In this document: piece after piece, positions 1 through 58,827 of the stretch | Layout of the letters: every line of letters begins with the position of its first letter | Position numbering within the stretch: position 1 is the stretch's first letter | Origin: an uncultured Gammaproteobacteria bacterium | Lineage (GTDB): Bacteria > Pseudomonadota > Gammaproteobacteria > GCA-001735895 | Assembly (NCBI GenBank): GCA_937894085.1 | Contig: CALCSG010000507.1 | Span: 1-58,827 of the forward strand | Direction: 5' to 3' | Length of the DNA: 58,827 bases | Program-made: the position numbers and the translations under genes | Notes under the pieces: model-generated | Database searches by the model: none | Told to the model about the DNA's origin: nothing | The model's input: the letters and a program-made list of their open reading frames with translations, nothing else

Positions 1-166
1 CCATAAAGCGGCTAACACCCTTGGGAACGAGCGTTAAAATTTCATCCGAAACAAGGCGGTCATAGAAAATCACATCAGCAGTTTGAATAAGGCGTAAAGC
101 CTTAACTGTTAATAAATCTGGATCACCTGGGCCAGAACCCACCAAATAAACCATTCCTTTATCCAT
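1..166 (-). CDS. cobA: Uroporphyrinogen-III C-methyltransferase (CobA/CysG-B/NirE type), N-terminal part; runs off the window edge
   Basis: Not in the ORF track. Manual translation from ATG at 166 gives [55 protein letters not shown]. The VGxGPGDPxLLT...ADVxxYDRLV motif is characteristic of SUMT methyltransferases. Confidence 0.85.
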
Positions 167-194
167 TACTATTTACCTAATTCTTTATAGTCAG

Positions 195-236
195 GATATC
201 TTGAAACTGAATCGGTAGCTTCAGATTCAAGATATC
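195..236. other. Inverted repeat/hairpin in the predicted 5' leader of the cobA/nirE-like gene
   Basis: GATATCTTGAA (195-205) pairs with TTCAAGATATC (226-236); inner stem CTGAA/TTCAG with an 8-nt loop. Confidence 0.45.
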
Positions 237-288
237 AAAAAATGGAGCATTTAAAGTAAGCTCATAAACATTTAACACATTAAAAGAG

Positions 289-330
289 AATTTAGACTTC
301 GCTAATATATTTAGCATTGATTATCATCAA
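289..330 (-). promoter_or_regulatory. Class II FNR/DNR-dependent promoter for the cobA/nirE-like gene
   Basis: Perfect TTGAT-TATC-ATCAA box at 317-330. Placing its centre at -41.5 puts the -10 at 294-289, which reads TAAATT on the minus strand. Confidence 0.75.
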
Positions 331-355
331 GTCCCCAAAGTAAGCCTTATTTCAC

Positions 356-369
356 TTGACCTGAATCAA
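356..369. promoter_or_regulatory. Second FNR/DNR box
   Basis: TTGAC-CTGA-ATCAA (9/10 to consensus), centred 39 bp from the first box. Confidence 0.6.
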
Positions 370-610
370 CTAGATTAAGCTCTTCCTTCAGTACTGGATG
401 CCAATAATATATAACTTAAGATTATCGTTATTGTTTAAAAATATTAAATTATAAAGTTATAAACACTATGCAGAGCAGCCATGAAAAGTTAGAAATAATC
501 TATATTAAGAAGAAAATTTGAGGAAAGGTATTTGTTCCAAAAAAAAACAGTGATGTTTTTACACCCTCTCTCAATATAGGCTATTTAATTCAAATTTAAA
601 CCTTAACGCA

Positions 611-831
611 GATAAAAAACTAAACACGATACCGACTGTAACCGCAAGCAAATGCTATTTCGACAGAACCCCATATTTGGGTGTCCTGATTCCAGAAAAT
701 TAGATAAAATACGAGGTTATTCCACAGTGATTTTACGCACTAAGGGAGAAATATTGTTTTCTCATGGAAAAACGGCTTTAAATTTTTATTTTGTCTTCAG
801 CGGCTTTATAAAATTAAGCCGCTATAACTGA
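611..831 (+). pseudogene. Decayed 5' fragment of a dnr-like Crp/Fnr gene
   Basis: 652-831 encodes MLFRQNPIFGCPDSRKLDKIRGYSTVILRTKGEILFSHGKTALNFYFVFSGFIKLSRYN*, colinear with LLRQNPLFGRLDDRQLGEMCNYSRVINLSEGEILFSHGEAAFNFYFVFSGLIKLYRQ of the next gene. Weak similarity extends upstream to about 611 across a frameshift. Confidence 0.8.
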
Positions 832-985
832 CTTAAAAGCATCCTGGCCACTCAGAGCATCCTTGAAAGATGGGCGTTATCTGACCTGTTGACAGAAGGA
901 ACATTTAAAAGGATGATTTAATACAATATTCAATTTGCCAGTTTTGTTGGAACTATTTTTTATTTTAAAGTTGTAGTGAGAATTT

Positions 986-1693
986 GTGGATATTAAATCA
1001 AATAATGAATCAAGCTGTAACAAAATGGAATCGTTATTGCGTCAAAATCCGCTTTTTGGACGGCTTGATGACAGACAATTAGGTGAAATGTGCAATTACT
1101 CAAGAGTTATCAATTTATCAGAAGGAGAAATATTATTTTCTCATGGGGAAGCAGCCTTTAATTTTTATTTTGTTTTCAGCGGTTTAATCAAACTCTATCG
1201 GCAATCGCCTTCGGGGCAGGAAAAAATTTTTGAGCTGGAAGAACCGGGCCAAATCTTTGCTGAAGCCTTAATGTTTTACGCACAAACAAATTACCCGGTC
1301 AGTGCTGCTGCGATGAAAGACTCGACAGTTGTAGCCATAAACTCTCGAAAATTTCTCCATATTTTAAAAAATTCATCAGAAACCTGTCTGTTAATCATGG
1401 GGGACCTTAGCAAACGCATGCATGAACTGATTAATAATATTGATGAATTAAGCTCATTAACAGGGCGCAATCGGGTCGCCACTTATCTACTGGATCAATC
1501 GATTAATAAGGGCTCGACATTCAAACTCGAAATTCCAAAAAATGCTATTGCATCAATGCTCTCATTACAACCTGAGACCTTTTCCAGGTTACTTAAGGAA
1601 CTCTCCAGAAAAAAAATTATTGCCGTTAAAGATAGTAATATTAAAATTATCGACCAGAACCTATTGAAAGATTTCGCCGGAATTTTAAATTGA
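986..1693 (+). CDS. dnr: Crp/Fnr-family regulator, DNR (NO/heme-sensing) type
   Basis: cNMP-like domain (GQEKIFE...FAEALMF...NYPVSA) and HTH LSLQPETFSR, closely resembling Pseudomonas DNR. The FNR Fe-S cysteine cluster is absent. GTG start at 986; alternative ATG at 1025. Confidence 0.8.
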   Translation: MDIKSNNESSCNKMESLLRQNPLFGRLDDRQLGEMCNYSRVINLSEGEILFSHGEAAFNFYFVFSGLIKLYRQSPSGQEKIFELEEPGQIFAEALMFYAQTNYPVSAAAMKDSTVVAINSRKFLHILKNSSETCLLIMGDLSKRMHELINNIDELSSLTGRNRVATYLLDQSINKGSTFKLEIPKNAIASMLSLQPETFSRLLKELSRKKIIAVKDSNIKIIDQNLLKDFAGILN

Positions 1694-1739
1694 TAAAACT
1701 TGTTTATCCAAAGCTAACTGAAAGAACGGTTTTTATTAA

Positions 1740-2720
1740 CTACGAAATAGCCTGATAATACTGATTCTGCGGATGCTTTGCTTCGGCAAAAAAGTACCAG
1801 CGTTCAGCCATTAAACCTATATACTGAACGGCGAAAGCCACCATCGGTAAAAATGCAGATTGCATGAAATAAGAAGCTACAATCAGTGCAACCGGCACCA
1901 GAAATACCAGTACCAGAAAAATACGACGCATTGAATTTACGAAAAAAGGCGATTTGTGATGAAAGAATTCACGGGTATTAAATGAGCCCCCCATAAAACC
2001 CTGAGTTTGTTGCCTGATGGTCTGGTGACGAACGCCAATCGCAGAGCTTAAATTGAAATTATGCCTGAGATTGCGATTCCTGATTAGCGATGCAAATCGA
2101 GTGATTGCTGAGATCAACGTAAAAATCACCGCCCAGGTGCCAAAGAAAGCGACCAGATCAATGCCTTCATAAGCACTAAAAGCCGCCGCAAACATAAAAC
2201 CGGAAGCCAGCCCAAGAAAGGTAAAGTTCACTACAGTCAGGGGGGTGTACCATTCTTTCAGAAATTTAAGACTGGCATAAATCATAGCTGTACTAAGAAA
2301 CAAAACGAAAGCCGCAATACTTGCCAGAAACCCGACTATAAGACTCAGGTCTACCGGTAGCGCGTCAGATACGGTGAATAATGGTTGCGTCCAGCCAAAA
2401 AAATGGATCAGGACATACAGAAATACCAGGCCCATAAAAACTGGCAGAACGATGACTTCACGTGATAGCCAGGAAGTACGCCACTGCGTAACGGCACGCC
2501 AGGCACGCTCGGGATGTCCAAGATGAAAAAAGGATGCCAGTAACCCACCTGCCAGAAATACCAGTGCGACAAAACCGCCAAGTGCATAAAAATTCTGACT
2601 TTCCTGAGCCGGTAGCAACTGGGCCAGGCTATAAACCTGGCCGGTAAAAAGCGCCAGAAACAGACCCTGACCTATGCCGATCAGGGTGGTGAGAAAAATT
2701 ACTGAAAAAGCGGGATGCAT
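1740..2720 (-). CDS. soeC: Sulfite dehydrogenase membrane anchor SoeC (DmsC family)
   Basis: MHPAFSVIFLTT start, SFFHLGHPERAWRA, ERWYFFAEAKHPQNQYY; multiple TM helices; follows soeAB. Confidence 0.85.
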   Translation of the reverse strand: MHPAFSVIFLTTLIGIGQGLFLALFTGQVYSLAQLLPAQESQNFYALGGFVALVFLAGGLLASFFHLGHPERAWRAVTQWRTSWLSREVIVLPVFMGLVFLYVLIHFFGWTQPLFTVSDALPVDLSLIVGFLASIAAFVLFLSTAMIYASLKFLKEWYTPLTVVNFTFLGLASGFMFAAAFSAYEGIDLVAFFGTWAVIFTLISAITRFASLIRNRNLRHNFNLSSAIGVRHQTIRQQTQGFMGGSFNTREFFHHKSPFFVNSMRRIFLVLVFLVPVALIVASYFMQSAFLPMVAFAVQYIGLMAERWYFFAEAKHPQNQYYQAIS

Positions 2721-2774
2721 ATTGTTAAATTCCTAAATTGATTGAATAGCCATGCATTTATTGACCATGCAGGA

Positions 2775-3500
2775 TTACCAGGCGACGTCATCGAGTGTTT
2801 CACTCTGTTGATCGAAAGGCTCTTCATCTTCTTTACGCAGCGGATTATCGGCACGTACCAGTTCATCATCTGATATATGAATTTGCTGTTTGCGCCTTGG
2901 CAGATAATGATTAGACGGACGTGCGCCCCATTCCGGTTGCAACTGATATCCGCCCTGTTCTCGGATCGCCCTGGATGCTTCTGAATCGGCATCATGCACA
3001 TCACCAAAAATACGTGCACTGGTCGGACAGGCCATCACACAGGCAGGTTTACGTTCTTCCTCTGGCAAGTTCTTATCATAGATACGGTCGACGCATAATG
3101 TACACTTTTTCATGACCTTGCCGAGTTCATCAAATTCACGTGCACCGTAAGGGCATGCCCATGAACAGTACTTACAACCGATACATTTGTCATAATCCAC
3201 CAGCACGATACCGTCTTCCTCGCGCTTATAGCTGGCGCCGGTAGGACATACCGGTACGCAAGGTGGATCTTCGCAATGCAAACAGGATTTCGGAAAATGC
3301 ACGGTTTCTGTATTCGGATAACAACCGACCTCGTAGGTCTGAACCCGGTTAAAGAATACACCGGATGGATCTTCGTCATACGGGCGTTGATCCGGTAACG
3401 GCCCCGCCCAACCGGATGTATTCCATTGTTTACAGCTAGTGACACAGGCGTGACAACCCACACATACATTTAAATCAATTACCAACGCAAGTTGTGTCAT
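2775..3500 (-). CDS. soeB: Sulfite dehydrogenase Fe-S subunit SoeB
   Basis: Four ferredoxin-type Cys groups (CVGCHAC, CLHCEDPPC, CIGCKYC, CTLC...PAC); overlaps the soeA stop. Confidence 0.88.
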   Translation of the reverse strand: MTQLALVIDLNVCVGCHACVTSCKQWNTSGWAGPLPDQRPYDEDPSGVFFNRVQTYEVGCYPNTETVHFPKSCLHCEDPPCVPVCPTGASYKREEDGIVLVDYDKCIGCKYCSWACPYGAREFDELGKVMKKCTLCVDRIYDKNLPEEERKPACVMACPTSARIFGDVHDADSEASRAIREQGGYQLQPEWGARPSNHYLPRRKQQIHISDDELVRADNPLRKEDEEPFDQQSETLDDVAW

Positions 3501-6406
3501 TTGATACCCTCTTTTTTACGAAAAACGCCTGCAAAATACGACTGCCATTTCCCATTTCGTTTCTTTTGCCCCGGCAACTGCTTAAGCATTGGAAATTGCG
3601 GTGAAGTCTCCTGCGGTTCAGCATCATCGGCTTTATATATTTTAACCCGTACATCAAACCACGCAGCCTGCCCGGTCACTGGGTCCGAGTTAGAGAGGTG
3701 ATCACCTGCCTCACATTTTGGTAATTCTTCCGGAATCAAATGATTTAACAGGAATCCCTTTTTCGACTCGTTAGCTTTAGCCGATAATCCCCAGGCACCC
3801 GGGGCTTTACCAATCGCATTCCAGGTCCATACCGTACCCGGCTCAACTGCTTCGGAGTAACGACACATACAACGTACTTTACCGGTTGGGGATTCAACCC
3901 AGATCCAGTCACCGTCCTCAATACCTTTTGGCTTAGCGGCAAGTGGATTCACAAACAGATAGTTATGGGTATGAATCTGACGCAACCAGGCATTTAATGA
4001 ATCCCACGAGTGGTACATCGCCATAGGACGTTGCGTCAGGGCATTCAATGGATAATCCTGGGTGTTAGATAAACGTGATAACAATGTTTCACTGTAAAAC
4101 GGTAGAGGGTCGAAATTCTGCTCAATGCGTTTACGCAGACGATCTGGTGGCTGACGCCCTGTTGTTTTACCCTGCGCTGCCAGACGGAATTTCTGCAGAG
4201 GTTCAGAATATAGATGAATAGTAATCGGCTCTGCATAACGCGTCATACCATGCGCACGTGCCCAGTTCAGGTAACCCTTGTTCCAGTTACGCATGTATTG
4301 ATAAGACTTGGGCAGTTCGTAATGATAAACACAGCCATTCTTCTGGTACATTTCCCACTGGCGTGGATTAGGTTCACCTTTCAGAAACTTCTCGCCGCCT
4401 GTTCCTCGCCAGCCGGCCAGAAAACCAATACCGGAACCGGGAGAGGTTTCATAGTTGGTTATAAAATCAGGATAATCACGATATTTTCGCTCACCATCTT
4501 TATCAACAAAAGCTGGCAGTCCCAGTCGTGATCCCAGTTCGATCAGCACTTCCTGAAATGGTTTACATTCACCGGTTGGCGGTACCACAGGAATACGTAC
4601 AGCATCCACCGGGCCGCTGTATTCGGAAATAGGACGATCTAACATAGATAGAGCATCGTGACGCTCCAGATAAGTTGTATCGGGTAGCACCAGGTCGGCA
4701 AACGCTACGGTTTCTGACTGGAATGCATCACACACGATCAGAAATGGAATCTTGTATTCGCCGTTTTCATCCTTGTCTTTCAGCATGTCTCGCACACTCA
4801 CCGTATTCATCGACGAATTCCATGCCATATTGGCCATGAACAGCAACATGGTATCGATTTTGTACGGATCACCTCGCCAGGCGTTGGTGATAACATTGTG
4901 CATCAGGCCGTGTACTGATAACGGATATTCCCAGGAAAAAGCCTTGTCGAGACGTACCGGCTCACCTTTATCATCGATGAACAAATCTTCGGGTTTGGCT
5001 GGCCAGCCCAGAGGCATACCGTCGAGTGGCGTATTTGGCTGCACGCCATGTTCACTATTAGGCGGTTTAGGACAAGGTGGAATTGGGCGCGGAAAAGGTG
5101 CCTTGTGACGGAACCCGCCCGGACGATCAATAGTACCCAACAGTGTCATCAGGATACTGAGTGCGCGAATCGACTGGAAACCATTGGAGTGAGCTGCCAG
5201 ACCGCGCATTGCGTGAAACGCAACCGGGTTACCCTTGACTGACTCATGCACATTATCCCAGCAATCTTCCCACTGAATAGGTAACTCGATCTGATGGTCA
5301 CGAGCGGTAACACCCATTTCATGAGCCAGACGGATTATGTCTTCAGCAGGAATGCCGGTGATGCCTTCCGCCCATTCAGGGGTATATTCCTCGACCCGTT
5401 CTTTCAATAGCTGAAATGCCGGTTTTACAGCAGTACCATCTTCCAGCGTAAATGAACCCATCAGGCGAGGATCGACACCTGGAGTATGAGTAGAAATTTC
5501 CCTGTCAATCGCTGGATCCCACCACAGTTTGTTTTCAGGATCAAAACAACCTTCTTCAATATGCATTTCAAAACGCTTGAACAGTCCATGATCATCACGT
5601 TTCTCATCAGTGACAACCAGTTCAGCAGAGTTAGTGTATTGAACCAGGAACTCACGGTCGTATAAACCCTGTTTGATTAACTGGTGGATAATAGCCAGGA
5701 TCAAAGCACCATCAGTCCCCGGTTTGATAGGTACCCATTCATCAGCAATAGCAGAGTAACCACTACGAATCGGGTTGATGGAAATAAACTTGCCACCGTG
5801 ACGTTTGAACTTGGATATATGTATTTTTAACGGGTTTGAATCATGATCTTCTGCAGTACCGAACATCACAAATAACTTGGCACGTTCCAGATCAGGGCCA
5901 CCAAATTCCCAGAATGAACCACCAATCGAATAGATCATTCCGGCTGCCATGTTCACCGAACAAAAACCACCATGGGCGGAATAATTAGGTGTACCGAACT
6001 GTTTGGCGAACATACCAGTGAGGGCCTGCATCTGATCACGCCCGGTACACAGGGCAAACTTTTTGGGATCGTCAGCACGAATTTTCGCCAACCGCTCTGC
6101 CATGATATCGAAGGCTTTTTCCCACGAGATTTCTTCAAATTCAGAATCACCACGTTCAGCGCCTGGCTTACGTAATAAAGGTTTGGTTATACGTGCCGGA
6201 GAATATTGCTTCATGATACCGGATGAACCCTTGGCGCAAATTACTCCCTGATTATGCGGATGTTTCGGGTTACCTTCGATATAACGTATCTCACCATCTC
6301 TCAGTGTGACTTTTATACCGCAACGACAGGCACACATGTAGCATGTAGTCTCTTTGACTTCTATATTGCCTATATCACGGTCCGATTGGCTCGTTGGATC
6401 CTGCAT
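3497..6406 (-). CDS. soeA: Sulfite dehydrogenase molybdopterin subunit SoeA (969 aa)
   Basis: TTCYMCACRC...CAKG [4Fe-4S] motif, GGFCSVN Mo-ligand region and C-terminal MPT dinucleotide domain; no Tat signal. Start set at ATG 6406 rather than the ORF-track 6484. Confidence 0.85.
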   Translation of the reverse strand: MQDPTSQSDRDIGNIEVKETTCYMCACRCGIKVTLRDGEIRYIEGNPKHPHNQGVICAKGSSGIMKQYSPARITKPLLRKPGAERGDSEFEEISWEKAFDIMAERLAKIRADDPKKFALCTGRDQMQALTGMFAKQFGTPNYSAHGGFCSVNMAAGMIYSIGGSFWEFGGPDLERAKLFVMFGTAEDHDSNPLKIHISKFKRHGGKFISINPIRSGYSAIADEWVPIKPGTDGALILAIIHQLIKQGLYDREFLVQYTNSAELVVTDEKRDDHGLFKRFEMHIEEGCFDPENKLWWDPAIDREISTHTPGVDPRLMGSFTLEDGTAVKPAFQLLKERVEEYTPEWAEGITGIPAEDIIRLAHEMGVTARDHQIELPIQWEDCWDNVHESVKGNPVAFHAMRGLAAHSNGFQSIRALSILMTLLGTIDRPGGFRHKAPFPRPIPPCPKPPNSEHGVQPNTPLDGMPLGWPAKPEDLFIDDKGEPVRLDKAFSWEYPLSVHGLMHNVITNAWRGDPYKIDTMLLFMANMAWNSSMNTVSVRDMLKDKDENGEYKIPFLIVCDAFQSETVAFADLVLPDTTYLERHDALSMLDRPISEYSGPVDAVRIPVVPPTGECKPFQEVLIELGSRLGLPAFVDKDGERKYRDYPDFITNYETSPGSGIGFLAGWRGTGGEKFLKGEPNPRQWEMYQKNGCVYHYELPKSYQYMRNWNKGYLNWARAHGMTRYAEPITIHLYSEPLQKFRLAAQGKTTGRQPPDRLRKRIEQNFDPLPFYSETLLSRLSNTQDYPLNALTQRPMAMYHSWDSLNAWLRQIHTHNYLFVNPLAAKPKGIEDGDWIWVESPTGKVRCMCRYSEAVEPGTVWTWNAIGKAPGAWGLSAKANESKKGFLLNHLIPEELPKCEAGDHLSNSDPVTGQAAWFDVRVKIYKADDAEPQETSPQFPMLKQLPGQKKRNGKWQSYFAGVFRKKEGIK

Positions 6407-6608
6407 ACCTGAATTTTCCCGTATAAAAAGTAAAAACTCCAGTCCCGAATAAAGGATTAACTGGAGTATCCATAAAGCTAACACATTAATTACTTTATTC
6501 TAATATTCAAATATTGATGGTGCAACCCCAGCATTGAAGGGGTATTAACAGCATAAGAGATAGGGGTTATATCTCTGATTGGGTGAAAGACCAACAAAGT
6601 GACCGAAT

Positions 6609-7307
6609 TCACCAGCTACACTGCCCGGATTTTTCCTGAAGCATTTTCAAATAATCCTGGTGATGGCCTAAATCCTCTTCAGATACTTTCCACAACGTTA
6701 ATCCTGCGTTATTGATTGTAGCAACCGAAACACCTTCAACATGATCTGCCTGTTCTCCATCTTCAGCTTCCAGAGTGAGCGCAGTCTGCCCGCCCGTCAT
6801 TAGCAGGTAAACTTCGGCTAAAATTTCAGAGTCGAGTAATGCTCCATGCAGTGTCCGGTGACTGTTATCTATTTCATAACGACGACATAAAGCATCCAGA
6901 TTATTTTTTTGCCCGGGATGCTTCTGCCGAGCCATCACCAGCGTATCCAGTACACTACATATTTCACCGATGGATGGCTTTGAGTCATCCAGTAATTTTA
7001 TTTCATTGTTCAGAAACCCGACATCGAACGGTGCATTATGAATGATTAACTCGGCACCTTTTATGTACTGCAGAAAATCATCAACCAGCTCATGAAAGCG
7101 TGGTTTATCCTGCAGAAATTCGTTACTGATACCATGTACATTAAAGGCTCCTGCATCAACTTCCCGATCCGGATTTATATAATGATGCCAGTGATTATCA
7201 GTTACCCGCCGGTTGATTACTTCAATGCAACCAATTTCAATAATTCGATGTCCCTGCGAAGGTTCTAAACCTGTCGTTTCTGTATCCAGAACTATTTGAC
7301 GTGCCAT
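6609..7307 (-). CDS. dnaQ: DNA polymerase III epsilon subunit
   Basis: RQIVLDTETTG, HNAPFD and HGALLDSEIL exonuclease motifs; C-terminal H..YL tail. Confidence 0.97.
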   Translation of the reverse strand: MARQIVLDTETTGLEPSQGHRIIEIGCIEVINRRVTDNHWHHYINPDREVDAGAFNVHGISNEFLQDKPRFHELVDDFLQYIKGAELIIHNAPFDVGFLNNEIKLLDDSKPSIGEICSVLDTLVMARQKHPGQKNNLDALCRRYEIDNSHRTLHGALLDSEILAEVYLLMTGGQTALTLEAEDGEQADHVEGVSVATINNAGLTLWKVSEEDLGHHQDYLKMLQEKSGQCSW

Positions 7308-7753
7308 TATCCTCTTCCTGTATTTTCATCAATACCCTGATTAGCCAGCTGATCGGCTATTTCATTGCCATGAACACCTGAATGTCCTTTAACCCAGTTC
7401 CATTTAATATTATGTCTGGAAGCTTCATTATCCAGCAACTGCCAGAGGTCAACATTCTTAACCGGCTTTTTCGCCGCTGTTTTCCAGCCATTTTTTTTCC
7501 AGCCAGCCATCCATTCGGTAATACCCTGCAGGACATATTTGGAATCGGTGTTTAAGTCAATATGACAGGGACGTTTGAGAGCCTTCAAACCTTCAATCAC
7601 TGCAGTCATTTCCATTCGATTATTAGTGGTTTCGGGAGCAAACCCGTATAAATTTTTACGAGAGCCATCGTATTCCAGATACACGCCCCAGCCACCGGGA
7701 CCCGGGTTGCCTCTACAGGCTCCATCAGTAAATAATATTACTTTATTTGTCAT
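7307..7753 (-). CDS. rnhA: Ribonuclease HI
   Basis: [42 protein letters not shown]. Confidence 0.97.
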
Positions 7754-8639
7754 ATTTTTTAGTTGTCATGTTTAACCTGGAAATATCAATTGAGCGCGAA
7801 AAAGATATGTAAGGTATTGATATACACGGTGAATTAAGAACTTGCGTATTCTTGCGTGTTTTAACTGATTTTTCCAGGTTCAAGCCCCGGCCTACTGTGG
7901 GTCTTACCACGGGTGATAAAACCTGACGTTTAACCCAGCGCTGTCTGATCGGTGTTAAGGGAATGGTATTTTTTTCAAAGACTAAAATATTTAAGGCTGC
8001 AGAAAATTTCAACCAACGTTCACTAAATTTACTCAATATACGTGAGCGGGCAATCAGATTCGGATAATTGAAAGGCGGGATAAAGCCACATTTAAATTGA
8101 TGTAACTGATCAAAGCCTAATAAACTAGCCCAGTCATTCAGGCGTCCTGCCGTATAATAATGCCCGGCCCAGGGCGCATCATCCAGCCAGCCCTGCAACA
8201 TATGGCGCAAACCCCAGAAGGAAACAGGGTTGAAATCGATAATAATTAACTTTCCGTCAGGAATCAGCACCCTGTTTGCTTCACGCAAAATAGCATGCGG
8301 GTCTTTTGACTGGGATAGTGAATGCATCAGCACCACCAGATCTGTGCTATCACTGGCGACAGGCAAAGAACTACTATCAATCAACACCTGCTGCTGCCCA
8401 TCATCCCCCTGACCGAAGCGAAACACATGATTGATACGGCATTGCTGCATCAATTCAGCAGATTGATTAATGCAGCCCAATTGCACAGCATAATAACCAA
8501 AACTGGTTGCCAGCACCGAGTCCAGGCGACTTTTTATCTGTTCAACCAGATATTGGCCCAGAGCTGTTGAATACCAGGCATCCAAACTTAAAGAATGGTG
8601 CAAGTGATGATATTTTTTAAATTTTTTAGTAATTTTCAA
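7743..8639 (-). CDS. yafS: Class I SAM-dependent methyltransferase (YafS-like)
   Basis: [43 protein letters not shown]; usual position upstream of rnhA. Confidence 0.8.
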
Positions 8640-8712
8640 CTATATAATAACCTTGCGTAATCAGCTTCTGCCTTGTAGCATCTGCCAGCAATAAAAACCA
8701 AAAGAAAGCCAA

Positions 8713-10512
8713 GTGACTAAAAATAAAACTAAATTATTGATAATAATCCAGCTAGCCGCCTTCCTTACGATAAGCGGTTGTAAAACGATGTTTACTGAAA
8801 ACGGCTTTACGGCAAAACCGGATACCGCTCTATCTACAGCTGTATCTATTGATAGCCAGACATCAACGCAACCATTGCAAATCGAAAAAATCGCTAATAG
8901 CTCAGATGACAGTATAGCAAATGTAGAGATTAAGCCGACAGAAAACTATCTATCGCAAAACGATCTATCTGATTTCGATGCACAGGCAGCACAGATTCAC
9001 CAGGAATTAATTCAGCTACAGAATAATAATAAGCCGGAAAATCCACCTGTTGATGTTGAGGAAATAGCCCAGCTGGCGGAAATAGCGCTGCAAAATGAAA
9101 CCAATGCCTGGAGTCGCCTGCAATCAGGCATGCAAATGAATCCAGTAATGAATGACAGGGTTCAATCTCAACTTGACTGGTTTCTGGCTCATCCGGAATA
9201 CCTTACCCGGGTAATGCAACGAGCCTCTCCTATTCTTCCCTTTATTCTGGATGTTATTAACGAAAAAAATCTGCCTACAGAGATGGCTCTTTTACCCATC
9301 GTTGAAAGTGCCTATCAGGCATTTGCTTACTCACATGGCCGCGCTTCCGGCATGTGGCAAATCATACCATCTACCGGTAAGCATCTTGGACTAAAACAAA
9401 ACTGGTGGTATGACGGTCGACGCGACATTATTGAATCTACCCATGCTGCCACCGATTATTTGCAAAGCCTTGCTGGACAGTTTGATAATGACTGGGAACT
9501 GGCACTGGCTTCTTACAATGCCGGTCCCGGCAAAATTCGTTCTGCGATCAGGTACAATAAAAAGAAAGGCAGAAAAACAGATTTCTGGCATTTAACCCGT
9601 ATTCGCCCCGAAACTAAAAACTATGTGCCCAAATTATTAGCTCTGAAAGAATTATTTTCCCACCCGGATAAATACGGGCTTGACCTATTGCACATTGAGG
9701 ATGTACAAAGTTATGAAATAGTAGAGCTGGATAGTCAGATCGACCTGGCATTAGCCGCCGACCTGGCCGACATTACCACTAAAGAGCTTTACCAGTTAAA
9801 CCCTGCATTCAACCGTTGGGCTACCGCTCCGAATGGACCTCACCGGTTATTACTGCCTAAGGAGAATACTCAACAATTCAAAGATAACCTGGCCCAACTT
9901 CCAAAAAGCAAGCGCATAAACTGGGTTCGGTACAAGATTAAAAATGGTGACACCCTTAGTCAAATTGCAAAAAAATATCGAACCAGTACGGCTTTAATAA
10001 AAAATGTTAACCAGATTAAAAAAACTAACATTCGTGCTGGTAAATACCTGTTAATTCCAACGGCTACCAAATCTATAAAACAATACACCTTGAGCCAAAA
10101 TTCACGTCTGAATAAGATTAAGAATACTTCACGCCAGGGTCAGAAAATTACCCATATAGTTAAATCCGGTGATAGCCTGTGGAGCATTTCGCAACGCTAT
10201 AATGTAAAAACCCGCTCTCTGGCAAAATGGAATGGCATGGCACCTATCGATACTTTAAGTATCGGTCAGGAGCTGGTCATCTGGAAAACGACAAAAGCCC
10301 AGGCCCAGCACGTCAGTCTGCTTGACACCAGCCCTCAGCATAAAATGCATGCACTTCGATACACGGTACGTAAAGGAGATTCTTTATCACGTATCGCCGA
10401 TAAATTTAATTTACGTGTTGCCGACATAAAAAAATGGAATAAAGTCGGAAAATATATTAAACCCGGTCAAAAACTAAAACTATATGTCGACATCACCCGT
10501 CAATCAGGTTAA
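8713..10512 (+). CDS. mltD: Membrane-bound lytic murein transglycosylase D (SLT + 3 LysM), lipoprotein
   Basis: Lipobox TISGC; LLPIVESAY, ASGMWQIIPST, LALASYNAGPG; three LysM repeats (YKIKNGDTL, HIVKSGDSL, YTVRKGDSL). Confidence 0.93.
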   Translation: MTKNKTKLLIIIQLAAFLTISGCKTMFTENGFTAKPDTALSTAVSIDSQTSTQPLQIEKIANSSDDSIANVEIKPTENYLSQNDLSDFDAQAAQIHQELIQLQNNNKPENPPVDVEEIAQLAEIALQNETNAWSRLQSGMQMNPVMNDRVQSQLDWFLAHPEYLTRVMQRASPILPFILDVINEKNLPTEMALLPIVESAYQAFAYSHGRASGMWQIIPSTGKHLGLKQNWWYDGRRDIIESTHAATDYLQSLAGQFDNDWELALASYNAGPGKIRSAIRYNKKKGRKTDFWHLTRIRPETKNYVPKLLALKELFSHPDKYGLDLLHIEDVQSYEIVELDSQIDLALAADLADITTKELYQLNPAFNRWATAPNGPHRLLLPKENTQQFKDNLAQLPKSKRINWVRYKIKNGDTLSQIAKKYRTSTALIKNVNQIKKTNIRAGKYLLIPTATKSIKQYTLSQNSRLNKIKNTSRQGQKITHIVKSGDSLWSISQRYNVKTRSLAKWNGMAPIDTLSIGQELVIWKTTKAQAQHVSLLDTSPQHKMHALRYTVRKGDSLSRIADKFNLRVADIKKWNKVGKYIKPGQKLKLYVDITRQSG

Positions 10513-10626
10513 TTTCAATTTTACCAACCCGCTCACATTAAAAACATTGAGACCTATTGATTTCTCCGCTTAACGGTTACAAAATAGGTTTTCAGATACA
10601 GCTGTCGTAGGAAAAGCTTACTCACC

Positions 10627-11685
10627 ATGCCAACAGAAATTGATCCAAACGCCATAAAAGAACTGTCACCGATCAATTCATTAAATCATGAGAACGTTCA
10701 GGATTTAATAAAAAAAATAAAACTGGAAACAATTAACCCCGGTCATTACCTGTTTAAAAAAGGCGATATGGACAAGGCTCATGTTTACGTCATGAAAGGT
10801 ACCATTGAACTTGTTTTAAACAAAAAAATCATCAAAACAATTACTGGCGGCTCGGAAGACAGTAAACACCCGATAGCTCATTCCTTTCCGCGTACAGTTT
10901 CTGCAAGAGCTAAAACAGCCACCTCTATAATCCGCGTCAATAGTGACATGCTTGATATTATGCTTACCTGGGATCAAACGGGTAGCTACTCTGTAGAATC
11001 ACTCGAAGAGTCGGATAATGATGATTCCACTGACTGGATGACACGCATTTTACAAACCCGCGCTTTTCATAGAATACCCCCTGCTAACATTCAGGCGATG
11101 TTTATGCGCATGGAGACTGCACACTATAAACCGGGTGATATTGTCATCAACCAGGACGACACGGGCGACTACTTCTATATTATCAAAGAAGGCCGCTGCA
11201 TGGTTACCCGTTCTACTCCTGCAAACCCCAAAGGAGTGAAACTGGCAACTTTATCGGTAGGTGACAGCTTTGGAGAAGAGGCATTAATTTCTGAAAGTAA
11301 ACGAAATGCAACTGTTACCATGCTGACTGAAGGTAATCTAATGCGCCTGAATAAGGATGACTTTAATTCATTATTGAATGAACCCTTACTCAACTGGGCA
11401 GACTATGCAGAAGCAAAAAAGGTTATTGATGAGGGTGGCTTATGGCTCGATGTCAGGTTACCGGCTGAGTATAAAGCCAAACGCATTAAAAACAGCATCA
11501 ACATTCCACTTATTTTTTTACGCATGAAGGCGAACTCACTGGATAGCAGCAAAAAATATGTGATCTATTGTGATACTGGAAGACGTAGTTCTGCAGCTTC
11601 ATTCCTGTTGAATGAAAGAGACATTACTTCTTATGTGTTAACAGGTGGAGTCGATAACGCCGCACCAGATGATATCGAAGAATAA
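10627..11685 (+). CDS. Tandem cyclic-nucleotide-binding domains fused to a C-terminal rhodanese domain
   Basis: CNB-A (LFKKGD...HSFPRTVSA, degenerate), CNB-B (GDYFYIIKEG...GDSFGEEAL...KRNATV, canonical), rhodanese (LDVR..EY...I..SINIP...YCDTGRRS). Confidence 0.85.
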   Translation: MPTEIDPNAIKELSPINSLNHENVQDLIKKIKLETINPGHYLFKKGDMDKAHVYVMKGTIELVLNKKIIKTITGGSEDSKHPIAHSFPRTVSARAKTATSIIRVNSDMLDIMLTWDQTGSYSVESLEESDNDDSTDWMTRILQTRAFHRIPPANIQAMFMRMETAHYKPGDIVINQDDTGDYFYIIKEGRCMVTRSTPANPKGVKLATLSVGDSFGEEALISESKRNATVTMLTEGNLMRLNKDDFNSLLNEPLLNWADYAEAKKVIDEGGLWLDVRLPAEYKAKRIKNSINIPLIFLRMKANSLDSSKKYVIYCDTGRRSSAASFLLNERDITSYVLTGGVDNAAPDDIEE

Positions 11686-11779
11686 TAGAATCAAATATAA
11701 ATTGAGAACCACCCTTAACCACACTGATCACTGATAAACCCGGCACCTTCAGCATTACCAGAAGTTAAGAATTCAGGTA

Positions 11780-13387
11780 TTAATTCAGGTAAGCCATCTC
11801 AGAAATTTCGTTTGCAGTATCTATCTGTTCCGGATCAAGAAATTCTTCTGCATATTGCAGATAAACCTTTTCACCTACAAAAATATCGTATATATCAGGG
11901 TCGATATGATTATCCTGTTTCATAAAACTCATGATTTTCAGACACTCTGAAAGCTTTTTGCCTTTTTTATAAGGCCGATCAGAAGCCGTTAAAGCTTCAA
12001 AAATATCAGCAATAGCCATTATTCTTGTCTGAATAGACATTTCATCTTTGCGTAATCCCTTTGGATAACCGGTACCATCCATTTTCTCATGATGACCACC
12101 AGCATATTCAGGTACATTTTTTAAATGTTTAGGAAATGGCAGTGATTCAAGCATATTGATTGTGGCAACAATATGATGATTAATAACTTCTCGCTCTGCC
12201 TCATTTAGTGTCCCTTTACGAATTTTTAAATTCAATAATTCATCTTCACTCAGTAGCGATACCGTCTCACCTTTCATATTAATCCACTGTAGCTGCGCAA
12301 TCGAATTGACGCGATCAATATACTCATCCGTCATGAACTCTCCGCCCACGTTTGTCCTTTGTAGAAATTCGAAATCAAGTTTTAATTGATCGCATTGTTC
12401 ATTATAGCGAGTCGTCAAACCCTCAATTGATAGTCCCTGCTGCTGATAACTTTTACAGTTTTTTAAATATTCAATTTCCTTATCCCTTAATAAAATCTCA
12501 ATCTTATGTTCAATTATATGTATTCGATCAAATATTGTTTCCAGCTTTGTTGACTTATCCATCACATATTCGGGAGTCACAACCTTACCGCAATCATGTA
12601 ACCAGGCTGCGGTCTCCAGTTCATAACGATCTTTATCAGAAATGTGAAATGTTTGCAGTGGACCGGCATTCACCTTATTAACTGCCTCGGCCAACATCAT
12701 CGTCAATACAGGAATACGACGACAATGCCCTCCGGTATAAGGTGATTTATCATCGATCGCACTCGCAATCATTTTAATAAATGCTTCAAAAAGTTCCTGC
12801 AATTCATTTAACAGGCGTTTTTGAGTTAACGCTACTGCCGCCTGTGAAGCAAGTGATTCAGCTAACTGCTGATCGACTTCAGTGAAGCTGATTACGGAAC
12901 CAGTCTCAGGATCTTTAGCATTGATCAATTGCAAGACACCAATAATCTCACGCTCATGGTCTTTCAGCGGAAAAGTAAGAATAGATTGAGTTTTATATCC
13001 GGTAGAACTATCAAACTGTCGGGCACCGGTAAAATCATACCCATCTTCGTTATAGGCATCTTCAATATTGATGGTTTGCCCGGTTAATACACAATGACTG
13101 ACAACCATATGATGATTTTCACTGCCATCGTCAAGATAAAGCGGTAAAGCATCGAATTCTATTTTATTACCGGAAGTCCCTCCCATTTGTATCGATAACG
13201 AATCGTTTGAAATAATTTCAAATGATAGTGAATTTTGTTTGACAAAATATAGGGTTCCGCCGTCCGCATGGGTAAGAGCTTTTGCTCCCATCATAATTAA
13301 TTCAAGCAGTTTACCCGTGTCTTTCTCGGCAGATAAAGCTATACCAATTTCAGTCAGCCGATCAATTCTTTCCAGTAATTCATTCAT
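11780..13387 (-). CDS. GAF + HD-GYP cyclic-dinucleotide phosphodiesterase
   Basis: N-terminal GAF (ADGGTLY...GVLQLIN); YTGGHC, LHDCGK, HHEKMDGTGYPKGL, IADIFEALTASDRPYK. Confidence 0.88.
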   Translation of the reverse strand: MNELLERIDRLTEIGIALSAEKDTGKLLELIMMGAKALTHADGGTLYFVKQNSLSFEIISNDSLSIQMGGTSGNKIEFDALPLYLDDGSENHHMVVSHCVLTGQTINIEDAYNEDGYDFTGARQFDSSTGYKTQSILTFPLKDHEREIIGVLQLINAKDPETGSVISFTEVDQQLAESLASQAAVALTQKRLLNELQELFEAFIKMIASAIDDKSPYTGGHCRRIPVLTMMLAEAVNKVNAGPLQTFHISDKDRYELETAAWLHDCGKVVTPEYVMDKSTKLETIFDRIHIIEHKIEILLRDKEIEYLKNCKSYQQQGLSIEGLTTRYNEQCDQLKLDFEFLQRTNVGGEFMTDEYIDRVNSIAQLQWINMKGETVSLLSEDELLNLKIRKGTLNEAEREVINHHIVATINMLESLPFPKHLKNVPEYAGGHHEKMDGTGYPKGLRKDEMSIQTRIMAIADIFEALTASDRPYKKGKKLSECLKIMSFMKQDNHIDPDIYDIFVGEKVYLQYAEEFLDPEQIDTANEISEMAYLN

Positions 13388-13640
13388 ATAAAAGGCTAGT
13401 ACAGTTGAGCACTTAAACTAATAGTCCCGGTTTATGTTAAACATAAAGTGTAGTTCAACAATTACATTTATACTGTAGAATGAAGAATCTTATTAAAATT
13501 TTAAGCTACCTGTGTCACAAAACTTGATAACTATAAATATAAATCAAATTTATAATGTATTTAAGCTGGAAAAATTGCCGTTTCCTACCTATTATCCTTA
13601 CTCTTTATATAAATAATAAATACCTTAATGTGGAGAGGGC

Positions 13641-16274
13641 ATGAAATCCCATTTCTGGAGTACCGACTGGTTTATCGGTTTAATCATAACCATAATTATC
13701 ATACTGTCTTCAGGATCCAATCAATTACAAAGTCTTGAGCGTGAAGCTTATGACTGGGGTGTAAGATCAACTGAGCGTTTTCCTTCTGAAAAAATAGCTG
13801 TCATTGCTATTGATGATGTCAGTATTGCTAATATTGGCCGATGGCCCTGGCCTCGAGATCTGCATGCAGATATGATTAAGCAACTTGCAGAAGGTGGCGC
13901 CAAGGTCATAGGTCAAACTGTTTTTTTTCTTGAACCACAAACTGATCCCGGGATGGTTTATATCCGGGAATTAGTAAATTTTTTCTCAAATGCCAGCTTC
14001 AATGATATACCTGCAGACATAGATACTTTATCTACTCTCATTGAATCCGATAAGAAACACCGTGCAACAGCTGACCTTTTACAATTTTTTCTGCAGACCA
14101 ATCTACATACACGATTAAATCAGGATCTGGACACACTCAAATCAAGACTATTTGCAGCAGAGCAGGCACTGGATACCGATAGCAAACTGGCAGACAGTAT
14201 GTCCAGAGCAAAAAATGTCGTGCTTGCCATGCCTTTCATTCTGGGTACACCGCGTGGTAAACCGGATCAGCAATTACCAAACTATATTTTAAAAAATGCC
14301 TTATCGACAATTCACGACAGGGTTCAGGCACAGGCTCAGGGGCTTTACCCCATTACCTCGATTGACGCCATAGTCCCCATTCCTAAACTTGGTGCTGTAG
14401 CTTCTGCTATCGGACATTTAAATATAATACCTGATGTTGATGGTGCTATCCGTTCTGAAGCTCTGGTAATCAAGCATTATGATCGCTTCTACCCGTCGCT
14501 GGCCTTGCAACTGGCCGCGAAAAGCCTCAACTTGAGTAACTCTGATATAAAAGTAAATCTGGCTGAAAGTGTGGAGTTAGGCTCACTCAAAATTAAAACC
14601 GATAGCCAGCTTATGATGAACACCTTTTATTACTCCGATATCGAAGGGTTTCCTGCATTCCAGGTAGATTCATTTTACGATGTCTACTCGGGTAAAATTC
14701 CCATAGAAAAGTACCAGGGTAAAATAGTTATCATTGGTGCTACTGCCGTCGGCGTGGGTACCAACCAGGTAACGCCTATTGATTCTGCCATGCCTCCTGC
14801 ATTATCACTTGCCCACTCTGTTTCCAGTATTTTAAATGAAGACTTTTTCATCAATCCTGAGTGGGGTATCTGGGTAAGACTCGGTGCCTTCCTGTTTGTA
14901 GCTATTTACCTGATGCTCATCATGCCACGTTTAAAAGCAGGTGTTGCTGCCGCTCTGACTCTGCTTATTCTGGTTGGCTTACTGGCAAGTCATTTCATCC
15001 TGATGACATCAAACACCATGTGGATTCAACTCATGGGACCGGCAGCCCTGCTTGTCATAGGGCACCTGTTGATAACCACTAAACGATTTCTTGCCACCGA
15101 ACGCGGTAAAATTAAATCAGACGAAGAATCCTCAGAAAGCAACAGAATGCTCGGCATAGCCTTTCAGTCACAGGGTCAGCTCGATATGGCCTTTGAGAAA
15201 TTCAGAAAATGCCCGCTGGATGATTCAGTTATGGAAGCCATGTATAACCTGGCACTCGATTTCGAACGAAAACGCCAGTTCAATAAGGCGACCAGTGTCT
15301 ACCAGTATATGTCAAAACACGACACTCAGTTTCGTGATATCAAAGTTCGTATGGATCGCGCACAGCAGATGGAAGAAACCGTTATGTTTGGTGGTAGTGG
15401 CGGACACGCTGGTGGAACCTTACTACTCGATGGTAACAACATAGAAAAACCCATGCTGGGACGTTATCAAGTTGAAAAAGAGCTGGGCAAAGGTGCGATG
15501 GGCATAGTTTATCTGGGTAAAGATCCTAAAATTAGCAGGGTTGTTGCCATTAAAACAATGGCTTTAGCGCAGGAATTTGAACAGGATGAACTGGAAGAAG
15601 TAAAACAACGATTCTTCCGCGAAGCAGAGACTGCCGGACGTTTAAGCCACCCGAATATCGTCACCATCTTTGATGCCGGTGAAGAACATGACCTTGCCTA
15701 TATTGCGATGGAATTTCTGAAAGGCTCTGATCTGGCTCCACATACTAAAAAAGATAACCTGCTGGACATGAAAACAGTCGTCAGTATCGTCATACGTTCT
15801 GCGGAAGGCCTTGCATTTGCACACGCACAAAACGTTGTGCACAGAGATATCAAACCTGCTAATTTAATGTATGAACCAGAATCAGATAGTTTAAAGATTA
15901 CCGATTTTGGTATCGCGCGCATAACTGATTCAAGCAAGACAAAGACCGGCATGGTCCTTGGCACACCGTCATACATGTCTCCAGAACAGTTAGCAGGAAA
16001 AAAAGTAGATGGCCGTTCTGATTTATTTTCACTAGGCGTCATGTTGTATCAGTTACTTTGCGGTTCCCTGCCCTTCAAGGCAGAATCAATGGCCAGCCTA
16101 ATGTTCAAAATAACCAATGATGAGGCTCCTGACATCCTTACTTATAGACAGGACATACCGCAATGCCTGATCCCAATTATTAATAAAACGCTCATAAAGG
16201 ACGCTGATAAGCGCTACCAGACTGGAACGGATTTAGCCAATGACTTAAAACTTTGCCTTATGAAAATGCAGTAA
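13641..16274 (+). CDS. CHASE2-sensor membrane Ser/Thr protein kinase (CHASE2 - 3 TM - TPR-like - Hanks kinase)
   Basis: CHASE2 motifs (IDDVSIANIGRWPWPR, PDVDGAIR); three hydrophobic helices; LGKGAMGIVY, VAIK, HRDIKPAN, DFGIAR, GTPSYMSPEQ. Confidence 0.92.
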   Translation: MKSHFWSTDWFIGLIITIIIILSSGSNQLQSLEREAYDWGVRSTERFPSEKIAVIAIDDVSIANIGRWPWPRDLHADMIKQLAEGGAKVIGQTVFFLEPQTDPGMVYIRELVNFFSNASFNDIPADIDTLSTLIESDKKHRATADLLQFFLQTNLHTRLNQDLDTLKSRLFAAEQALDTDSKLADSMSRAKNVVLAMPFILGTPRGKPDQQLPNYILKNALSTIHDRVQAQAQGLYPITSIDAIVPIPKLGAVASAIGHLNIIPDVDGAIRSEALVIKHYDRFYPSLALQLAAKSLNLSNSDIKVNLAESVELGSLKIKTDSQLMMNTFYYSDIEGFPAFQVDSFYDVYSGKIPIEKYQGKIVIIGATAVGVGTNQVTPIDSAMPPALSLAHSVSSILNEDFFINPEWGIWVRLGAFLFVAIYLMLIMPRLKAGVAAALTLLILVGLLASHFILMTSNTMWIQLMGPAALLVIGHLLITTKRFLATERGKIKSDEESSESNRMLGIAFQSQGQLDMAFEKFRKCPLDDSVMEAMYNLALDFERKRQFNKATSVYQYMSKHDTQFRDIKVRMDRAQQMEETVMFGGSGGHAGGTLLLDGNNIEKPMLGRYQVEKELGKGAMGIVYLGKDPKISRVVAIKTMALAQEFEQDELEEVKQRFFREAETAGRLSHPNIVTIFDAGEEHDLAYIAMEFLKGSDLAPHTKKDNLLDMKTVVSIVIRSAEGLAFAHAQNVVHRDIKPANLMYEPESDSLKITDFGIARITDSSKTKTGMVLGTPSYMSPEQLAGKKVDGRSDLFSLGVMLYQLLCGSLPFKAESMASLMFKITNDEAPDILTYRQDIPQCLIPIINKTLIKDADKRYQTGTDLANDLKLCLMKMQ

Positions 16275-16346
16275 AATCATGATTCATTATTATCCTTTAA
16301 AAACTATCTTTTTCCGAATGCAAATTTTATCTGTGCGAGAGCGGAC

Positions 16347-17168
16347 ATGAACCTGCAGGGCAAGATACAGATTGTCGGAAAAACTGATACCGGAAGGGTT
16401 CGACAAAATAACGAAGACTGTATTGGTTTTGACAGTGCATTAGGGCTACTTGTTTTAGCAGATGGCATGGGGGGACACCTCGGAGGTGAAGTTGCAAGCT
16501 CACTCACTGTCGATAGCATCATTAAATCTTCTCAGAATCACCTGCCCTCTATCAAGGCCGGTCAAATTGACTCTGAAACAGGTTTTTCACTTGAATCCAT
16601 CTGTATTCAGGAAGCCGTTGAGCTGGCAAATGACCTCGTTTATCGTAAATCAACTGAACAGCTTGAACTTCGTGGCATGGGCACCACATTAGTGGCGATG
16701 GTATTTTACGATAATCGATTTTCTCTGGCGCATATTGGTGATTCACGGTGTTATCGCTTTAGAAATAACAATTTAGACCAGATTACCAAGGACCATTCAC
16801 TGTTGCAGGAACTGGTGGATCGTGGTTTTTACACGCCCGAAGAAGCCAAGAAATCGCTCAATAAAAACCTGGTAACCAAGGCATTAGGCATAGACCCCAC
16901 AACAACACCGGATGTTCAGGAAGATTTAGCCATGAAAAATGATATCTACCTGCTATGCTCTGATGGATTAACAGATTTAGTAGAAGATGAATATATAAGC
17001 TTAACTATTCAGAGATTTAGTGATAATCTAGAAGAAGCTGCCAAGCAATTGATTACAAAGGCAAACCAGAATGGTGGAAAGGATAATATTTCTGTTATTC
17101 TGTGCCGAATAATTGAAGATTTTTCGGAATCTCCGGGCTGGTTCAAAAAATTAATTGAATGGTTTTAA
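16347..17168 (+). CDS. PP2C/Stp1-family Ser/Thr protein phosphatase
   Basis: TDTGRVRQNNED, ADGMGGH, MGTT, HIGDSR, LCSDGL, GGKDNIS. Confidence 0.92.
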   Translation: MNLQGKIQIVGKTDTGRVRQNNEDCIGFDSALGLLVLADGMGGHLGGEVASSLTVDSIIKSSQNHLPSIKAGQIDSETGFSLESICIQEAVELANDLVYRKSTEQLELRGMGTTLVAMVFYDNRFSLAHIGDSRCYRFRNNNLDQITKDHSLLQELVDRGFYTPEEAKKSLNKNLVTKALGIDPTTTPDVQEDLAMKNDIYLLCSDGLTDLVEDEYISLTIQRFSDNLEEAAKQLITKANQNGGKDNISVILCRIIEDFSESPGWFKKLIEWF

Positions 17169-17256
17169 ATGGATTACAGTGAAAGCTTTATCACTGAATA
17201 TGAAACATTTTAAGTTTTCTCAGAAGCAATAACTTAACACGAGGCTGGACATAGAC

Positions 17257-17979
17257 ATGGTCGCAAAATTGGTAATGACATCAAACTCAGGGGAACACGA
17301 AGAAATCCCTCTTACCAAGGAAACTACAACCATTGGGCGTAAACCTAGTAATGACATTCATATTGATAATTTATCTGTGAGCGGTAATCATGCGCAGGTT
17401 ATTACTATTCTTGAAGATTCTTTCCTCGAAGATTTGGGCAGCACCAATGGAACGTATGTTAATGGAAAATTAATCAAGAAACATGCTCTGGAACACGGTG
17501 ACAAAATCACTCTGGGCAAATACCAGATATCCTATGAAAGCAGCTCCGGTGGTTCAGATCAGGATTTTGAACAAACCATGATTATCCGTCCAGGTGAAGC
17601 CGGTATGCCGGAAGAAGCAGGTAGTAAGGAAATAGATAAGTCAGTACAAAAAATATCAGCTGCTATCGCCTCTGAAACTGCTTCTACTAACAGATCTGCT
17701 ACTGAGGATAAGACAGCCTGCTTACAACTATTAAGCGGAGCTAATGCCGGCAAAGAGCTTGTGCTTAAAAAAGCACTGACCACTATTGGACAACCCGGAG
17801 TTCAGGTAGCAGCTATCACAAGACGGCCACAGGGCTTCTTTTTAATTCACGTCGATGGAGGCCCGGACAATAACGTGCCTAAAGTAGCAGGTAGCCCTAT
17901 TGGATCGAATGCCCATCAGTTAAATGACCATGACATCATTGAAGTTGCCGGTGTCAAAATGGAGTTTTATACCAAATAA
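17257..17979 (+). CDS. FHA-domain protein (canonical N-terminal FHA plus degenerate C-terminal FHA-like domain)
   Basis: TIGRKPSND...SVSGNHA...DLGSTNGTYVNG; the second region LLSGANAGKELVL...TIG...LNDHDIIEVAG lacks the GR/SxxH residues. Confidence 0.85.
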   Translation: MVAKLVMTSNSGEHEEIPLTKETTTIGRKPSNDIHIDNLSVSGNHAQVITILEDSFLEDLGSTNGTYVNGKLIKKHALEHGDKITLGKYQISYESSSGGSDQDFEQTMIIRPGEAGMPEEAGSKEIDKSVQKISAAIASETASTNRSATEDKTACLQLLSGANAGKELVLKKALTTIGQPGVQVAAITRRPQGFFLIHVDGGPDNNVPKVAGSPIGSNAHQLNDHDIIEVAGVKMEFYTK

Positions 17980-17985
17980 ACAGGC

Positions 17986-18036
17986 TAGAGTGTCACTCTA
18001 AATAAAGTCTCTAAAGTTGAATTTAGCGACTTTATT
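17986..18036. other. Palindrome plus hairpin between the FHA and cyclase genes
   Basis: TAGAGTG-T-CACTCTA (17986-18000), followed directly by AATAAAGTC.CTAAA-loop-TTTAG.GACTTTATT (18001-18036). Confidence 0.4.
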
Positions 18037-18082
18037 GCAAGTGTTACCGGCTTCAGTATCCCAATAAACTGAGGAGAACTCT

Positions 18083-20314
18083 ATGCGACTGCAACAAATT
18101 TTTAGGCTTTCTTTAAGCCTTCTAATTTTAATTGCTTTGCTAATTGATTCTTCCGGTTTGTTTCACTATCCCTTCCTGCAAAAACTGGAAAACTGGACTT
18201 ACGATTCCAGGCTGAACTTCACGCTTCCGAATACGATCGATGATCAGGTTGTCATTATTGATATAGATGAAACCTCTCTGGAAAAAATTGGAAGATTCCC
18301 ATGGAAAAGGGATATTCTTGCCGAACTGGTCAATAACCTGTTCGAATTTTACCAGGTAAAAACACTTGGCTTTGATATAGTATTTGCCGAAAAAGATACC
18401 AGCTCCGGTTTAGAAGCTTTTACGAAACTGGCTGAGAATGAACTCAAAGATGATCCTCAATATCAAACTGCACTCGAAAAACTACGACCTTCGTTACAAT
18501 ATGACCACCTCTTTGCACAAAGTTTATTAAATAAAGATATTGTATTAGGCTATTACTTCAGGTCTGGCGTGAAACAGGGTGAAGCAGCCGAAATTGGATC
18601 TTTACCCTTAGCCATTACCCAAATGACTGAGGAGTGGAGTAAGCGCTTACCCATTTATAAATCAGAAGGGTATAGCGCAAACCTTCCAGTGCTACAAAAA
18701 GCTTCCAAATCCGGCGGCTATTTTGATAACCCATCCGTTGATGCAGATGGCGTTTTTCGACGTGTTCCGCTAATTCAGTCATACAACAGTTTCTTATATT
18801 CATCACTGGCATTAGCCACTGCCCGACTGGCACTAGATGACCCTAAAATCGAGCTTATCATCGAAACAGACGGCAAAAAGAACGGACAGGATTATTTCGC
18901 ACTGGAAGCTATCAACCTTGGGCAAAACAAAATACCAGTTGATCATAATGGTGCCGTGTATGTGCCATATCGGGGTAAACAGGGCAGTTTCAATTATATT
19001 TCAGCCTATAAAATTCTGCATAAAACGGCAGATGCAAATCTGTTAAAAGGCAAGATTGTACTGGTAGGTACAACGGCTCCCGGCTTACTGGACCTGCGCT
19101 CTACACCGGTACAAAATGTTTACCCGGGAGTAGAAGTTCATGCCAATATCATATCTGGAATATTGAATCAGACTATAAAACAAAAACCAGCCTGGGCCAT
19201 AGGATATGAATTTGTCATCCTTATCCTGATTGCAATAGCCATGTTCCTGGTACTCACTTATCTCTCGCCTACGCTGGCCGCAATCAGCTCACTGATAATT
19301 ACTTTAATTGTCATTACTGGAAATATACTGGCCTGGAACAGCTTATTGATTTTACCTCTGGCATCTCCCCTGCTGTTAATAGCACTGATGTTCACTTTGC
19401 ACATGACTTACGGTTTCTTCATAGAATCCAGAGGTAAGCGCCAGTTAGCGCACATGTTCGGACAATATATTCCCCCTGAGCTGGTGGATGAAATGAGTGA
19501 AACAGCCTCCGAGTTTTCGCTTGAAGGAGAAAGCAGGGAAATGACGGTACTGTTCTCAGATGTGCGCGGATTTACCACGATTTCGGAAGGTCTTGACCCT
19601 AAACAATTGACCAGCCTGATGAATGCTTTGTTAACACCAATGACACGCGTTATTCATAAAAACAGGGGAACCATCGATAAATACATGGGTGATGCCATCA
19701 TGTCATTCTGGGGAGCCCCCCTTCACGATCCGGAGCATGCCCGACACGCATTATATGCCGCCTTTGACATGATGGATGAATTGAAAATCATGCAGCAGGA
19801 ATTCCGTGAAAAAGGCTGGCCAGAAGTCAATATAGGTATTGGTTTGAACACCGGCATTATGAATGTCGGTAATATGGGGTCAGAATTCAGAGTCGCTTAT
19901 ACAGTGCTGGGAGATGCAGTTAATCTCGGCTCTCGATTAGAGGGCCTGACCAAAGCCTATGGCGTCAATATCATTGTTAGTGAAACGACCAGGTCAGCAG
20001 TTCCAGAATTCATTTTTCGCCAACTGGATGTTGTTCGAGTTAAAGGCAAAAACGAACCCATCGCGATCTTTGAGCCTATAGGCCACAAAAATGATGTCGA
20101 GAAATCCGTCATTTCTGAACTATCACGCTACAATCAGGCACTCAGGGTATATCACCAGCAAAATTGGGATAAAGCTGAAATGGAATTTTTCAATCTTTCA
20201 CAGTCCAATAAGAACTGTCAATTATATAAGGAATATCTCAACCGCATTACAAGTTACCGTAAAGCCCCTCCAGACGACAACTGGGATGGCGTCTACACTC
20301 ATACAACGAAATGA
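18083..20314 (+). CDS. CHASE2-sensor class III adenylate cyclase
   Basis: CHASE2 (IDIDETSLEKIGRFPWKR, DADGVFRRVPL); 3 TM; LFSDVRGFT, DKYMGDA, GIGLNTG, YTVLGDAVNLGSRLE (Lys/Thr adenine-specifying residues, Asn/Arg transition-state residues). Confidence 0.9.
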   Translation: MRLQQIFRLSLSLLILIALLIDSSGLFHYPFLQKLENWTYDSRLNFTLPNTIDDQVVIIDIDETSLEKIGRFPWKRDILAELVNNLFEFYQVKTLGFDIVFAEKDTSSGLEAFTKLAENELKDDPQYQTALEKLRPSLQYDHLFAQSLLNKDIVLGYYFRSGVKQGEAAEIGSLPLAITQMTEEWSKRLPIYKSEGYSANLPVLQKASKSGGYFDNPSVDADGVFRRVPLIQSYNSFLYSSLALATARLALDDPKIELIIETDGKKNGQDYFALEAINLGQNKIPVDHNGAVYVPYRGKQGSFNYISAYKILHKTADANLLKGKIVLVGTTAPGLLDLRSTPVQNVYPGVEVHANIISGILNQTIKQKPAWAIGYEFVILILIAIAMFLVLTYLSPTLAAISSLIITLIVITGNILAWNSLLILPLASPLLLIALMFTLHMTYGFFIESRGKRQLAHMFGQYIPPELVDEMSETASEFSLEGESREMTVLFSDVRGFTTISEGLDPKQLTSLMNALLTPMTRVIHKNRGTIDKYMGDAIMSFWGAPLHDPEHARHALYAAFDMMDELKIMQQEFREKGWPEVNIGIGLNTGIMNVGNMGSEFRVAYTVLGDAVNLGSRLEGLTKAYGVNIIVSETTRSAVPEFIFRQLDVVRVKGKNEPIAIFEPIGHKNDVEKSVISELSRYNQALRVYHQQNWDKAEMEFFNLSQSNKNCQLYKEYLNRITSYRKAPPDDNWDGVYTHTTK

Positions 20315-20363
20315 GTATTAACAGCGGGCAGACAGCATGCATAAATATGATGTTGCCCTTTAT

Positions 20364-20405
20364 TTGATCGAGGTCAATGTGTTACCCGTAGCCTGCTTCT
20401 AAAAT
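20364..20405 (+). promoter_or_regulatory. Class II FNR/DNR-dependent promoter for the small protein at 20438
   Basis: TTGAT-CGAG-GTCAA at 20364-20377. With the centre at -41.5, the -10 falls at 20400-20405 = TAAAAT. Confidence 0.7.
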
Positions 20406-20437
20406 TCTTTTATTTTTAACACATTAGAGAGACTGTT

Positions 20438-20569
20438 ATGGAACTGTTCATGGATTTATTTAGTGACTGGGTTGGCCTGTTATCCTTAGGGACTATCGTT
20501 TTTATACTTTTTATAGCAGCCTATTTCATTTATCTATTTATGTCTAAATCAGCTGATCCCAACGAATAA
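20438..20569 (+). CDS. 43-aa single-TM small protein, DUF3149-like
   Basis: Below the ORF-track cutoff. MELFMDLFSDWVGLLSLGTIVFILFIAAYFIYLFMSKSADPNE; AGAGAG upstream. The VGLLSL.TI.F...YF pattern matches my recollection of DUF3149. Confidence 0.75.
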   Translation: MELFMDLFSDWVGLLSLGTIVFILFIAAYFIYLFMSKSADPNE

Positions 20570-20622
20570 TTCACTCTGAAAAGAAAACCACGGCATCAGC
20601 TGTTTTTAACGGCTGATACCAT

Positions 20623-21861
20623 TCACCAGAAACGCCTGAGCGTTCTCGAAAGAATACTGATACCCTTCTGTAAATCTTCTTCACTCTGTACATAATTCAT
20701 ACGAATACAACTTTCCGCATGCTTACCCGGATTGTCCTGGCCCGGAAAAAAATATTTCCCTGGAACAACCAGTAATCCATCCTTTTTCAGCTCCTCGTAT
20801 AATTCGCTGGTGGTGATAGACAGCCCTTCGAACCATAACCATAAAAATATAGCTCCTTCTGGTAAGTGAATATGCATCCGTTCATCATTTACACTTTGCT
20901 TCAACCACTCAACCACCTTATTACAACGTAGCTGATAAAACGGACGAATCACATCATCGCAAAGAGCATTTAATTCACCCTTTCGCAGCAGCTCATTGAC
21001 CAGCACCGGCCCCACACCGCCCGGCGCAAGAGAGGTAATGGCCGTAATATTTGAAAGTTGATGAATGATCTCTTCATGCGCAATGACTATCCCCGTTCTA
21101 ACGCCGGGCAAACCCAGTTTCGACAGACTTAAACAGACAATGGTATTGTCATTCCAGAACGGATTGACTTCGTGAAAAATAATATGAGGAAAAGGCGTTC
21201 CATAGGCATTATCAACCAGCAACGGTACATTATTGCGGCGAGCGAGTTTATCCAGGTGTCTGCACTCATTATCCGTTAATACGTTGCCACTGGGGTTTGT
21301 CGGTCGTGATACGCAGATCAAACCAGTATCGGAAGTAATTTCCAGGCTATCAAAATTAATATGATATTTAAAATACTGATCGGGTAACTTCTCGATTTGC
21401 GGCTTCTGGCTGACAAATAAATGGTCCTCAATGCCCAGATCGGAATAACCGATATATTCAGGAGTTATAGGTAATAAAACATGCTTTCTAGAATGTCCCG
21501 AAGCACCGGCAAAAGAATTGAATAAAGTAAAAAAAGCTGATTGAGATCCATGCGTCAGAGCAATATTTTTACGTGAAATTCCCCATCCATACTGACTGTT
21601 AAAATAATCAGCCAATGATTCCAGAAAAGCCTGATTACCCTGGGAGGCATCATAATTTATCAGCGCTTTAAGTAAATCGCCTCTTTGCTGTAAGTTATCA
21701 AGAGTCTGTTGAAATTTTTCCAGTACCTGAGGAATGGCAGCAGGATTACCGCCACCCAGCATCACCATGTCATCATCCAGCAGGCCAGCACTCAGGTCAT
21801 CCATTAAATGTGAAATACCGGAATAACGGTTAAAACGTTTTCCAAAGTCAGAATAATTCAT
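20623..21861 (-). CDS. avtA: Valine-pyruvate aminotransferase
   Basis: MLGGGNPA, SRPTNPSGNV, DNAYG.PFP, LSLSKLGLPGVRTG (PLP lysine), EGAIFLWLWF. Confidence 0.92.
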   Translation of the reverse strand: MNYSDFGKRFNRYSGISHLMDDLSAGLLDDDMVMLGGGNPAAIPQVLEKFQQTLDNLQQRGDLLKALINYDASQGNQAFLESLADYFNSQYGWGISRKNIALTHGSQSAFFTLFNSFAGASGHSRKHVLLPITPEYIGYSDLGIEDHLFVSQKPQIEKLPDQYFKYHINFDSLEITSDTGLICVSRPTNPSGNVLTDNECRHLDKLARRNNVPLLVDNAYGTPFPHIIFHEVNPFWNDNTIVCLSLSKLGLPGVRTGIVIAHEEIIHQLSNITAITSLAPGGVGPVLVNELLRKGELNALCDDVIRPFYQLRCNKVVEWLKQSVNDERMHIHLPEGAIFLWLWFEGLSITTSELYEELKKDGLLVVPGKYFFPGQDNPGKHAESCIRMNYVQSEEDLQKGISILSRTLRRFW

Positions 21862-22060
21862 TAAAAACTCTTGAATGAAGATACAGGGTTACAGTACTGG
21901 TTCAGAATATATACAGATTTTAATCTCAAACTGAGACAGGGTTCTTATAATAATGGTAACAGAGTCTAAAACTAAAAGTCTTTGACCAACGGCAAGTATG
22001 CCATTAAAGCAGGTAATCGATAATAAAATTAAAATAGCTCTGTAGGAAATTATGTAATAT

Positions 22061-22108
22061 CGTCATTCCCGCATGCTTTTAGCGGGAGTAGTGGTGCATG
22101 GACGCACC
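22061..22108. repeat. Composite REP-like element (CGTC-tagged hairpin plus GGTGC...GCACC hairpin)
   Basis: CGTCATTCCCGC-ATGCTTTTA-GCGGGA (22061-22087), then GGTGCATGGACGCACC (22093-22108). Confidence 0.55.
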
Positions 22109-22188
22109 GTTAACAGAAAAAAAGGATGCAATGACAGTAGTTTCGGTGTTTAGAAGTTTTACATGATTTTCATACAGAGCCATAAAAA

Positions 22189-23160
22189 TTAATTTAATGC
22201 AAAATGACAGGCAACCCGGTGATTTTCATTCGTTCCTTTTACCGTTAACAGTGGTGTTTTTTCACTACACAGAGGCTGCGAATACGGACAACGATCAACA
22301 AAATGACAATGAGATGGGGGATTCATCGGTGAAGGCACTTCCCCCTTTAGTGCAGTAAAATTTTTGCGTTTGCGCGGGTCAGGTTCAGGGATTGATGAAA
22401 TCAGCGCACGAGTATAAGGATGTTGAGGGTTTGCATACAATGTTTCACTGTCAGCAATCTCCACAATACGCCCCAGATACATCACTGCGATCTGATCTGA
22501 CACATGTTTAATAACCGAAAGGTCATGCGCAATGAACATATAAGCCATACCCATTTCCTGCTGTAATTCGATTAACAAATTCAAAATTTGAGATTGTATC
22601 GAAACGTCCAGAGCCGAAACCGGTTCATCGCAGATAATCAACTTGGGCTTTAACGCTATCGCTCTGGCGATACCGATGCGCTGGCGCTGGCCACCGGAAA
22701 ATTCATGCGGGTATTTATGAATAGAATCGGCAGGCATACCCACCCTGTCCAGTAATTTAAGAACTTCCTGTCGCCGTTCAGCAGGTTTACCCTGGTGATG
22801 AATAATGTATGGTTCCTGCAGAATATCACCGATGGTATGACGTGGATTGAGGGATTCAAAGGGATCCTGGAAAATCATTTGCATATCAGAGCGTAAATCC
22901 CTCAGCTTGCGACCTTTAAGATGAGTGATATCTTTATCTTCAAAACTGACCCGACCCGAGGTAGGCTCATACAGCCGTAACAATGCTCGTCCTATCGTGC
23001 TCTTTCCGCAACCTGACTCACCAACCAGCCCCATAGTTTTTCCCGCCTCAACTGAAAAGCTAACTCCATCCACCGCAAAAACCGTCGCAACCTGCCGGTA
23101 CAATACTCCTCCATAAACCGGAAAGTGCATTTTCAGGTCTTCAACTTTTAATAACGTCAA
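22189..23160 (-). CDS. Peptide ABC transporter ATP-binding subunit (OppF/DppF-like)
   Basis: GESGCGKST, FSGGQRQR, CDEPVSALD, C-terminal C..CPY...C...VACH. TTG start at 23160 overlaps the upstream TGA. Confidence 0.9.
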   Translation of the reverse strand: MTLLKVEDLKMHFPVYGGVLYRQVATVFAVDGVSFSVEAGKTMGLVGESGCGKSTIGRALLRLYEPTSGRVSFEDKDITHLKGRKLRDLRSDMQMIFQDPFESLNPRHTIGDILQEPYIIHHQGKPAERRQEVLKLLDRVGMPADSIHKYPHEFSGGQRQRIGIARAIALKPKLIICDEPVSALDVSIQSQILNLLIELQQEMGMAYMFIAHDLSVIKHVSDQIAVMYLGRIVEIADSETLYANPQHPYTRALISSIPEPDPRKRKNFTALKGEVPSPMNPPSHCHFVDRCPYSQPLCSEKTPLLTVKGTNENHRVACHFALN

Positions 23161-24143
23161 CTCAACAACTCCCGAAAACGAAAACAACGCACCTGGTGCC
23201 CGTCACTGTCACTTTCCAGTACCGGTATATCCTGAGTACATTGCTCCTGCACATAATCACATCGATTCTGAAAACGACACCCCGGGAGAAAATCAAACAG
23301 GCTTGGCACCATACCGGGGATGGTACTAAGAACTTCTTTAGAAGATTTATCCAGCCGTGGAATAGCATTTAACAGACCACGAGTATAAGGATGTCTCGGT
23401 TTATCAAAGAGTGTCAGTATATCTGCCTGTTCGATTATTCGTCCGCCATACATCACCACAACACGGTCACACAATTCTGCAATGACACCCAGATCATGCG
23501 TGATAAAGATAATCGCCATACCGGTCTCTTTTTGCAAATCTTTCAATAATTGCAGAATCTGTGCCTGAATGGTCACATCCAGTGCCGTAGTCGGCTCATC
23601 AGCAATTAATATCTCCGGTTTACATAACAACGCTATCGCAATCATCACACGTTGACGCATACCACCCGAGAGTTGATGGGGATATTCTTTCATGCGACGT
23701 TCAGGTGCGGGAATACCCACCCGCTTCAACATGTTAATCGATGCCTCATTAATCTCGGCTTTATTCATTTCAGGGTTATGTAAGGCAAGCGTCTCATTCA
23801 GCTGACGACTAATACGGTAAACCGGGTTGAGCGCCGTCATCGGCTCCTGAAAAATCATCGCGATGCGATTACCGCGAATATTATGCATATCATCGGCCGG
23901 TAATCTGATCAAATCCTGACCTTTGAAAATCACTTCACCACTGACAATATTACCGGCGGGTTTGGGTAACAGGCGCAGGATAGAAAGAGCGGTAACACTC
24001 TTTCCGCAGCCCGACTCACCCACTATACCCAATGTTTCACCAGCTTTTACTTCGAAGCTGATATCGTCCAGAGCTCTGGCAACACCCTGTTCGGTGTCAA
24101 ACTCCGTCGCCAGATCTTTAACTTCCAGTATGACTTCAGACAT
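23157..24143 (-). CDS. Peptide ABC transporter ATP-binding subunit (OppD/DppD-like)
   Basis: GESGCGKS, LSGGMRQR, ADEPTTALD, GCRFQNRC. Confidence 0.9.
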   Translation of the reverse strand: MSEVILEVKDLATEFDTEQGVARALDDISFEVKAGETLGIVGESGCGKSVTALSILRLLPKPAGNIVSGEVIFKGQDLIRLPADDMHNIRGNRIAMIFQEPMTALNPVYRISRQLNETLALHNPEMNKAEINEASINMLKRVGIPAPERRMKEYPHQLSGGMRQRVMIAIALLCKPEILIADEPTTALDVTIQAQILQLLKDLQKETGMAIIFITHDLGVIAELCDRVVVMYGGRIIEQADILTLFDKPRHPYTRGLLNAIPRLDKSSKEVLSTIPGMVPSLFDFLPGCRFQNRCDYVQEQCTQDIPVLESDSDGHQVRCFRFRELLS

Positions 24144-25969
24144 TAATCAGCGACTTTGAAAGTAGTATCAACAACATTCACCACAGGAAAAGACTTGCCC
24201 TTCTTCTTTGCAGCCAGAGTTTCCTTCTTAATGTCTTTATCGATCCAGAAAAGTCCACCATCAGAAGTTGAAAATGAGCTACTGAAATCAAAGGCTGAGG
24301 TAGCCGGACCACCAATTCGGGTTCCCGGGACATCAGGTAACTGTACCCAGCGCCAGTAGCCGACTCTGCCATAAGGGGTTTCCAGAGTAGGAATCCAGGC
24401 ACTTTGATAATGGATCAAATTCTGTATTTTTTTCGCCAGATCGGTACGTTCTGTGGTTGTCATCGCTGAACGAAATGCTTCAATCAAACGATCCATTTGC
24501 GCATCATCTGTATTCGTTAAATTATTTGTTTGCGCTTTATGTGCATTCTTTGAGTGCAAAGTTCCCCAGTATTGAGGGAAGTCCCCGCCACCTAGTGCCC
24601 CCCACCAGATATCATGCTTTTTCTCCAGTGCCGATTTAAAAGAAGCCGCTCCATCCATTTTACGTAAAACTAATTCAAGTCCGGCACGTTTATATTCTTC
24701 TTTCAGCACCACCAGTCGTGATGTAACCAGATCTGAGCCGTAAGTTACCGTAAAAGAAAGGCGCTCGTTCCCCTTAATGCGAATACCATCACCACCCCGC
24801 TCGCTCCAGCCCGCTTTAGTAAAGTGCTCATCTGCTTTTTGCAGATCAAATGGCCTGGCTTTTATAGATAGATCGGTAAAATCACCAAAACCACTGGAAT
24901 AGTTATTTTTGCGCACATAATCTCCGCGTAATACCTCCTGATTAACCTTCTCCATATTTAGCGAATAGGCAATGCCGAGTCGCACATCCCGGTCTTTCAA
25001 AATGGGATTATCCTGATTCAACCAGATACCATAAGCATACTGGGGTGCATCATTATAAAACCACAGTTTTTTGACATAGCCCTTATCAAAAATTTCACCC
25101 GTCGCTTTTTCATGCCAGTACAAAGGCAAAGTTAAACCGAATATATCGAGCTTACCTTTTTTGAAATGCTCCCAGGCCAGGTTAATATCACGGATAACAG
25201 TTGTTTTAATTTTATCGACATTAAAACGATTTTTATAATATCTCAGGTCTTTTGCCCACCAGTCTTTTTTACGGCTAAAGGTAATACTCTTGCCTTTTTT
25301 GATTTCACTGATTTGATAAGGGCCGGTATTGGGTGCAATAGACCAGTTATATTTCTTCACGAAACCGGTCAAATCCTTATAAAAATGGCGCGGAGTTGGA
25401 TTAAGAGCAACATGACTGGGTAGCTCATTGCGTGGACGGGGCTTGCTGCTTGAAACCGAAATGGTGTAATCATCATAAATAACAACTTCACCAATTTCAT
25501 CGCTGTAATAAGTATTGTACCAGGGTGCTATAATTTCTTTGGAGCGCATAAATTCCAGCGTAAAGACATAGTCATCCGGTGTGACAGGCTTACCATCCGA
25601 CCAGCGTGCATCAGGGTTAAGTTTAAAATACATTGTTGTATTATCATCGCTGTAAGCCCAATGAGTGGCCAAAGAAGGAAATAACCCGGAAGTATTCGGA
25701 TGTGAAGCAACCAGCGCCATTTTATTGCCAAGAATAGCTGAACGAAAACTACCGTTAGAGTCAGGGCCTACATACCGAAGTGTCAACGGAAAACTCAACA
25801 GAAAACTATGTAATTTCCCGCCTTTTACTGCTTTTGGTGAAGCAAATACTTCATCACTATCATTTGTTATCCACTCAAGATTTCCCGGTAGTTTGGGGGC
25901 TGCCTGAACTGAAGAATAGATAAGCACACAGGACAATATCGATAAAATAGAACGTTTGTTAAATATCAT
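24143..25969 (-). CDS. Family-5 extracellular solute-binding protein (YejA-like)
   Basis: Signal peptide; KGG.L...FP.TLR, YFKLNPDARWSDGKPVT.DD..FT, TGPY, RFNVDKI. Confidence 0.8.
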   Translation of the reverse strand: MIFNKRSILSILSCVLIYSSVQAAPKLPGNLEWITNDSDEVFASPKAVKGGKLHSFLLSFPLTLRYVGPDSNGSFRSAILGNKMALVASHPNTSGLFPSLATHWAYSDDNTTMYFKLNPDARWSDGKPVTPDDYVFTLEFMRSKEIIAPWYNTYYSDEIGEVVIYDDYTISVSSSKPRPRNELPSHVALNPTPRHFYKDLTGFVKKYNWSIAPNTGPYQISEIKKGKSITFSRKKDWWAKDLRYYKNRFNVDKIKTTVIRDINLAWEHFKKGKLDIFGLTLPLYWHEKATGEIFDKGYVKKLWFYNDAPQYAYGIWLNQDNPILKDRDVRLGIAYSLNMEKVNQEVLRGDYVRKNNYSSGFGDFTDLSIKARPFDLQKADEHFTKAGWSERGGDGIRIKGNERLSFTVTYGSDLVTSRLVVLKEEYKRAGLELVLRKMDGAASFKSALEKKHDIWWGALGGGDFPQYWGTLHSKNAHKAQTNNLTNTDDAQMDRLIEAFRSAMTTTERTDLAKKIQNLIHYQSAWIPTLETPYGRVGYWRWVQLPDVPGTRIGGPATSAFDFSSSFSTSDGGLFWIDKDIKKETLAAKKKGKSFPVVNVVDTTFKVAD

Positions 25970-26020
25970 AATTTTAACTCTTGTTAAGAATTTAATAATT
26001 GCAGAGTCTTTTCCTGACCC

Positions 26021-27073
26021 TCATTCATAAGTTGTATGTTTTTTCGGATCGAAAGCTTCACGAATAGCTTCGCCCATAAAGGTTACCATCACCAGAATCA
26101 GGGTCATCGCAACAATCACAGATGAAACTATCCATAAAGATTCAAGATTGTTCGATCCCTGACTGAGTAATTCTCCCCAACTGGGAGTAGGAGGCGGTAA
26201 CCCGAAACCCAGATAATCCAGCGAGGTAAGTGCAATAATGCCATTGGCAATAGAAAACGGAATGAAGGTAATTATGATAGATACTGTATTAGGCAGAATA
26301 TGATTAAAAATAATCCTTGAATTTGAAGCTCCAAGCGCTTTAGCAGCCATCACGTATTCACGCGCCTTTTCTTTATAAGTTACCGTACGCATATACCAGG
26401 TCATCTGTATCCAGCCAAAAAGCAACACAATCACTATCAGCATGAAAAAATTGGGAATCATAATAGAAGAGATAATCATGATGACGTACAAAAATGGAAT
26501 ATTCGACCAGATTTCAATAATACGTTGGAACAGTAAATCAAACAGCCCCCCATAGTAACCCATTGCCGCGCCGATACTGACACCAATCAGGTAACTGACA
26601 ACTAATAATATCAGCGAAAAGAAAATAGCGGTTCTAAATCCATACACTAATCTGGCAGCAACATCACGACCAATGGTGTCGGTACCCAGGTAATGACTGT
26701 CTTCAAAAGACGGCGGAAATGGTGGGAAACTGCTGTCATTCAGATCATTTTCATAGGGGTTATAGGGGATGATCGGCATAATGACAAAGCCTGATCCACT
26801 GTCTTTTAACTTTTTCTGTAAATCGCGGTAATTGGTTTCGTAATCATAGCCCAGGCCCAGGGTGCGGCCCGGAATAATCGAACCATAGCTGGGGAAATAC
26901 AGATTCCCTTCATAACTGACCAGCAGAGCCCGGCTGTTCACTAATACTTCAGCGAAACAGGAAAGTAGTACCAGCAGGGTAAAAATAATAAACGAATAGT
27001 AACCGCGCCTGATCGACTTGAATCGATTGATTTTTTTTATGGTCAGAGGGTTCAGGTTAAACAGACTCATCAT
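26021..27073 (-). CDS. yejE: Peptide ABC permease (YejE-like)
   Basis: LNPLT.KK..RFK..RRGYYSF, LGTDTIGRDV, EYVMAAKALGAS, GEAIREAFDP. Start at Met-Met 27073/27070. Confidence 0.75.
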   Translation of the reverse strand: MMSLFNLNPLTIKKINRFKSIRRGYYSFIIFTLLVLLSCFAEVLVNSRALLVSYEGNLYFPSYGSIIPGRTLGLGYDYETNYRDLQKKLKDSGSGFVIMPIIPYNPYENDLNDSSFPPFPPSFEDSHYLGTDTIGRDVAARLVYGFRTAIFFSLILLVVSYLIGVSIGAAMGYYGGLFDLLFQRIIEIWSNIPFLYVIMIISSIMIPNFFMLIVIVLLFGWIQMTWYMRTVTYKEKAREYVMAAKALGASNSRIIFNHILPNTVSIIITFIPFSIANGIIALTSLDYLGFGLPPPTPSWGELLSQGSNNLESLWIVSSVIVAMTLILVMVTFMGEAIREAFDPKKHTTYE

Positions 27074-27077
27074 TTTA

Positions 27078-28112
27078 CTACCTGAACTGAACCCGGGGAT
27101 CGACCGCAGCAACACAGATATCCGACAAAATATTGCCGAATAACTGCAAAATAGCCGAGATAACCAGCACCCCTAACACAATAGGATAATCTCTCTCTAC
27201 GATGGATTCATAGCCTAATAACCCGAGCCCATTGATATTGAAAATTTTCTCTATGAGGAATGAACCACCGATTATTACTGAAATATTGTTACCAAAATGA
27301 GTCGCTATCGGGATCAGACTATTGCGCATGGCATGGCGCGTAATCGCCTGTTTGAAAGGCATACCTTTGGCTATAGCGGTTCGCACATAATCGGCTGCCA
27401 GGTTATCCATCAGTGAATTTTTCATCATAAAGGTCATCACTGCAAAACTGCCAGCAACATAGGCCAGCAGCGGTAATGCTGCATGGTAAAAAATATCGGC
27501 TACCTGCTCCAGTTTACTATCCATGTCTTCAAATTCATCACCATAAAACCCACCCATCGGGAACCATTCAAGATTCGATGCAAACACCACCAGCAAAATT
27601 ATGCCAACTACATAGGAAGGTATGGCATAACCTACAAAAACTACTATTGACGAGGCATGATCAAAATGACTGTTATGCCGTACCGCCTTCATATAACCCA
27701 GCGGAATCGAAATAAAATAGGTGATAAACATGGTCATAATGCCGTAAAAGGCAGACACAGGTAATCGATCCTTGATAGTATCCCAGACCGGATCACTGTA
27801 GCGGGTAGATTCCCCCAGATCTAAATGCACAACTTTAACCAGCCAGTCCCAGTAACTGACCAGAACTGGTTTATCAAAACCGTAATACTCTTCCAGCTGA
27901 CGAATTTGATCTTCATCCAGTGTGGCAGCACCTATGCTGGAACCAACCGATTGTGACATCCCACCCGTCTGCATTGATGCCTGCTGCGCCTCTGCAATCA
28001 TTCTTTCGATCGGACCGCCCGGTACAAAACGGGTAATCACAAATACCAGTATGGTTATTCCTATAAAGGTAGGGACAATCAACAGTAATCGGCGGATAAA
28101 ATATTGAGTCAT
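27078..28112 (-). CDS. yejB: Peptide ABC permease (YejB-like)
   Basis: YFIRRLLLIVPTFIGIT...FVPGGPIERMI, YGFDKP, DYVRTAIAKG, VDPRVQF. Start at ATG 28112. Confidence 0.78.
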   Translation of the reverse strand: MTQYFIRRLLLIVPTFIGITILVFVITRFVPGGPIERMIAEAQQASMQTGGMSQSVGSSIGAATLDEDQIRQLEEYYGFDKPVLVSYWDWLVKVVHLDLGESTRYSDPVWDTIKDRLPVSAFYGIMTMFITYFISIPLGYMKAVRHNSHFDHASSIVVFVGYAIPSYVVGIILLVVFASNLEWFPMGGFYGDEFEDMDSKLEQVADIFYHAALPLLAYVAGSFAVMTFMMKNSLMDNLAADYVRTAIAKGMPFKQAITRHAMRNSLIPIATHFGNNISVIIGGSFLIEKIFNINGLGLLGYESIVERDYPIVLGVLVISAILQLFGNILSDICVAAVDPRVQFR

Positions 28113-28688
28113 CGGTTCTCGAATCAATGTGAAATTGAGTTTTAAATTACCATATCAGGTTTAATCAGAACTGAACTGGTGGGTACAATTTGTGAAAACG
28201 CGAAAGAATAAATATGATTTGTCACAACAACGGAAGGTTACTTATCGCAATAAAACGGTTAACGCTTTAACGTACCCGCTTACAACACGGCTCTAATGTA
28301 ATACTGGTAAATCATTTCACTTAATTTATTCTCGACACTTCCACAAATAACAACTTAGAATTTATCTTAAAATTCATATAAACTACAATTACTCAGAAAG
28401 TTAGCATGTTTGTCTATTTATTTAATATTGTAATTAGCATCTCTTTAAATAACACCTGTTTAAAATTATTTAATTGTATGAATCACTATACACAACATTT
28501 TTTCATATCTGTAGAAAATCAAATTTAGATTGACCCACAGAAATAGTTTTGTCAACTGTTGAACCGTTTTCACAGATGTCATCAAATTACAGTTCTGAAT
28601 GCACCCTCCTGAAAAAGTTTTACGCTCAGGCTCCAGCGGTTTTCAAAACAACTAATTTACACTTAAACCTTAATCCGGAGAGCAATAC

Positions 28689-29477
28689 ATGCAATTCCCA
28701 AGTCTGATACGCCGCCTGATTAGCCCTGCATTAGCAACTCTCCTGCTTTTATTATCCGCCTCGGTAAACGCCGCAGACAAGGTTGATAAAATCATCACAA
28801 ACGAACAGGCACGTACTAACGAATCAGTCGAGTCTCAGGGCAAAATCAATAAAACTCATGATAAAACTGGCGACCTGCTTGCTAATTACAAGAGTCTTTT
28901 TAAAATTGTTGAAGGCCTTGAGGTCTATAACGGTTTACTGCAAAAACAACTGGATGATCAGGACAGCGAACTCACACAGATAGAAACATCAATCAAAGAT
29001 GTCGCATTAATAGAGAGACAGATTATCCCGTTAATGGTTCGCATGATCGATTCTCTGGATCAGTTCGTAAAGCTCGATATCCCATTTTTAAAGGATGAAA
29101 GAACCACAAGAGTTAACCGGTTACACAAGATGATGGAGAAATCGGATGTAACTGCTGCCGAAAAATTCCGTCGGGTGATGGAAGCCTACCAGATTGAAAA
29201 TGATTACGGACGTACTATCGAAGCCTACAGGGGAACCGCCAATGTAGCAGGAAAAGAACGGGAAGTTGATTTTCTGCGTATCGGAAGAACTTCTTTAATT
29301 TATCAGTCAACTAGCAGAGAGCTTACCGGCATGTGGGATCAGGCAAGTAAATCCTGGCAGCAACTGCCCGCTGAAATATATAGAAACCAGGTAACCAGGG
29401 GCCTGAAGATTGCGCGTAAACAAATAGCTCCAGATCTTCTGATGTTACCTGTGCAGGCAGCTGAGGCAGTAAAATGA
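28689..29477 (+). CDS. DUF3450-family periplasmic protein (TtpB-like, TonB2 system)
   Basis: Signal peptide; F..LDIPFLKDER..RV..L, EKFRRVMEAYQIENDYGRTIEAY, FLRIGR. Confidence 0.8.
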   Translation: MQFPSLIRRLISPALATLLLLLSASVNAADKVDKIITNEQARTNESVESQGKINKTHDKTGDLLANYKSLFKIVEGLEVYNGLLQKQLDDQDSELTQIETSIKDVALIERQIIPLMVRMIDSLDQFVKLDIPFLKDERTTRVNRLHKMMEKSDVTAAEKFRRVMEAYQIENDYGRTIEAYRGTANVAGKEREVDFLRIGRTSLIYQSTSRELTGMWDQASKSWQQLPAEIYRNQVTRGLKIARKQIAPDLLMLPVQAAEAVK

Positions 29478-30856
29478 ATACATTGCAATTACTGTCCCTG
29501 CTTCCAACAATCATTCTGACTAGCATTTTGAGCACAGCCCAGGCAGCAGAAACCCTGTCGCTGGATGACCTGTTAAACCAGATCTCTCAAGGCAGAATCA
29601 GCGACTCTATAGAAAACAAACAACGTGAAGCACGTTTTATAACAGAAAAAAACAACCAGCAAAAACTGTTGAAAGAGATAAAAGCCCGGCAGAAAGCACT
29701 GGAAAAACAGAGTACAGAAATGGAACAGCAGTTTGATGCCAAAGAAGCTGAAATAGCCAGACAAACTGACCTTCTAAAAAACCGACTGGGTTCTTTAAAG
29801 GAATTATTCGGTGTACTGCAGCAATCTGCCGGAGATGCCAGAGGACAATTTGAAAACTCTGTTACCCAGATACAGTACCCTGAAAGAAGCCAGTTTTTAA
29901 CAGAACTGGTTGAAAAAATGGGGACTAGCAGCAAACTGGCATCTATTGAAGATATCGAAAAGCTGTGGTTTGAACTACAACGTGAAATGACCGAAAGTGG
30001 TCGCGTGGTAAAATTTAACACCGAAATAACTACCGCCGGTGGTGACAGGTTAAAAAAGCAGGTAACTCGAATCGGCGTATTTAACCTGGTTGCTGATGGT
30101 AAGTACCTGAGTTATGTTGCAGAAACCGGACGAGTTATTGAATTACCGCGTCAACCTGAATCACGTTTTCTGGAATCTATAGAGCAACTGGAATCAGGCT
30201 CCGGCGGTATTACCCCGGTTGGTATAGATCCTTCGCGCGGCCAGATCCTGTCTCTGCTGGTGCAATCACCATCCTTGCGCGAACGCATCGAACAGGGTGG
30301 AGTCGTTGGTTACATCATCATCGGTCTGGGAGCACTAGCCCTGTTAATCGTAGTGGAAAGATTACTGGTATTAACGGTTACCGGTATTCAGGTTCGTTTG
30401 CAAATGCGTAAAGTTGACATCCCCAACCCCGGTAACCCGTTAGGTCGTATTCTTGCTGTGTATCATGATAATCCTGAAACCGATGTAGAAACGCTTGAAC
30501 TAAAACTGGGGGAGGCCCTGCTGCGTGAAACACCGCGTCTGGGTCGCCGCGTAATGTTACTCAAAATTATTGCTGCTGTAGCGCCGTTACTCGGTCTACT
30601 GGGCACGGTAACCGGTATGATTATCACTTTTCAGGCCATCACATTATTTGGAACCGGTGATCCAAAACTAATGGCAGGTGGAATCTCTCAGGCACTGGTA
30701 ACGACGGTTCTTGGACTTTGTGTCGCCATCCCGACGGTGTTATTGCACACTCTGGTAGCAAGTCGCTCCAAAAATATTATGCAGGTTCTTGAAGAACAGG
30801 CGTCCGGCATGATTGCCAGCCATGCTGAAGTCAATAATAACCCGTCTAAAGCTTAA
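29474..30856 (+). CDS. ttpC: TtpC-type MotA/TolQ/ExbB protein with large periplasmic N-domain
   Basis: Coiled-coil N-terminus, DPSRG..L, APLLGLLGTVTGMI..F, MAGGISQALVTT.LGL. Confidence 0.8.
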   Translation: MNTLQLLSLLPTIILTSILSTAQAAETLSLDDLLNQISQGRISDSIENKQREARFITEKNNQQKLLKEIKARQKALEKQSTEMEQQFDAKEAEIARQTDLLKNRLGSLKELFGVLQQSAGDARGQFENSVTQIQYPERSQFLTELVEKMGTSSKLASIEDIEKLWFELQREMTESGRVVKFNTEITTAGGDRLKKQVTRIGVFNLVADGKYLSYVAETGRVIELPRQPESRFLESIEQLESGSGGITPVGIDPSRGQILSLLVQSPSLRERIEQGGVVGYIIIGLGALALLIVVERLLVLTVTGIQVRLQMRKVDIPNPGNPLGRILAVYHDNPETDVETLELKLGEALLRETPRLGRRVMLLKIIAAVAPLLGLLGTVTGMIITFQAITLFGTGDPKLMAGGISQALVTTVLGLCVAIPTVLLHTLVASRSKNIMQVLEEQASGMIASHAEVNNNPSKA

Positions 30857-30858
30857 TC

Positions 30859-31395
30859 ATGCAAAACCTGATTACAGAGTTTTATACCATACTTGAAGCT
30901 GTTCGAGACTTCCTCGAATTAGGGGGACCGGTATTATCATGGATTGTTTTACTAGGTCTGCTGCTGTGGATGTTTATGATCGAACGTCTACTTTACCTGT
31001 TTTTTTCTCATCGCATAGCATTGCGTGAAGTGATTGCAACATGGGAAGCCCGTGCAGATCATAGCAGCTGGTATGCTCATCAGGTTAGAGACCAGTTAAT
31101 TTCACAGGCTTCAATGAAGCTGGAGAAAAATCTGCCAATAATTAAAACGCTGGTAGTGCTTTGTCCCCTTATGGGTTTACTGGGAACTGTGACAGGCATG
31201 ATAGAAGTTTTTGACGTCATGGCAATTTCGGGAACAGGAAATGCACGCTCTTTGGCAGCAGGTGTTTCCAAAGCAACTGTACCCACTATGGCAGGCATGG
31301 TGATCGCACTGTCGGGTGTATTTCTCAGTTCCTGGTTACAGAAAAAGGCTAGTCATTACCGTGAATTGCTCGGTGAAAAAATGACTTTTATTTAA
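30859..31395 (+). CDS. exbB: ExbB (TonB2 type)
   Basis: GGPVL, CPLMGLLGTVTGMIEVF, AAGVSKATVPTMAGM. Confidence 0.88.
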   Translation: MQNLITEFYTILEAVRDFLELGGPVLSWIVLLGLLLWMFMIERLLYLFFSHRIALREVIATWEARADHSSWYAHQVRDQLISQASMKLEKNLPIIKTLVVLCPLMGLLGTVTGMIEVFDVMAISGTGNARSLAAGVSKATVPTMAGMVIALSGVFLSSWLQKKASHYRELLGEKMTFI

Positions 31396-31470
31396 ATAGC
31401 AAAAACAGATAAATATTATGGCCTGAAATATGAATCACTATTCAGGCGACTCAATAAAAAGAGCACAAAA

Positions 31471-31881
31471 ATGCGTAAACGTTTTTCGAATGTAAACAGT
31501 AATGACGATGAAGCAGATATCGACATCACACCGATGCTGGATGTTGTCTTTATCATGTTGATATTTTTTATCGTGACATCCACTTTTATAAAAGAATCCG
31601 GAATTGATGTCAATCGGCCACAGGCAGCAACAGCGACCAAACAGGCCAAGGCTAATATTTTAATAGCTATTAATGACAGTAATGAAATATGGATCGACAG
31701 GAGACAGGTCGATATACGCTCTGTCAGACCTAATATAGAAAGACTACATGCTGAAAACCCTCAGGGTTCAGTCGTTATCCAGGCGGATAAAGAATCAAAA
31801 ACAGACACTTTAATAAAAGTCATGGATGCTGCGAGGCAGGCGGGCGTTTTTAACGTTTCAATTGCTGCTCAGGAGCAGTAA
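31471..31881 (+). CDS. exbD: ExbD
   Basis: IDITPMLDVVFIMLIFFIVT (conserved TM Asp), VVIQAD, VMDAARQAG. Confidence 0.92.
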   Translation: MRKRFSNVNSNDDEADIDITPMLDVVFIMLIFFIVTSTFIKESGIDVNRPQAATATKQAKANILIAINDSNEIWIDRRQVDIRSVRPNIERLHAENPQGSVVIQADKESKTDTLIKVMDAARQAGVFNVSIAAQEQ

Positions 31882-31885
31882 GTTA

Positions 31886-32506
31886 ATGCTAGCTGCATTT
31901 CGTTATATGATTGCCATACTGCTTGCTATTGCGGTCACGTTCGGCCTGACTTATTCCATGCAATACCTGATAACGAATAGCAGTAAAGAGTTAAATGACT
32001 CAAGTTCTGGTCATATAGTCGATTTCGTACGTATAAAACGTGAAGAGATTATAAAAAGAAAACAGAGAAAACCGGAAAAACCTCCACAACCCGAGACACC
32101 ACCACCTGAACCCCCGCTACCGCAAATAAAAAATGACAACCCTTCAGCTGAAAAAATCATGCTCGCTAAAATTCCTGTTGCTACAGATATCAATATGACT
32201 GCCGGTGGGATCAGTCTCACACCGGGAGATGCTGAGTACTTACCAATCGTCAAAGTAGCGCCATTATACCCACGTAGAGCTTTACAGAGAGGTATTGAAG
32301 GCTATGTACTGGTTGAATTTACGGTAACCAGACAAGGTAGCACCAGAGACATCAAAGTGATTGAGTCTAAACCCTCATCATCTTTATTTCATTCAGCTGC
32401 AATAAAAGCTACCGCCAAATTTAAATACAAACCCAGAACTGTAGATGGCAAAGCCATTGAAGTAGCGGGAGTAAAAAATAAGATCATCTTCAGGTTGGAA
32501 AAATAA
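31886..32506 (+). CDS. tonB: TonB (short, TonB2 type)
   Basis: N-terminal TM, Pro-rich KPEKPPQPETPPPEPP, P.YPRRA...GIEGYV.VEF, KFKYKP. Start at ATG 31886. Confidence 0.88.
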   Translation: MLAAFRYMIAILLAIAVTFGLTYSMQYLITNSSKELNDSSSGHIVDFVRIKREEIIKRKQRKPEKPPQPETPPPEPPLPQIKNDNPSAEKIMLAKIPVATDINMTAGGISLTPGDAEYLPIVKVAPLYPRRALQRGIEGYVLVEFTVTRQGSTRDIKVIESKPSSSLFHSAAIKATAKFKYKPRTVDGKAIEVAGVKNKIIFRLEK

Positions 32507-33828
32507 TGAACAAAATGATTATGTTCATTATTTCAGTCTACCCTGTATTAAACAAAATACTGCTACCAGTATTCCTAAGCATCATGCTATTAATCGTGAG
32601 TAGCAACTATTCATCCGATATTCAGGCTAGCAGTCACAAAACTGATCAAAAACAAAACTCTAAAGCGCCGTTAATTCGACAAAAAATCTATCAAAAGTTA
32701 AGCACGGCTCAGCAATTAGTACAAAATAAAAAATACCGGGAAGCCACAGATATTCTCGATCAAATCAAAGATGATCGTCGATTAAATAGCACAGAGCTGG
32801 CACAACTCTGGAACTTTTACGCTTTTATATATTTTTCTCAGGATCTATACCCACAGGCAATCGAAGCTTATGAAACCCTGTTAGCGCAACCAGAACTGCA
32901 AGCGGGTATAAAAACCAGCACCTTATATACCTTAAGCCAGCTTAATTTTATGACCGAAAATTATGCTCAGGCCCTGGCCCGAATTCAACAATGGATAGCG
33001 TTGTCAGAACAACCTTCGGCTGACGCTTATGCATTACTGGGACAGGCATACTACAAACTGGAACAATTTAAAAATGCTATTAGCTCTTTAAATACAGCAA
33101 TTGCTGTTAGCAGGACGTCGGGGAAGATGGTAAAAGAGAACTGGTATCTGTTACTCAGGGCTAGTCACTACGAATTAAAAGACTATAAGAGTATGGCATT
33201 TGTGCTGAAAGAATTAGTTTCAATATATCCCAAACCACAATATTTCAAAGACCTTGCTGGTGCATATAGCCAGCTGGGCGATACAACAAAACAATTGGCT
33301 ATTATGGAAACGATGTATGAAAAAGGGCAGTTAAATAGAGCATCTGAAATAAAAAATCTTGCCAGTTTATTGCTGATCCATGAAGTACCTTACAAAGCTG
33401 CAAAAATTATTGATAAAGCTATTACAGACGGCATATTGAAAAAAACCGCAAAGAACTATGAGTTACTCTCCCAGTCGTGGATTCAGGCTCGTGAAGATAA
33501 ACGGGCCATTGAACCATTAACTAAAGCAGCCAGACTCTCTGATCAGGGAGAACCCTGGATAAAATTGAGTAGAGCCTATATCAATCTCGATCAGTGGCCG
33601 CAGGCAGTACAATCTCTGGAACATGGACTTCAGAAAAAAGGCGTAAAGCAAGCGGATTCCAGTTATATTTTATTAGGCATGAGTTACTATAATCTGAAGC
33701 AACTGAAAAAAGCCATGCAGGCATTCAGCAAAGCTCAACAGATCAGTAAAAACAAACATAATAAAAACACCGCAAGCCAGTGGATAAAGTATCTGCAGAC
33801 TGAAATTCAAAGAGCAGCATCTAGCTGA
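32506..33828 (+). CDS. Periplasmic TPR protein (TtpD-like)
   Basis: Signal/TM N-terminus and repeated TPR-like helices; last gene of the ttpC-exbBD-tonB operon. Confidence 0.75.
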   Translation: MNKMIMFIISVYPVLNKILLPVFLSIMLLIVSSNYSSDIQASSHKTDQKQNSKAPLIRQKIYQKLSTAQQLVQNKKYREATDILDQIKDDRRLNSTELAQLWNFYAFIYFSQDLYPQAIEAYETLLAQPELQAGIKTSTLYTLSQLNFMTENYAQALARIQQWIALSEQPSADAYALLGQAYYKLEQFKNAISSLNTAIAVSRTSGKMVKENWYLLLRASHYELKDYKSMAFVLKELVSIYPKPQYFKDLAGAYSQLGDTTKQLAIMETMYEKGQLNRASEIKNLASLLLIHEVPYKAAKIIDKAITDGILKKTAKNYELLSQSWIQAREDKRAIEPLTKAARLSDQGEPWIKLSRAYINLDQWPQAVQSLEHGLQKKGVKQADSSYILLGMSYYNLKQLKKAMQAFSKAQQISKNKHNKNTASQWIKYLQTEIQRAASS

Positions 33829-33929
33829 AAATTAGCTCATATTGCTCAAAAAATGGTAACTTGCTCATTCAGCTGGCATATTTAGCGGGCTGTGCACGTA
33901 CAGCTTAAATAAATTTACAACCGAGGATT

Positions 33930-35555
33930 TTGATGAAAACGTTTCCCACTTTATTTGCTGTTTTTATTTTCAGCTCAGTGTTAGCCTGTAGTGCTGCCCT
34001 GGCCACCGCTAAAATTCACCCTGTAACTGGAGAGGCTCTGGCTGAAGATCAGACATTCATCTATCGTGAACTGGATGAATTTCCATCTTTTGACCCGCAA
34101 TTAATTGAAAGTGTAAGCGAAGCCGCTGTAGTGCGAGATCTTTTTGAAGGACTATTCAACCAGACACCTGAAGGAACTTTAACGCCCGCTATGGCCCTAC
34201 GCTGGGAAACCAATGATACTAAAAACGTTTACACCTTTTACCTTCGACAAAATGCCAAATGGTCAAATGGTGATCCGGTGACAGCGCATGACTTTGTGTA
34301 TGCCTGGCAACGCCTGGTTGACCCGAAACTGGCCTCACCTTATTCCAGCTACATGGAGCTAATGTCAGTTAAAAATGCCTCTGATATCATAAAAGGAAAC
34401 AAACCACCCTCTACACTCGGCGTAAAAGCAATTGATGATTTTACATTTCAGGCAGAACTGTCTGACTCCCTGCCCTATTTCCCGACCATGCTGACGCATG
34501 CCTCTACCATGCCGGTACCCACAAAGGTTGTAGAAAAATTAGGCGATCAGTGGACAAAACCGGGAAACATGGTTGGCAATGGTGCGTATGTATTAACACA
34601 ACATGTGATTAATGAACGACTCGTTCGGGTTCGTAATCCATTCTACTGGAACAATGAAAACACCATTATTGATAAAGTTATTACATTGATCATAAATGAT
34701 GATAACCAGGCATTTCAACGTTATCAGGCAAATGAAGTTGATAAAACCGATGTGCCGACCGGACAGTACAAGCGTCAGAAAAAGCAACGACCCGATGAAA
34801 CTTTTTCTAATCCAAGACTGTGTAGCTATTACTATGCCTATAACATGAGTAAAGCACCCTACAATGACATTCGGGTCAGAAAAGCGCTTAGTTATACCAT
34901 CGACAGAGACATTATCACTAAAAATATTCTGGCAGCCGGGCAGATCCCTGCTTATACCTTTACCCCGGGTTCCACCGCAAATTTTCAGGTGCCCGATGTG
35001 GACTCTGCCAAAATGGACCAGAAACAACGCATTGCCAAAGCTAAAGAGTTAATGGCTGAAGCCGGATATGGTCCTGACAATCCTCTCAAACCCACCATTT
35101 TGTATAACACTTCAGAAGGGCATAAAAAAATAGCTATCGCAATTAGTCAAATGTGGAAACAAAGCCTTGGGGTTCTCGCCACGCTGGAAAATCAGGAATG
35201 GAAAACTTATGTGAATAACCGCCAACAGGGCAATTTTGAAATCGCCCGGGCCTCCTGGTGTGGAGACTATAACGAAGCTTCTACATTTCTGGATGTATTA
35301 CGTTCAGACTCAGATCAAAACCATAGTCACTATGCAAATTCGACTATCGACAGATTACTTTCCGAAGCTAAAACCATGTCTGACCCCAATCCAAATTACA
35401 GCAGAATAGAAGAAATTATTGCTGAAGAAGCTGCAATCGCTCCCATCTATCACTACACCAACGTCATCATGCTCAAGCCTTATGTTAAGGGCTGGCCGCA
35501 TCAAAATGTAGAAAACAGATGGTATAGTAAAAATATTTATATCACGGCTCATTAG
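33930..35555 (+). CDS. oppA: Oligopeptide-binding protein OppA
   Basis: SFDPQL, LFEGL, YTFYLRQNAKWSNGDPVTAHDFVYAWQRLVDP, VGNGAY, RASWCGDYNEASTFL. Confidence 0.92.
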   Translation: MMKTFPTLFAVFIFSSVLACSAALATAKIHPVTGEALAEDQTFIYRELDEFPSFDPQLIESVSEAAVVRDLFEGLFNQTPEGTLTPAMALRWETNDTKNVYTFYLRQNAKWSNGDPVTAHDFVYAWQRLVDPKLASPYSSYMELMSVKNASDIIKGNKPPSTLGVKAIDDFTFQAELSDSLPYFPTMLTHASTMPVPTKVVEKLGDQWTKPGNMVGNGAYVLTQHVINERLVRVRNPFYWNNENTIIDKVITLIINDDNQAFQRYQANEVDKTDVPTGQYKRQKKQRPDETFSNPRLCSYYYAYNMSKAPYNDIRVRKALSYTIDRDIITKNILAAGQIPAYTFTPGSTANFQVPDVDSAKMDQKQRIAKAKELMAEAGYGPDNPLKPTILYNTSEGHKKIAIAISQMWKQSLGVLATLENQEWKTYVNNRQQGNFEIARASWCGDYNEASTFLDVLRSDSDQNHSHYANSTIDRLLSEAKTMSDPNPNYSRIEEIIAEEAAIAPIYHYTNVIMLKPYVKGWPHQNVENRWYSKNIYITAH

Positions 35556-35661
35556 GTTTCCTGAAAGCTCTGTTTAGAATATATTCCGGCTCATTGAATT
35601 ACCGTGTTTATTCAATGAGCCGTAGAATCTTTTTTGATACCTATAATCAAAGCAACCATCA

Positions 35662-36585
35662 ATGTTAAATTTCATCATTAGAAGACTGCTTATTGCCATA
35701 CCGACGATCCTGATCATCATATTACTTTCTTTTTTGTTGATGCATTCAGCACCCGGTGGACCATTTAGCGCAGAACGCAGTTTACCAGCTGAAGTACTGG
35801 CCAATATTGAACACAAATATGGCATGGATAAACCAGTTATTGAACAGATGGCCAGGTATCTGTGGGGTATACTCACCGAATTTGATTTTGGCCCTTCCTT
35901 TAAATATAAAAATCAAAGCGTAAATGATCTGATCGCCAGTGGATTTCCAGTCACTCTGACCTATGGTATCTGGTCATTTATATTTGCCAGCCTGATCGGG
36001 GTCACACTGGGAGTTATTGCTGCGTTAAAACATAATACCTGGCTGGATTACCTGGCCACTGGAGGCGCTATCATTGGCTCTGTACTACCTAACTTTGTAA
36101 TGGCTCCATTATTAGTGCTATTGTTTAGCGTGTACCTTAACTGGTTACCAGGTGGTGGCTGGGAAGGTGGAAAAATTCAGTTCGTTATATTACCGGTTAT
36201 TGCACTGGCCACCAGTTACCTGGCCGGTATTGCCCGTATTACCCGTTCATCCATGCTGGAGGTATTGAACTCAAATTTTATCCGAACAGCTAAAGCCAAA
36301 GGCCTGCCAAATCATTACATCATCCTGCATCATGCTTTAAAACCTGCAATGCTGCCTGTCTTAACGTCACTAGGGCTTTCTTTCGTAGGCATGATCACCG
36401 GTTCCGTGATTATCGATCAGTACTTCAGTACCGGCGGAATCGGTCAGCATTTTGTGAATGCCGCTCTGAATAGAGATTACTCGGTCATTATGGGGGTCAC
36501 TATACTGGTAGGCAGCTTAACTATTTTATTTAATCTGCTTGTAGAAGTCCTGTATGCCTGGATCGATCCCAGAATTCGTTATTAA
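35662..36585 (+). CDS. oppB: Oligopeptide permease OppB
   Basis: APGGPF..ER, DFGPSFKY, FIRTAKAKGL, IDPRIRY. Confidence 0.93.
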   Translation: MLNFIIRRLLIAIPTILIIILLSFLLMHSAPGGPFSAERSLPAEVLANIEHKYGMDKPVIEQMARYLWGILTEFDFGPSFKYKNQSVNDLIASGFPVTLTYGIWSFIFASLIGVTLGVIAALKHNTWLDYLATGGAIIGSVLPNFVMAPLLVLLFSVYLNWLPGGGWEGGKIQFVILPVIALATSYLAGIARITRSSMLEVLNSNFIRTAKAKGLPNHYIILHHALKPAMLPVLTSLGLSFVGMITGSVIIDQYFSTGGIGQHFVNAALNRDYSVIMGVTILVGSLTILFNLLVEVLYAWIDPRIRY

Positions 36586-36596
36586 CAAAACATCTT

Positions 36597-37526
36597 ATGT
36601 ATATCGATAATAAAAAAGTTCAGGATCTGGCAGACAGGCTATCCTCTTCCGCTGAAATACAGGGACGCTCACTCTGGCAGGATGCCAGACACCGCTTTTT
36701 AAAAAATAAAGCAGCCATGATCAGCCTGATCACTTTAACAATCATCGTGATTTTCTCTATCACTGGCTCTGCTATTTCTCCGTGGAATTTTGAAGAAATT
36801 GACTGGGATGCGATGAGTGATGTGCCAACGCTGGGAGTCCCCAGCATTCAAAGCGGGCATTATTTCGGCACAGACGCTCTTGGCAGAGATCTTTATTCAC
36901 GGGTCATCCAGGGTACCCAGATATCATTAATGGTAGGCCTTATCGGTTCCTTTATCGCGGTTATTGTTGGTACTCTTTACGGTGCCACAGCCGGTTATTT
37001 AGGGGGGCGAATAGATGGAGTGATGATGCGTACCGTTGATATTTTGATGGCTATACCATTCATGTTTGTTTTAATTTTACTGATGGTCATGTTCGGTCGT
37101 TCAATCTACATGATTTTCATAGGTATCGGCCTGCTGTCCTGGCTCGATATGTCGCGTATTATAAGAGGTCAGACTCTTTCTCTGAAAAATAAAGAATTTA
37201 TTGAGGCGGCCGTTGCCACCGGCGTTAAACCTCTAACCATCATAACCCGTCACATTGTACCGAATGTGCTCGGTATCGTGGTTGTATATGCCACCCTGCT
37301 GATTCCCGGCATGATCATGACCGAATCTTTCATATCATTCCTCGGACTCGGTGTACAGGAACCGCAAACCTCCTGGGGAGCCCTCATAAATGAAGGGGCA
37401 AAAACCATCCAGCATGGCACCTTATGGCAATTACTTTTTCCACTGTCCTTTTTTATTGTAACTTTGCTAAGCTTCTTTTTTATCGGCGATGGCTTACGTG
37501 ATGCACTTGACCCGAAGGATCGTTAA
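36597..37526 (+). CDS. oppC: Oligopeptide permease OppC
   Basis: GRSLWQDARHRF..NKAA, FGTDALGRD, EFIEAA, GDGLRDALDPKDR. Confidence 0.93.
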   Translation: MYIDNKKVQDLADRLSSSAEIQGRSLWQDARHRFLKNKAAMISLITLTIIVIFSITGSAISPWNFEEIDWDAMSDVPTLGVPSIQSGHYFGTDALGRDLYSRVIQGTQISLMVGLIGSFIAVIVGTLYGATAGYLGGRIDGVMMRTVDILMAIPFMFVLILLMVMFGRSIYMIFIGIGLLSWLDMSRIIRGQTLSLKNKEFIEAAVATGVKPLTIITRHIVPNVLGIVVVYATLLIPGMIMTESFISFLGLGVQEPQTSWGALINEGAKTIQHGTLWQLLFPLSFFIVTLLSFFFIGDGLRDALDPKDR

Positions 37527-37529
37527 CTG

Positions 37530-38498
37530 ATGAGTTTGCTGGAAGTAAAAGATCTCAGCGTCCGCTTTGATACCCTTGATGGCAGGGTAAATGCGGTGAA
37601 TGGGGTATCTTTTAATTTAGATGCCGGTGAAACACTCGGTATCGTTGGTGAATCCGGATCCGGTAAAACTCAGAGCGTTTTCGCATTGATGGGACTACTG
37701 GCTCGAAATGGTCATGCCAGTGGCAGTATCAAATATGATGGAGCTGAAATACTGAATTTATCAGAAGCTGAACTCAATAAAATCAGAGCAGAAAAAATCT
37801 CCATGATATTCCAGGATCCGATGACTTCTCTGAACCCTTATATGAGAGTTAGTAAGCAACTAACTGAAGTATTAATTCACCATAAAGGGTTGTCTCGAAA
37901 AGACGCACTAGCTGAATCTATTCACATGCTCGATGCTGTCAGAATTCCGCAGGCGGCTAAACGGGTTCATCTTTACCCGCATGAATTTTCAGGTGGAATG
38001 CGTCAACGTATCGTTATTGCCATGTCACTACTTTGCCGTCCAAAATTACTCATAGCAGATGAACCGACTACCGCACTGGATGTAACCGTGCAGGCACAGA
38101 TAATGGCCCTGTTATCCGATCTGCAAAAAGAATTTGGAACCGCTATTATTTTAATTACCCATGATTTAGGTGTGATAGCAGGATCCAGTGACAACATGCT
38201 CGTCATGTATGGGGGCAGAGTAATGGAATATGGAAATATCGAAGACATTTTTGCCCATCCAGCTCACCCTTATACCATGGGTCTGCTACATGCCATACCT
38301 CGAATCGATCATCAGGGTACAGAATTAGTGACCATTCCAGGTAACCCACCCAATATGCTTAGACTACCCAAAGGTTGCCCCTTCGAACCCAGGTGCTGTT
38401 ATGCAGTAAAAGACTGTAAATCCATCATGCCTGAATTAACCGCGCAACAGAATAATCGATCACGTGCCTGTCACTCTAGCGTGGAAAGCCTGTTATGA
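37530..38498 (+). CDS. oppD: Oligopeptide ABC ATPase OppD
   Basis: GESGSGKTQ, FSGGMRQR, ADEPTTALD, PKGCPFEPRC. Confidence 0.92.
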   Translation: MSLLEVKDLSVRFDTLDGRVNAVNGVSFNLDAGETLGIVGESGSGKTQSVFALMGLLARNGHASGSIKYDGAEILNLSEAELNKIRAEKISMIFQDPMTSLNPYMRVSKQLTEVLIHHKGLSRKDALAESIHMLDAVRIPQAAKRVHLYPHEFSGGMRQRIVIAMSLLCRPKLLIADEPTTALDVTVQAQIMALLSDLQKEFGTAIILITHDLGVIAGSSDNMLVMYGGRVMEYGNIEDIFAHPAHPYTMGLLHAIPRIDHQGTELVTIPGNPPNMLRLPKGCPFEPRCCYAVKDCKSIMPELTAQQNNRSRACHSSVESLL

Positions 38499-39490
38499 GT
38501 GAACACAGAAAACAGATATTGTCGGTTGAGAATCTCAGCGTTGAGTTCGATATTTTTGCAAAAGGTGCCATGCCCTGGACTAAGCCGGATAAATTGAAAG
38601 CCGTTGACGGGGTTAGTTTCGAATTATCCGAAGCAGAAACATTAGGAGTTGTCGGTGAATCTGGTTGTGGAAAATCCACTCTGGCACGTGCAATCATCCG
38701 CCTGCTGCCTGCTGCAACTGGCAAAATTGTATGGATGGGAGAGCAGGATGTATTAACAGCGAATGCCAGGTCTTTACATAAAATTCGCAGTAATATGCAG
38801 ATGATCTACCAGGATCCATTAGCTTCATTAAATCCGCGGATGACGATCGGTCAAATTATCGCGGAACCACTTACCACTCATTACCCTGAAACAACAAAAG
38901 CTGAAGTTAAGGCAAAAGTAAACGAAATGATCGAAAAAGTGGGGCTGCTATCGAACCAGGTTAATCGTTACCCACACGAATTTTCAGGAGGCCAATGCCA
39001 GCGTATAGGGATAGCCCGGGCATTAATCCTTAAACCGAAACTGATCATCTGTGATGAACCGGTATCCGCACTGGATGTTTCTGTTCAGGCACAGGTGATA
39101 AATTTGCTGATGGAATTACAGAAGGAAATGGGCATGTCGCTCATTTTTATTGCACATGATCTTAGCGTGGTGCGCCACATCAGTACCAGAATCATGGTGC
39201 TTTATTTAGGTAATGTCGTAGAGGTTTCGGTAGCTAACAATTTATACGTAAACCCGGGGCATCCTTATACCCAGGCATTAATTTCAGCCGTTCCAATTCC
39301 AGATCCTGCCGTGGAGAAGAACAAAAAAGTCATATTACTCGAAGGTGACTTACCCTCTCCGATGAACCCGCCTTCCGGTTGTGTATTTCGTACGCGCTGC
39401 CCTAAAGCACAGCAACTTTGTGCGATACAGAAGCCGGCTCTACTGGAATATACTTCCGACCATTTTGTGGCCTGTCATTTTGCCGGTTGA
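38495..39490 (+). CDS. oppF: Oligopeptide ABC ATPase OppF
   Basis: GESGCGKST, FSGGQCQR, CDEPVSALD, PPSGCVFRTRCP. Confidence 0.92.
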   Translation: MSEHRKQILSVENLSVEFDIFAKGAMPWTKPDKLKAVDGVSFELSEAETLGVVGESGCGKSTLARAIIRLLPAATGKIVWMGEQDVLTANARSLHKIRSNMQMIYQDPLASLNPRMTIGQIIAEPLTTHYPETTKAEVKAKVNEMIEKVGLLSNQVNRYPHEFSGGQCQRIGIARALILKPKLIICDEPVSALDVSVQAQVINLLMELQKEMGMSLIFIAHDLSVVRHISTRIMVLYLGNVVEVSVANNLYVNPGHPYTQALISAVPIPDPAVEKNKKVILLEGDLPSPMNPPSGCVFRTRCPKAQQLCAIQKPALLEYTSDHFVACHFAG

Positions 39491-39555
39491 TTAGTGAGAA
39501 TATGTATAGATTATAACTATTCAGCGAGCTCTATATTTGAACAATTATAAAATTT

Positions 39556-39688
39556 TTCACCACGAAGATCACGAAGTAAAACAAAAGACAATAAAAATTA
39601 ATTCGATAAATCAGTAGTCAGTAAAATTTTGAAAAACTTATGCACCTGAATGACTTGCCTTCGTGTTTTTCGTGCGCTTCGTGGTGAA
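39556..39688. repeat. ~130-bp element bounded by CACGAAG-unit inverted repeats
   Basis: Left TTCACCACGAAGATCACGAAG (39556-39576); the right end (39659-39688) reverse-complements to TTCACCACGAAGCGCACGAAAAACACGAAG. Confidence 0.65.
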
Positions 39689-39758
39689 TTTTTTTGACTT
39701 TTTTAATTACGCTGAATAAATACTATTGATTAAATATTTTTTCAAGAATTCCAAAACT

Positions 39759-39785
39759 AAAAAGCCGCATCGTAAAGATGCGGCT
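39759..39785 (-). terminator. Rho-independent terminator of the ccm operon
   Basis: Minus strand AGCCGCATC-TTTAC-GATGCGGCT followed by TTTT, 36 nt downstream of the ccmI stop. Confidence 0.75.
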
Positions 39786-39821
39786 CAAAGTCTTCAACTT
39801 TTTCTATTTCTTACCTATTAA

Positions 39822-41123
39822 TTACTTCACCTGATAGATATTAATTTCTACCGTATCATTGATGGAGCTTCTATTGATCGCACCGGTTTCATCATATAAG
39901 TCTCCGGGTTTTGATACCGGATCTCCTGTTTTTGATACTCTGGCACCAATTTTTATCTGCTCAAAATTACTTAATTTCATTTGAGCCATCACGGCATCAC
40001 TGTCTGAAAGCGTTAATTTTGCCGGTAAATCGGATACTTTTAACCTTTTTGCTGCGAGTGGCATTGGAGGACCCGAAGCCGCTTTCGCGTATACAAAAAC
40101 CAGGTCATTCGGATTCGCCTGTGAAGCAACACTTTGATCAAGGGTCACTAATAAGGAAATACTTGCAGCACCGGCAGGTGCATTTGCTGGTTTAGTAGTC
40201 GTTCCACCAATTGACGCACTGGCGATGGTTGGCATTGTTTCCTCAAAGGCTAACTCAGGCAAATCCGGCTGTCTTTCTTTCAGTGTTGCCAGCATAGATT
40301 TTAACTCGGCAGATGACTCAGGATCATCCTTTAACATCGGTAAAAGCCTTACAAAATAATCAAAGGAATCACGCAGCCTGCCAGCTTGCTCAGCAGCAAG
40401 CCCGGCTAACCACAAACCGGTTAACTCATTCGGTGATATTTCAAGTGCCTCTAGCACCAGCTTTTCCGGCTCACCGGTCATCACACCATCATTAGTCATG
40501 GCAAGAGCATCTGCCAACGCCAGCATCACACTGGGTTCCTGTTTATTGAGGTCATAACTACGTTGCAGAGCCGTCACCGCTTCCGTAAATTTTTGCACAG
40601 TCATTAAGGAACGACCGAGCATAAACCAGCCCCTGGCATCATCTGGATTATCGCGCAGATGATCTTTAACTTTTTGAATCATTTCCTCCATGGTCGGTGC
40701 CTTACCTGACGCTGACGGCATCGCCTGTGCAGATTGTGAACGTGGCAGGGCAAGAGAAGGATTATCAATGACTCTGAATTCACCAAATTGCATATACATA
40801 AAAATACTCAGCGCAGGAACCAGTACGATAAAAATCCAAACTGCCCACTTTCCTGACTCAAGATTACTGCCTAGTGCCTGCTGCCTTTCCAGGTCTAACG
40901 CCAACGAAGCTTCTAAATCGGCAAATGCTGATTCATATTCCTGCTGAGTCATCTGTCCATCTTTCAGTTGAGTTTCCAGCAACACTTTTTTCTCTTTTGC
41001 GATGACTATATTTTGCTGTTCACGTCCTAATGAATCTTTTGTAGAAGGTTTGCGTAAGACAGGTATGACCAAAACAGCCAGTGACAGGACAATCAATAAA
41101 ACAACCAGAGCACCAAAAATCAT
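39822..41123 (-). CDS. ccmI: Cytochrome c biogenesis protein CcmI/CycH
   Basis: TM, QQNIVI..E...LE, TPR (DNPDDARGWFMLGRS), C-terminal VFVYAKAASGPPMPLAAKR domain. Confidence 0.9.
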   Translation of the reverse strand: MIFGALVVLLIVLSLAVLVIPVLRKPSTKDSLGREQQNIVIAKEKKVLLETQLKDGQMTQQEYESAFADLEASLALDLERQQALGSNLESGKWAVWIFIVLVPALSIFMYMQFGEFRVIDNPSLALPRSQSAQAMPSASGKAPTMEEMIQKVKDHLRDNPDDARGWFMLGRSLMTVQKFTEAVTALQRSYDLNKQEPSVMLALADALAMTNDGVMTGEPEKLVLEALEISPNELTGLWLAGLAAEQAGRLRDSFDYFVRLLPMLKDDPESSAELKSMLATLKERQPDLPELAFEETMPTIASASIGGTTTKPANAPAGAASISLLVTLDQSVASQANPNDLVFVYAKAASGPPMPLAAKRLKVSDLPAKLTLSDSDAVMAQMKLSNFEQIKIGARVSKTGDPVSKPGDLYDETGAINRSSINDTVEINIYQVK

Positions 41124-41608
41124 TTTGTAACTCCCTTTTTATTAAGGCCATTAATTTGCTGAACATCATCCGCCAGTAAGTTTTTAGCCTGATCCAGGTT
41201 TTCCTGTTGCGGCGCTTCGACCGAACGTGTTTTTTTAATTCTTAACATAACCACAATTAAAACAATAAATAAAAGAGCAAAAGGCCCCGCCCATAACAAC
41301 ATAGTGCTGGATTTAACCGGGGGTCTGTACAGCACGAAATCGCCATATCGAGTAACCATGTAATCGACAACTTCAGCCCTGGTTTTTCCTTGCGTCAACA
41401 TGTCATAGGTCTGTTGACGTAAATCCTGGGCCAGATCGGCATCGGAACCTGCCAGGTTCTGGTTTTGACATACCAGGCAGCGTAACTCATCAAGCAGATC
41501 CTTGTACTCAGCTTCAATCGCTGGATCTTTAAACTCATAAATTTGAATTGAAGCCTGTACCGGAGCAATCAAAGAGAACACTAAAAATAAACTAACTAGA
41601 AATTTCAT
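41120..41608 (-). CDS. ccmH: CcmH
   Basis: LRCLVCQNQ, RYGDFVLYRPP. Confidence 0.95.
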   Translation of the reverse strand: MKFLVSLFLVFSLIAPVQASIQIYEFKDPAIEAEYKDLLDELRCLVCQNQNLAGSDADLAQDLRQQTYDMLTQGKTRAEVVDYMVTRYGDFVLYRPPVKSSTMLLWAGPFALLFIVLIVVMLRIKKTRSVEAPQQENLDQAKNLLADDVQQINGLNKKGVTK

Positions 41609-41628
41609 GATAAATAAACGGGGATTTT

Positions 41629-42147
41629 TTATATTAGAGTTTTAAGTAACGGAATGATTTCTTCATCCAGTGCCTTATCATCAACCGGGCCAATATGTTT
41701 GTGCTTGATTAAACCATCTTTACCGATGATAAAAGTTTCAGGCACGCCATATACACCCCAGTCTATTCCGGCTGAGCCTTCGATATCGACAGCACTGAGC
41801 ACATAAGGATTCCCAAACTGTTGTAACCAGCGTCTTCCATCCGCTGGTTCATCTTTATAATTAAGACCTACAATATCCACCAGTTTCATTTTCGCTAATC
41901 GTGAGATAACTTTATGCTCTGCACGACAGGAAACACACCAGGATGCCCACACGCTTAACACCCAAACCTTTCCTTTAAAATCATCCGGGGAAAAACTGCC
42001 CGATTGATTGTGTAACTGAGGCAAATCAAAAGCCGGGGCTGATTTACCAATTAAAGGTGAAGGCACTCTTTTGGGATCCATAGTCAGGCCCAGACCAAGC
42101 AAAATGACCAGGATAGCAAAGATACCAAGTGGTAATATAAAACGCAT
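41629..42147 (-). CDS. ccmG: CcmG/DsbE thiol-disulfide oxidoreductase
   Basis: WASWCVSC, GLNYKD, GVYGVPETF. Confidence 0.95.
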   Translation of the reverse strand: MRFILPLGIFAILVILLGLGLTMDPKRVPSPLIGKSAPAFDLPQLHNQSGSFSPDDFKGKVWVLSVWASWCVSCRAEHKVISRLAKMKLVDIVGLNYKDEPADGRRWLQQFGNPYVLSAVDIEGSAGIDWGVYGVPETFIIGKDGLIKHKHIGPVDDKALDEEIIPLLKTLI

Positions 42148-44117
42148 CAGGCAGCACTCCCCACCACATTGTTACTTGCTTCATATTCCCGCTTTGCCAT
42201 TTGACGGTAACGTTTATCGGTGCCTGCCAGCAGACCACCGAATCCCATGATTAAAGCAGAGATCCAGATCCATCCAATAAATGGTTTGTGATAAATACGA
42301 ATTGCCCAACTACCATCATTACCTACTGGTTCACCCAGTGCGATAAATAAATCACGGGTAAATCCCTCATCTATCGCAGCTTCAGTCATCGGCATAGTCT
42401 GCACCAGGTATACCCTTTTTTCAGGATTCATTACGACCCGAAAACCATCTTCATTGGTGACCAGAAAATCACCACGGGATGTATTATAATTAGCTACCCG
42501 AGTATTTCTGACACCATTAAATTGAAAAGTGTAACCTGCCATTTCAAAAGTATCTCCAGGTGCCATACGCAAATCTTTTTCCTCATCATACAGACTGACA
42601 AATGTCATCCCGATAATGAAAAAAGCAATACCTATATGCCCCATAATCATACCGTAAAAACCGCGCGGAGTTGATCTAAGCGTAGAGGTGATAGAGCGTC
42701 CTTTAAAGCGTTCATGTAACGCTAGCACAACCGTACTCGCTATCCATAATGACATCATCATGCCCGCCAGTGCCTTCCAGTTCCATTCTGGTAAAAGTAA
42801 ACTCAATAGAAGGGCAATTATCACGGAAATAATTAATGGTATTTTCAACTTTGACAGCACACGGGCAGAGTTATCACTCTTCCAGCGAATGATCATGCCA
42901 ACACCAATCAGCACACCAATTGGTGCGGTCAGGCTAAGAAATACAATATTAAAATAAGGAGGTCCTACTGAAATTTTTCCACCCATAGCATCCACAAAAA
43001 TGGGATAAACCGTTCCCAGTAAAATCGCGGCAGCTGCCACTGTTAGAAAAATATTATTCAGCAGTAGAGCCATATCACGTGACATTAAATTGGTGACTGC
43101 TGCGCTCTTTAGAGTAGGTGCACGCCATGCATACAGAACCAGTGATGCGCCGACCACGATACATAGAAAAATCAAAATAAAGACACCACGCTCAGGGTCA
43201 CTGGCGAATGCGTGTACAGACGTTAATACACCGGAACGAACAAGAAAAGTTCCTAACAGGCTTAATGAAAAAGCAAAGATTGCCAGTAATGCTGTCCAGG
43301 CCTTGAAAGTACCTCTTTTTTCCGTAATCGCTAATGAATGCATCAAAGCGGTACCCACCAGCCATGGCATAAAAGAAGCATTTTCGACAGGGTCCCAGAA
43401 CCACCAGCCGCCCCAGCCAAGTTCGTAATAAGCCCACCAGCTACCTAAAGCTATACCAACTGTTAAAAACATCCATGCAAAGTTCGTCCACGGACGCGCC
43501 CAGCGGGCCCAGGCTGAATCAACCTGCCCTGACAGAAGTGCAGCGATGGCAAAAGCAAAAGCTACAGAAAAACCGACATAGCCCAGGTACAGCATCGGTG
43601 GATGAATGGCTAAACCGGGATCCTGTAACAAGGGGTTCAAATCACGTCCTTCCATAGCAGCAGGAAAAAGCCGGTCAAACGGGTTAGAGGTCACCAGGAT
43701 AAACAGAATAAATCCTACACTGACAAACCCCATTACGCCGATTACTCGCGCTAACATAACCTTTGGCACACTGCGACTAAACAGTGCAACAGCGCCAGTC
43801 CATCCGGATAAAATGAGTGCCCATAACAACAGGGAACCTTCATGTGCACCCCATACACCCGAAATCAGGTACATCATGGGTAATTTTGAGTTGGAATTAC
43901 TGGCTGCGTACAGCACTGAATAATCATGATTAATAAAAACCATTGTCAGGCAGACATAAGATAACAGCACAAATCCAAATTGTGCAAAAGCGGTTGGACG
44001 CGCTAAGGCAACCCAGCGGGAATAACCGAAATGAGCCCCGACAAGGGTAAAAACTGTCTGGGCCAGAGAAATGATTAACGCTAAAATCAGCGCAAAATGT
44101 CCTAGTTCAGGAATCAT
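42147..44117 (-). CDS. ccmF: Heme lyase CcmF
   Basis: MIPELG, WGAHEGS, HPPMLY.GY, WGGWWFWDPVEN, LVRSGVLTSVHAFA. Confidence 0.97.
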   Translation of the reverse strand: MIPELGHFALILALIISLAQTVFTLVGAHFGYSRWVALARPTAFAQFGFVLLSYVCLTMVFINHDYSVLYAASNSNSKLPMMYLISGVWGAHEGSLLLWALILSGWTGAVALFSRSVPKVMLARVIGVMGFVSVGFILFILVTSNPFDRLFPAAMEGRDLNPLLQDPGLAIHPPMLYLGYVGFSVAFAFAIAALLSGQVDSAWARWARPWTNFAWMFLTVGIALGSWWAYYELGWGGWWFWDPVENASFMPWLVGTALMHSLAITEKRGTFKAWTALLAIFAFSLSLLGTFLVRSGVLTSVHAFASDPERGVFILIFLCIVVGASLVLYAWRAPTLKSAAVTNLMSRDMALLLNNIFLTVAAAAILLGTVYPIFVDAMGGKISVGPPYFNIVFLSLTAPIGVLIGVGMIIRWKSDNSARVLSKLKIPLIISVIIALLLSLLLPEWNWKALAGMMMSLWIASTVVLALHERFKGRSITSTLRSTPRGFYGMIMGHIGIAFFIIGMTFVSLYDEEKDLRMAPGDTFEMAGYTFQFNGVRNTRVANYNTSRGDFLVTNEDGFRVVMNPEKRVYLVQTMPMTEAAIDEGFTRDLFIALGEPVGNDGSWAIRIYHKPFIGWIWISALIMGFGGLLAGTDKRYRQMAKREYEASNNVVGSAA

Positions 44118-44231
44118 ACGAATACCTCGGTATACTCAAATACCATCATTTTTAATTTTTAGGTTAGAATTGAAATTTAGTCAATATCATGAGTTACCTT
44201 CGAAATATATCTCGAGATAAACACATTCCTA

Positions 44232-44687
44232 TTAAATACCTTTACTCATGCCCGGCATCTTTTGACCGGATTTTTTCATTGCATCCATAACTTCCGGAGG
44301 CATGTAATTTTCATCATGCTTGGCTAATACTTCCGACGCGATAAATTCACCACTGGCATTCAAACGACCATTGGCAATAATACCCTGCCCTTCACGGAAC
44401 AGGTCAGGCAGTATTCCTGTGTATTTAACTTTCACTATGGAATCATTATCTGTCAGGTCAAATTCAACCGTCAGACCTTCGCCCGGACGGGCCACGGTAC
44501 CTTCTACAACAAGACCACCAACTCGAAAATCCTTGTTCTCCGGCGCTTTACCAGCCTGTATATCAGCTGGTGAAAAGAAAAACATAATGTTTTCATTGAG
44601 TGCCTTGAGGGCAAAACCCACACCCACTGAGACACCTACAACCATTAATATAATCAGCGAAAGTCTTTTTTTACGTGCGGGAGTCAT
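44232..44687 (-). CDS. ccmE: Heme chaperone CcmE
   Basis: RVGGLV, YTGILPDLFREGQG, VLAKHDENYMP. Confidence 0.97.
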   Translation of the reverse strand: MTPARKKRLSLIILMVVGVSVGVGFALKALNENIMFFFSPADIQAGKAPENKDFRVGGLVVEGTVARPGEGLTVEFDLTDNDSIVKVKYTGILPDLFREGQGIIANGRLNASGEFIASEVLAKHDENYMPPEVMDAMKKSGQKMPGMSKGI

Positions 44688-44868
44688 TATTTCTAGTTTC
44701 CTGCCGGGATTGGCCCGACTTAAATTGACGATTTAATTTTTTTAAATTTTGCTTGTGCTCTTGATAAGGTAAAAACCAGTTCAATAGCAAAACTACAAAA
44801 GCAAGCCCGTAAGATGTCCATACAAAAACGGCATACCCACCCATGTTAAAGAATTCAGACATGCTCAT
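44671..44868 (-). CDS. ccmD: Heme exporter protein CcmD
   Basis: FFNMGGYAVFVWTSYG, single TM with basic tail; lies between ccmC and ccmE. Confidence 0.92.
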   Translation of the reverse strand: MSMSEFFNMGGYAVFVWTSYGLAFVVLLLNWFLPYQEHKQNLKKLNRQFKSGQSRQETRNNDSRT

Positions 44869-45614
44869 GACTTTACAAGTTCCTCAACCCAACGGGTATT
44901 TCTTTCTCGATGTAATAATTCAGCTCTTACACGCTGAAATAATGAAATCACAAAATAAACCTTGAATGCCAGAGCCATCACTAACAGTGGCCATAACATG
45001 CTCCATGCAATGGACGGTTTATCAAATTTGGTCACAGTCGCACCCTGGTGCAGACTGTTCCACCATTCTACTGAATAATGAATGATCGGGATGTTTACCA
45101 TGCCGACAATGGCCAGAATGGCAACCGCACGTGCGGCAACCCGTTTGTCGTCAATAGCACCATATAGCCCTATTACACCCAGATATAAAAATAACAGAAT
45201 CAATTCAGAGGTTAACCTTGCGTCCCACACCCAGTAGGTACCCCACATAGGTTTACCCCATAAAGAACCTGTTATCAGTGCAAGAAATGTAAAACTGGCG
45301 CCAATTGGAGCCGCACAACTCAGCACAACCTCGGCCAGTTTCATACGCCAAACCAGAACAACGATGCCGCAGGTAGCCATAACCATGTAAATAAACATCG
45401 ACATCCAGGCTGCAGGCACATGTACAAAGATAATACGGTAACTTTCACCTTGCTGATAATCGGTAGGTGCTAAAACCAGCCCGCCATATAATCCACCAAT
45501 CAACAATATGGTAAATAACCCGGTTAACCAGGGTAACCATAAACCGGCCAGTCGATAGAAATAAGGTGGAGACCCGAAACGATGAAACCACTTAACAAAC
45601 CATTTGAACATCAA
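44865..45614 (-). CDS. ccmC: Heme exporter protein CcmC
   Basis: IIFVHVPAAW, WGKPMWGTYWVWDARLTSELI, SVEWWNSLHQ. Confidence 0.97.
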   Translation of the reverse strand: MMFKWFVKWFHRFGSPPYFYRLAGLWLPWLTGLFTILLIGGLYGGLVLAPTDYQQGESYRIIFVHVPAAWMSMFIYMVMATCGIVVLVWRMKLAEVVLSCAAPIGASFTFLALITGSLWGKPMWGTYWVWDARLTSELILLFLYLGVIGLYGAIDDKRVAARAVAILAIVGMVNIPIIHYSVEWWNSLHQGATVTKFDKPSIAWSMLWPLLVMALAFKVYFVISLFQRVRAELLHRERNTRWVEELVKS

Positions 45615-45633
45615 AGATACCTATTTAGATAAT

Positions 45634-46326
45634 CTAGCTCATACTCATTTTGAGTGCTGCGGCAGTTGCCACAGGCGATAATGAGAGAGATAAAAATAAA
45701 AATGCCATCATCATTGAAAGTTGAGCTGAAACGGATAATCCGCCGGCAGCCGCATCAATCGCACTGGCTGAAAATATCAATACCGGTACATACAAAGGCA
45801 AAACTAAAAGAGACAATATAATACCACCTTTTCTCAACCCAATGGTTAAAGCTACACCAATTGAACCGATTAAACTTAACACCGGAGTACCTAATAAAAT
45901 GGTCAATAATAAAATACCATAAGCATCCTCATCCAGCCCCAGCATCATAGCTAGTAGTGGTGCCACTAATAATAACGGCAACCCTGTGACCAGCCAATGC
46001 GCTGTAACCTTGGCCAGCACCAGCACCGGTACCGGGTGTGCACTCAAGAGCATTTGTTCCAGAGTGCCATCTTCAAAATCTGAACGAAAGATAGCATCCA
46101 GAGACAACATCGAAGCCAATAATGCGGCTACCCAGATAATACCAGGCGCAATACGTGCCAGTAAATTAGGCTCTGCACCCACCGCTAACGGAAATAATGT
46201 TATAACCAGTACAAAAAATAATAAAGGATTGGCCAGTTCAGAGCGATTACGCAACGCCAGCAATAAATCCCTTCGTAATAAAAACCAGAAAGCCTGAGAA
46301 AGAGATAATCGTTTCATCCAGAACAC
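45634..46326 (-). CDS. ccmB: Heme exporter protein CcmB
   Basis: LFPLAVG, IIWVAALL, FRSDFEDGTLEQ, LLVLPLYVPVLIF. Confidence 0.95.
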   Translation of the reverse strand: MFWMKRLSLSQAFWFLLRRDLLLALRNRSELANPLLFFVLVITLFPLAVGAEPNLLARIAPGIIWVAALLASMLSLDAIFRSDFEDGTLEQMLLSAHPVPVLVLAKVTAHWLVTGLPLLLVAPLLAMMLGLDEDAYGILLLTILLGTPVLSLIGSIGVALTIGLRKGGIILSLLVLPLYVPVLIFSASAIDAAAGGLSVSAQLSMMMAFLFLSLSLSPVATAAALKMSMS

Positions 46327-46384
46327 CCGGTATTTATTTGGGAATTATATCCCGTTTTTTTAAATAAAGTAATAGGACTATTCA

Positions 46385-47005
46385 TCATTCAGATAAGTTC
46401 AATCTCACGACATCAGAATTTTTCATTTCAATGTCATGGTGAGACGTCATGACAATCACTCCCCCGTTTGCGAGGTGTTTTTCAAACATCTCCTGAAACA
46501 TCGCCATACTGGCTTTATCCAGTGAAGTAAAAGGCTCGTCCATAATCCACAGCTTAGCTTCGGTGACTACCAGGCGCGCCAGAGCCAGACGTCTTTTTTG
46601 CCCGGCAGACAGTGTTGCTACAAAATTATCGCCGAATCGATACAGGTTCACTTTATCCAGTGCATCATCAAGGTCGATCGGCATCGGCTTTCCCATCGCC
46701 TGAACCAGACGAAGATTTTCCAGACAGGTTAAATCGCGCTTAATACCATCATGATGTCCGACATAATTAACCTGCTCATAATATTCAGGACCGACTTCGC
46801 TGATTGGCTGCCCCTGCCATAACACTTCACCGCTCTCTGGCAAATTTAAACCGGTCAAAATCCTTAACAGACTCGTTTTACCACTGCCATTTTTACCTTC
46901 AACCAGTAAAATTTGCCCCTCAGACAAAGACAGATTTAAATTTTCAAACAACACACGATCATCTTTAACGCAGGTAAGATCACTTGTTTGTAAAAGGGCT
47001 GACAT
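46385..47005 (-). CDS. ccmA: Heme exporter ATPase CcmA
   Basis: GKNGSGKTS, LSAGQKRRLALARL, WIMDEPF. Confidence 0.95.
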   Translation of the reverse strand: MSALLQTSDLTCVKDDRVLFENLNLSLSEGQILLVEGKNGSGKTSLLRILTGLNLPESGEVLWQGQPISEVGPEYYEQVNYVGHHDGIKRDLTCLENLRLVQAMGKPMPIDLDDALDKVNLYRFGDNFVATLSAGQKRRLALARLVVTEAKLWIMDEPFTSLDKASMAMFQEMFEKHLANGGVIVMTSHHDIEMKNSDVVRLNLSE

Positions 47006-47114
47006 GTTTTATGATTTGGCGTAATAAAAAAAGACAACGAAGGCTAGCTAAAAATATCAATGAGCGCAATGAAACTTATCAATCAAAGCCAATTTTTCAC
47101 CAACTAATCGAAAA

Positions 47115-48071
47115 ATGATTATAAAAAGTACTTTTAAACCGCTGTGGTATTTACGTAACCCCCATCTACAGACCTTACTGGCGAATATACTTCACCCTGT
47201 AAATCCGCAAGTTAGTTACGAGACTGTTACCCTTGATGATGGTGATACACTGGAAATTGCCAGGGGTACGGCCACTGGTACCGACACCACCCTGATCCTG
47301 CACGGACTCGAAGGATCTCTTCGATCCGCCTATGCCCAACGTCTGATAAATGCATTAAACAAACAAAATATGCCAGTTGTCTTCATGTTTTTCAGAGGCT
47401 GCAATGGCAAACCAAACGCCAGCGTTCGCAGTTATCATTCAGGAGAAACCGGTGACCTGAGAACGGTCATCAACCATTTAAAACATACTGGCAGTAAGCG
47501 AATCGCCCTGGTGGGATATTCTTTAGGGGGTAATGTAACTCTCAAATACATGGGTGAACAGCAAACTGACGACTCGATAGTGTGTGCAACCGCCACTTCC
47601 GTACCACTGTTACTGAATGTTTGTGCGACACGAATGAATCAGGGTTTTTCTAAAATTTACCAGCACGACCTGATGCGTCGACTGATTAAAAAAGTAAAGC
47701 AAAAACAAACAATATTAAGCGCAGCAGGATTTTCAGAAAAACCAGAGTCTCTTAAAACCTTTGTTGAGTTTGATGATGCCTATACAGCGCCTTCGCATGG
47801 TTTTAAAAATGCTCAGGATTATTATCAGAAATGTAGCAGCAGACAGTTTCTAAAAGGCATTAATAAGCCAACCTTAATGATTCATAGTACAGATGATCCA
47901 TTTATGACAACTTCCGTTTTACCTGATGGCACCGAAATTTCTGACCAGGTTACTCTGGAACTATCAAGTTTCGGCGGCCATGTCGGTTTCATCGGAGGTA
48001 AACTTTTCAAACCAGAATACTGGCTTGAACCCCGGATTATTCACTTTATACGGCAGCAGTTTGGCTATTAA
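47115..48071 (+). CDS. yheT: YheT-like alpha/beta hydrolase
   Basis: NPHLQT, LHGLEGS, GYSLGG nucleophile, DDPF, GGHVGF. Confidence 0.85.
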   Translation: MIIKSTFKPLWYLRNPHLQTLLANILHPVNPQVSYETVTLDDGDTLEIARGTATGTDTTLILHGLEGSLRSAYAQRLINALNKQNMPVVFMFFRGCNGKPNASVRSYHSGETGDLRTVINHLKHTGSKRIALVGYSLGGNVTLKYMGEQQTDDSIVCATATSVPLLLNVCATRMNQGFSKIYQHDLMRRLIKKVKQKQTILSAAGFSEKPESLKTFVEFDDAYTAPSHGFKNAQDYYQKCSSRQFLKGINKPTLMIHSTDDPFMTTSVLPDGTEISDQVTLELSSFGGHVGFIGGKLFKPEYWLEPRIIHFIRQQFGY

Positions 48072-48133
48072 TAATGAGGGTCAAATAATGAGGGTCAGGT
48101 ACAAGTTAAATGTAAAGTTTTAGGGTCAGATCT
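48070..48133 (+). repeat. Tandem AATAATGAGGGTCA (2 x 14 bp) plus a third AGGGTCAGATCT motif
   Basis: Exact 14-bp tandem at 48070-48083 and 48084-48097; third AGGGTCAG at 48122. The 13-mer AATGAGGGTCAGG recurs on the minus strand at 26013-26025. Confidence 0.55.
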
Positions 48134-48155
48134 AAATTAAATATAGAAAACTAGA

Positions 48156-48557
48156 CTAAATCCAGTTCTCAACCTTTAATTCAGGTACTCTTGTAAAATC
48201 TTAAGTATTAGCAGTAACAACGATTAAATTTAACGACAAAGCCTGTGCTGCTATTAACAGGTCAATTGGGCCGATGGGTCTACCTTTCTTTTTAAGTAAA
48301 TTTCGTATTGCTGCATAATGGCAATCGGCAGGCTCTTCAAAGGGAATGATTTCCATCGCAGATAGTATAACCTCTACACGTTGAGTCAACTTTTCTGATT
48401 CTTTCCTGGTCGCACAAAAGCGCAGTTCGCTCGCGACTATGATGCTAGTGCAAATACTTTCTTCACCCAATTCCCTGATTTTTTTCATGACATCTCCTTG
48501 AGGGTTACGCACTAAATCAGAAATAATGTTGGTATCTAGCAGATATCGCTGACTCAT
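48156..48557 (-). pseudogene. vapC: VapC (PIN) toxin with an in-frame premature TAA at 48201-48203
   Basis: YLLDTNIIS...SIIVASEL...GPIDLLIAAQA...VVTANT*, continuing in the same frame as DFTRVPELKVENWI* (the usual VapC C-terminus). Confidence 0.82.
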
Positions 48558-48796
48558 AACTCAATATCATCTAGCCCTTTAAGATCGGTATCAACATCAG
48601 GAAACTGCACGGTTAATGGCTCCATCTCTGACAGAATAGCCAGTAGGCCAGTTTTACGTATTGGCTCAATAATTAATTTATCACCTTCCTTATGTATTAT
48701 CGCTTTATCTCCTTCCAGTTCAAACTCTCGGGGGATGCGGATTGCCTGATTTCGCCCATTTCGAAATAAACTGACTTGTCTTTCTGAGTGCATCAC
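48554..48796 (-). CDS. vapB: VapB/VagC antitoxin (AbrB/MazE/SpoVT fold)
   Basis: LFRNGRNQAIRIPREFEL, GDKLIIEP; overlaps the vapC start; AGGTGA RBS. Confidence 0.9.
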   Translation of the reverse strand: MMHSERQVSLFRNGRNQAIRIPREFELEGDKAIIHKEGDKLIIEPIRKTGLLAILSEMEPLTVQFPDVDTDLKGLDDIEL

Positions 48797-48813
48797 TACA
48801 TCACCTGTTTTTA

Positions 48814-48835
48814 AGCATAGGCCTAAGCATATGCT
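48814..48835. promoter_or_regulatory. Paired operator palindromes upstream of vapBC
   Basis: AGCATAGGCC (48814-48823) and the perfect palindrome AGCATATGCT (48826-48835), with a 12-bp period, just upstream of the RBS. This is typical of AbrB-type VapB autorepression. Confidence 0.5.
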
Positions 48836-48992
48836 GCGATTTCAAAACAGTTAAGTTAAGACTATTTAAAGATGTGCTCATGTCTGTTTAGTCCATGGCC
48901 TGTCTATTATACAAGACAACAATGAGTGTCAGCACCTGGTCACAAAACAGCAATTAGCGGCCATTCTTTCCTCAATAAAAAAATAGACCAGC

Positions 48993-49694
48993 TCATTCAT
49001 CAAAAACAATATTAACACGTCGGTTATGCTTACCTTTCTTCTCAATTTTTCGGATTTTTACAGCACCAATTTCAGCCGTTGAATTCACATGGGTACCACC
49101 GCAGGGCTGCAAGTCGACACCTGCAAAGTTTATTAGCCGAATTGAACCGTTTCCGCGTGGTGGTTGAACTGACATGGTGCGCACCAGCTCAGGTTGTTCA
49201 TCCAGTTCCTGTTCACTGATCCAGCTCATGGTCATCGCATGATTTTCCTTAATTAATCGATTTAACTCAACATTAATGGCTTCTTTATCCATCGGTTGTT
49301 CTGCATCAAAATCCAGTCTTGCACTGTCTTCCCGAATTGAACCACCGGTAACACCAAAAGGAATAATCGAGCTCAACAGGTGCATGCAGGAATGCATACG
49401 CATCAACCGGTGGCGGCGCTGCCAGTTTATTTCGACGTTAACGCTCTCACCGAGCTGCGGAAGTATCACACCCTCTTCCAGTACATGTTGAATACCGGAC
49501 TCGCCTTTCAGAGTATCGACAATGTTAACGTTAGTCCCATCGGAATAAGTCATCACCCCGCTATCCCCGGGCTGCCCGCCTCCCAGGGGATAAAAAACTG
49601 TTTGATCCAATACAACAGAACCATCCTGGACGTTAGTCACTTTAGCTTCGCAGGACTTTAGATAACTATCTTTTCTAAACAATTCTTCAGTCAT
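48993..49694 (-). CDS. alaX: Trans-editing protein AlaX (AlaXp-M)
   Basis: TVFYPLGGGQPGD, MRMHSCMHLL (HxxxH), QPCGGTHV (CxxxH). Confidence 0.92.
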   Translation of the reverse strand: MTEELFRKDSYLKSCEAKVTNVQDGSVVLDQTVFYPLGGGQPGDSGVMTYSDGTNVNIVDTLKGESGIQHVLEEGVILPQLGESVNVEINWQRRHRLMRMHSCMHLLSSIIPFGVTGGSIREDSARLDFDAEQPMDKEAINVELNRLIKENHAMTMSWISEQELDEQPELVRTMSVQPPRGNGSIRLINFAGVDLQPCGGTHVNSTAEIGAVKIRKIEKKGKHNRRVNIVFDE

Positions 49695-49732
49695 TACAAT
49701 TCTCGATTATTTCTATTCACAATAAAAACTTG

Positions 49733-51139
49733 CTAGGCAAATCCCATCAAACCAGGAAGCCACAGTACAATACCCGGTGCAGCTACCAGCACTGCAATGG
49801 TCAATGCATCAGCCACAAAGAATGGCATAACGCCACGAAACACATCCTGTACCGAGCATTCCGGGCGCACTCCTGCCACCACGAAACAGTTAAGCCCTAT
49901 CGGAGGTGTTATCAGGCAAAATTCCGCCATCTTGACCACGATGATGCCGAACCAGATAGAGCAACCTACATCGGTCACACCAAAGGCTGAATCGGCTACA
50001 CTGACCCCTTCACCACCGTTCAAAGCTATGACAGCTGGATACACCACGGGAAGAGTCAGCAACAACATGCCAATAGCGTCCATAAACATACCGAGCACAG
50101 CATACGCCAGCAGGATAAAAACAAGGGTCATCATTGGACTTTGATCAAGCCCGGAAATCCATTCAGAAAATGCCGACGGTAAATCCGCAAACCCGAGAAA
50201 TCTTACATATAATAAAACGCCCCAGATGATGGTAAAAATCATCACCGTGAGTTTAGCCGTTTCAATTAGAGCACCTTTTAATTCTTTCCAGCGCATACCT
50301 TTATAGAGCGCCATGCATAAAATAACGAACGCCCCTAATGATCCAGCTTCGGTGGGCGTTCCTACGCCGCCGTAAATACACACAACGATGATACCTACCA
50401 CAAAGAATATGGGCAGTGCGCCAGGCAAAGATTCAAATCGCTGCTTCCAGCTAAACCCTCGAACCGGAGGGCCAAAGTTTTTATTGGTCATCGCCAGAAA
50501 AATAACCAGGCCACCGTAAACCAGTGCAGAAAATGCACCCGGTAAAAAACCTGCCATTAATAATGCACCAACATCCTGTTCCACGATAATCGCATATATT
50601 ACCAGAATAGCCGATGGAGGAATTAATGAAGCCAGGGTGCCACTGGCGGCAACCACACCTGCAGCAAACCGTTTGTTATAACCGAGTTTCAGCATTTCGG
50701 GAATAGCGATACGCGCGAACACGGCCGAGGTAGCCACTGAGGCACCGGACACCGCGGCAAAACCTGCCGCTGAAAATACCGTGGCCACACCCATTCCACC
50801 GGGTAACCAGCCTACCCAGCGTTTAGCGGCTTCAAAAAGTGCTCGAGTCAGCCCGGCATGATAGGCCAGAAAGCCGATTAAAATAAAAGTAGGAATCAAT
50901 GACAGCGCCAGTGTAGACACTTTTGAATGTGGAATAGTGCCTGCCATTTTCATGGCCACTAAAAAACCACGTTCAAATCCCATTTTTGCGGAGAATATCC
51001 ATAGCAGACCTAAAAAACCAGCCAGTGCAGCAGCGAAGGCAACCCGAACTCCGATCACCACAAACAACAACATGAATCCGGTCACCCATAAGCCGATAGA
51101 AATTGAATCCATTTGCGCCATCGTTTGAAATAGCGTCAT
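49733..51139 (-). CDS. dctM: TRAP transporter large permease DctM
   Basis: AGFAAVSGASVAT, GTLASLIPPS, GVGTPTEAG, LITPPIGLNCFV. Confidence 0.92.
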   Translation of the reverse strand: MTLFQTMAQMDSISIGLWVTGFMLLFVVIGVRVAFAAALAGFLGLLWIFSAKMGFERGFLVAMKMAGTIPHSKVSTLALSLIPTFILIGFLAYHAGLTRALFEAAKRWVGWLPGGMGVATVFSAAGFAAVSGASVATSAVFARIAIPEMLKLGYNKRFAAGVVAASGTLASLIPPSAILVIYAIIVEQDVGALLMAGFLPGAFSALVYGGLVIFLAMTNKNFGPPVRGFSWKQRFESLPGALPIFFVVGIIVVCIYGGVGTPTEAGSLGAFVILCMALYKGMRWKELKGALIETAKLTVMIFTIIWGVLLYVRFLGFADLPSAFSEWISGLDQSPMMTLVFILLAYAVLGMFMDAIGMLLLTLPVVYPAVIALNGGEGVSVADSAFGVTDVGCSIWFGIIVVKMAEFCLITPPIGLNCFVVAGVRPECSVQDVFRGVMPFFVADALTIAVLVAAPGIVLWLPGLMGFA

Positions 51140-51777
51140 GACTCATTCCTGCCTGAATTTGAGTCAACAGCACCACCAATCAAGGACTCGGCTTCTGCGG
51201 CGGCGACATCAGCGGCAGATTCTATTAAGGGCACCGCTACAGGACGATCTCCCCCTCGTTTTATTGCGCGAGCATAACCCCAGACCTGTAACAGTAAACG
51301 TAATGCCAATATTGTTAAAGCAACTGGCACGACCAGTTTTGCCGGCCAGGTAGGCAAGTTAATATCCAGAGAAGAGTCGCCTATTTGATAGGCCCGTAAA
51401 AAATGTAAAAAAGAACCAGCAATTAAGATCAAAGTAATAAACAACATTAGCAGAGTTGATATTAACTCTGTCACCCAGAGAGGGCGTCCATGAATATGCC
51501 CGACTAGCATATCCATTCGAATATGCCCGCCTTCACGTTGCGTGAAGGCTATGCCCAGGAAGGCAAAAAATGCCATGGACTGCTCAACCCAGTCAATGTA
51601 ACCCGATATCGGCAAAGAAAATATCCAGCGTCCTAGCACATTAGCCGTAGCCATAAATACAAGCAAAAAGATTACTATGCCACCTATTAAAGTAAGCACT
51701 GATTCTACTTTATGAAATAATTGATCAGCCCGGCTTAATGCGGAATCATCTTCCAGTATTGTGTGTGAACCAGCCAT
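51136..51777 (-). CDS. dctQ: TRAP transporter small permease DctQ
   Basis: Four TM; NVLGRW, GGHIRMDML, PTWPAK. Confidence 0.9.
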   Translation of the reverse strand: MAGSHTILEDDSALSRADQLFHKVESVLTLIGGIVIFLLVFMATANVLGRWIFSLPISGYIDWVEQSMAFFAFLGIAFTQREGGHIRMDMLVGHIHGRPLWVTELISTLLMLFITLILIAGSFLHFLRAYQIGDSSLDINLPTWPAKLVVPVALTILALRLLLQVWGYARAIKRGGDRPVAVPLIESAADVAAAEAESLIGGAVDSNSGRNES

Positions 51778-51805
51778 TACAAAAACTTACTTGCGAGTAG
51801 CAGCA

Positions 51806-51874
51806 GTAGGGTGTGCCAGGAGCACCATTCAATTTTATTATCAACTTGCCTGTGGTGCGCATGGCGCACCCTAC
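51806..51874. repeat. Inverted pair of GTAG-tagged REP palindromes (REPIN-like)
   Basis: Plus strand GTAG-GGTGTGCCAGGAGCACC (51806-51826); minus strand GTAG-GGTGCGCCATGCGCACC (51874-51854); 27-bp spacer. Confidence 0.7.
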
Positions 51875-51882
51875 CGGCCACT

Positions 51883-52887
51883 TTATTTATTAAAAAGTTC
51901 GGAAGTGAAATCAAATAAAGCTTTGGAGTCAAATTGCCCTGCATATTTTTTAACCCAGTCCTCACGTACTGAAGCAGCCAGATTATTCAGCTCAGTCGTT
52001 TGAGAGGCTGAAAATGTAACTCGTTGTAGACCAGCATCTGTAACTGCCTGCTCATATTTTCCAGTCGTATTGTTATTATAGTTATCGACATAAAAACTAA
52101 TTGCTTCATCAACCGAACCCAGCAGGGCCTGTTTATTTTTTGCACTGAGAGAATTCAGCGCATCCGTATTCACCACTACAGGACAATTAGCCGAACCTAG
52201 ATTCAGGTTGGTAGAAGCCCACTTGCCCACTTTGTAAGTTTTAGTTGCTAAATGCGCATGAGGTGCAAAAGTAGCGGCATCGATAACACCGGAATCCATA
52301 GATTGACGAACTTCAGAGAAAGGAACGCCTGTTTTAACGGCTCCTAATTTTCCTAACACACCCATGATACCACCCGGTCCACGTACTCTCACTCCTTTGA
52401 AATCAGCTAATGACTCGATGGGATCAGTTTTACTGATGATATTGTATTGAGGCATCGGGGTAGACATCAAAATAGTCGCATTCCAGCGAGCCAGATCTTT
52501 AACTACAACCGGATGTTGATGTACTTTATTATAAATTTCTGCAACACGAGCCAGTGAAACCTCTTTGCCGAAGGGTAATTCGGTGACCGTGATCGATGGA
52601 TTTTTATCATTATGGTAAAACGAGCAAAATTGTGCCATTTCGAAAGCTCCGAAAGAGATCCCATCCAGGTTTTCTTTAGCCTTGGATAATCCACCGTAGG
52701 AAATTTTTAACTTAAAATCGCCATTTGTTTTTTGATCCACCAGTTCAGCCAGTTTCTCTACATTTTCTGTAAAAGCACGGCGCTTACCCCAAAGTGATAC
52801 ATTCCATTCTGTCGCTGCCTGGGCTTCAGCAGCCAGAAATCCAATACTAATTGCTGATATTAAAATGTGTTTTTGGTACTTTTTCAT
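51883..52887 (-). CDS. dctP: TRAP solute-binding protein DctP
   Basis: Signal peptide; GVRVRGPGG with the conserved carboxylate-binding Arg; V.FSEV.Q.M.SGVID. Confidence 0.88.
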   Translation of the reverse strand: MKKYQKHILISAISIGFLAAEAQAATEWNVSLWGKRRAFTENVEKLAELVDQKTNGDFKLKISYGGLSKAKENLDGISFGAFEMAQFCSFYHNDKNPSITVTELPFGKEVSLARVAEIYNKVHQHPVVVKDLARWNATILMSTPMPQYNIISKTDPIESLADFKGVRVRGPGGIMGVLGKLGAVKTGVPFSEVRQSMDSGVIDAATFAPHAHLATKTYKVGKWASTNLNLGSANCPVVVNTDALNSLSAKNKQALLGSVDEAISFYVDNYNNNTTGKYEQAVTDAGLQRVTFSASQTTELNNLAASVREDWVKKYAGQFDSKALFDFTSELFNK

Positions 52888-53274
52888 AGTTTCTCCGGTA
52901 ATATCATTGTCATTTATAACTAAATCATCAACTCTATAAACAAAAGGGATTGAAGTTTAAAACCCCGGTAAGTTTTTGATTAAAGTAAAGCGATAGCGTT
53001 GTCATCATACGATAGACTTTTTTTACCACAATCCCGACCAGGTTCTTTTCATTGCACACTTGCAGCCAGGTTCACGAGTACGGATTTTATTGTATAGCCA
53101 TTGATACAGCCTTATAAGCGGCCTAATAATACTCTAAAAATTAACGCTCATGTTAACGTAAACTAAAGTTTTGACAAACGGACCCAACAGCTTCAATATA
53201 ATAACCCTACATTTATCATTGTAGTAACTAGTGCAGTCCTATAGTTTGACTGAAATACAGAGTGTGATAAACCC

Positions 53275-54213
53275 ATGTCTGAAGAATTTCCAATCGTAGC
53301 CATCACCGGTGCATCCGGTTCCGGTAGCTCCTCGATCACTAAAGCCTTTGAACATATTTTCTTTCGTGAACGCGTTAGGGCGGCTTACATCCAGGGCAGC
53401 GCATTTCATCGTTATGGCCGCAAGGAAATGAAACAACGGGCCCGCGAAGCACGTGAAGAAGGCTGGGAACTTAGCCATTTCGGACCAGATGCCAATCACC
53501 TGGATAAACTGGAAAGCCTGTTTTATCAATACGCGGCGACCGGCACCGGCATGAACCGGTATTACCTGCACTCAAAAAAAATCGCGACAGACTGGGGACA
53601 GAAAGTGGGTACATTAACGCCGTGGAAAGAGCTGGATGGTGATACCGATTTATTACTATACCGGGGTTTACATGGTGCGGCGATAGACGGCGATATCGAT
53701 ATTTCCAGCTACCCGGATTTACTCATCGGCATGGTACCTAACGTCAACCTGGAATGGATTCGTAAAATAAAACGTGACACATCTTTACGCGGATATTCCC
53801 AAAAAGCAGTCAAGAAAACCATCCTGCGTCGAATGTCAGATTATGTGAATCACATAACCCCGCAATTCTCACGTACTCACATTAATATACAGATGATTGC
53901 GACGGTCGATACTTCAGATCCGTTCAGCGCTAAAGAAGAGCCCACCAAGGACGAATGCTATATTGTGATTAATTTTCAAAACGTTAAAAAACCGGATTAC
54001 CATGAATTGATGAGCTTGCTACCAGGCTCTTTCATGAGTCGCAGGGATACACTGGTCGTTCCCGGCGGCATGATGATTAGTGCCATTGAAGTCGTACTGA
54101 TGCCACTGGTTCATGACCTGGTGCAGAGAAGTCGGGAAATTCGCAATATCACCGATGTGCCAAAATCTCGTGGAGCCGGTTTATTGGGGGCATTGCAACA
54201 ATCCAGTACTTAA
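53275..54213 (+). CDS. Phosphoribulokinase (PrkB/CbbP) homologue with substituted catalytic residues
   Basis: PIVAITGASGSG, SHFGPDAN, GLHG, NLEWI.K..RD...RGY, PQFSRTHIN, VDTSDPF. The conserved EGDxFH reads QGSAFH and the conserved YEGLH reads YRGLH. Confidence 0.88.
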   Translation: MSEEFPIVAITGASGSGSSSITKAFEHIFFRERVRAAYIQGSAFHRYGRKEMKQRAREAREEGWELSHFGPDANHLDKLESLFYQYAATGTGMNRYYLHSKKIATDWGQKVGTLTPWKELDGDTDLLLYRGLHGAAIDGDIDISSYPDLLIGMVPNVNLEWIRKIKRDTSLRGYSQKAVKKTILRRMSDYVNHITPQFSRTHINIQMIATVDTSDPFSAKEEPTKDECYIVINFQNVKKPDYHELMSLLPGSFMSRRDTLVVPGGMMISAIEVVLMPLVHDLVQRSREIRNITDVPKSRGAGLLGALQQSST

Positions 54214-54385
54214 CAGGAATCAATATTGAGTGGCATAAAAGTACCTGATTACACCCGAAACTCAGCCTCTCTCAGATTTTACGAGAGAATAGCCTCTCGC
54301 AAAGCAGCAAAGAGCGCGAAGGAAAACCAGGACTTTTTTTGGTCACATGTCGTTATAAAAAACTCGGCCGCAAGCGCGCCGAGTT

Positions 54386-54829
54386 TTAAAACAAATCCAG
54401 CTGTCTCGACCTGGTTTCTTTCTTCTCGTACTCTGTAAGCTGGCTTCGAACGTAATTTCTAATCACTTCTTCGTTGGCATTTCCTATGGTTTCAACGAAA
54501 TAGCTTTTAGTCCATAACTTTCCACCCCAAAAATATCGTTTCTTAATCTCAGGGTATCGACGAAAAAATTATCTAGCCGAAATACTTTTAATTATCTGCA
54601 TCACATCACTCGGAGACATCTTTGGGATTCCACGTACTACCATATGAAGGTGATCTTCAGGTATTTCTAATTCGACTATATCAATATTATAGTCATATCC
54701 TATTTTTTCAATGATTCCTTTGAGTGATTCTCGATAAGGTTCATGAAATACCTTATGCCTATATTTTGGTATCCAAACAAAGTGGTGCATCAATCTATAT
54801 ACATGATGCGTATTCTTTTGTAACTCCAT
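54386..54829 (-). pseudogene. tnpA: IS200 transposase TnpA with an in-frame TAA at 54569-54571
   Basis: MELQKNTHHVYRLMHHFVWIPKYR...EDHLH...KSISAR*, continuing in frame as FFRRYPEIKKRYFWGGKLWTKSYFVETIGNANEEVIRNYVRSQ...QLDLF*. The stop lies before the catalytic Tyr. Confidence 0.85.
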
Positions 54830-54830
54830 A

Positions 54831-54880
54831 AGCTGGATAGCTGACAATGGGAAAAACATCCCATTGTCAGCTATCCAGCT
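54831..54880. promoter_or_regulatory. Perfect 22-bp hairpin abutting the tnpA start codon
   Basis: AGCTGGATAGCTGACAATGGGA-AAAACA-TCCCATTGTCAGCTATCCAGCT, ending 1 nt before the ATG at 54829. Confidence 0.7.
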
Positions 54881-54921
54881 CGGGGGCAAACCACCCGAGA
54901 TTTACGCTATTCGGTTAAAGA

Positions 54922-56763
54922 TTAACTATTGTCTTTCGACATAACCGGCTCGGCTGCTGTCTGAGTTAGACGAGCGAGTTCATTTTTGGTCAGTGTTACA
55001 TCCTGAATTGCCTGATTCAGGTCATGATCAGCTGACACGAACAGGGCTTGAGCGGCTTCGATAAGATTCATCGAGATAGCGTTCGCAAAGCCTATGTCGT
55101 TAATCAATGAAGACCCCATTGTAGGGGTTATGCCGCCCTGGCCAATCAACTCGGTTACGCTGTTGTTTATAGCTTCATTCTCCCTCTGGACCTGAAGTTT
55201 AAGCCCGTCCATTGATAGAAAATCGAGCGCCTCCTCGCTGGAAGTCCGCATCTCCTCCAGATCACGAATGACCAACCCGACCTGTAGCCTGATCCTGTTG
55301 TAAAGATCCACGATGTTCTGGTTCTCGGCGTCCTTATAGTGGATAAGGTTCTCCTGTATATTACGCGTATCCTTAACCGCTTCCACCATGCGGGTACAGG
55401 CGTTACGGAGCCACCTCAGACCTGACGAATGTTCTTCCTGGCGTGAAAAGCGAGTACTACTGATAAACGCCACGATGGCACTGTAAATTCCCTTTATGTG
55501 CCTGTCGTACATCGCATCGATGTCGAATTCGTGAACCTGCTTCTGCGCAGCAAGCGACTGCTCAAGATCGATGTTGGAGATGAGATCCGCCTGCTTCATG
55601 CCGAGTCCATCACCGATTATTCGCAGTGCCGCCTGATACACACGCTGAGCCTCCTGACGAACCGCCTCAAGCGCTGTTTCCGGGAACGCTGCAGATGCAT
55701 CGGAGAGGTACATTGGCTGGTCCACCTCGGGCTTCTTCTCCGGAATAAATTTGGTCAGACTGGAAACCAGTTTCCCGATAAGCGGCAGCATTACAATAAT
55801 ACCCAGCAGATTGAAAACTGTGTGGAATACGGCCAGCTTCATCGTGTAGTCGTCATTTGCGATTCCGACAGCCGCCGAAGTCATATCCACAAATGCCATA
55901 ATCTGGTAAATAAAAATAATCGCGATGAAGCCGGTGACCACGTTGAACACTAGATGTGCCGCAGCCAGCCGCTTGCCGCCCTCGTTAGCACTCATGGCCC
56001 CCAGAATCGCTGTTATCGTAGTGCCGACATTGGCACCGATAGCCAGTCCAAGTCCGTTTTCATAGGTAATCTGACCGGCTGCAAGGGCAGTAATGGTCAG
56101 CACCAGGGTGGCGTGACTTGACTGCATCACAACGGTGGCAAAAATGCCGATGCCGGTAAAGATCAACACGCCCGGATAACCGGCGACCGCGTATTCCGCC
56201 AGGTTGATAGTCTCCTTGAAGGTCTCGAAGCCCTCCTTCATGTAGTGGATACCGAGAAACAGGAAACCCAGCCCCGCCAGAATATAGCCGATACCCTTGA
56301 GCGATTTGGAGGACTGAAAAACCAGAATGATACCAAATGCCAGCATCGGCATCGCATAGGCTGCTATATTGACCTTGAGACCGAATCCGGCAATCAACCA
56401 GGCCCCGGTCGTTGTACCCAGGTTGGCGCCGAAGATGATACCGATACCGGCTGCCAGCGTGATTAGCCCTGCACTGAGAAACGAGATAGCGATTACCGAG
56501 ACCAGCGAACTGGACTGCATCACCGTCGTACTTACGATGCCGAACAGCAGACTCCTACCGGTAGACGACGTGGTTTTCCGCAACAACCGTTCCAGTCCTC
56601 CTCCGGTGAAAGCCTGGAAACCCTGTTCCAGAGAGAGCATACCGAACAGAAAAATAGCCACACCCGCGGCAATTGCTTTAAAATTGGGGCTCACCCAGAA
56701 GCCGTAAGCTAGTACCAGTAAAATGATAGGAAGAATAATTTTCTTTATCAATTTTCTATCCAC
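54922..56763 (-). CDS. Na/Pi cotransporter family protein (NptA-like) with C-terminal PhoU-like region
   Basis: Two inverted QSS repeats (VMQSSSLVSV...GANLGTT; VMQSSHAT...GANVGTT); helical C-terminal domain; GTG start. Confidence 0.88.
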   Translation of the reverse strand: MDRKLIKKIILPIILLVLAYGFWVSPNFKAIAAGVAIFLFGMLSLEQGFQAFTGGGLERLLRKTTSSTGRSLLFGIVSTTVMQSSSLVSVIAISFLSAGLITLAAGIGIIFGANLGTTTGAWLIAGFGLKVNIAAYAMPMLAFGIILVFQSSKSLKGIGYILAGLGFLFLGIHYMKEGFETFKETINLAEYAVAGYPGVLIFTGIGIFATVVMQSSHATLVLTITALAAGQITYENGLGLAIGANVGTTITAILGAMSANEGGKRLAAAHLVFNVVTGFIAIIFIYQIMAFVDMTSAAVGIANDDYTMKLAVFHTVFNLLGIIVMLPLIGKLVSSLTKFIPEKKPEVDQPMYLSDASAAFPETALEAVRQEAQRVYQAALRIIGDGLGMKQADLISNIDLEQSLAAQKQVHEFDIDAMYDRHIKGIYSAIVAFISSTRFSRQEEHSSGLRWLRNACTRMVEAVKDTRNIQENLIHYKDAENQNIVDLYNRIRLQVGLVIRDLEEMRTSSEEALDFLSMDGLKLQVQRENEAINNSVTELIGQGGITPTMGSSLINDIGFANAISMNLIEAAQALFVSADHDLNQAIQDVTLTKNELARLTQTAAEPVMSKDNS

Positions 56764-56857
56764 CCTGTTTGTATCCGGCTTTTACCGAAGGATTGTTAAT
56801 AATGTTTCGGGATTTCTATCTACTACACTTCTTTTCTGACTCTGTCTGATCGGCCTT

Positions 56858-57823
56858 CTATTTGCTGATCCAGCCACGCTCAACATAGTAACGACGTGCA
56901 CCAGCATGTAGAGGTGCGGTGAGACCATCTGAAACCATCTCTTCAGCTTTCAGACCGGAAAAAGCAGGGTGCATGCTGCGAAACTTATCCAAATCTCCGA
57001 ATACGGCCTTGACGATTTCGTACACCGTATCTGCATCCAGATTTTTGCTTGCCACCATAGTTGCCTTAACTCCGAAGGTCTGCACCGGTTTTGGATTACC
57101 TGCATACAGTCCACCGGGCACTTGGGCATAAGTATAGAAAGGATACTGTTCGACCAGGCTGTCGATTTCCTTGTCTTTTACTTCAATGATAACAGCATTA
57201 CACAGTGATTCGGCCTGCGCGACAGAGGGGTTGGGATGCCCAACCATATACACCATGGCCTGTACCCGGTTGTGACAGAGCGCCATTGACTGCTGGTTCG
57301 CCGGCAACTGATTGGCAAGGGAAAAGACGCTGTGATTCCAGCCTTTCAGCTTCATCACCTCTTCCATGGTAGCAAGCTGTCCCGAGCCAGGATTACCTAT
57401 ATTCACCCGTTTCCCACGCAGATCATCGAAACTATTGATCCCTGAGTCGCTACGCGCCACCAGAGTAAATGCTTCATCATGCAGAGAGAACAAACTGCGT
57501 AGCCCGTGATCTGGCCCCGTGGAACTAAACTTACCAGCTCCGTTCACCGCATTGTATTGAGCGTCGGACTGAGCAATTCCCAGTTCCAGTTCTCCGTCAC
57601 GAACCCGCTTTAGGTTGCTGATGGAACCGGGGGAGATCTTCGGTGCACAAATAATACCGTGAGCATCGGTGCCGGCATTGAGAAGCCGGCATATGGCGCG
57701 ACCCGACTGATAATAAATCCCGGATGAACTGCCGGTGCCTATGGTTATTTCACCTGAACCTACAGCAGGTGATAAATAGCTGCACAGCAGCAACGAAAGT
57801 GACATAAACCGTGAAATTTTCAT
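56858..57823 (-). CDS. TAXI-family TRAP solute-binding protein
   Basis: ITIGTGSSSGIYY, GSISNL, ELGIAQSD, LRGKRVNIGNPGSG, PLHAGARRYYVERG. Confidence 0.9.
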   Translation of the reverse strand: MKISRFMSLSLLLCSYLSPAVGSGEITIGTGSSSGIYYQSGRAICRLLNAGTDAHGIICAPKISPGSISNLKRVRDGELELGIAQSDAQYNAVNGAGKFSSTGPDHGLRSLFSLHDEAFTLVARSDSGINSFDDLRGKRVNIGNPGSGQLATMEEVMKLKGWNHSVFSLANQLPANQQSMALCHNRVQAMVYMVGHPNPSVAQAESLCNAVIIEVKDKEIDSLVEQYPFYTYAQVPGGLYAGNPKPVQTFGVKATMVASKNLDADTVYEIVKAVFGDLDKFRSMHPAFSGLKAEEMVSDGLTAPLHAGARRYYVERGWISK

Positions 57824-58610
57824 GACATCCCCTTTAATTGTTTAAACAAGTGTAGGAACAATATAAGTTATAGCTCCAAATTTGTAATGCCAGTTAACCA
57901 GATCAGATAGCTGTCCTGTGCTATATGCAAACCAGACAGGCGCTTCATGGTGTCAGACATCAAACCACGGTTTATAACCTGGTACAGGGAATAATGCTCC
58001 CTTGATAAAGGAATACGCTTAAAGTTCTATTCAACTCATTTCTGAGCGCTAAGCCGTCCGAAATGATTCCATGGTTCAACCGTTTAGACCTGCGTGTAAG
58101 AGCACTGTTTAATTACTGGTTCCACGTGACCAATACGCCTTGATAAAAATTTAAGTCCGGCTTCCTGCTGGACATAAATATAATGCTAACCCGTTGTTTT
58201 CATAATTTCCAGCACCAGCAGGTTCTCTTTAGTTTACTTTTTTTGAATGTAATGGTCGGTTGAGGCAGAAAAATATCTACTATAGAAGGGAACTGTGACT
58301 CTGTTAAATTACATTTAATATTGAGCCAAGTCAGGCGGTTATAGGTATTTTTTTACCTACCTTTTTAAATTAGAGCAACTGTGCAGTTAGCGTTTTGATG
58401 AAATATTATGGTTAAACCTTTGGCGTAAAAGCTGTGGGGACTGTGGAGTCAGGTATGTTTCCTGCTTTAAGGGTCCTGACATTAACTGATGATAACTCAG
58501 TTAATGCTTAAAGCGATTAACAGAACTTGATTCATTAATTCTACCCCTTTAATTCATAATAGAGATGGTTTCATTAATTATCTAAGCAATAGATACCTGA
58601 TTCGACATTT

Positions 58611-58775
58611 ATGATTATTCTATGTTTACCTTTTTCAGCAACGGCTCAACATCATGAAAGCCCTAAAGATGGAATACTTTATATAACAGGATTGGACACT
58701 TTTGATGAAGGTAAAAAAGTTACTGATGTACCTGAAAAAAGTACTCAATACCTTCTTACAAAATCAAAAAGATAG
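58611..58775 (+). CDS. Possible 54-aa ORF or decayed secreted-protein fragment
   Basis: MIILCLPFSATAQHHESPKDGILYITGLDTFDEGKKVTDVPEKSTQYLLTKSKR*; signal-peptide-like ATA-Q; no clear RBS. Confidence 0.25.
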   Translation: MIILCLPFSATAQHHESPKDGILYITGLDTFDEGKKVTDVPEKSTQYLLTKSKR

Positions 58776-58805
58776 CGTCCCAATGCCGTTAAGTTAAGCG
58801 ACTCG

Positions 58806-58827
58806 CGTCATTCTGGCGAAGGCCAGA
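58806..58827. repeat. CGTC-tagged REP-like hairpin, truncated at the window end
   Basis: CGTCATTCTGGC-GAAG-GCCAGA; shares the CGTCATTC 5' tag with the 22061 element. Confidence 0.55.

Follow-up and report, generated by a model that had tools for sequence, protein, structure and literature searches.

The question raised by this locus is whether its six adjoining signalling genes work as one pathway and what such a pathway might control. The genes lie at positions 10627-20314 of the window, which is the whole 58.8 kb stretch of DNA that was analysed, from an uncultured marine or sediment sulfur bacterium. Each part of the cluster belongs to a known family, and together the six gene families point to an uncharacterised phosphorylation/cAMP/c-di-GMP pathway. 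A published description of the six-gene ensemble was not found. To our knowledge, a receptor adenylate cyclase and cAMP-sensing c-di-GMP turnover have not been described together with a Hanks kinase/PP2C/FHA triad in any characterised system.

Gene content and layout of the locus

The open reading frames were called and those of at least 148 aa in the window were scanned with Pfam. Six intact adjoining signalling genes with the domains first noted were found, in the order mltD> CNB-Rhod> <HD-GYP | kinase> PP2C> FHA> cyclase> DUF3149> <avtA. The features are:

10627-11685, + strand: CNB-CNB-rhodanese protein, 352 aa (Pfam two cNMP_binding and Rhodanese)
11780-13387, - strand: predicted GAF-HD-GYP phosphodiesterase, 535 aa (Pfam GAF and HD_5, HD-GYP)
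13388-13640, no strand: divergent intergenic region between the HD-GYP and kinase genes, 253 bp
13641-16274, + strand: CHASE2 receptor Ser/Thr kinase, 877 aa (Pfam CHASE2 and Pkinase)
16347-17168, + strand: PP2C Ser/Thr phosphatase, 273 aa (Pfam PP2C)
17257-17979, + strand: two-domain FHA protein, 240 aa (Pfam FHA)
18083-20314, + strand: CHASE2 receptor adenylate cyclase, 743 aa (Pfam CHASE2 and Guanylate_cyc)
20440-20571, + strand: small DUF3149 membrane ORF, 43 aa (PF11346 at 3.6e-13; one TM segment)

The catalytic motifs of the kinase, the PP2C, the cyclase and the HD-GYP enzyme are all present in the window and are 96-100% conserved among orthologues. The preliminary description had reported six contiguous signalling genes with full catalytic motifs, and the ORFs, Pfam domains and motifs agree with this. 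It had also described the HD-GYP and CNB-rhodanese genes as flanking the same-strand run; both lie upstream of it.

Within the run, the gaps between the kinase, PP2C, FHA and cyclase genes are 72, 88 and 103 bp long and contain no terminator-like sites. A sigma-70-like site at 13567-13595 (+) in the HD-GYP/kinase intergenic region is no more than a consensus match, and sites of this kind were not enriched compared to shuffled sequence. A Crp/Fnr-type gene is located at 986-1693 of the window, and a search with the CRP-site consensus showed no enrichment. The DUF3149 ORF directly follows the cyclase gene and is kept only in the closest relatives (L001-L006 and L036); its being part of the system is doubtful.

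Conservation of the core and a second gene order

Relatives of the CHASE2 kinase occur in 451 species genomes. The order kinase>PP2C>FHA is nearly invariant and was seen in essentially all of the 80 species loci with sufficient flank. In the close clade, the cyclase gene lies directly downstream in every locus with sufficient downstream flank. Since the entire neighbourhood is syntenic in this clade, housekeeping genes included, adjacency there is of little weight. The four-gene block of kinase, PP2C, FHA and cyclase outlasts breakpoints on both sides (L014, L023, L025), and in the beta-type loci L046, L067, L062, L068, L074 and L076 the cyclase gene is co-directional or convergent. It is found 4-8 kb from the triad in the sister gamma clade, with the housekeeping genes rlmD, cysM, barA-like and pdxJ between FHA and cyclase.

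The CNB-rhodanese and HD-GYP genes are accessory to this four-gene core. The sister gamma clade, about 30 of the 80 species loci, has neither gene at the locus, and one or the other is lost singly in the close relatives L013, L024, L038, L014 and L023. In L014, the HD-GYP gene remains with the kinase gene across a breakpoint. In several other lineages the CNB-rhodanese gene stands beside mltD or housekeeping genes with no kinase gene next to it; in P0245 and P0266 it adjoins mltD and a CHASE2 kinase is lacking, and in P0251 it is located elsewhere.

A second arrangement was found in a Sulfuricella-like sister cluster by a search anchored on the HD-GYP gene. Its order is kinase>PP2C>FHA>cyclase>class II cAMP phosphodiesterase>[CNB-rhodanese]>GAF-MshEN PilB-like ATPase>GAF-HD-GYP>type IV pilin, with all genes co-directional and closely packed. 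In the 23 metagenomic loci that reach 9 kb or more upstream of HD-GYP, this upstream region contained the PP2C gene in 22, the PilB-like ATPase in 21, the class II cAMP phosphodiesterase in 20, the cyclase in 18 and CNB-rhodanese in 11. Pilin ORFs were found downstream in 30 loci, and the nearest one was within 1 kb in 23 of the 30. Because the same families recur co-directionally in a different order, the association of all six is seen in two gene orders. One ancestral cluster may lie behind both the gamma and the beta-type arrangement, so that they are not fully independent observations. The co-occurrence survey confirmed the four-gene core, kept across clades, and showed for CNB-rhodanese and HD-GYP a linkage that is variable, yet recurs in the second order. 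The locus can still be described as a conserved and apparently undescribed signalling ensemble.

These data bear on whether only kinase, PP2C, FHA and cyclase form a functional unit, with CNB-rhodanese and GAF-HD-GYP as neighbours by inherited synteny with dnaQ-rnhA-methyltransferase-mltD. The synteny of the whole close-clade neighbourhood, the loss of either gene while the core stays, the lack of both at the locus in the sister gamma clade and the CNB-rhodanese genes that lie at mltD without the kinase, or elsewhere, are consistent with a four-gene unit. However, both families are found alongside the same core in the other gene order, within a closely packed co-directional cluster, the HD-GYP gene is retained with the kinase across the L014 breakpoint, and PP2C and cyclase lie upstream in most of the HD-GYP-anchored loci (22/23 and 18/23, respectively). 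We consider it unlikely that the system ends at the four genes.

Features of the encoded proteins

The two CHASE2 proteins share one topology: a single TM segment, then about 380 aa of periplasmic domain, then three TM segments. In the kinase, the CHASE2 Pfam match (nt 13689-14903) comprises the periplasmic domain and the adjoining TM segments. It is followed by a TPR-like linker with the conserved motifs MEETV and GGTLxL and by the Hanks kinase domain at nt 15465-16220, in which GxGxxG, VAIK, HRD and DFG are present. The best matches are to PknB/Stk1-type models, and the protein is a membrane PknB-like Hanks kinase, not an AGC-type kinase. The PP2C protein contains RxxNED, DGMGG, GDSR, DGxxD and GGxDN, has complete metal-binding motifs and belongs to the Stp1/IreP family (NCBIfam NF033484, 248.3 bits; cut-off 230). 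It matches PstP (2cm1) at 1.5e-41.

The FHA protein has a canonical, GarA/OdhI-like N-terminal FHA domain at about nt 17299-17544, whose pThr-binding residues GR, SxxH and NG are 100% conserved. The linker motif F-E-x-T107-M-I-I-R-P at nt 17566-17592 has Ile at pT+3, and T107 is invariant (100% in 71 gamma and 21 beta-type FHA sequences). A degenerate C-terminal FHA-like domain at nt 17710-17976 was matched to the N-terminal domain (hhalign probability 97.9%, E 5.6e-13) and is without the GR and SxxH elements. The AF2 model from the single sequence was too poor to interpret (pLDDT 37.8). GarA and OdhI of the Actinobacteria are likewise small canonical FHA proteins associated with Hanks kinases and have a phosphorylatable Thr motif outside the domain. 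In these, the motif is N-terminal to the FHA domain, whereas here it is C-terminal and followed by the second degenerate domain, and a link of the window protein to a TCA-cycle enzyme is not evident.

The triad composition is also that of PpkA-PppA-Fha1 in P. aeruginosa, where a membrane Hanks kinase is co-encoded with a PP2C eraser and an FHA reader and the three act as a pThr adaptor switch, and the PP2C protein matches P. aeruginosa PppA (6jkv) at 2.7e-26. A T6SS-type pathway with its secretion genes elsewhere is nevertheless extremely improbable. As the preliminary description had stated, T6SS genes (Tss, Hcp, VgrG) were not found among the scanned ORFs of at least 148 aa in the 58.8 kb window, nor were T6SS families among the annotated conserved neighbour families of the orthologue loci. 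The window kinase has a CHASE2 sensor instead of vWA, and the triad has an adenylate cyclase as partner. The FHA protein, at 240 aa, is small and has an additional degenerate FHA domain; it reaches 47.3 bits with TIGR03354 (TagH/Fha1 type; cut-off 120.25), where only the FHA domain aligns; its NCBIfam matches to TagH and GltG are below cut-off.

In the cyclase, the CHASE2 match at nt 18143-19237 is followed by the cyclase domain at 19535-20059 and a C-terminal TPR-like tail. It is a class III enzyme with a Lys/Thr substrate pair (Lys533/Thr607) and matches CyaB (3r5g) at 3.9e-34. The catalytic set of both metal Asp residues D493 and D537, K533, T607, N614 and R618 is 100% conserved. The S. meliloti CHASE2 cyclases CyaD1, CyaD2 and CyaK make cAMP and signal to the Crp-type Clr (PMC13001267). 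In layout they agree with the window protein: the periplasmic CHASE2 lies between an N-terminal TM segment and a group of three, and the class III cyclase domain follows. Their target is Clr and they are not encoded with a kinase/PP2C/FHA triad, whereas in the window the linked CNB-rhodanese and GAF-HD-GYP proteins are the putative readers.

It had been proposed that one periplasmic cue drives both the kinase and the cyclase. This was not supported by the CHASE2 modules; since they are only 24% identical, the two sensors may detect different things and act in parallel. The triad might then act on another target, such as a pilus ATPase, or on the envelope via MltD, while the cyclase sets cAMP independently and the clustering reflects the same behaviour served. 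The genes that separate FHA from cyclase in the sister gamma clade are in line with two such sensors, and FHA adaptors of known systems act on secretion or pilus-type machines (T6SS Fha1). On the other hand, the cyclase is the most consistent neighbour of FHA across contexts and sometimes the sole non-housekeeping one, and FHA-gated nucleotide cyclases exist as fusions. Rosetta-stone leads were obtained for FHA fused to cyclase-like and GGDEF proteins (PDB matches 3gqs, 6hbz). Two sensors with no relay between them therefore appear improbable.

The GAF-HD-GYP protein has its GAF domain at nt 12827-13312, the HD motif at 12593-12598 and HHExxDGxGYP at 12062-12100. The HD-GYP domain carries an insertion of about 105 aa at 12227-12544, a class noted in PMC12943098. 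With the motif definitions HD, HHExxDGxGYP and RxY[K/R] (10.1101/2021.11.05.467447), the motifs HD, HHExxDGxGYP and RxYK (R471-P-Y-K474) were 100% conserved. HD-GYP enzymes hydrolyse c-di-GMP or cGAMP (10.1101/2021.11.05.467447). The best solved relative is PmGH of Persephonella (PDB 4mcw, 3e-32), and the protein is predicted to be a PmGH-type c-di-GMP phosphodiesterase. The GAF domain matches the cNMP-type GAFs of PDE5, PDE2 and CyaB2, which suggests that the enzyme is probably regulated by cAMP. Tlr0485 of Thermosynechococcus, a GAF-HD-GYP c-di-GMP phosphodiesterase activated by cAMP at its GAF domain, is a direct precedent for cross-talk from cAMP to c-di-GMP. The window enzyme resembles Tlr0485 and PmGH in domain architecture and in the metal, GYP and RxYK motifs, and differs from them by the insertion and by the position of its gene beside a cyclase/kinase module.

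In the CNB-CNB-rhodanese protein, the phosphate-binding cassette is canonical in the second CNB (nt 11269-11313), and in the first the cassette Arg is kept and Gly-Glu is missing. The rhodanese Cys loop YCDTGRRS is at nt 11566-11589; its CDTGRR fits the six-residue CxxGxR pattern of PspE/GlpE-type single-domain sulfurtransferases, and the PspE matches of the domain were below cut-off in profile comparison. The CNB2 residues FGEE..RNAT and the rhodanese Cys315 are invariant in 32 gamma orthologues. The 21 beta-type orthologues likewise share F215, G216, E217, E218, R226, N227, A228 and C315 without exception, and T229 is conserved in 71% of them. The AF2 model is confident for the single domains and not for their arrangement relative to each other (pTM 0.40). 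From its sequence, the protein is a candidate cAMP receptor.

For the tandem CNB domains, the closest matches are CNBs of PKG and PKA, and the layout had been compared to the PKA regulatory subunit. In a PKA-like cascade, the two-CNB protein would regulate the kinase, the HD-GYP enzyme would erase cAMP and the rhodanese, whose catalytic Cys is invariant, would provide a sulfur-transfer output. However, the N-terminal 40 residues contain no RRx[SA] inhibitor site, a docking domain is also absent, CNB1 is without Gly-Glu and the kinase is PknB-like. The RxYK motif for c-di-GMP specificity also speaks against the HD-GYP enzyme as the cAMP eraser that it had been taken for, and the sister cluster has a separate class II cAMP phosphodiesterase for this role. 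A PKA-like cascade is thus very unlikely.

A putative phosphothreonine, cAMP and c-di-GMP relay

The observed gene content, the intact motifs and the linkage conserved in two gene orders are best explained, with a probability of roughly 0.5, by a membrane-anchored module that leads from phosphothreonine via FHA and the cyclase to cAMP and c-di-GMP. The CHASE2 kinase would write phosphothreonine marks and the PP2C phosphatase would reset them. Likely targets are the juxtamembrane linker of the kinase itself and the invariant Thr107 of the dedicated FHA adaptor. With its canonical pThr-binding domain and its degenerate FHA-like interaction domain, the adaptor would gate the adjoining CHASE2 cyclase. 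The cAMP would be read by CNB2 of the CNB-CNB-rhodanese protein and by the cNMP-type GAF of the GAF-HD-GYP enzyme, which would hydrolyse c-di-GMP and not cAMP. In this way, the phosphorylation status and periplasmic cues would lead to a rise of cAMP and a fall of c-di-GMP. Gene linkage cannot order the steps of a pathway; who phosphorylates whom, the action of FHA on the cyclase, the ligands of the CNB and GAF domains and the output are what we infer.

The physiological output is probably the type IV pilus or a surface behaviour, because the class II cAMP phosphodiesterase, the GAF-MshEN PilB-type ATPase and the pilin follow in the sister cluster. This ATPase is PilB/PilF-like and its GAF domain best matches the cAMP-binding GAF of CyaB2. 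It resembles the MshE/PilB-type c-di-GMP-binding ATPases but has the extra cAMP-type GAF. In the window itself, no cAMP phosphodiesterase, PilB-like ATPase or pilin was found. A complete relay of phosphothreonine, cAMP and c-di-GMP, with an FHA-gated cyclase, a cAMP-sensing GAF-HD-GYP enzyme and a cAMP-gated rhodanese, that controls type IV pilus assembly is possible, and we propose it tentatively.

If the relay is real, it would provide the first function and partner set for the CHASE2 Ser/Thr kinases of the 451 species genomes, and pThr/FHA would be a new gating mode for class III cyclases. The three main bacterial signalling currencies would be hard-wired to each other, with control probably over type IV pili in sulfur- and iron-cycling sediment bacteria.

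In other lineages, the CNB-CNB-rhodanese unit is more often found as the N-terminal module of giant coiled-coil/FGE-sulfatase proteins, and a CNB-CNB-rhodanese-FHA fusion (P0263) is a further Rosetta-stone lead. The module is a widespread, unstudied candidate cAMP effector.

The six-gene locus and its proteins

The six open reading frames at 10627-20314 have the coordinates and domains assigned to them in the preliminary description. With > and < marking the direction of each gene, the order is dnaQ< rnhA< methyltransferase< mltD> (SLT and three LysM domains) CNB-CNB-rhodanese> <GAF-HD-GYP, followed by CHASE2-kinase> PP2C> FHA> CHASE2-cyclase> DUF3149> (43 aa) <avtA. The kinase, PP2C, FHA and cyclase genes run on the same strand with gaps of 72, 88 and 103 bp, and the terminator scan found no terminator-like site within this run, an arrangement that would be compatible with an operon. 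Across the window, promoter and terminator sites were not enriched, and scans for tRNA genes and Rfam matches gave none. A search for CRP boxes returned 21 matches vs 27.6 expected, and none of them lies in the intergenic region between the kinase and HD-GYP genes.

Features of the window referred to in the text
12227-12544 (-), insertion of about 105 aa that separates the HD helix from the KPG-equivalent motif of the HD-GYP domain; conserved in all orthologues
20440-20571 (+), DUF3149 membrane ORF of 43 aa with a hairpin after it, flanked by the cyclase gene and avtA; kept in the closest relatives only
53275-54213 (+), phosphoribulokinase gene

Elsewhere in the window, the scanned ORFs encode housekeeping or metabolic functions (a Mo-oxidoreductase, two Opp/Dpp transporters, ExbBD-TonB, ccm genes, a TRAP transporter and phosphoribulokinase), and no T6SS genes were found among the scanned ORFs. 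A Crp/Fnr-type regulator (cNMP_binding and HTH_Crp_2; 986-1693, +) adjoins the genes of the three-subunit molybdopterin oxidoreductase with a DmsC-type anchor (1740-6484, -), and the first 2 kb of the window have a G+C content of 35% vs about 42% elsewhere. The host is a member of an uncultured MAG lineage of the Gammaproteobacteria. Because phosphoribulokinase is encoded in the window and sulfur-associated taxa occur among the relatives, an autotrophic sulfur bacterium using the Calvin cycle is suggested. The kinase carriers include the sulfur- or iron-oxidiser taxa Sulfuricella, Gallionella and Thiotrichaceae, consistent with the phosphoribulokinase.

All catalytic signatures claimed in the preliminary description were found, with 96-100% conservation across as many as 78 orthologues. 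A specific NCBIfam model is lacking for five of the six proteins. The CHASE2 kinase and the CHASE2 cyclase share the standard topology: one TM segment, then a periplasmic domain (about 380 aa), three further TM segments and a cytoplasmic output domain. The two CHASE2 modules are just 24% identical, and on this ground recent duplicates sensing the same ligand were rejected. The single cue proposed for kinase and cyclase is not borne out at this identity; a shared ligand would be possible but is not indicated by the sequences. In the kinase, a TPR-like linker, in which the motifs MEETV and GGTLxL are conserved, leads from the last TM segment to a PknB/Stk1-like kinase domain. Homology of this linker to the C-terminal tail of the cyclase was rejected (hhalign probability 4%). 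The PP2C protein exceeds the Stp1/IreP cut-off, and its alignment with PstP is full-length. The cyclase is of class III, nearest to P. aeruginosa CyaB, and has a Lys533/Thr607 pair; by family rules it is therefore predicted to be ATP-specific. Its EMTVLFSD segment was considered as an ExT-hydrophobic motif (E-x-T-V-L-F) and set aside as the beta1 strand generic to class III cyclases.

The FHA protein starts with a canonical, GarA-like FHA domain with the GR, SxxH and NG motifs. In the linker, Thr107 of the motif F-E-x-T107-M-I-I-R-P is invariant in 71 sequences of the gamma type and 21 of the beta type, and the motif would fit a pT-x-x-I FHA ligand. The last 88 residues, with weak Yop-YscD_cpl and FHA matches, align to the N-terminal FHA domain at an hhalign probability of 97.9% (E 5.6e-13); they have lost the Arg and the SxxH loop and make up a diverged FHA-like domain. 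A single-sequence AF2 model of the protein was unusable (pLDDT 37.8).

The HD-GYP protein is nearest to PmGH (4mcw) and V-cGAP3 and has kept the HD, HHExxDGxGYP and RxYK motifs. The GAF domain is similar to those of PDE5, PDE2 and CyaB2, which bind cNMPs. Tlr0485, a GAF-HD-GYP protein, is a c-di-GMP phosphodiesterase activated by cAMP. An insertion similar to that at 12227-12544 was reported in REC-GAF-HD-GYP proteins, after a GAF domain (PMC12943098).

In the CNB-rhodanese protein the second CNB cassette is canonical and invariant (FGEE..RNAT), and the first is without the Gly-Glu. With this first cassette and a PknB/Stk1-like kinase, the PKA-like layout that had been proposed was abandoned. 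An interdomain TWDQ motif and the rhodanese Cys, placed in a six-residue CxxGxR loop, are also invariant. An AF2 model gave good domains but, at a pTM of 0.40, no information on contacts between the CNB and rhodanese parts.

Gene linkage in two gene orders

The linkage was examined with the kinase in one genome per species. Relatives were found in 451 species, and the analysis covered the 80 best loci (89-56% identity). Among these, the order kinase, PP2C, FHA was found wherever the flank allows, save at one Gallionella locus. In this MAG (L080:9950-17496) no PP2C or FHA gene follows the CHASE2 kinase and two PAS-GGDEF-EAL genes are found instead, which is another pairing of a CHASE2 kinase with c-di-GMP turnover. 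Among close-clade loci (identity of at least 70%) the cyclase invariably comes next, but this says little because all of the neighbourhood is syntenic there. The four-gene core of kinase, PP2C, FHA and cyclase persists despite changed flanks at three loci (L014, L023, L025). An adjacent cyclase gene was also seen in loci of the Sulfuricella type and in others, pointing the same way (L046, L067) or converging (L062, L068, L074, L076). The kinase/PP2C/FHA triad of a sister gamma clade is flanked by sppA and rlmD, and the cyclase follows 4-8 kb on, past a cysM/barA-like/pdxJ block, in every locus of this type with enough sequence (L044, L047, L055, L061, L063, L075).

The CNB-rhodanese and HD-GYP genes are less constant at the kinase loci than the core genes. 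Neither is found at the locus in the sister clade, both were lost in L023, the HD-GYP gene is deleted in L013, L024 and L038, and in L014 a breakpoint parts the two and leaves HD-GYP with the kinase.

With the HD-GYP protein as anchor, in an alignment led by the Sulfuricella orthologue, 80 metagenomic loci were found. A recurrent, tightly packed and co-directional beta-type cluster was observed with the order CHASE2-kinase> PP2C> FHA-FHA'> (FHA' being the degenerate C-terminal domain) CHASE2-cyclase> class II cAMP phosphodiesterase> (MBL fold, PF02112) CNB-CNB-rhodanese> (not in all) GAF-MshEN-T2SSE> (PilB/PilF-like ATPase) GAF-HD-GYP> type IV pilin. The eight- to nine-gene cluster is present on the Sulfuricella-like metagenomic contigs L097, L098, L107-L109, L117, L121, L126, L133, L137 and L150 (e.g. 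L098:3-11605). It is often followed by genes for a type IV pilin and TPR-GT41 glycosyltransferases.

Genes upstream of HD-GYP in the 23 HD-GYP-anchored loci with at least 9 kb upstream; the kinase often lies outside the 10-kb flank
PP2C: 22/23
PilB-like ATPase: 21/23
Class II cAMP phosphodiesterase: 20/23
Cyclase: 18/23
CNB-rhodanese: 11/23

Downstream, a same-strand pilin ORF was found in 30 loci, the nearest within 1 kb in 23 of them. The beta-type proteins are 36-62% identical to those of the window and have kept the same key residues. These loci show a second gene order in which the window's six families are all found together. The cAMP phosphodiesterase, the PilB-like ATPase and the pilin are absent from the window and the gamma loci.

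In the beta-type cluster the class II phosphodiesterase, a cAMP eraser, adjoins the cyclase. Among cyclic dinucleotides, HD-GYP enzymes hydrolyse just c-di-GMP or cGAMP (10.1101/2021.11.05.467447). The HD-GYP protein was therefore dropped as the cAMP eraser that it had been taken for. The PilB-like ATPase adjoins the HD-GYP gene, its GAF domain best matches the cAMP-binding GAF of CyaB2, and with its MshEN domain it is predicted to be a c-di-GMP-binding pilus ATPase.

A conserved core with variable attachments

The conserved unit is a pThr writer/eraser/reader triad coupled to a receptor adenylate cyclase. The putative cAMP readers, namely CNB2 and the GAF domains, and the c-di-GMP turnover are often attached to this unit, though not uniformly across lineages. 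What was observed directly on the cluster is its gene content, the integrity of its motifs and its linkage. The most likely mechanism would be a relay from kinase and PP2C through the FHA protein to the cyclase, with the cAMP acting on CNB2, the GAF domains and c-di-GMP. We infer which way the signal runs, which ligands are bound and what the output is in this organism; for the beta-type version, type IV pili would be the output.

The proposal of an undescribed multi-gene signalling system other than T6SS is borne out by the linkage in two gene orders and the lack of T6SS genes among the scanned ORFs of the window. No published description of the gene combination was found in the papers searched on its domain pairings, including CHASE2 with kinase, FHA and cyclase, CNB-rhodanese and MshEN/GAF/cAMP/HD-GYP. 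The parts are all members of known families; what is new is their assembly. The cluster is experimentally tractable.

CNB-rhodanese proteins at other loci

An all-against-library search with the CNB-rhodanese protein gave 1317 representatives at E < 1e-30. Among the best 150 of these, about a quarter are stand-alone proteins of 340-370 aa; most of the others are much longer, and such long proteins are the commoner kind. Five of the eight examined with Pfam are giant proteins of 1040-1800 aa (P0246, P0248, P0250, P0267, P0300; loci L091:7207-12252 and L092:10001-15388) with an N-terminal CNB-CNB-rhodanese part, a C-terminal FGE-sulfatase domain (PF03781) and, in two, coiled-coil-type Pfam matches in the middle stretch. 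We know of no characterised example of such proteins. Their genes follow rpmB-rpmG and are unlinked to the kinase.

Linkage to HD-GYP and the triad was seen for P0241. P0245 adjoins mltD/gloB with no kinase, P0251 lies amid housekeeping genes, and P0266 adjoins mltD with an unrelated kinase two genes off. The 532-aa generic kinase near the CNB-rhodanese gene in L089 was set aside as a coincidence, having no CHASE2 and 35% identity in the kinase domain. Judged from the linkage of this anchor alone, the CNB-rhodanese protein would look like a bystander. P0263 (L081:3011-4699), on a single contig with unrelated neighbours, is a 562-aa CNB-CNB-rhodanese-FHA fusion, which may hint, as a Rosetta-stone sign, that the CNB-CNB-rhodanese cAMP module meets pThr signalling.

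The CNB-rhodanese gene lies beside the lytic transglycosylase gene mltD (SLT and LysM) in the window (8713-11685) and in several other lineages (L085, L089, L082; 43-53% identity), in both orientations and even without a CHASE2 kinase. This adjacency could reflect old synteny or a link to the cell wall.

Follow-up and report, generated by a model that had tools for sequence, protein, structure and literature searches.

Tandem CNB domains are a feature of the PKA regulatory subunits and of PKG, and these proteins give the best sequence and fold matches to the protein described here, in which two CNB domains (CNB-A and CNB-B) are followed by a rhodanese domain (the CNB-Rhd protein). It differs from them in being bacterial, in having only the B site canonical, in carrying its effector domain in cis and in lacking an inhibitor/dimerisation segment. 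A CNB domain followed by an enzyme domain is the order found in known cAMP-regulated enzymes. For example, the mycobacterial protein lysine acetyltransferase MtPat (Rv0998) has an N-terminal CNB and a C-terminal enzyme, and cAMP relieves its autoinhibition. The CNB regions of MtPat and the CNB-Rhd protein are homologous (NF058543, E 1.7e-10), but the latter has a rhodanese, not a GNAT domain, has two CNBs and scores as a non-member of that family (40 bits against 460). CbpA of Pseudomonas aeruginosa, reportedly described by Endoh and Engel in 2009, is said to be a non-CRP cAMP receptor in which the N-terminal CNB is degenerate and the C-terminal one functional; it reportedly has no rhodanese domain, and its likeness to the CNB-Rhd protein is one of description only.

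For the C-terminal domain the closest described systems are the E. coli PspE, GlpE and YgaP-type rhodaneses, with which it has in common the alpha/beta fold and the six-residue loop C-x-x-G-x-R/Q-S. In contrast to these, the CNB-Rhd protein is fused to two CNBs, and the residue after its Cys (Cys+1) is a conserved Asp. Its scores in the PspE models (NF007627, 39.2 bits against 102; TIGR02981, 36.1 against 126.3) show that it is no PspE orthologue, and it reads as cytoplasmic because neither a signal peptide nor a hydrophobic stretch occurs in its sequence.

To our knowledge, few bacterial cAMP effectors are known besides the CRP-type transcription factors. In most bacteria, according to a review, the global action of cAMP is exerted solely via CRP (PMC11139211). 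Bacterial CNB domains joined to a 'Rhodanese homology domain' were listed in the census of Kannan et al. 2007 as part of 'Other_bacterial' CNB family 23 (PMC2246266), only a catalogue entry, in which no subfamily is defined and nothing is said of ligand, activity or gene context. This was the sole mention found in the full-text literature, where no functional study of a CNB-rhodanese protein was found, nor one of the CHASE2 kinase/PP2C/FHA/cyclase cluster described below. The combination is already known and annotated; its conserved gene context is what is new here.

Domain layout and the two CNB sites

The window, that is, the whole stretch of DNA analysed (58,827 nucleotides), contains a 352-aa open reading frame whose start and end are exactly 10627-11685. 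Its features are as follows.

10627..11685, + strand: CNB-A / CNB-B / rhodanese gene, 352 aa, stop codon included (open reading frame and Pfam domains)
10654..10977, + strand: CNB-A, divergent CNB fold, residues about 10-117 (second Pfam stretch, Foldseek, pLDDT 80-94)
10846..10911, + strand: non-canonical phosphate-binding cassette of CNB-A, residues 74-95 (alignment of 142 members)
10978..11031, + strand: acidic Ser/Thr-rich linker, residues 118-135, predicted disordered (pLDDT <50 over 118-135)
11032..11391, + strand: CNB-B, canonical cNMP-binding domain, residues 136-255 (best Pfam stretch 166-251, predicted secondary structure)
11260..11322, + strand: canonical phosphate-binding cassette of CNB-B, G212...F215-G216-E217...R226-N227-A228-T229 (alignment of 142 members)
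11404..11661, + strand: rhodanese domain, residues 260-345 (Pfam PF00581)
11569..11589, + strand: active-site loop C315-D-T-G-R-R-S321, six-residue sulfurtransferase type (gapless alignment with PspE)

An earlier note, made from the DNA letters, had proposed a CNB-CNB-rhodanese fusion, and this is borne out by the reading frame and by two Pfam families. The protein belongs to cNMP_binding (PF00027), which it matches above the gathering cut-off in two stretches (E 1.3e-25, 89.6 bits against 27.5; best stretch 166-251), and Rhodanese (PF00581) is matched over residues 261-343 (E 7.1e-13, 49.3 bits against 22.2). The motif strings quoted at that time are all in place: FPRTVS at residues 87-92, SYSVESLEESDNDDSTD at 120-136, FGEEAL...KRNATV at 215-230 and CDTGRR at 315-320. 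Some gene callers choose a later ATG and give shorter versions (305-aa P0003 and 300-aa P0105). The 352-aa start is taken to be correct because L13, P15 and L19, which lie 5' of that ATG, are kept in homologues. Orthologues are present in 25/25 genomes of the window's own GTDB family. The three-domain module occurs in two forms, the short one found here and the N-terminal head of proteins of 1000-1900 aa, where a coiled coil follows it and an FGE-sulfatase domain forms the C-terminus.

The AF2 model has a pLDDT of 80.8 over the full length and of 89.3, with pTM 0.67, for CNB-B plus rhodanese; confidence in the inter-domain geometry is moderate (pTM 0.50 and 0.67). With the whole model as query, Foldseek finds PKA-R and PKG, matching their tandem CNB-A/B at E about 1e-19, so that CNB-A is a genuine CNB fold.

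CNB-B has a canonical cNMP-binding site with every residue of the phosphate-binding cassette present, as had been supposed. Among 142 diverse members of the family (representatives of 50%-identity clusters), F215 occurs in 141, G216 and E217 in all 142, R226 in 139 and N227 in 130, so that FGE and R226 are 98-100% conserved; in the close orthologues FGE and R226 are each found in 116/116. The cNMP-binding cassette is complete and family-invariant, with cAMP as the predicted ligand. In the predicted secondary structure the CNB-B C-helix (243-254) enters the rhodanese after about 5 residues.

CNB-A lacks a canonical site. Its cassette has no FGE and is 3 residues longer than the canonical one, though Pro88-Arg89 is near-invariant (P88 in 141/142 diverse members, R89 in 138/142), and conservation is 2.60 bits in the cassette against 2.12 bits in the remainder of CNB-A. 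The Glu that binds ribose is not a conserved residue in CNB-A. With no conserved Glu and a lengthened cassette, CNB-A probably does not serve as a second site for cNMPs. The near-invariant Pro-Arg indicates that it is nonetheless under selection, and it would therefore either bind some other ligand or serve as a docking surface.

The rhodanese domain and its active-site cysteine

The best solved relatives of the rhodanese domain are PspE, the rhodanese domain of CoA-persulfide reductase, and TVG0868615. At the active site it aligns with PspE without gaps (YCDTGRRS / YCNAGRQS), and the D-V-R...E motif is present. The domain score, together with a Cys that opens a six-residue loop, places it with the catalytic sulfurtransferase-type rhodaneses, in keeping with the active-site Cys loop (CDTGRR) that had been read from the sequence. 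A Cdc25 / Acr2 phosphatase-type rhodanese is rejected, as the loop has the length of that in PspE and is not the seven-residue C-X5-R.

The earlier note had been ready to give up its reading if the Cys proved not to be conserved across the family. Cys315 is in fact kept in 136 of the 142 diverse members and in 116/116 close orthologues, and other loop residues are also well retained in the diverse set (D316 in 123, G318 in 129, R320 in 127 and S321 in 137). The loop and the CNB-B cassette are equally well conserved. The domain is predicted to be a sulfurtransferase or a persulfide carrier. Thiosulfate-binding loops do not usually have a conserved Asp beside the Cys, and since Asp316 adjoins Cys315 the sulfur donor may be other than thiosulfate.

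Conserved neighbours and the candidate ligand

Downstream of the CNB-Rhd gene lies a set of signalling genes.

11780..13387, - strand: GAF-HD-GYP phosphodiesterase-type gene, convergent with the CNB-Rhd gene (Pfam GAF and HD_5)
13641..16274, + strand: CHASE2 sensor fused to a Hanks-type Ser/Thr kinase (Pfam CHASE2 and Pkinase)
16347..17168, + strand: PP2C Ser/Thr phosphatase, Stp1/IreP family (Pfam; NCBIfam NF033484, 248 bits, cut-off 230)
17257..17979, + strand: FHA-domain protein (Pfam FHA)
18083..20314, + strand: CHASE2 sensor fused to a class III cyclase, predicted adenylate cyclase (Pfam CHASE2 and Guanylate_cyc)

In at least 4 GTDB families the CNB-Rhd gene, the CHASE2 Ser/Thr kinase, PP2C, FHA and CHASE2 adenylate cyclase genes form a conserved cluster, of which the GAF-HD-GYP gene is a variable member, found in most loci and missing from several (including L023, L024, L028, L034, L044, L092 and L094). 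Besides being kept throughout the window's own family, the kinase/PP2C/FHA/cyclase genes are found in families f73, f121 and f213; protein identities are as low as 50%. The cluster-linked orthologues are monophyletic (SH-like support 0.958), and the window's protein has the marks of this short-form clade: three full-length domains, the CDTGxRS loop, the R-N-A-T cassette, the P-R of CNB-A and synteny with CHASE2 kinase/PP2C/FHA. Other layouts beside a CHASE2 cyclase have been observed. The gene is directly convergent with it in G187, G248 and G026, and G119 has a long form and a paralogue near the cyclase. A scan of positions 10300-13800 gave fewer promoter-like matches than shuffled sequence and found no terminator in the gap between mltD and the CNB-Rhd gene. 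MltD was considered as a functional partner and rejected because its gene is part of a housekeeping mltD-methyltransferase-rnhA-dnaQ block and is missing in G236, where the signalling cluster stays.

In the window the opposite-strand gene stands between the CNB-Rhd gene and the kinase operon. Where the HD-GYP gene is absent (e.g., L092, L094 and L075), the CNB-Rhd gene immediately precedes the kinase gene in the same orientation, and no more than roughly 100 nt separate the two. This placement, and the tandem CNB-A/B of PKA-R and PKG as best structural matches, would suit a PKA-R-like regulatory subunit whose tandem CNB inhibits the neighbouring Hanks-type kinase (or PP2C) until released by cAMP. 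Such a role seems improbable, for no N-terminal inhibitor/pseudosubstrate segment or docking domain is present (CNB-A begins near residue 10), the A site departs from the canonical form, the kinase is absent from non-cluster and long forms, and the conservation of the rhodanese loop, equal to that of the CNB-B cassette, would go unexplained. The combination of two canonical sites with an N-terminal segment that marks a PKA-R / PKG regulatory module is not found here, despite the tandem fold match.

The linker joining the two CNBs is acidic and Ser/Thr-rich, as described before, and is predicted to be disordered; its family pattern is DQ-[ST]-x-x-Y-x-V-x-E-[IL]-acidic run-DWM. Two of its threonines are strongly conserved in close orthologues (T118 in 112/116, T135 in 116/116) and were considered as docking residues for the FHA protein. 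T118 is nearly invariant in non-cluster short forms also (alignment A1), and residue 135 is not conserved among representatives within the cluster clade; neither gives a cluster-specific signal, and both were rejected.

The CHASE2 cyclase at 18083..20314 is the likely source of the ligand. Its cyclase domain takes up residues about 470-680 and has Lys (DKYMGD) and Thr (YTVLGDAVN) at the substrate positions, and the adenylate-type Lys is found in 4/4 of the cyclase domains located in the genome, this one included; no guanylate-type (Glu) cyclase is among the four. Class III cyclases (PF00211) occur in 114/123 genomes that carry the module and in 79/177 that do not (odds ratio 15.7, p 2e-19), while in 9/123 carriers PF00211 finds no match at the threshold applied.

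These data also bear on the proposal that the Arg-Thr pair of CNB-A signals a preference for cGMP. The observation behind it was correct, in that the CNB-A of the window's protein lacks FGE and has Arg89-Thr90, and PKG proteins are among the top sequence matches. A cGMP-preferring or dual cAMP/cGMP sensor, with CNB-A a PKG-type cGMP site, is nevertheless very unlikely. Thr90 is present in only 8/142 diverse members, where the consensus is Gln, and even orthologues that share 73% identity or more vary between P, S and T at this position; no Glu is conserved in CNB-A; the PKG matches come from CNB-B, which carries Arg-Asn; and all four located cyclase domains are of the adenylate type.

A cyclase and a CNB-containing effector are likewise the components of Pycsar-like anti-phage modules, and in PADLOC the CNB-B domain matches Pycsar CNB-TIR effectors (E 1e-11), and PycC is matched by the cyclase domain (E 6e-32). 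There is hardly any chance that the locus is such a module. Nothing beyond generic CNB and cyclase domains is matched, a TIR or pore effector domain is missing, and the cyclase bears a CHASE2 membrane sensor. Nor is the locus a variable island, since it belongs to the core genome and adjoins dnaQ-rnhA in several families. A Pycsar defence effector was rejected on the CNB-only match and the syntenic core-genome setting.

Function, sulfur oxidation and distribution

The gene is somewhat more apt than not to encode a soluble cytoplasmic cAMP receptor whose output is the rhodanese domain and not a DNA-binding domain. Most likely the protein is a cAMP effector that does not act through transcription and whose output is of a persulfide or sulfurtransferase kind. 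In the proposed mechanism, CHASE2 would sense an envelope or extracellular cue and turn the cyclase on, and the cAMP formed would bind CNB-B. The CNB-B C-helix/lid, continuous with the rhodanese, would then shift as in other CNB proteins; this is predicted to expose or occlude Cys315 and so might control persulfide formation or transfer to some partner. If the family is a cAMP-controlled persulfide carrier or sensor, it would represent a major unstudied post-translational output of cAMP, and it would provide a handle on the cues sensed by CHASE2 and on the roles of Hanks-kinase/PP2C/FHA modules in chemolithotrophs. The conserved cluster offers a candidate signal source, the CHASE2 cyclase, and candidate partners. 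The protein is small and soluble, and the idea is therefore directly testable in vitro.

No sulfur-relay partner such as TusA or DsrE was found near the gene, either in the window or at the syntenic loci, and the fixed synteny is with signalling genes only. Both facts fit a coincidence sensor in which the rhodanese is an input. Persulfidated Cys315, reporting sulfane sulfur or redox state, and cAMP at CNB-B would together set the interaction with the kinase, phosphatase, FHA or HD-GYP protein, and the CNB-Rhd protein would be an adaptor with no metabolic substrate. The conserved non-canonical surface of CNB-A as a possible docking site, the N-terminal place of the module in long forms (typical of sensors) and the modest enrichment in SoxB genomes (below) are in line with this. 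Many members, however, have no signalling neighbours, and an enzyme fits the sequence features equally well; we regard the coincidence sensor as possible but doubtful.

The earlier note had asked whether the family is enriched in sulfur oxidisers. SoxB is encoded in this genome, and the module is indeed commoner with it, occurring in 62% of SoxB-positive genomes against 29% (odds ratio 4.1). The link is modest: within cyclase-positive genomes the odds ratio is 3.2, about equal to the generic one of SoxB with cyclase (3.1), and SoxB is absent in 54/123 carriers. Nevskiales MAGs (Oceanococcus and Stagnimonas), which we take to be heterotrophs, carry the module. The presence of SoeABC in the organism, also assumed earlier, is upheld as far as genes for a molybdopterin subunit, a 4Fe-4S subunit and a DmsC-like anchor at 1740-6484 (- strand) are concerned; NCBIfam holds no curated SoeA model by which to assign SoeA itself.

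The fusion is not unusual. In an even sample across the class Gammaproteobacteria the module occurs in 123/300 genomes, and it is found in 107/271 evenly sampled gammaproteobacterial genera (about 40%). The family is very large, with thousands of database members, and JGI pipelines name it 'CRP-like cAMP-binding protein/rhodanese-related sulfurtransferase'. The 'CRP-like' of that name does not denote a CRP/FNR transcription factor, as Pfam finds no HTH, the C-terminus is the rhodanese and NF008732 scores 26 bits against 266. Papers on encapsulins mention cNMP domains and rhodaneses, as separate proteins only.

A broader reading, offered tentatively and with the odds against it, is that the module forms a widespread and so far undescribed signalling head of Gammaproteobacteria with two inputs. 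It would integrate cAMP bound at CNB-B, a second ligand or partner recognised by the conserved non-canonical site of CNB-A, and the persulfide state of Cys315. In the cluster-linked clade it would act as the cytoplasmic effector of a dedicated CHASE2 adenylate cyclase and CHASE2 Ser/Thr kinase/PP2C/FHA pathway; in long forms the head would control a giant coiled-coil protein ending in an FGE-like domain. If true, this would be a general non-transcriptional output of cAMP tied to sulfur or redox chemistry. Many members (e.g., those at Nevskiales-type loci) lie in housekeeping surroundings without signalling genes, a point that counts against the cAMP receptor reading set out above. In distant loci a fadB-like gene and a thioesterase gene are upstream, and pilZ-holB-tmk-mltG-pabC-pabB-fabF are convergent.

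Domain make-up and abundance of the family

CNB-Rhd, a protein with an N-terminal (CNB-A) and a second (CNB-B) cyclic-nucleotide-binding domain followed by a rhodanese, is encoded by a 352-residue open reading frame that occupies exactly 10627-11685 on the forward strand. Pfam matches cNMP_binding in two stretches (E 1.3e-25, 89.6 bits, the best at residues 166-251) and Rhodanese at residues 261-343 (E 7.1e-13). The earlier note correctly described the CNB-CNB-rhodanese protein, and its motifs are all placed accurately: FPRTVS at residues 87-92, FGEEAL...KRNATV at 215-230 and CDTGRR at 315-320, with the acidic linker SYSVESLEESDNDDSTD at 120-136. The protein scores below every NCBIfam equivalog cut-off (39 vs 102 for PspE, 26 vs 266 for CRP, 40 vs 460 for Pat). 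Elsewhere the same gene (window 10627-10767) has been called as products of 305 and 300 residues (database proteins P0003 and P0105), with a later start or truncated; the 352-residue start is favored because homologues conserve residues 13-19.

The AlphaFold2 model of CNB-Rhd (36-sequence alignment, mean pLDDT 80.8) consists of two β-barrel CNB domains, a disordered linker at 118-135 (pLDDT <50) and an α/β rhodanese. Foldseek matches this model to the CNB-A/B tandems of PKA-R and PKG with E ~1e-19, so CNB-A has a true CNB fold in spite of its unusual cassette. In the predicted structures the CNB-B C-helix (243-254) is separated by about five linker residues from the rhodanese, which begins at 260. 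A model of CNB-B plus rhodanese is confident per residue (pLDDT 89.3), with moderate confidence in the domain packing (pTM 0.67).

Relatives are abundant. A word-indexed search was saturated, with 7989 of 8000 scored candidates significant and the best 120 matches 73-100% identical; when 1.84 billion representatives were searched exhaustively, 1317 clusters reached E ≤1e-30. The window's GTDB family comprises 25 genomes, the query genome included, and each has one orthologue (71-86% identity); that of G018 lies in pieces at contig ends. In an even sample of the class (300 genomes, 271 genera), the full module was detected in 123 genomes from 107 genera, and carriers often have 2-4 copies. For example, a relative in the Olavius algarvensis Gamma 3 endosymbiont is 73% identical with synteny kept, and Oceanococcus, Stagnimonas and Nevskiaceae MAGs have relatives at 47-49%. 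JGI names such proteins 'CRP-like cAMP-binding protein/rhodanese-related sulfurtransferase', and bacterial CNB domains joined to a rhodanese homology domain are already listed by Kannan et al. 2007 (PMC2246266). The rarity implied earlier is overstated: the gene belongs to a very large, annotated and uncharacterised family, and literature searches found no functional study of a CNB-rhodanese protein.

Conservation of the three sites

Site counts come from the modules of 141 representatives of 50%-identity clusters aligned with the query (n = 142). The CNB-B cassette is fully canonical and almost invariant in sequence: G212 is found in 139, F215 in 141, G216 and E217 in all 142, R226 in 139, N227 in 130, A228 in 134 and T/S229 in 134. 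The rhodanese loop is, by the same alignment, a family hallmark (D316 in 123, T/S317 in 120, G318 in 129, R320 in 127, S321 in 137). The earlier reading depended on a conserved active-site cysteine, and C315 is retained in 136 of the 142. The YCNAGRQS active site of E. coli PspE pairs without gaps with YCDTGRRS of CNB-Rhd, and the rhodanese domains of CoA-persulfide/disulfide reductases also align to the loop gap-free; this indicates the six-residue sulfurtransferase type and not the seven-residue Cdc25 type. A PKA-R-like role as kinase regulator is weakened, since the inhibitor segment is absent and the conserved rhodanese would be left unexplained.

CNB-A has a cassette of canonical length plus three residues, without FGE, and the consensus G-[TS]-[ED]-x-A-R-[HY]-P-L-A-x-x-Q-P-R-Q-L-S-A-R-A. 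Pro88 (141/142) and Arg89 (138/142) are near-invariant, and the cassette segment carries 2.60 bits of information vs 2.12 for the rest of the domain. Judged by this alignment, CNB-A is non-canonical but not decayed, with evidence of selection. It probably lacks canonical cNMP binding; to judge from the conserved Pro-Arg cassette, it may bind a second ligand or provide a docking surface.

The signalling cluster and the relatives of CNB-Rhd

Genes around CNB-Rhd in the window, in order
First in order (-): soeCBA-like molybdoenzyme genes
After the soeCBA-like genes (-): dnaQ, rnhA, YafS-like methyltransferase
Between methyltransferase and CNB-Rhd (+): mltD
10627-11685 (+): CNB-Rhd
11780-13387 (-): GAF-HD-GYP, convergent with CNB-Rhd
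13641-20314 (+): CHASE2 Ser/Thr kinase, PP2C, FHA and CHASE2 class III cyclase, in that order

The order CNB-Rhd, (HD-GYP), kinase, PP2C, FHA, cyclase is kept throughout the window's GTDB family (tblastn, 90 related loci) and also at 50-55% protein identity in loci L075, L076 and L079. The cluster is present in three other GTDB families (genomes G096 and G292 of f73, G144 and G320 of f121, G236 of f213); in G320 the cyclase orthologue is on another contig, and G236 keeps the signalling genes with mltD missing. At least four GTDB families conserve the order and orientation of the CHASE2 kinase/PP2C/FHA/CHASE2 cyclase genes, next to dnaQ-rnhA. The HD-GYP gene behaves as an indel, present in most loci and absent from, e.g., L023, L024, L028, L034, L044, L092 and L094; where it is absent, CNB-Rhd directly precedes the kinase, in the same orientation and at a distance of about 100 nt or less. 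Other, independent layouts beside a CHASE2 cyclase occur. The module gene is directly convergent with it in G187, G248 and G026, and G119 has two such sites: on contig C12 a CHASE2 cyclase shares a 10-kb stretch with a long form and a short paralogue, and on C5 another short copy lies 5 kb away from a CHASE2 cyclase. A Pycsar-like defence pair of CNB-Rhd and cyclase is a rival reading of this pairing, but the domain matches are only generic and the locus is core genome.

The cluster's kinase and cyclase share one sensor domain type, CHASE2. At window 1740-8639 the SoeCBA-like operon adjoins dnaQ, rnhA and the YafS-like methyltransferase, with mltD divergent; the mltD/methyltransferase/rnhA/dnaQ block echoes the E. 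coli mltD-gloB-yafS-rnhA-dnaQ neighbourhood. NCBIfam has no curated SoeA model, and the best match, PhsA, is far under cut-off.

Most of the diverse representatives are not short. In these the 345-residue module is the N-terminus of a 1000-1900-residue protein, with roughly 1000 residues of charged coiled coil after it and an FGE-sulfatase domain (PF03781) at the C-terminus, an architecture that appears to be undescribed. Two examples are:
L091:7207-12252, long form
L095:6682-10692, long form
About three quarters of the best 150 50%-identity representatives exceed 420 residues, and the FGE domain was detected in 3 of the 8 scanned. In a FastTree tree of 165 modules, long and short forms are largely separate with weak support (the clade of the short forms has SH-like 0.376 and also takes in seven long representatives). 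The short forms split in two groups. All signalling-cluster orthologues fall in one clade (SH-like 0.958, 19 tips, 0 from non-cluster loci). The remaining short forms, Nevskiales-type and others (e.g., L077:7913-14360), have housekeeping surroundings: a fadB-like gene and one for a 4HBT thioesterase lie upstream, and the block pilZ-holB-tmk-mltG-pabC-pabB-fabF is convergent.

Ligand, proposed mechanism and the sulfur link

A cGMP preference had been argued from the Arg-Thr pair of CNB-A. The family does not share this pair: Thr90 is seen in 8 of the 142 diverse members, and in a set of 116 closer orthologues (≥73% identity) position 90 is P in 44, S in 39 and T in 20. Position 77, the sole candidate Glu of CNB-A, is P in 52, A in 22 and E in 13 of the same orthologues. 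A role as cGMP sensor is not supported. In class III cyclases two positions specify the substrate; Lys and Thr there form the adenylate-cyclase pattern, and the neighbouring CHASE2 cyclase has both (Lys in DKYMGD, Thr in YTVLGDAVN). A PF00211 search gave five matches in the same genome; of these, the four located by tblastn (three beyond the window, on contigs C159, C461 and C60) all have Lys and none the guanylate-type Glu. In CNB-B the pair is Arg-Asn, where PKG-type sites have Arg-Thr. Together, the adenylate-type cyclases and the Arg-Asn pair make cAMP the likely ligand.

Class III cyclases and the module co-occur: in raw counts over 300 genomes, ignoring phylogeny, a cyclase is found in 114 of 123 genomes with the module vs 79 of 177 without (odds ratio 15.7, p 2e-19), and a protein related to the window's CHASE2 cyclase (E ≤1e-60) in 57 of 123 vs 46 of 177 (odds ratio 2.5, p 3e-4). 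New here are a conserved cluster that unites CNB-Rhd with a CHASE2 adenylate cyclase and a module for Ser/Thr phospho-signalling, the finding that cluster-linked orthologues are monophyletic, a strong cyclase dependence (by co-occurrence), the selection evidence for CNB-A, and the giant coiled-coil/FGE relatives.

The analysis shows that CNB-Rhd has a canonical cNMP site and a rhodanese of catalytic type that follows the CNB-B C-helix directly, and that its genetic linkage to an adenylate-type cyclase is conserved. In the proposed mechanism, CHASE2-controlled cAMP would bind CNB-B, and the C-helix or lid would move, as in other CNB proteins; this movement could alter access to Cys315 and so change persulfide formation or transfer. 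CNB-Rhd might instead sense persulfide and act as an adaptor for the kinase, phosphatase and FHA proteins encoded beside it. The cyclic-nucleotide-gated sulfurtransferase of the earlier note is plausible in outline, though its cGMP claim is wrong and it overstates both rarity and the connection with sulfur oxidisers.

An enrichment in sulfur oxidisers does exist. By the same raw counts, the module is found in 62% of SoxB-positive vs 29% of SoxB-negative genomes (odds ratio 4.1, p 1.6e-8), but 54 of the 123 carriers are without SoxB. Inside cyclase-positive genomes the odds ratio is 3.2, and SoxB against cyclase alone gives 3.1, so the enrichment, though real, does not exceed a generic lifestyle correlation. 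The window's own genome has two SoxB copies of near-equal score (C107:4169-5953 and C269:1355-3193), and in each an insertion splits the match to the model into two pieces; these copies may be paralogues or reflect strain/bin heterogeneity (estimated bin contamination 4.3%).

What the first reader, a model, noticed from the sequence alone, without database searches (positions are those of the whole stretch)
53275..54213. Probable pseudo-phosphoribulokinase: catalytic Asp42 is Ser and Mg-ATP Glu131 is Arg
Seen: a full-length, uninterrupted PRK fold with QG-S42-AFH (codon AGC, 53398-53400) and LY-R130-GLHG (codon CGG, 53662-53664), a GASGSGSSS P-loop, QMIA in place of QRVP, and a ~22-aa C-terminal extension. 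Each substitution needs at least two base changes, so sequencing error is unlikely. H45, R49, K53, K164, R167, D168, R172 and R185/R186 are retained. Established: in Rhodobacter sphaeroides PRK, D42 is critical for catalysis and E131 for Mg-ATP use, and both are kept even in E. coli PrkB. Inference: this is a catalytically dead or repurposed paralogue that may still bind Ru5P/RuBP, NADH or nucleotide, with Arg possibly replacing the metal. It could act as a metabolite sensor or a regulatory subunit of the PRK octamer. No cbb genes are nearby.
Basis: partly seen in the sequence, partly recalled or inferred. Interest (0 to 1): 0.8.

Follow-up and report, generated by a model that had tools for sequence, protein, structure and literature searches.

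The report
Conserved catalytically disabled phosphoribulokinase paralogue
This gene encodes a full-length relative of the Calvin-cycle enzyme phosphoribulokinase that lacks two residues needed for catalysis. It belongs to a large, strongly conserved branch of such proteins in marine and sulfur-oxidising gammaproteobacteria, which genome pipelines label as the real enzyme.

Summary
ORF 53275-54213(+) is a 312-aa bacterial-type PRK homologue (45% identical to R. sphaeroides PRK, predicted fold TM 0.83-0.92 to 1A7J). It has Ser at the catalytic Asp42 position and Arg at the Walker-B Glu131 position.

This is not strain-specific decay:
- The best 120 database relatives (57-100% identity) carry R or K at 131, and 117 of them lack Asp at 42.
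- They form one clade (bootstrap 200/200). Every sufficiently complete PRK cluster outside it, including E. coli PrkB, keeps D42/E131.
- dN/dS is 0.03-0.06, and the clade has as many invariant positions as canonical PRKs.
- Further fixed changes are Q164R, R208M and a conserved 20-25 aa C-terminal tail (…SRxIRxI..PKxRGAGLLG).
- One subclade has also wrecked its P-loop. The Ru5P-phosphate site is kept.

The gene is always solitary, with its own conserved promoter, and is never next to cbb genes. Members occur in autotrophs (Solemya symbionts, Thiothrix, Sedimenticola). For two of these, published genome descriptions indicate a separate second prk/cbbP gene.

The best reading is a pseudoenzyme that binds a phosphorylated ligand without metal and no longer makes RuBP. 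Its actual role is untested. I found no description of it. NCBI's PRK model scores it just above cutoff.

The parts
53275..54213 (+). CDS of the PRK-like protein (312 aa plus stop)
   Evidence: ORF and translation. PF00485 at 1.4e-52. NF011997 at 399 bits. 1A7J at 1.4e-78. AlphaFold pLDDT 90.8, and Foldseek to 1A7J TM 0.83/0.92.
53308..53334 (+). Walker-A / P-loop, residues 12-20, GASGSGSSS (canonical GSSGAGTST)
   Evidence: Alignment. G12, S14, G15 and G17 are at least 90% conserved in the clade. The loop is replaced by GASDHSSTS in the Thiolinea/Thiotrichaceae subclade.
53398..53400 (+). Codon 42 AGC = Ser, at the position of the catalytic-base Asp42
   Evidence: Among the 120 closest relatives, 117 have no Asp here: S or N in 115, A and G once each. 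It is D in 37/37 canonical sequences. Asp is the catalytic base in PRK (PMC9978339).
53662..53664 (+). Codon 130 CGG = Arg, at the position of Walker-B Glu131
   Evidence: R or K in 120/120 closest relatives. E in 37/37 canonical sequences.
53761..53763 (+). Codon 163 = Arg, replacing canonical invariant Gln164, next to catalytic Lys165
   Evidence: R in 48/50 non-redundant clade members, against Q in 37/37 canonical sequences.
53893..53895 (+). Codon 207 = Met, replacing canonical Arg208 (QMIA for QRVP)
   Evidence: M or L in 46/50 clade members, against R in 36/37 canonical sequences.
54130..54210 (+). Clade-specific C-terminal tail (residues 286-312), SREIRNITDVPKSRGAGLLGALQQSST
   Evidence: Present in all clade members and absent from canonical PRKs. 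R287 is invariant; S286, R290 and G302 are at least 90% conserved. The model gives pLDDT 88 falling to 75 up to about residue 309, with a short strand at 302-304.
53171..53199 (+). Conserved promoter-like element: -35 TTGACA (53171-53176), a 17-nt spacer, then CAATAT
   Evidence: This is the only block conserved in otherwise unalignable upstream regions of 9 relatives that are 73-85% identical at protein level. The consensus scan did not list it because its -10 element is weak. Promoter function is inferred.
54359..54387 (.). Stable hairpin between an A-run and a U-run, a bidirectional terminator-like element downstream of the gene
   Evidence: RNA fold of -16.9 kcal/mol, z = -4.4, with 0 of 200 shuffles as stable. 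The scan did not list it because it has only 4 U.
47115..48071 (+). Context only: yheT orthologue (alpha/beta hydrolase). It recalls the yheT-yheU-prkB arrangement of E. coli.
   Evidence: 38% identical to E. coli YheT over the full length, E 4e-71. NF008218 at 297 bits against a 267-bit cutoff. E. coli locus. The same linkage is seen in close relatives only.

Best explanation
The gene encodes a member of a previously unseparated sister clade of bacterial (octameric-type) phosphoribulokinases that has given up Ru5P phosphorylation but is kept by selection.

Shown:
- The catalytic-base Asp and the Mg-ATP (Walker B) Glu are replaced, by Ser/Asn and Arg/Lys.
- A second Arg (R163) has been fixed beside Lys164, and canonical Arg208 is lost.
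- No new acidic residue has appeared near the site.
- The Ru5P-phosphate pocket (H45, R49, H99, R167, D168, R172) and, in most members, the P-loop glycines remain among the most conserved parts of the protein.

Inferred mechanism:
- The acidic, metal-binding catalytic centre has become a basic pocket. It binds a phosphorylated ligand directly, without Mg2+. Candidates are a pentose mono- or bisphosphate such as Ru5P or RuBP, possibly together with a nucleotide or pyrophosphate moiety held by the P-loop.
- Ligand occupancy is passed on through protein contacts. The candidate contact surface is the conserved basic/hydrophobic C-terminal tail (SRxIRxI..PKxRGAGLLG).
- The protein therefore acts as a metabolite-binding regulatory pseudoenzyme. 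It is expressed from its own promoter as a single-gene unit, in bacteria that mostly appear to be sulfur-oxidising, CBB-cycle gammaproteobacteria.

My confidence by step:
- Not a Mg-ATP-dependent PRK: about 0.8.
- Still binds a sugar phosphate or other phosphate ligand: about 0.6.
- Regulatory or sensor role: about 0.35.
For: Homology and fold.

Substitutions are clade-wide:
- All 120 closest relatives have R/K131, and 117 have no Asp at 42.
- The sufficiently complete clusters of the 1.84-billion-protein representative search outside this clade have D42/E131.
- E. coli PrkB keeps both residues.
- The clade bipartition is recovered in 200/200 bootstraps.

Selection:
- dN/dS is 0.03-0.06 wherever dS is unsaturated.
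- There are 45 invariant positions in the clade against 43 in canonical PRKs, at similar divergence.

Active site:
- Co-fixed changes are Q164R, R208M/L, E40Q, D203H and K22T/I. H45, R49, K165, R168, D169, R173 and R187 are retained.
- The clade-specific conserved residues contain no new acid near the site.
- One subclade has also destroyed Walker A (GASDHSSTS) while the rest of the protein stays conserved.

Residue roles from the literature:
- Asp is the catalytic base (PMC9978339).
- Walker B coordinates Mg2+; H45 and K165 bind Ru5P; R168 binds ATP (PMC5241800).

Genomic setting:
- The gene is solitary in 33 loci, with no cbb gene or second PRK within 6-10 kb.
- Canonical PRKs in Methylococcaceae loci follow transketolase/FBP aldolase directly.
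- The promoter box is conserved.

Second PRK-family gene in autotrophs:
- Thiothrix species have two phylogenetically distant prk copies (PMC7767063).
- In the Solemya velum symbiont, the annotated CbbP (JV46_10890) sits in a different neighbourhood from the clade member P0080.
Against: - No biochemical data exist for any member.
- Pseudoenzyme calls made from sequence are sometimes overturned, by migrated catalytic residues or different chemistry.
- D168 (RsPRK D169), K164 and H99 are all retained and could support some catalysis.
- The ligand is unknown, and no partner protein is suggested by gene neighbourhood.
- Whether each genome also has a canonical PRK was not tested genome-wide. It rests on two literature-based inferences.
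- Whether the window's own organism has RuBisCO or a canonical PRK is unknown.
- I could not inspect model coordinates, so the geometry of R130/R163 relative to the P-loop is inferred from homology.
Confidence: 0.55

Rival explanations
1. It is still an enzyme, but with changed chemistry. It could be a kinase or phosphotransferase that works without a metal-bound Walker B. It might use another phosphoryl donor (for example PPi or polyphosphate, which would suit the PPi-economising CBB variants of chemosynthetic symbionts) or another acceptor.
For: - Conservation of the active-site cleft is as strong as in real PRKs.
- K164, D168, H99, H45 and most P-loops are retained.
- The gain of two arginines would suit a more anionic, metal-free substrate.
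- Several hosts use a PPi-dependent CBB variant (PMC4287430).
Against: - No candidate general base replaces Asp42, and no new acidic residue is fixed.
- A whole subclade has lost the P-loop glycines yet keeps the rest of the protein. That is hard to reconcile with any phosphoryl transfer from a P-loop-bound donor.
- No metabolic genes are linked to it.
Confidence: 0.2
2. It is a 'prozyme'-type partner. The dead paralogue co-assembles with the canonical PRK octamer and tunes its activity, as dead paralogues do for trypanosomatid AdoMetDC and deoxyhypusine synthase.
For: - A second prk/cbbP gene is reported or inferred in Thiothrix and the Solemya symbiont.
- The overall fold is the same.
- There is precedent for dead-paralogue activation (PMC5201418 and PMC3663545, listed).
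Against: - The C-terminal domain, which forms the dimer and octamer contacts in RsPRK (PMC5241800), is the most diverged and least constrained region of the clade.
- The clade is never linked to cbbP.
- The two paralogues are only 43-51% identical.
Confidence: 0.12
3. It is the organism's working phosphoribulokinase. On this reading, Asp42 and Glu131 are dispensable in this lineage.
For: - It passes NCBI's equivalog cutoff and is annotated as PRK.
- It occurs in CBB autotrophs.
- I could not show a canonical PRK in the window's own genome.
Against: - Both residues are invariant in the canonical PRKs sampled.
- Thiothrix and the Solemya symbiont appear to have a separate PRK.
- The clade scores 359-415 bits on the PRK model, against 495-525 for canonical PRKs.
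- It is never in a cbb operon, and its P-loop is lost in one subclade.
Confidence: 0.05
4. It is a decaying gene or a sequencing artefact with no function.
For: One related metagenomic contig (L062) carries an in-frame stop at codon 185.
Against: - The identical protein was found on 15-16 independent contigs.
- There are more than 120 clusters with intact full-length ORFs, and dN/dS is 0.03-0.06.
- Each substitution needs two base changes.
Confidence: 0.02

Closest known systems
Rhodobacter sphaeroides phosphoribulokinase PrkA (PDB 1A7J), the bacterial octameric, NADH-activated type
   Same: - 45% identity over 288 residues.
- Same fold (TM 0.83/0.92).
- Same Ru5P-phosphate residues (H45, R49, R168, R173), plus K165, D169 and lid R187.
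- Similar P-loop glycine pattern.
   Different: - Catalytic Asp42 is Ser, and Walker-B Glu131 is Arg.
- Q164 is Arg and R208 is Met.
- Canonical-invariant R221/R234 are not kept in the clade.
- The C-terminal domain is relaxed, and there is an extra conserved tail of about 22 aa.
- It is not in a cbb operon.
Escherichia coli PrkB (b3355), an uncharacterised PRK homologue of heterotrophic gammaproteobacteria
   Same: - 48% identity over 284 aa.
- A stand-alone gene, not linked to cbb genes.
- A yheT orthologue lies upstream in the window and its close relatives, as in E. coli yheT-yheU-prkB.
   Different: - PrkB keeps D42, E131, Q164 and R208 and has no tail.
- It scores 525 bits on NF011997, against 399 here.
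- It falls outside the clade.
RuBisCO-like proteins (form IV RuBisCO)
   Same: This is an analogy, not homology. It is another CBB-enzyme family with a conserved branch that lost catalytic residues and is routinely mis-annotated as the CBB enzyme. (Established knowledge; cited in the reference list of PMC5241800.)
   Different: RLPs are a different protein family and turned out to be enzymes with new reactions. No activity is known here.
Dead-paralogue regulators ('prozymes') of trypanosomatid AdoMetDC and deoxyhypusine synthase
   Same: A catalytically disabled paralogue retained under selection alongside an active one (PMC5201418 and PMC3663545).
   Different: Hetero-oligomer formation has been demonstrated there. 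Here the oligomer-forming domain has diverged and nothing has been tested.

Membership tests
Phosphoribulokinase, bacterial type (EC 2.7.1.19; NCBIfam NF011997, Pfam PF00485) | Sequence and fold homology to PRK over the full length | tested here: met
   PF00485 at 1.4e-52. NF011997 at 399 bits against a 362-bit cutoff. 1A7J at 1.4e-78. Foldseek TM 0.83/0.92.
Phosphoribulokinase, bacterial type (EC 2.7.1.19; NCBIfam NF011997, Pfam PF00485) | Catalytic-base aspartate (RsPRK Asp42) | tested here: not met
   Ser42 (AGC) in the window. No Asp in 117/120 clade members; D in the canonical sequences sampled.
Phosphoribulokinase, bacterial type (EC 2.7.1.19; NCBIfam NF011997, Pfam PF00485) | Walker-B acidic residue for Mg-ATP (RsPRK Glu131) | tested here: not met
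   Arg130 (CGG) in the window. R/K in 120/120 clade members; E in the canonical sequences sampled.
Phosphoribulokinase, bacterial type (EC 2.7.1.19; NCBIfam NF011997, Pfam PF00485) | Walker-A P-loop | tested here: inconclusive
   The glycine pattern is kept in the window (GASGSGSSS, with T18 changed to S). It is lost in one subclade (GASDHSSTS). The model's lowest body confidence falls in the 10-residue block (11-20) holding the P-loop (pLDDT 69).
Phosphoribulokinase, bacterial type (EC 2.7.1.19; NCBIfam NF011997, Pfam PF00485) | Ru5P-binding residues (H45, R49, K165, R168, R173) | tested here: met
   All are present in the window and at least 90% conserved in the clade. Their roles are given in PMC5241800.
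Phosphoribulokinase, bacterial type (EC 2.7.1.19; NCBIfam NF011997, Pfam PF00485) | Association with cbb/CBB-cycle genes or RuBisCO | tested here: not met
   None in the 58.8-kb window, and none within 6-10 kb in 33 clade loci. Canonical PRKs in L020 and L024 follow transketolase/FBA.
Phosphoribulokinase, bacterial type (EC 2.7.1.19; NCBIfam NF011997, Pfam PF00485) | ATP-dependent phosphorylation of Ru5P to RuBP | not testable with these tools
   This needs an enzyme assay.
Pseudoenzyme (catalytically disabled paralogue kept by selection) | Loss of conserved catalytic motifs in an otherwise intact fold | tested here: met
   The definition follows PMC10211241 (abstract).
Pseudoenzyme (catalytically disabled paralogue kept by selection) | Purifying selection and phylogenetic persistence | tested here: met
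   dN/dS 0.03-0.06. More than 120 clusters at 90% identity, reaching down to 57% identity. 45 invariant positions. Bootstrap 200/200.
Pseudoenzyme (catalytically disabled paralogue kept by selection) | Demonstrated absence of the ancestral activity | not testable with these tools
   This needs an assay.
E. coli PrkB-type stand-alone PRK homologues | Positional linkage to yheT | tested here: inconclusive
   A yheT orthologue lies 5.2 kb upstream in the window and about 1.1 kb upstream in L001. It is absent from the other clade loci examined.
E. coli PrkB-type stand-alone PRK homologues | Groups with PrkB in the tree and keeps PrkB's catalytic residues | tested here: not met
   PrkB lies with the canonical sequences, outside the clade.

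The most novel reading that the evidence does not exclude
The clade is a new functional class derived from PRK. It could be a metal-independent receptor for RuBP or another pentose bisphosphate that controls carbon-fixation flux in chemoautotrophs. Alternatively it could be an enzyme that phosphorylates Ru5P, or a related sugar phosphate, from a non-nucleotide donor such as pyrophosphate. That would extend the PPi-economising Calvin-cycle variant already proposed for chemosynthetic symbionts.
Probability: 0.12. Interest if true: 0.85.

Novelty: new variant of a known kind. Interest (0 to 1): 0.62.

Why it matters
PRK together with RuBisCO is the standard marker pair for calling the Calvin cycle in genomes and metagenomes. 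Here a whole, widespread branch passes NCBI's 'equivalog' PRK model by only a few dozen bits and is named phosphoribulokinase, although it lacks the catalytic base and the Mg-ATP ligand. That can produce false or double-counted CBB calls. It probably also explains the 'two phylogenetically distant prk copies' reported for Thiothrix.

Biologically it would be the PRK counterpart of the RuBisCO-like proteins: a conserved non-canonical derivative of a CBB enzyme. It is found in environmentally important sulfur oxidisers and animal symbionts, and its function is open. That function is directly testable with simple assays.

Tried and rejected
- Strain-specific decay or sequencing error was rejected.
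- I looked for an operon partner by clustering all ORFs in 33 loci. No family recurs beyond close relatives. The most frequent neighbour is a lipid-A acyltransferase in 7 loci; others are housekeeping genes.
- An Rfam scan of the whole window found nothing, so there is no riboswitch upstream.
- The consensus promoter/terminator scan did not list the conserved -35 box or the hairpin. Both were found by alignment and folding instead.
- tblastn against 72,556 plasmids found only canonical PRKs below 60% identity, and no clade member.
Genome-wide co-occurrence could therefore not be tested.
- The second homology search (P0122) returned only alphaproteobacterial canonical PRKs.
- The cluster-member look-up gave no organism names.
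- Literature searches for a PRK pseudoenzyme, a PRK paralogue, or Asp42/Glu131 found no description of this clade.
- I could not find open-access text for the roles of R221/R234/R257 and E131. Those roles are from memory of the Miziorko-laboratory mutagenesis papers.
- I looked for a migrated catalytic residue and found none among the clade-specific conserved positions.
Full report
**1. The observation**

The ORF at 53275-54213(+) is intact and encodes 312 aa. It matches the Pfam PRK/uridine-kinase domain end to end (E 1.4e-52). It scores 399 bits on NCBI's phosphoribulokinase equivalog model NF011997, whose cutoff is 362. The best solved structure by sequence is R. sphaeroides PRK 1A7J (E 1.4e-78). 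The residue-by-residue alignment puts Ser42 opposite Asp42, Arg130 opposite Glu131, and QMIA opposite QRVP. The codons are AGC (53398-53400) and CGG (53662-53664). The P-loop is GASGSGSSS. H45, R49, K53, K164, R167, D168, R172 and R185/R186 are present. E. coli PrkB keeps both acidic residues. An AlphaFold model built on 69 sequences is confident (pLDDT 90.8), and its best structural match is 1A7J (TM 0.83/0.92).

**2. It is a clade, not an accident**

- The word-indexed search of 5.8 billion proteins gave 7,072 hits. Each of the 120 listed (57-100% identity, about 307-320 aa) has Arg or Lys at 131. At position 42, 115 have Ser or Asn, two have Ala or Gly, and only three have Asp.
- In the exhaustive search of 1.84 billion cluster representatives, the whole group collapses into one 50%-identity cluster (P0121). 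The other sufficiently complete clusters have D42/E131.
- A neighbour-joining tree places the group on a long stem apart from alpha-, beta- and gammaproteobacterial canonical PRKs and from E. coli PrkB. The bipartition is recovered in 200/200 bootstraps.
- Members are 43-51% identical to canonical PRKs, which are 50-76% identical to one another.
- The identical protein was read on 15 of the 16 contigs recorded for it, from several marine metagenomes.

**3. Selection**

- Among close relatives, dN/dS is 0.03-0.06 wherever dS is not saturated.
- In sets thinned to below 80% identity, the clade has 45 invariant positions in residues 1-288 and the canonical set has 43.
- The segments around the substrate pocket stay very conserved: FHRY.R..M, LL.YRGLHG, NLEW.R...RD...R, and ITPQF.RTHIN.Q....VDTS.PF.
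- Residues 211-270 are clearly more variable than in canonical PRKs. In RsPRK this C-terminal domain makes the dimer and octamer contacts, and it is linked with NADH/AMP regulation (PMC5241800).

**4. What changed and what stayed**

Positions invariant or nearly so in canonical PRKs but switched in the clade:

| Canonical residue | In the clade |
|---|---|
| D42 | S/N |
| E131 | R/K |
| Q164 | R |
| R208 | M/L |
| E40 | Q |
| D203 | H |
| K22 | T/I |
| T18 | S |
| R234 | H/N |
| R221 | variable |
| R186 | D/E in most members (still R in the window's subclade) |

- Retained are H45, R49, H100, K165, R168, D169, R173 and R187.
- The residues conserved in the clade but rare in canonical PRKs are E4, R33, Y38, L66, F84, Q109, R130, P147, R163, R290 and G302. 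None of these is a new acidic group that could take over as base or metal ligand.
- The net effect is that an acidic, Mg-binding catalytic centre has become basic.
- A Thiolinea/Thiotrichaceae/activated-sludge subclade has additionally replaced the P-loop GxG by D-H-S (GASDHSSTS), while the rest of the protein stays conserved. This argues strongly against any P-loop-dependent phosphoryl transfer in at least that subclade.
- Asp is the catalytic base of PRK (PMC9978339). Walker B coordinates Mg2+, H45 and K165 bind Ru5P, and R168 binds ATP (PMC5241800).
- The quantitative effects of the D42 and E131 mutations, and the assignment of R221/R234/R257 to the NADH site, are from my memory of the Miziorko-laboratory papers. 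I could not check them in the held library.

**5. The tail**

Every clade member ends with an extra 20-25 residues that canonical PRKs lack. The consensus is SR-x-I/L-R-x-I/V-..-PK-x-R/K-G/x-A/S-G-L-L-G. R287 is invariant, and S286, R290 and G302 are at least 90% conserved. The model predicts it with moderate confidence and a short strand at 302-304. It is the most obvious candidate for a new interaction surface. This is inference.

**6. Genomic setting**

- The gene is monocistronic. A perfect TTGACA box (53171-53176), followed after 17 nt by a CAATAT-type element, is the only conserved block in the otherwise unalignable upstream regions of nine relatives.
- A stable hairpin between A- and U-runs lies downstream.
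- In 33 loci carrying a clade member, no neighbouring gene family is conserved beyond close relatives. There is no second PRK and no CBB gene within 6-10 kb.
- By contrast, canonical PRKs in two Methylococcaceae loci directly follow transketolase and FBP aldolase.
- In the window and its closest relatives a yheT orthologue lies upstream (38% identity to E. coli YheT; NF008218 above cutoff). This recalls the E. coli yheT-yheU-prkB locus. The linkage is not seen elsewhere in the clade, so I treat it as a hint about origin only.

**7. Who has it, and do they also have a real PRK?**

- Named members come from Solemya velum and S. elarraichensis gill symbionts, Candidatus Thiothrix, Thiolinea, Sedimenticola and uncultured Thiotrichaceae. 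The window's own lineage consists of unnamed marine Gammaproteobacteria MAGs.
- For Thiothrix, a genome paper states that prk is present in two phylogenetically distant copies, 'typical for Thiothrix species' (PMC7767063).
- For the S. velum symbiont, the genome paper lists CbbP as JV46_10890, near lpxH (JV46_10860) and rnf (JV46_10790-10830). The clade member P0080 instead lies immediately after ccoNOQP-ccoGHIS (CcoN-P are JV46_10130-10170) and before rpoH-ftsXEY (FtsY is JV46_25480). These are therefore two different genes. This inference assumes conserved gene order between strains.
- The window also carries a cytoplasmic molybdoenzyme operon whose three subunit sizes fit SoeABC-type sulfite dehydrogenase, as I recall it. 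It has no twin-arginine motif. This is a lead that the organism oxidises sulfur, not proof.

**8. Interpretation**

- The data exclude decay and make ordinary Mg-ATP-dependent PRK activity very unlikely.
- The best-supported model is a pseudoenzyme that still uses the old substrate cleft, now lined with R130 and R163, to bind a phosphorylated ligand without metal. It would then act through protein contacts.
- A changed-chemistry enzyme remains possible, but it lacks a candidate base and conflicts with the P-loop-less subclade.
- A prozyme-like subunit of the canonical octamer is disfavoured by the divergence of the oligomerisation domain.

**9. Relation to what is known, and novelty**

- The protein belongs to the PRK/uridine-kinase superfamily and is the sister of bacterial-type PRKs. 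It fails two defining catalytic features of the enzyme family, so it should not be filed as a phosphoribulokinase.
- NCBI's model scores clade members at 359-415 bits against 495-525 for canonical PRKs, with the cutoff at 362. They are therefore annotated as PRK.
- Nine full-text searches found no paper that separates or characterises this clade.
- I rate it a new variant of a known kind. In concept it is comparable to the RuBisCO-like proteins.

Noticed in passing
window 1740-6484 (-): A three-gene molybdoenzyme operon: a 995-aa molybdopterin subunit with an N-terminal Fe-S motif and no twin-arginine signal, a 241-aa 4Fe-4S subunit, and a 326-aa DmsC/NrfD-like anchor. No NCBIfam equivalog reaches its cutoff. 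The sizes and cytoplasmic orientation resemble SoeABC sulfite dehydrogenase of sulfur oxidisers, as I recall it.
   Followed up: partly
window 10627-20314: A dense signalling cluster. It contains a cNMP-binding plus rhodanese protein, a GAF plus HD(-GYP-like) protein, a CHASE2 Ser/Thr protein kinase (877 aa), a PP2C phosphatase, an FHA-domain protein and a CHASE2 adenylate/guanylate cyclase. A Crp-family regulator lies at 986-1693.
   Followed up: no
window 48201-48796 (-) and 49733-52887 (-): A PIN-domain (VapC-like) toxin with a small upstream partner ORF, and a DctPQM TRAP transporter. Both lie in the stretch between yheT and the PRK-like gene (the TRAP transporter between alaX and the PRK-like gene). 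In relative L001 alaX is followed directly by the PRK-like gene, so these look like insertions into the locus.
   Followed up: partly
window 54569-54889 (-): An IS200/IS605-type Y1 transposase ORF (106 aa). It matches profile positions 2-78 of 121, so it may be truncated. It lies just downstream of the PRK-like gene and is also present on other contigs carrying the identical protein (L027, L030).
   Followed up: no
window 48993-49694 (-); also L001 6886-7587 and L036 11913-12632: A free-standing AlaX-type alanyl-tRNA editing protein. It scores 222 bits on NF040865, below the 300-bit cutoff. It lies near the PRK-like gene in the window lineage and within 4 kb in one distant clade member. This is probably coincidence.
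   Followed up: partly
L062 10001-10939: One activated-sludge-type contig carries a clade member with an in-frame stop at codon 185, at the position of the conserved lid arginine. Its close relative L069 is intact. This is either a sequencing error or a rare inactivated copy.
   Followed up: partly
L036 4628-6804: In one distant member's genome, the PRK-like gene is preceded by a glycosyl-transferase-family-3 protein (TrpD/nucleoside-phosphorylase type) and a protein with a faint LCIB-type carbonic-anhydrase hit. This was seen only once.
   Followed up: no
L018 3993-4907: A LysR-family regulator (possible CbbR) lies about 1.1 kb upstream of a canonical PRK (with an OmpW-family gene between them) in a sediment gammaproteobacterial MAG, whose PRK is not flanked by other cbb enzymes.
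   Followed up: no
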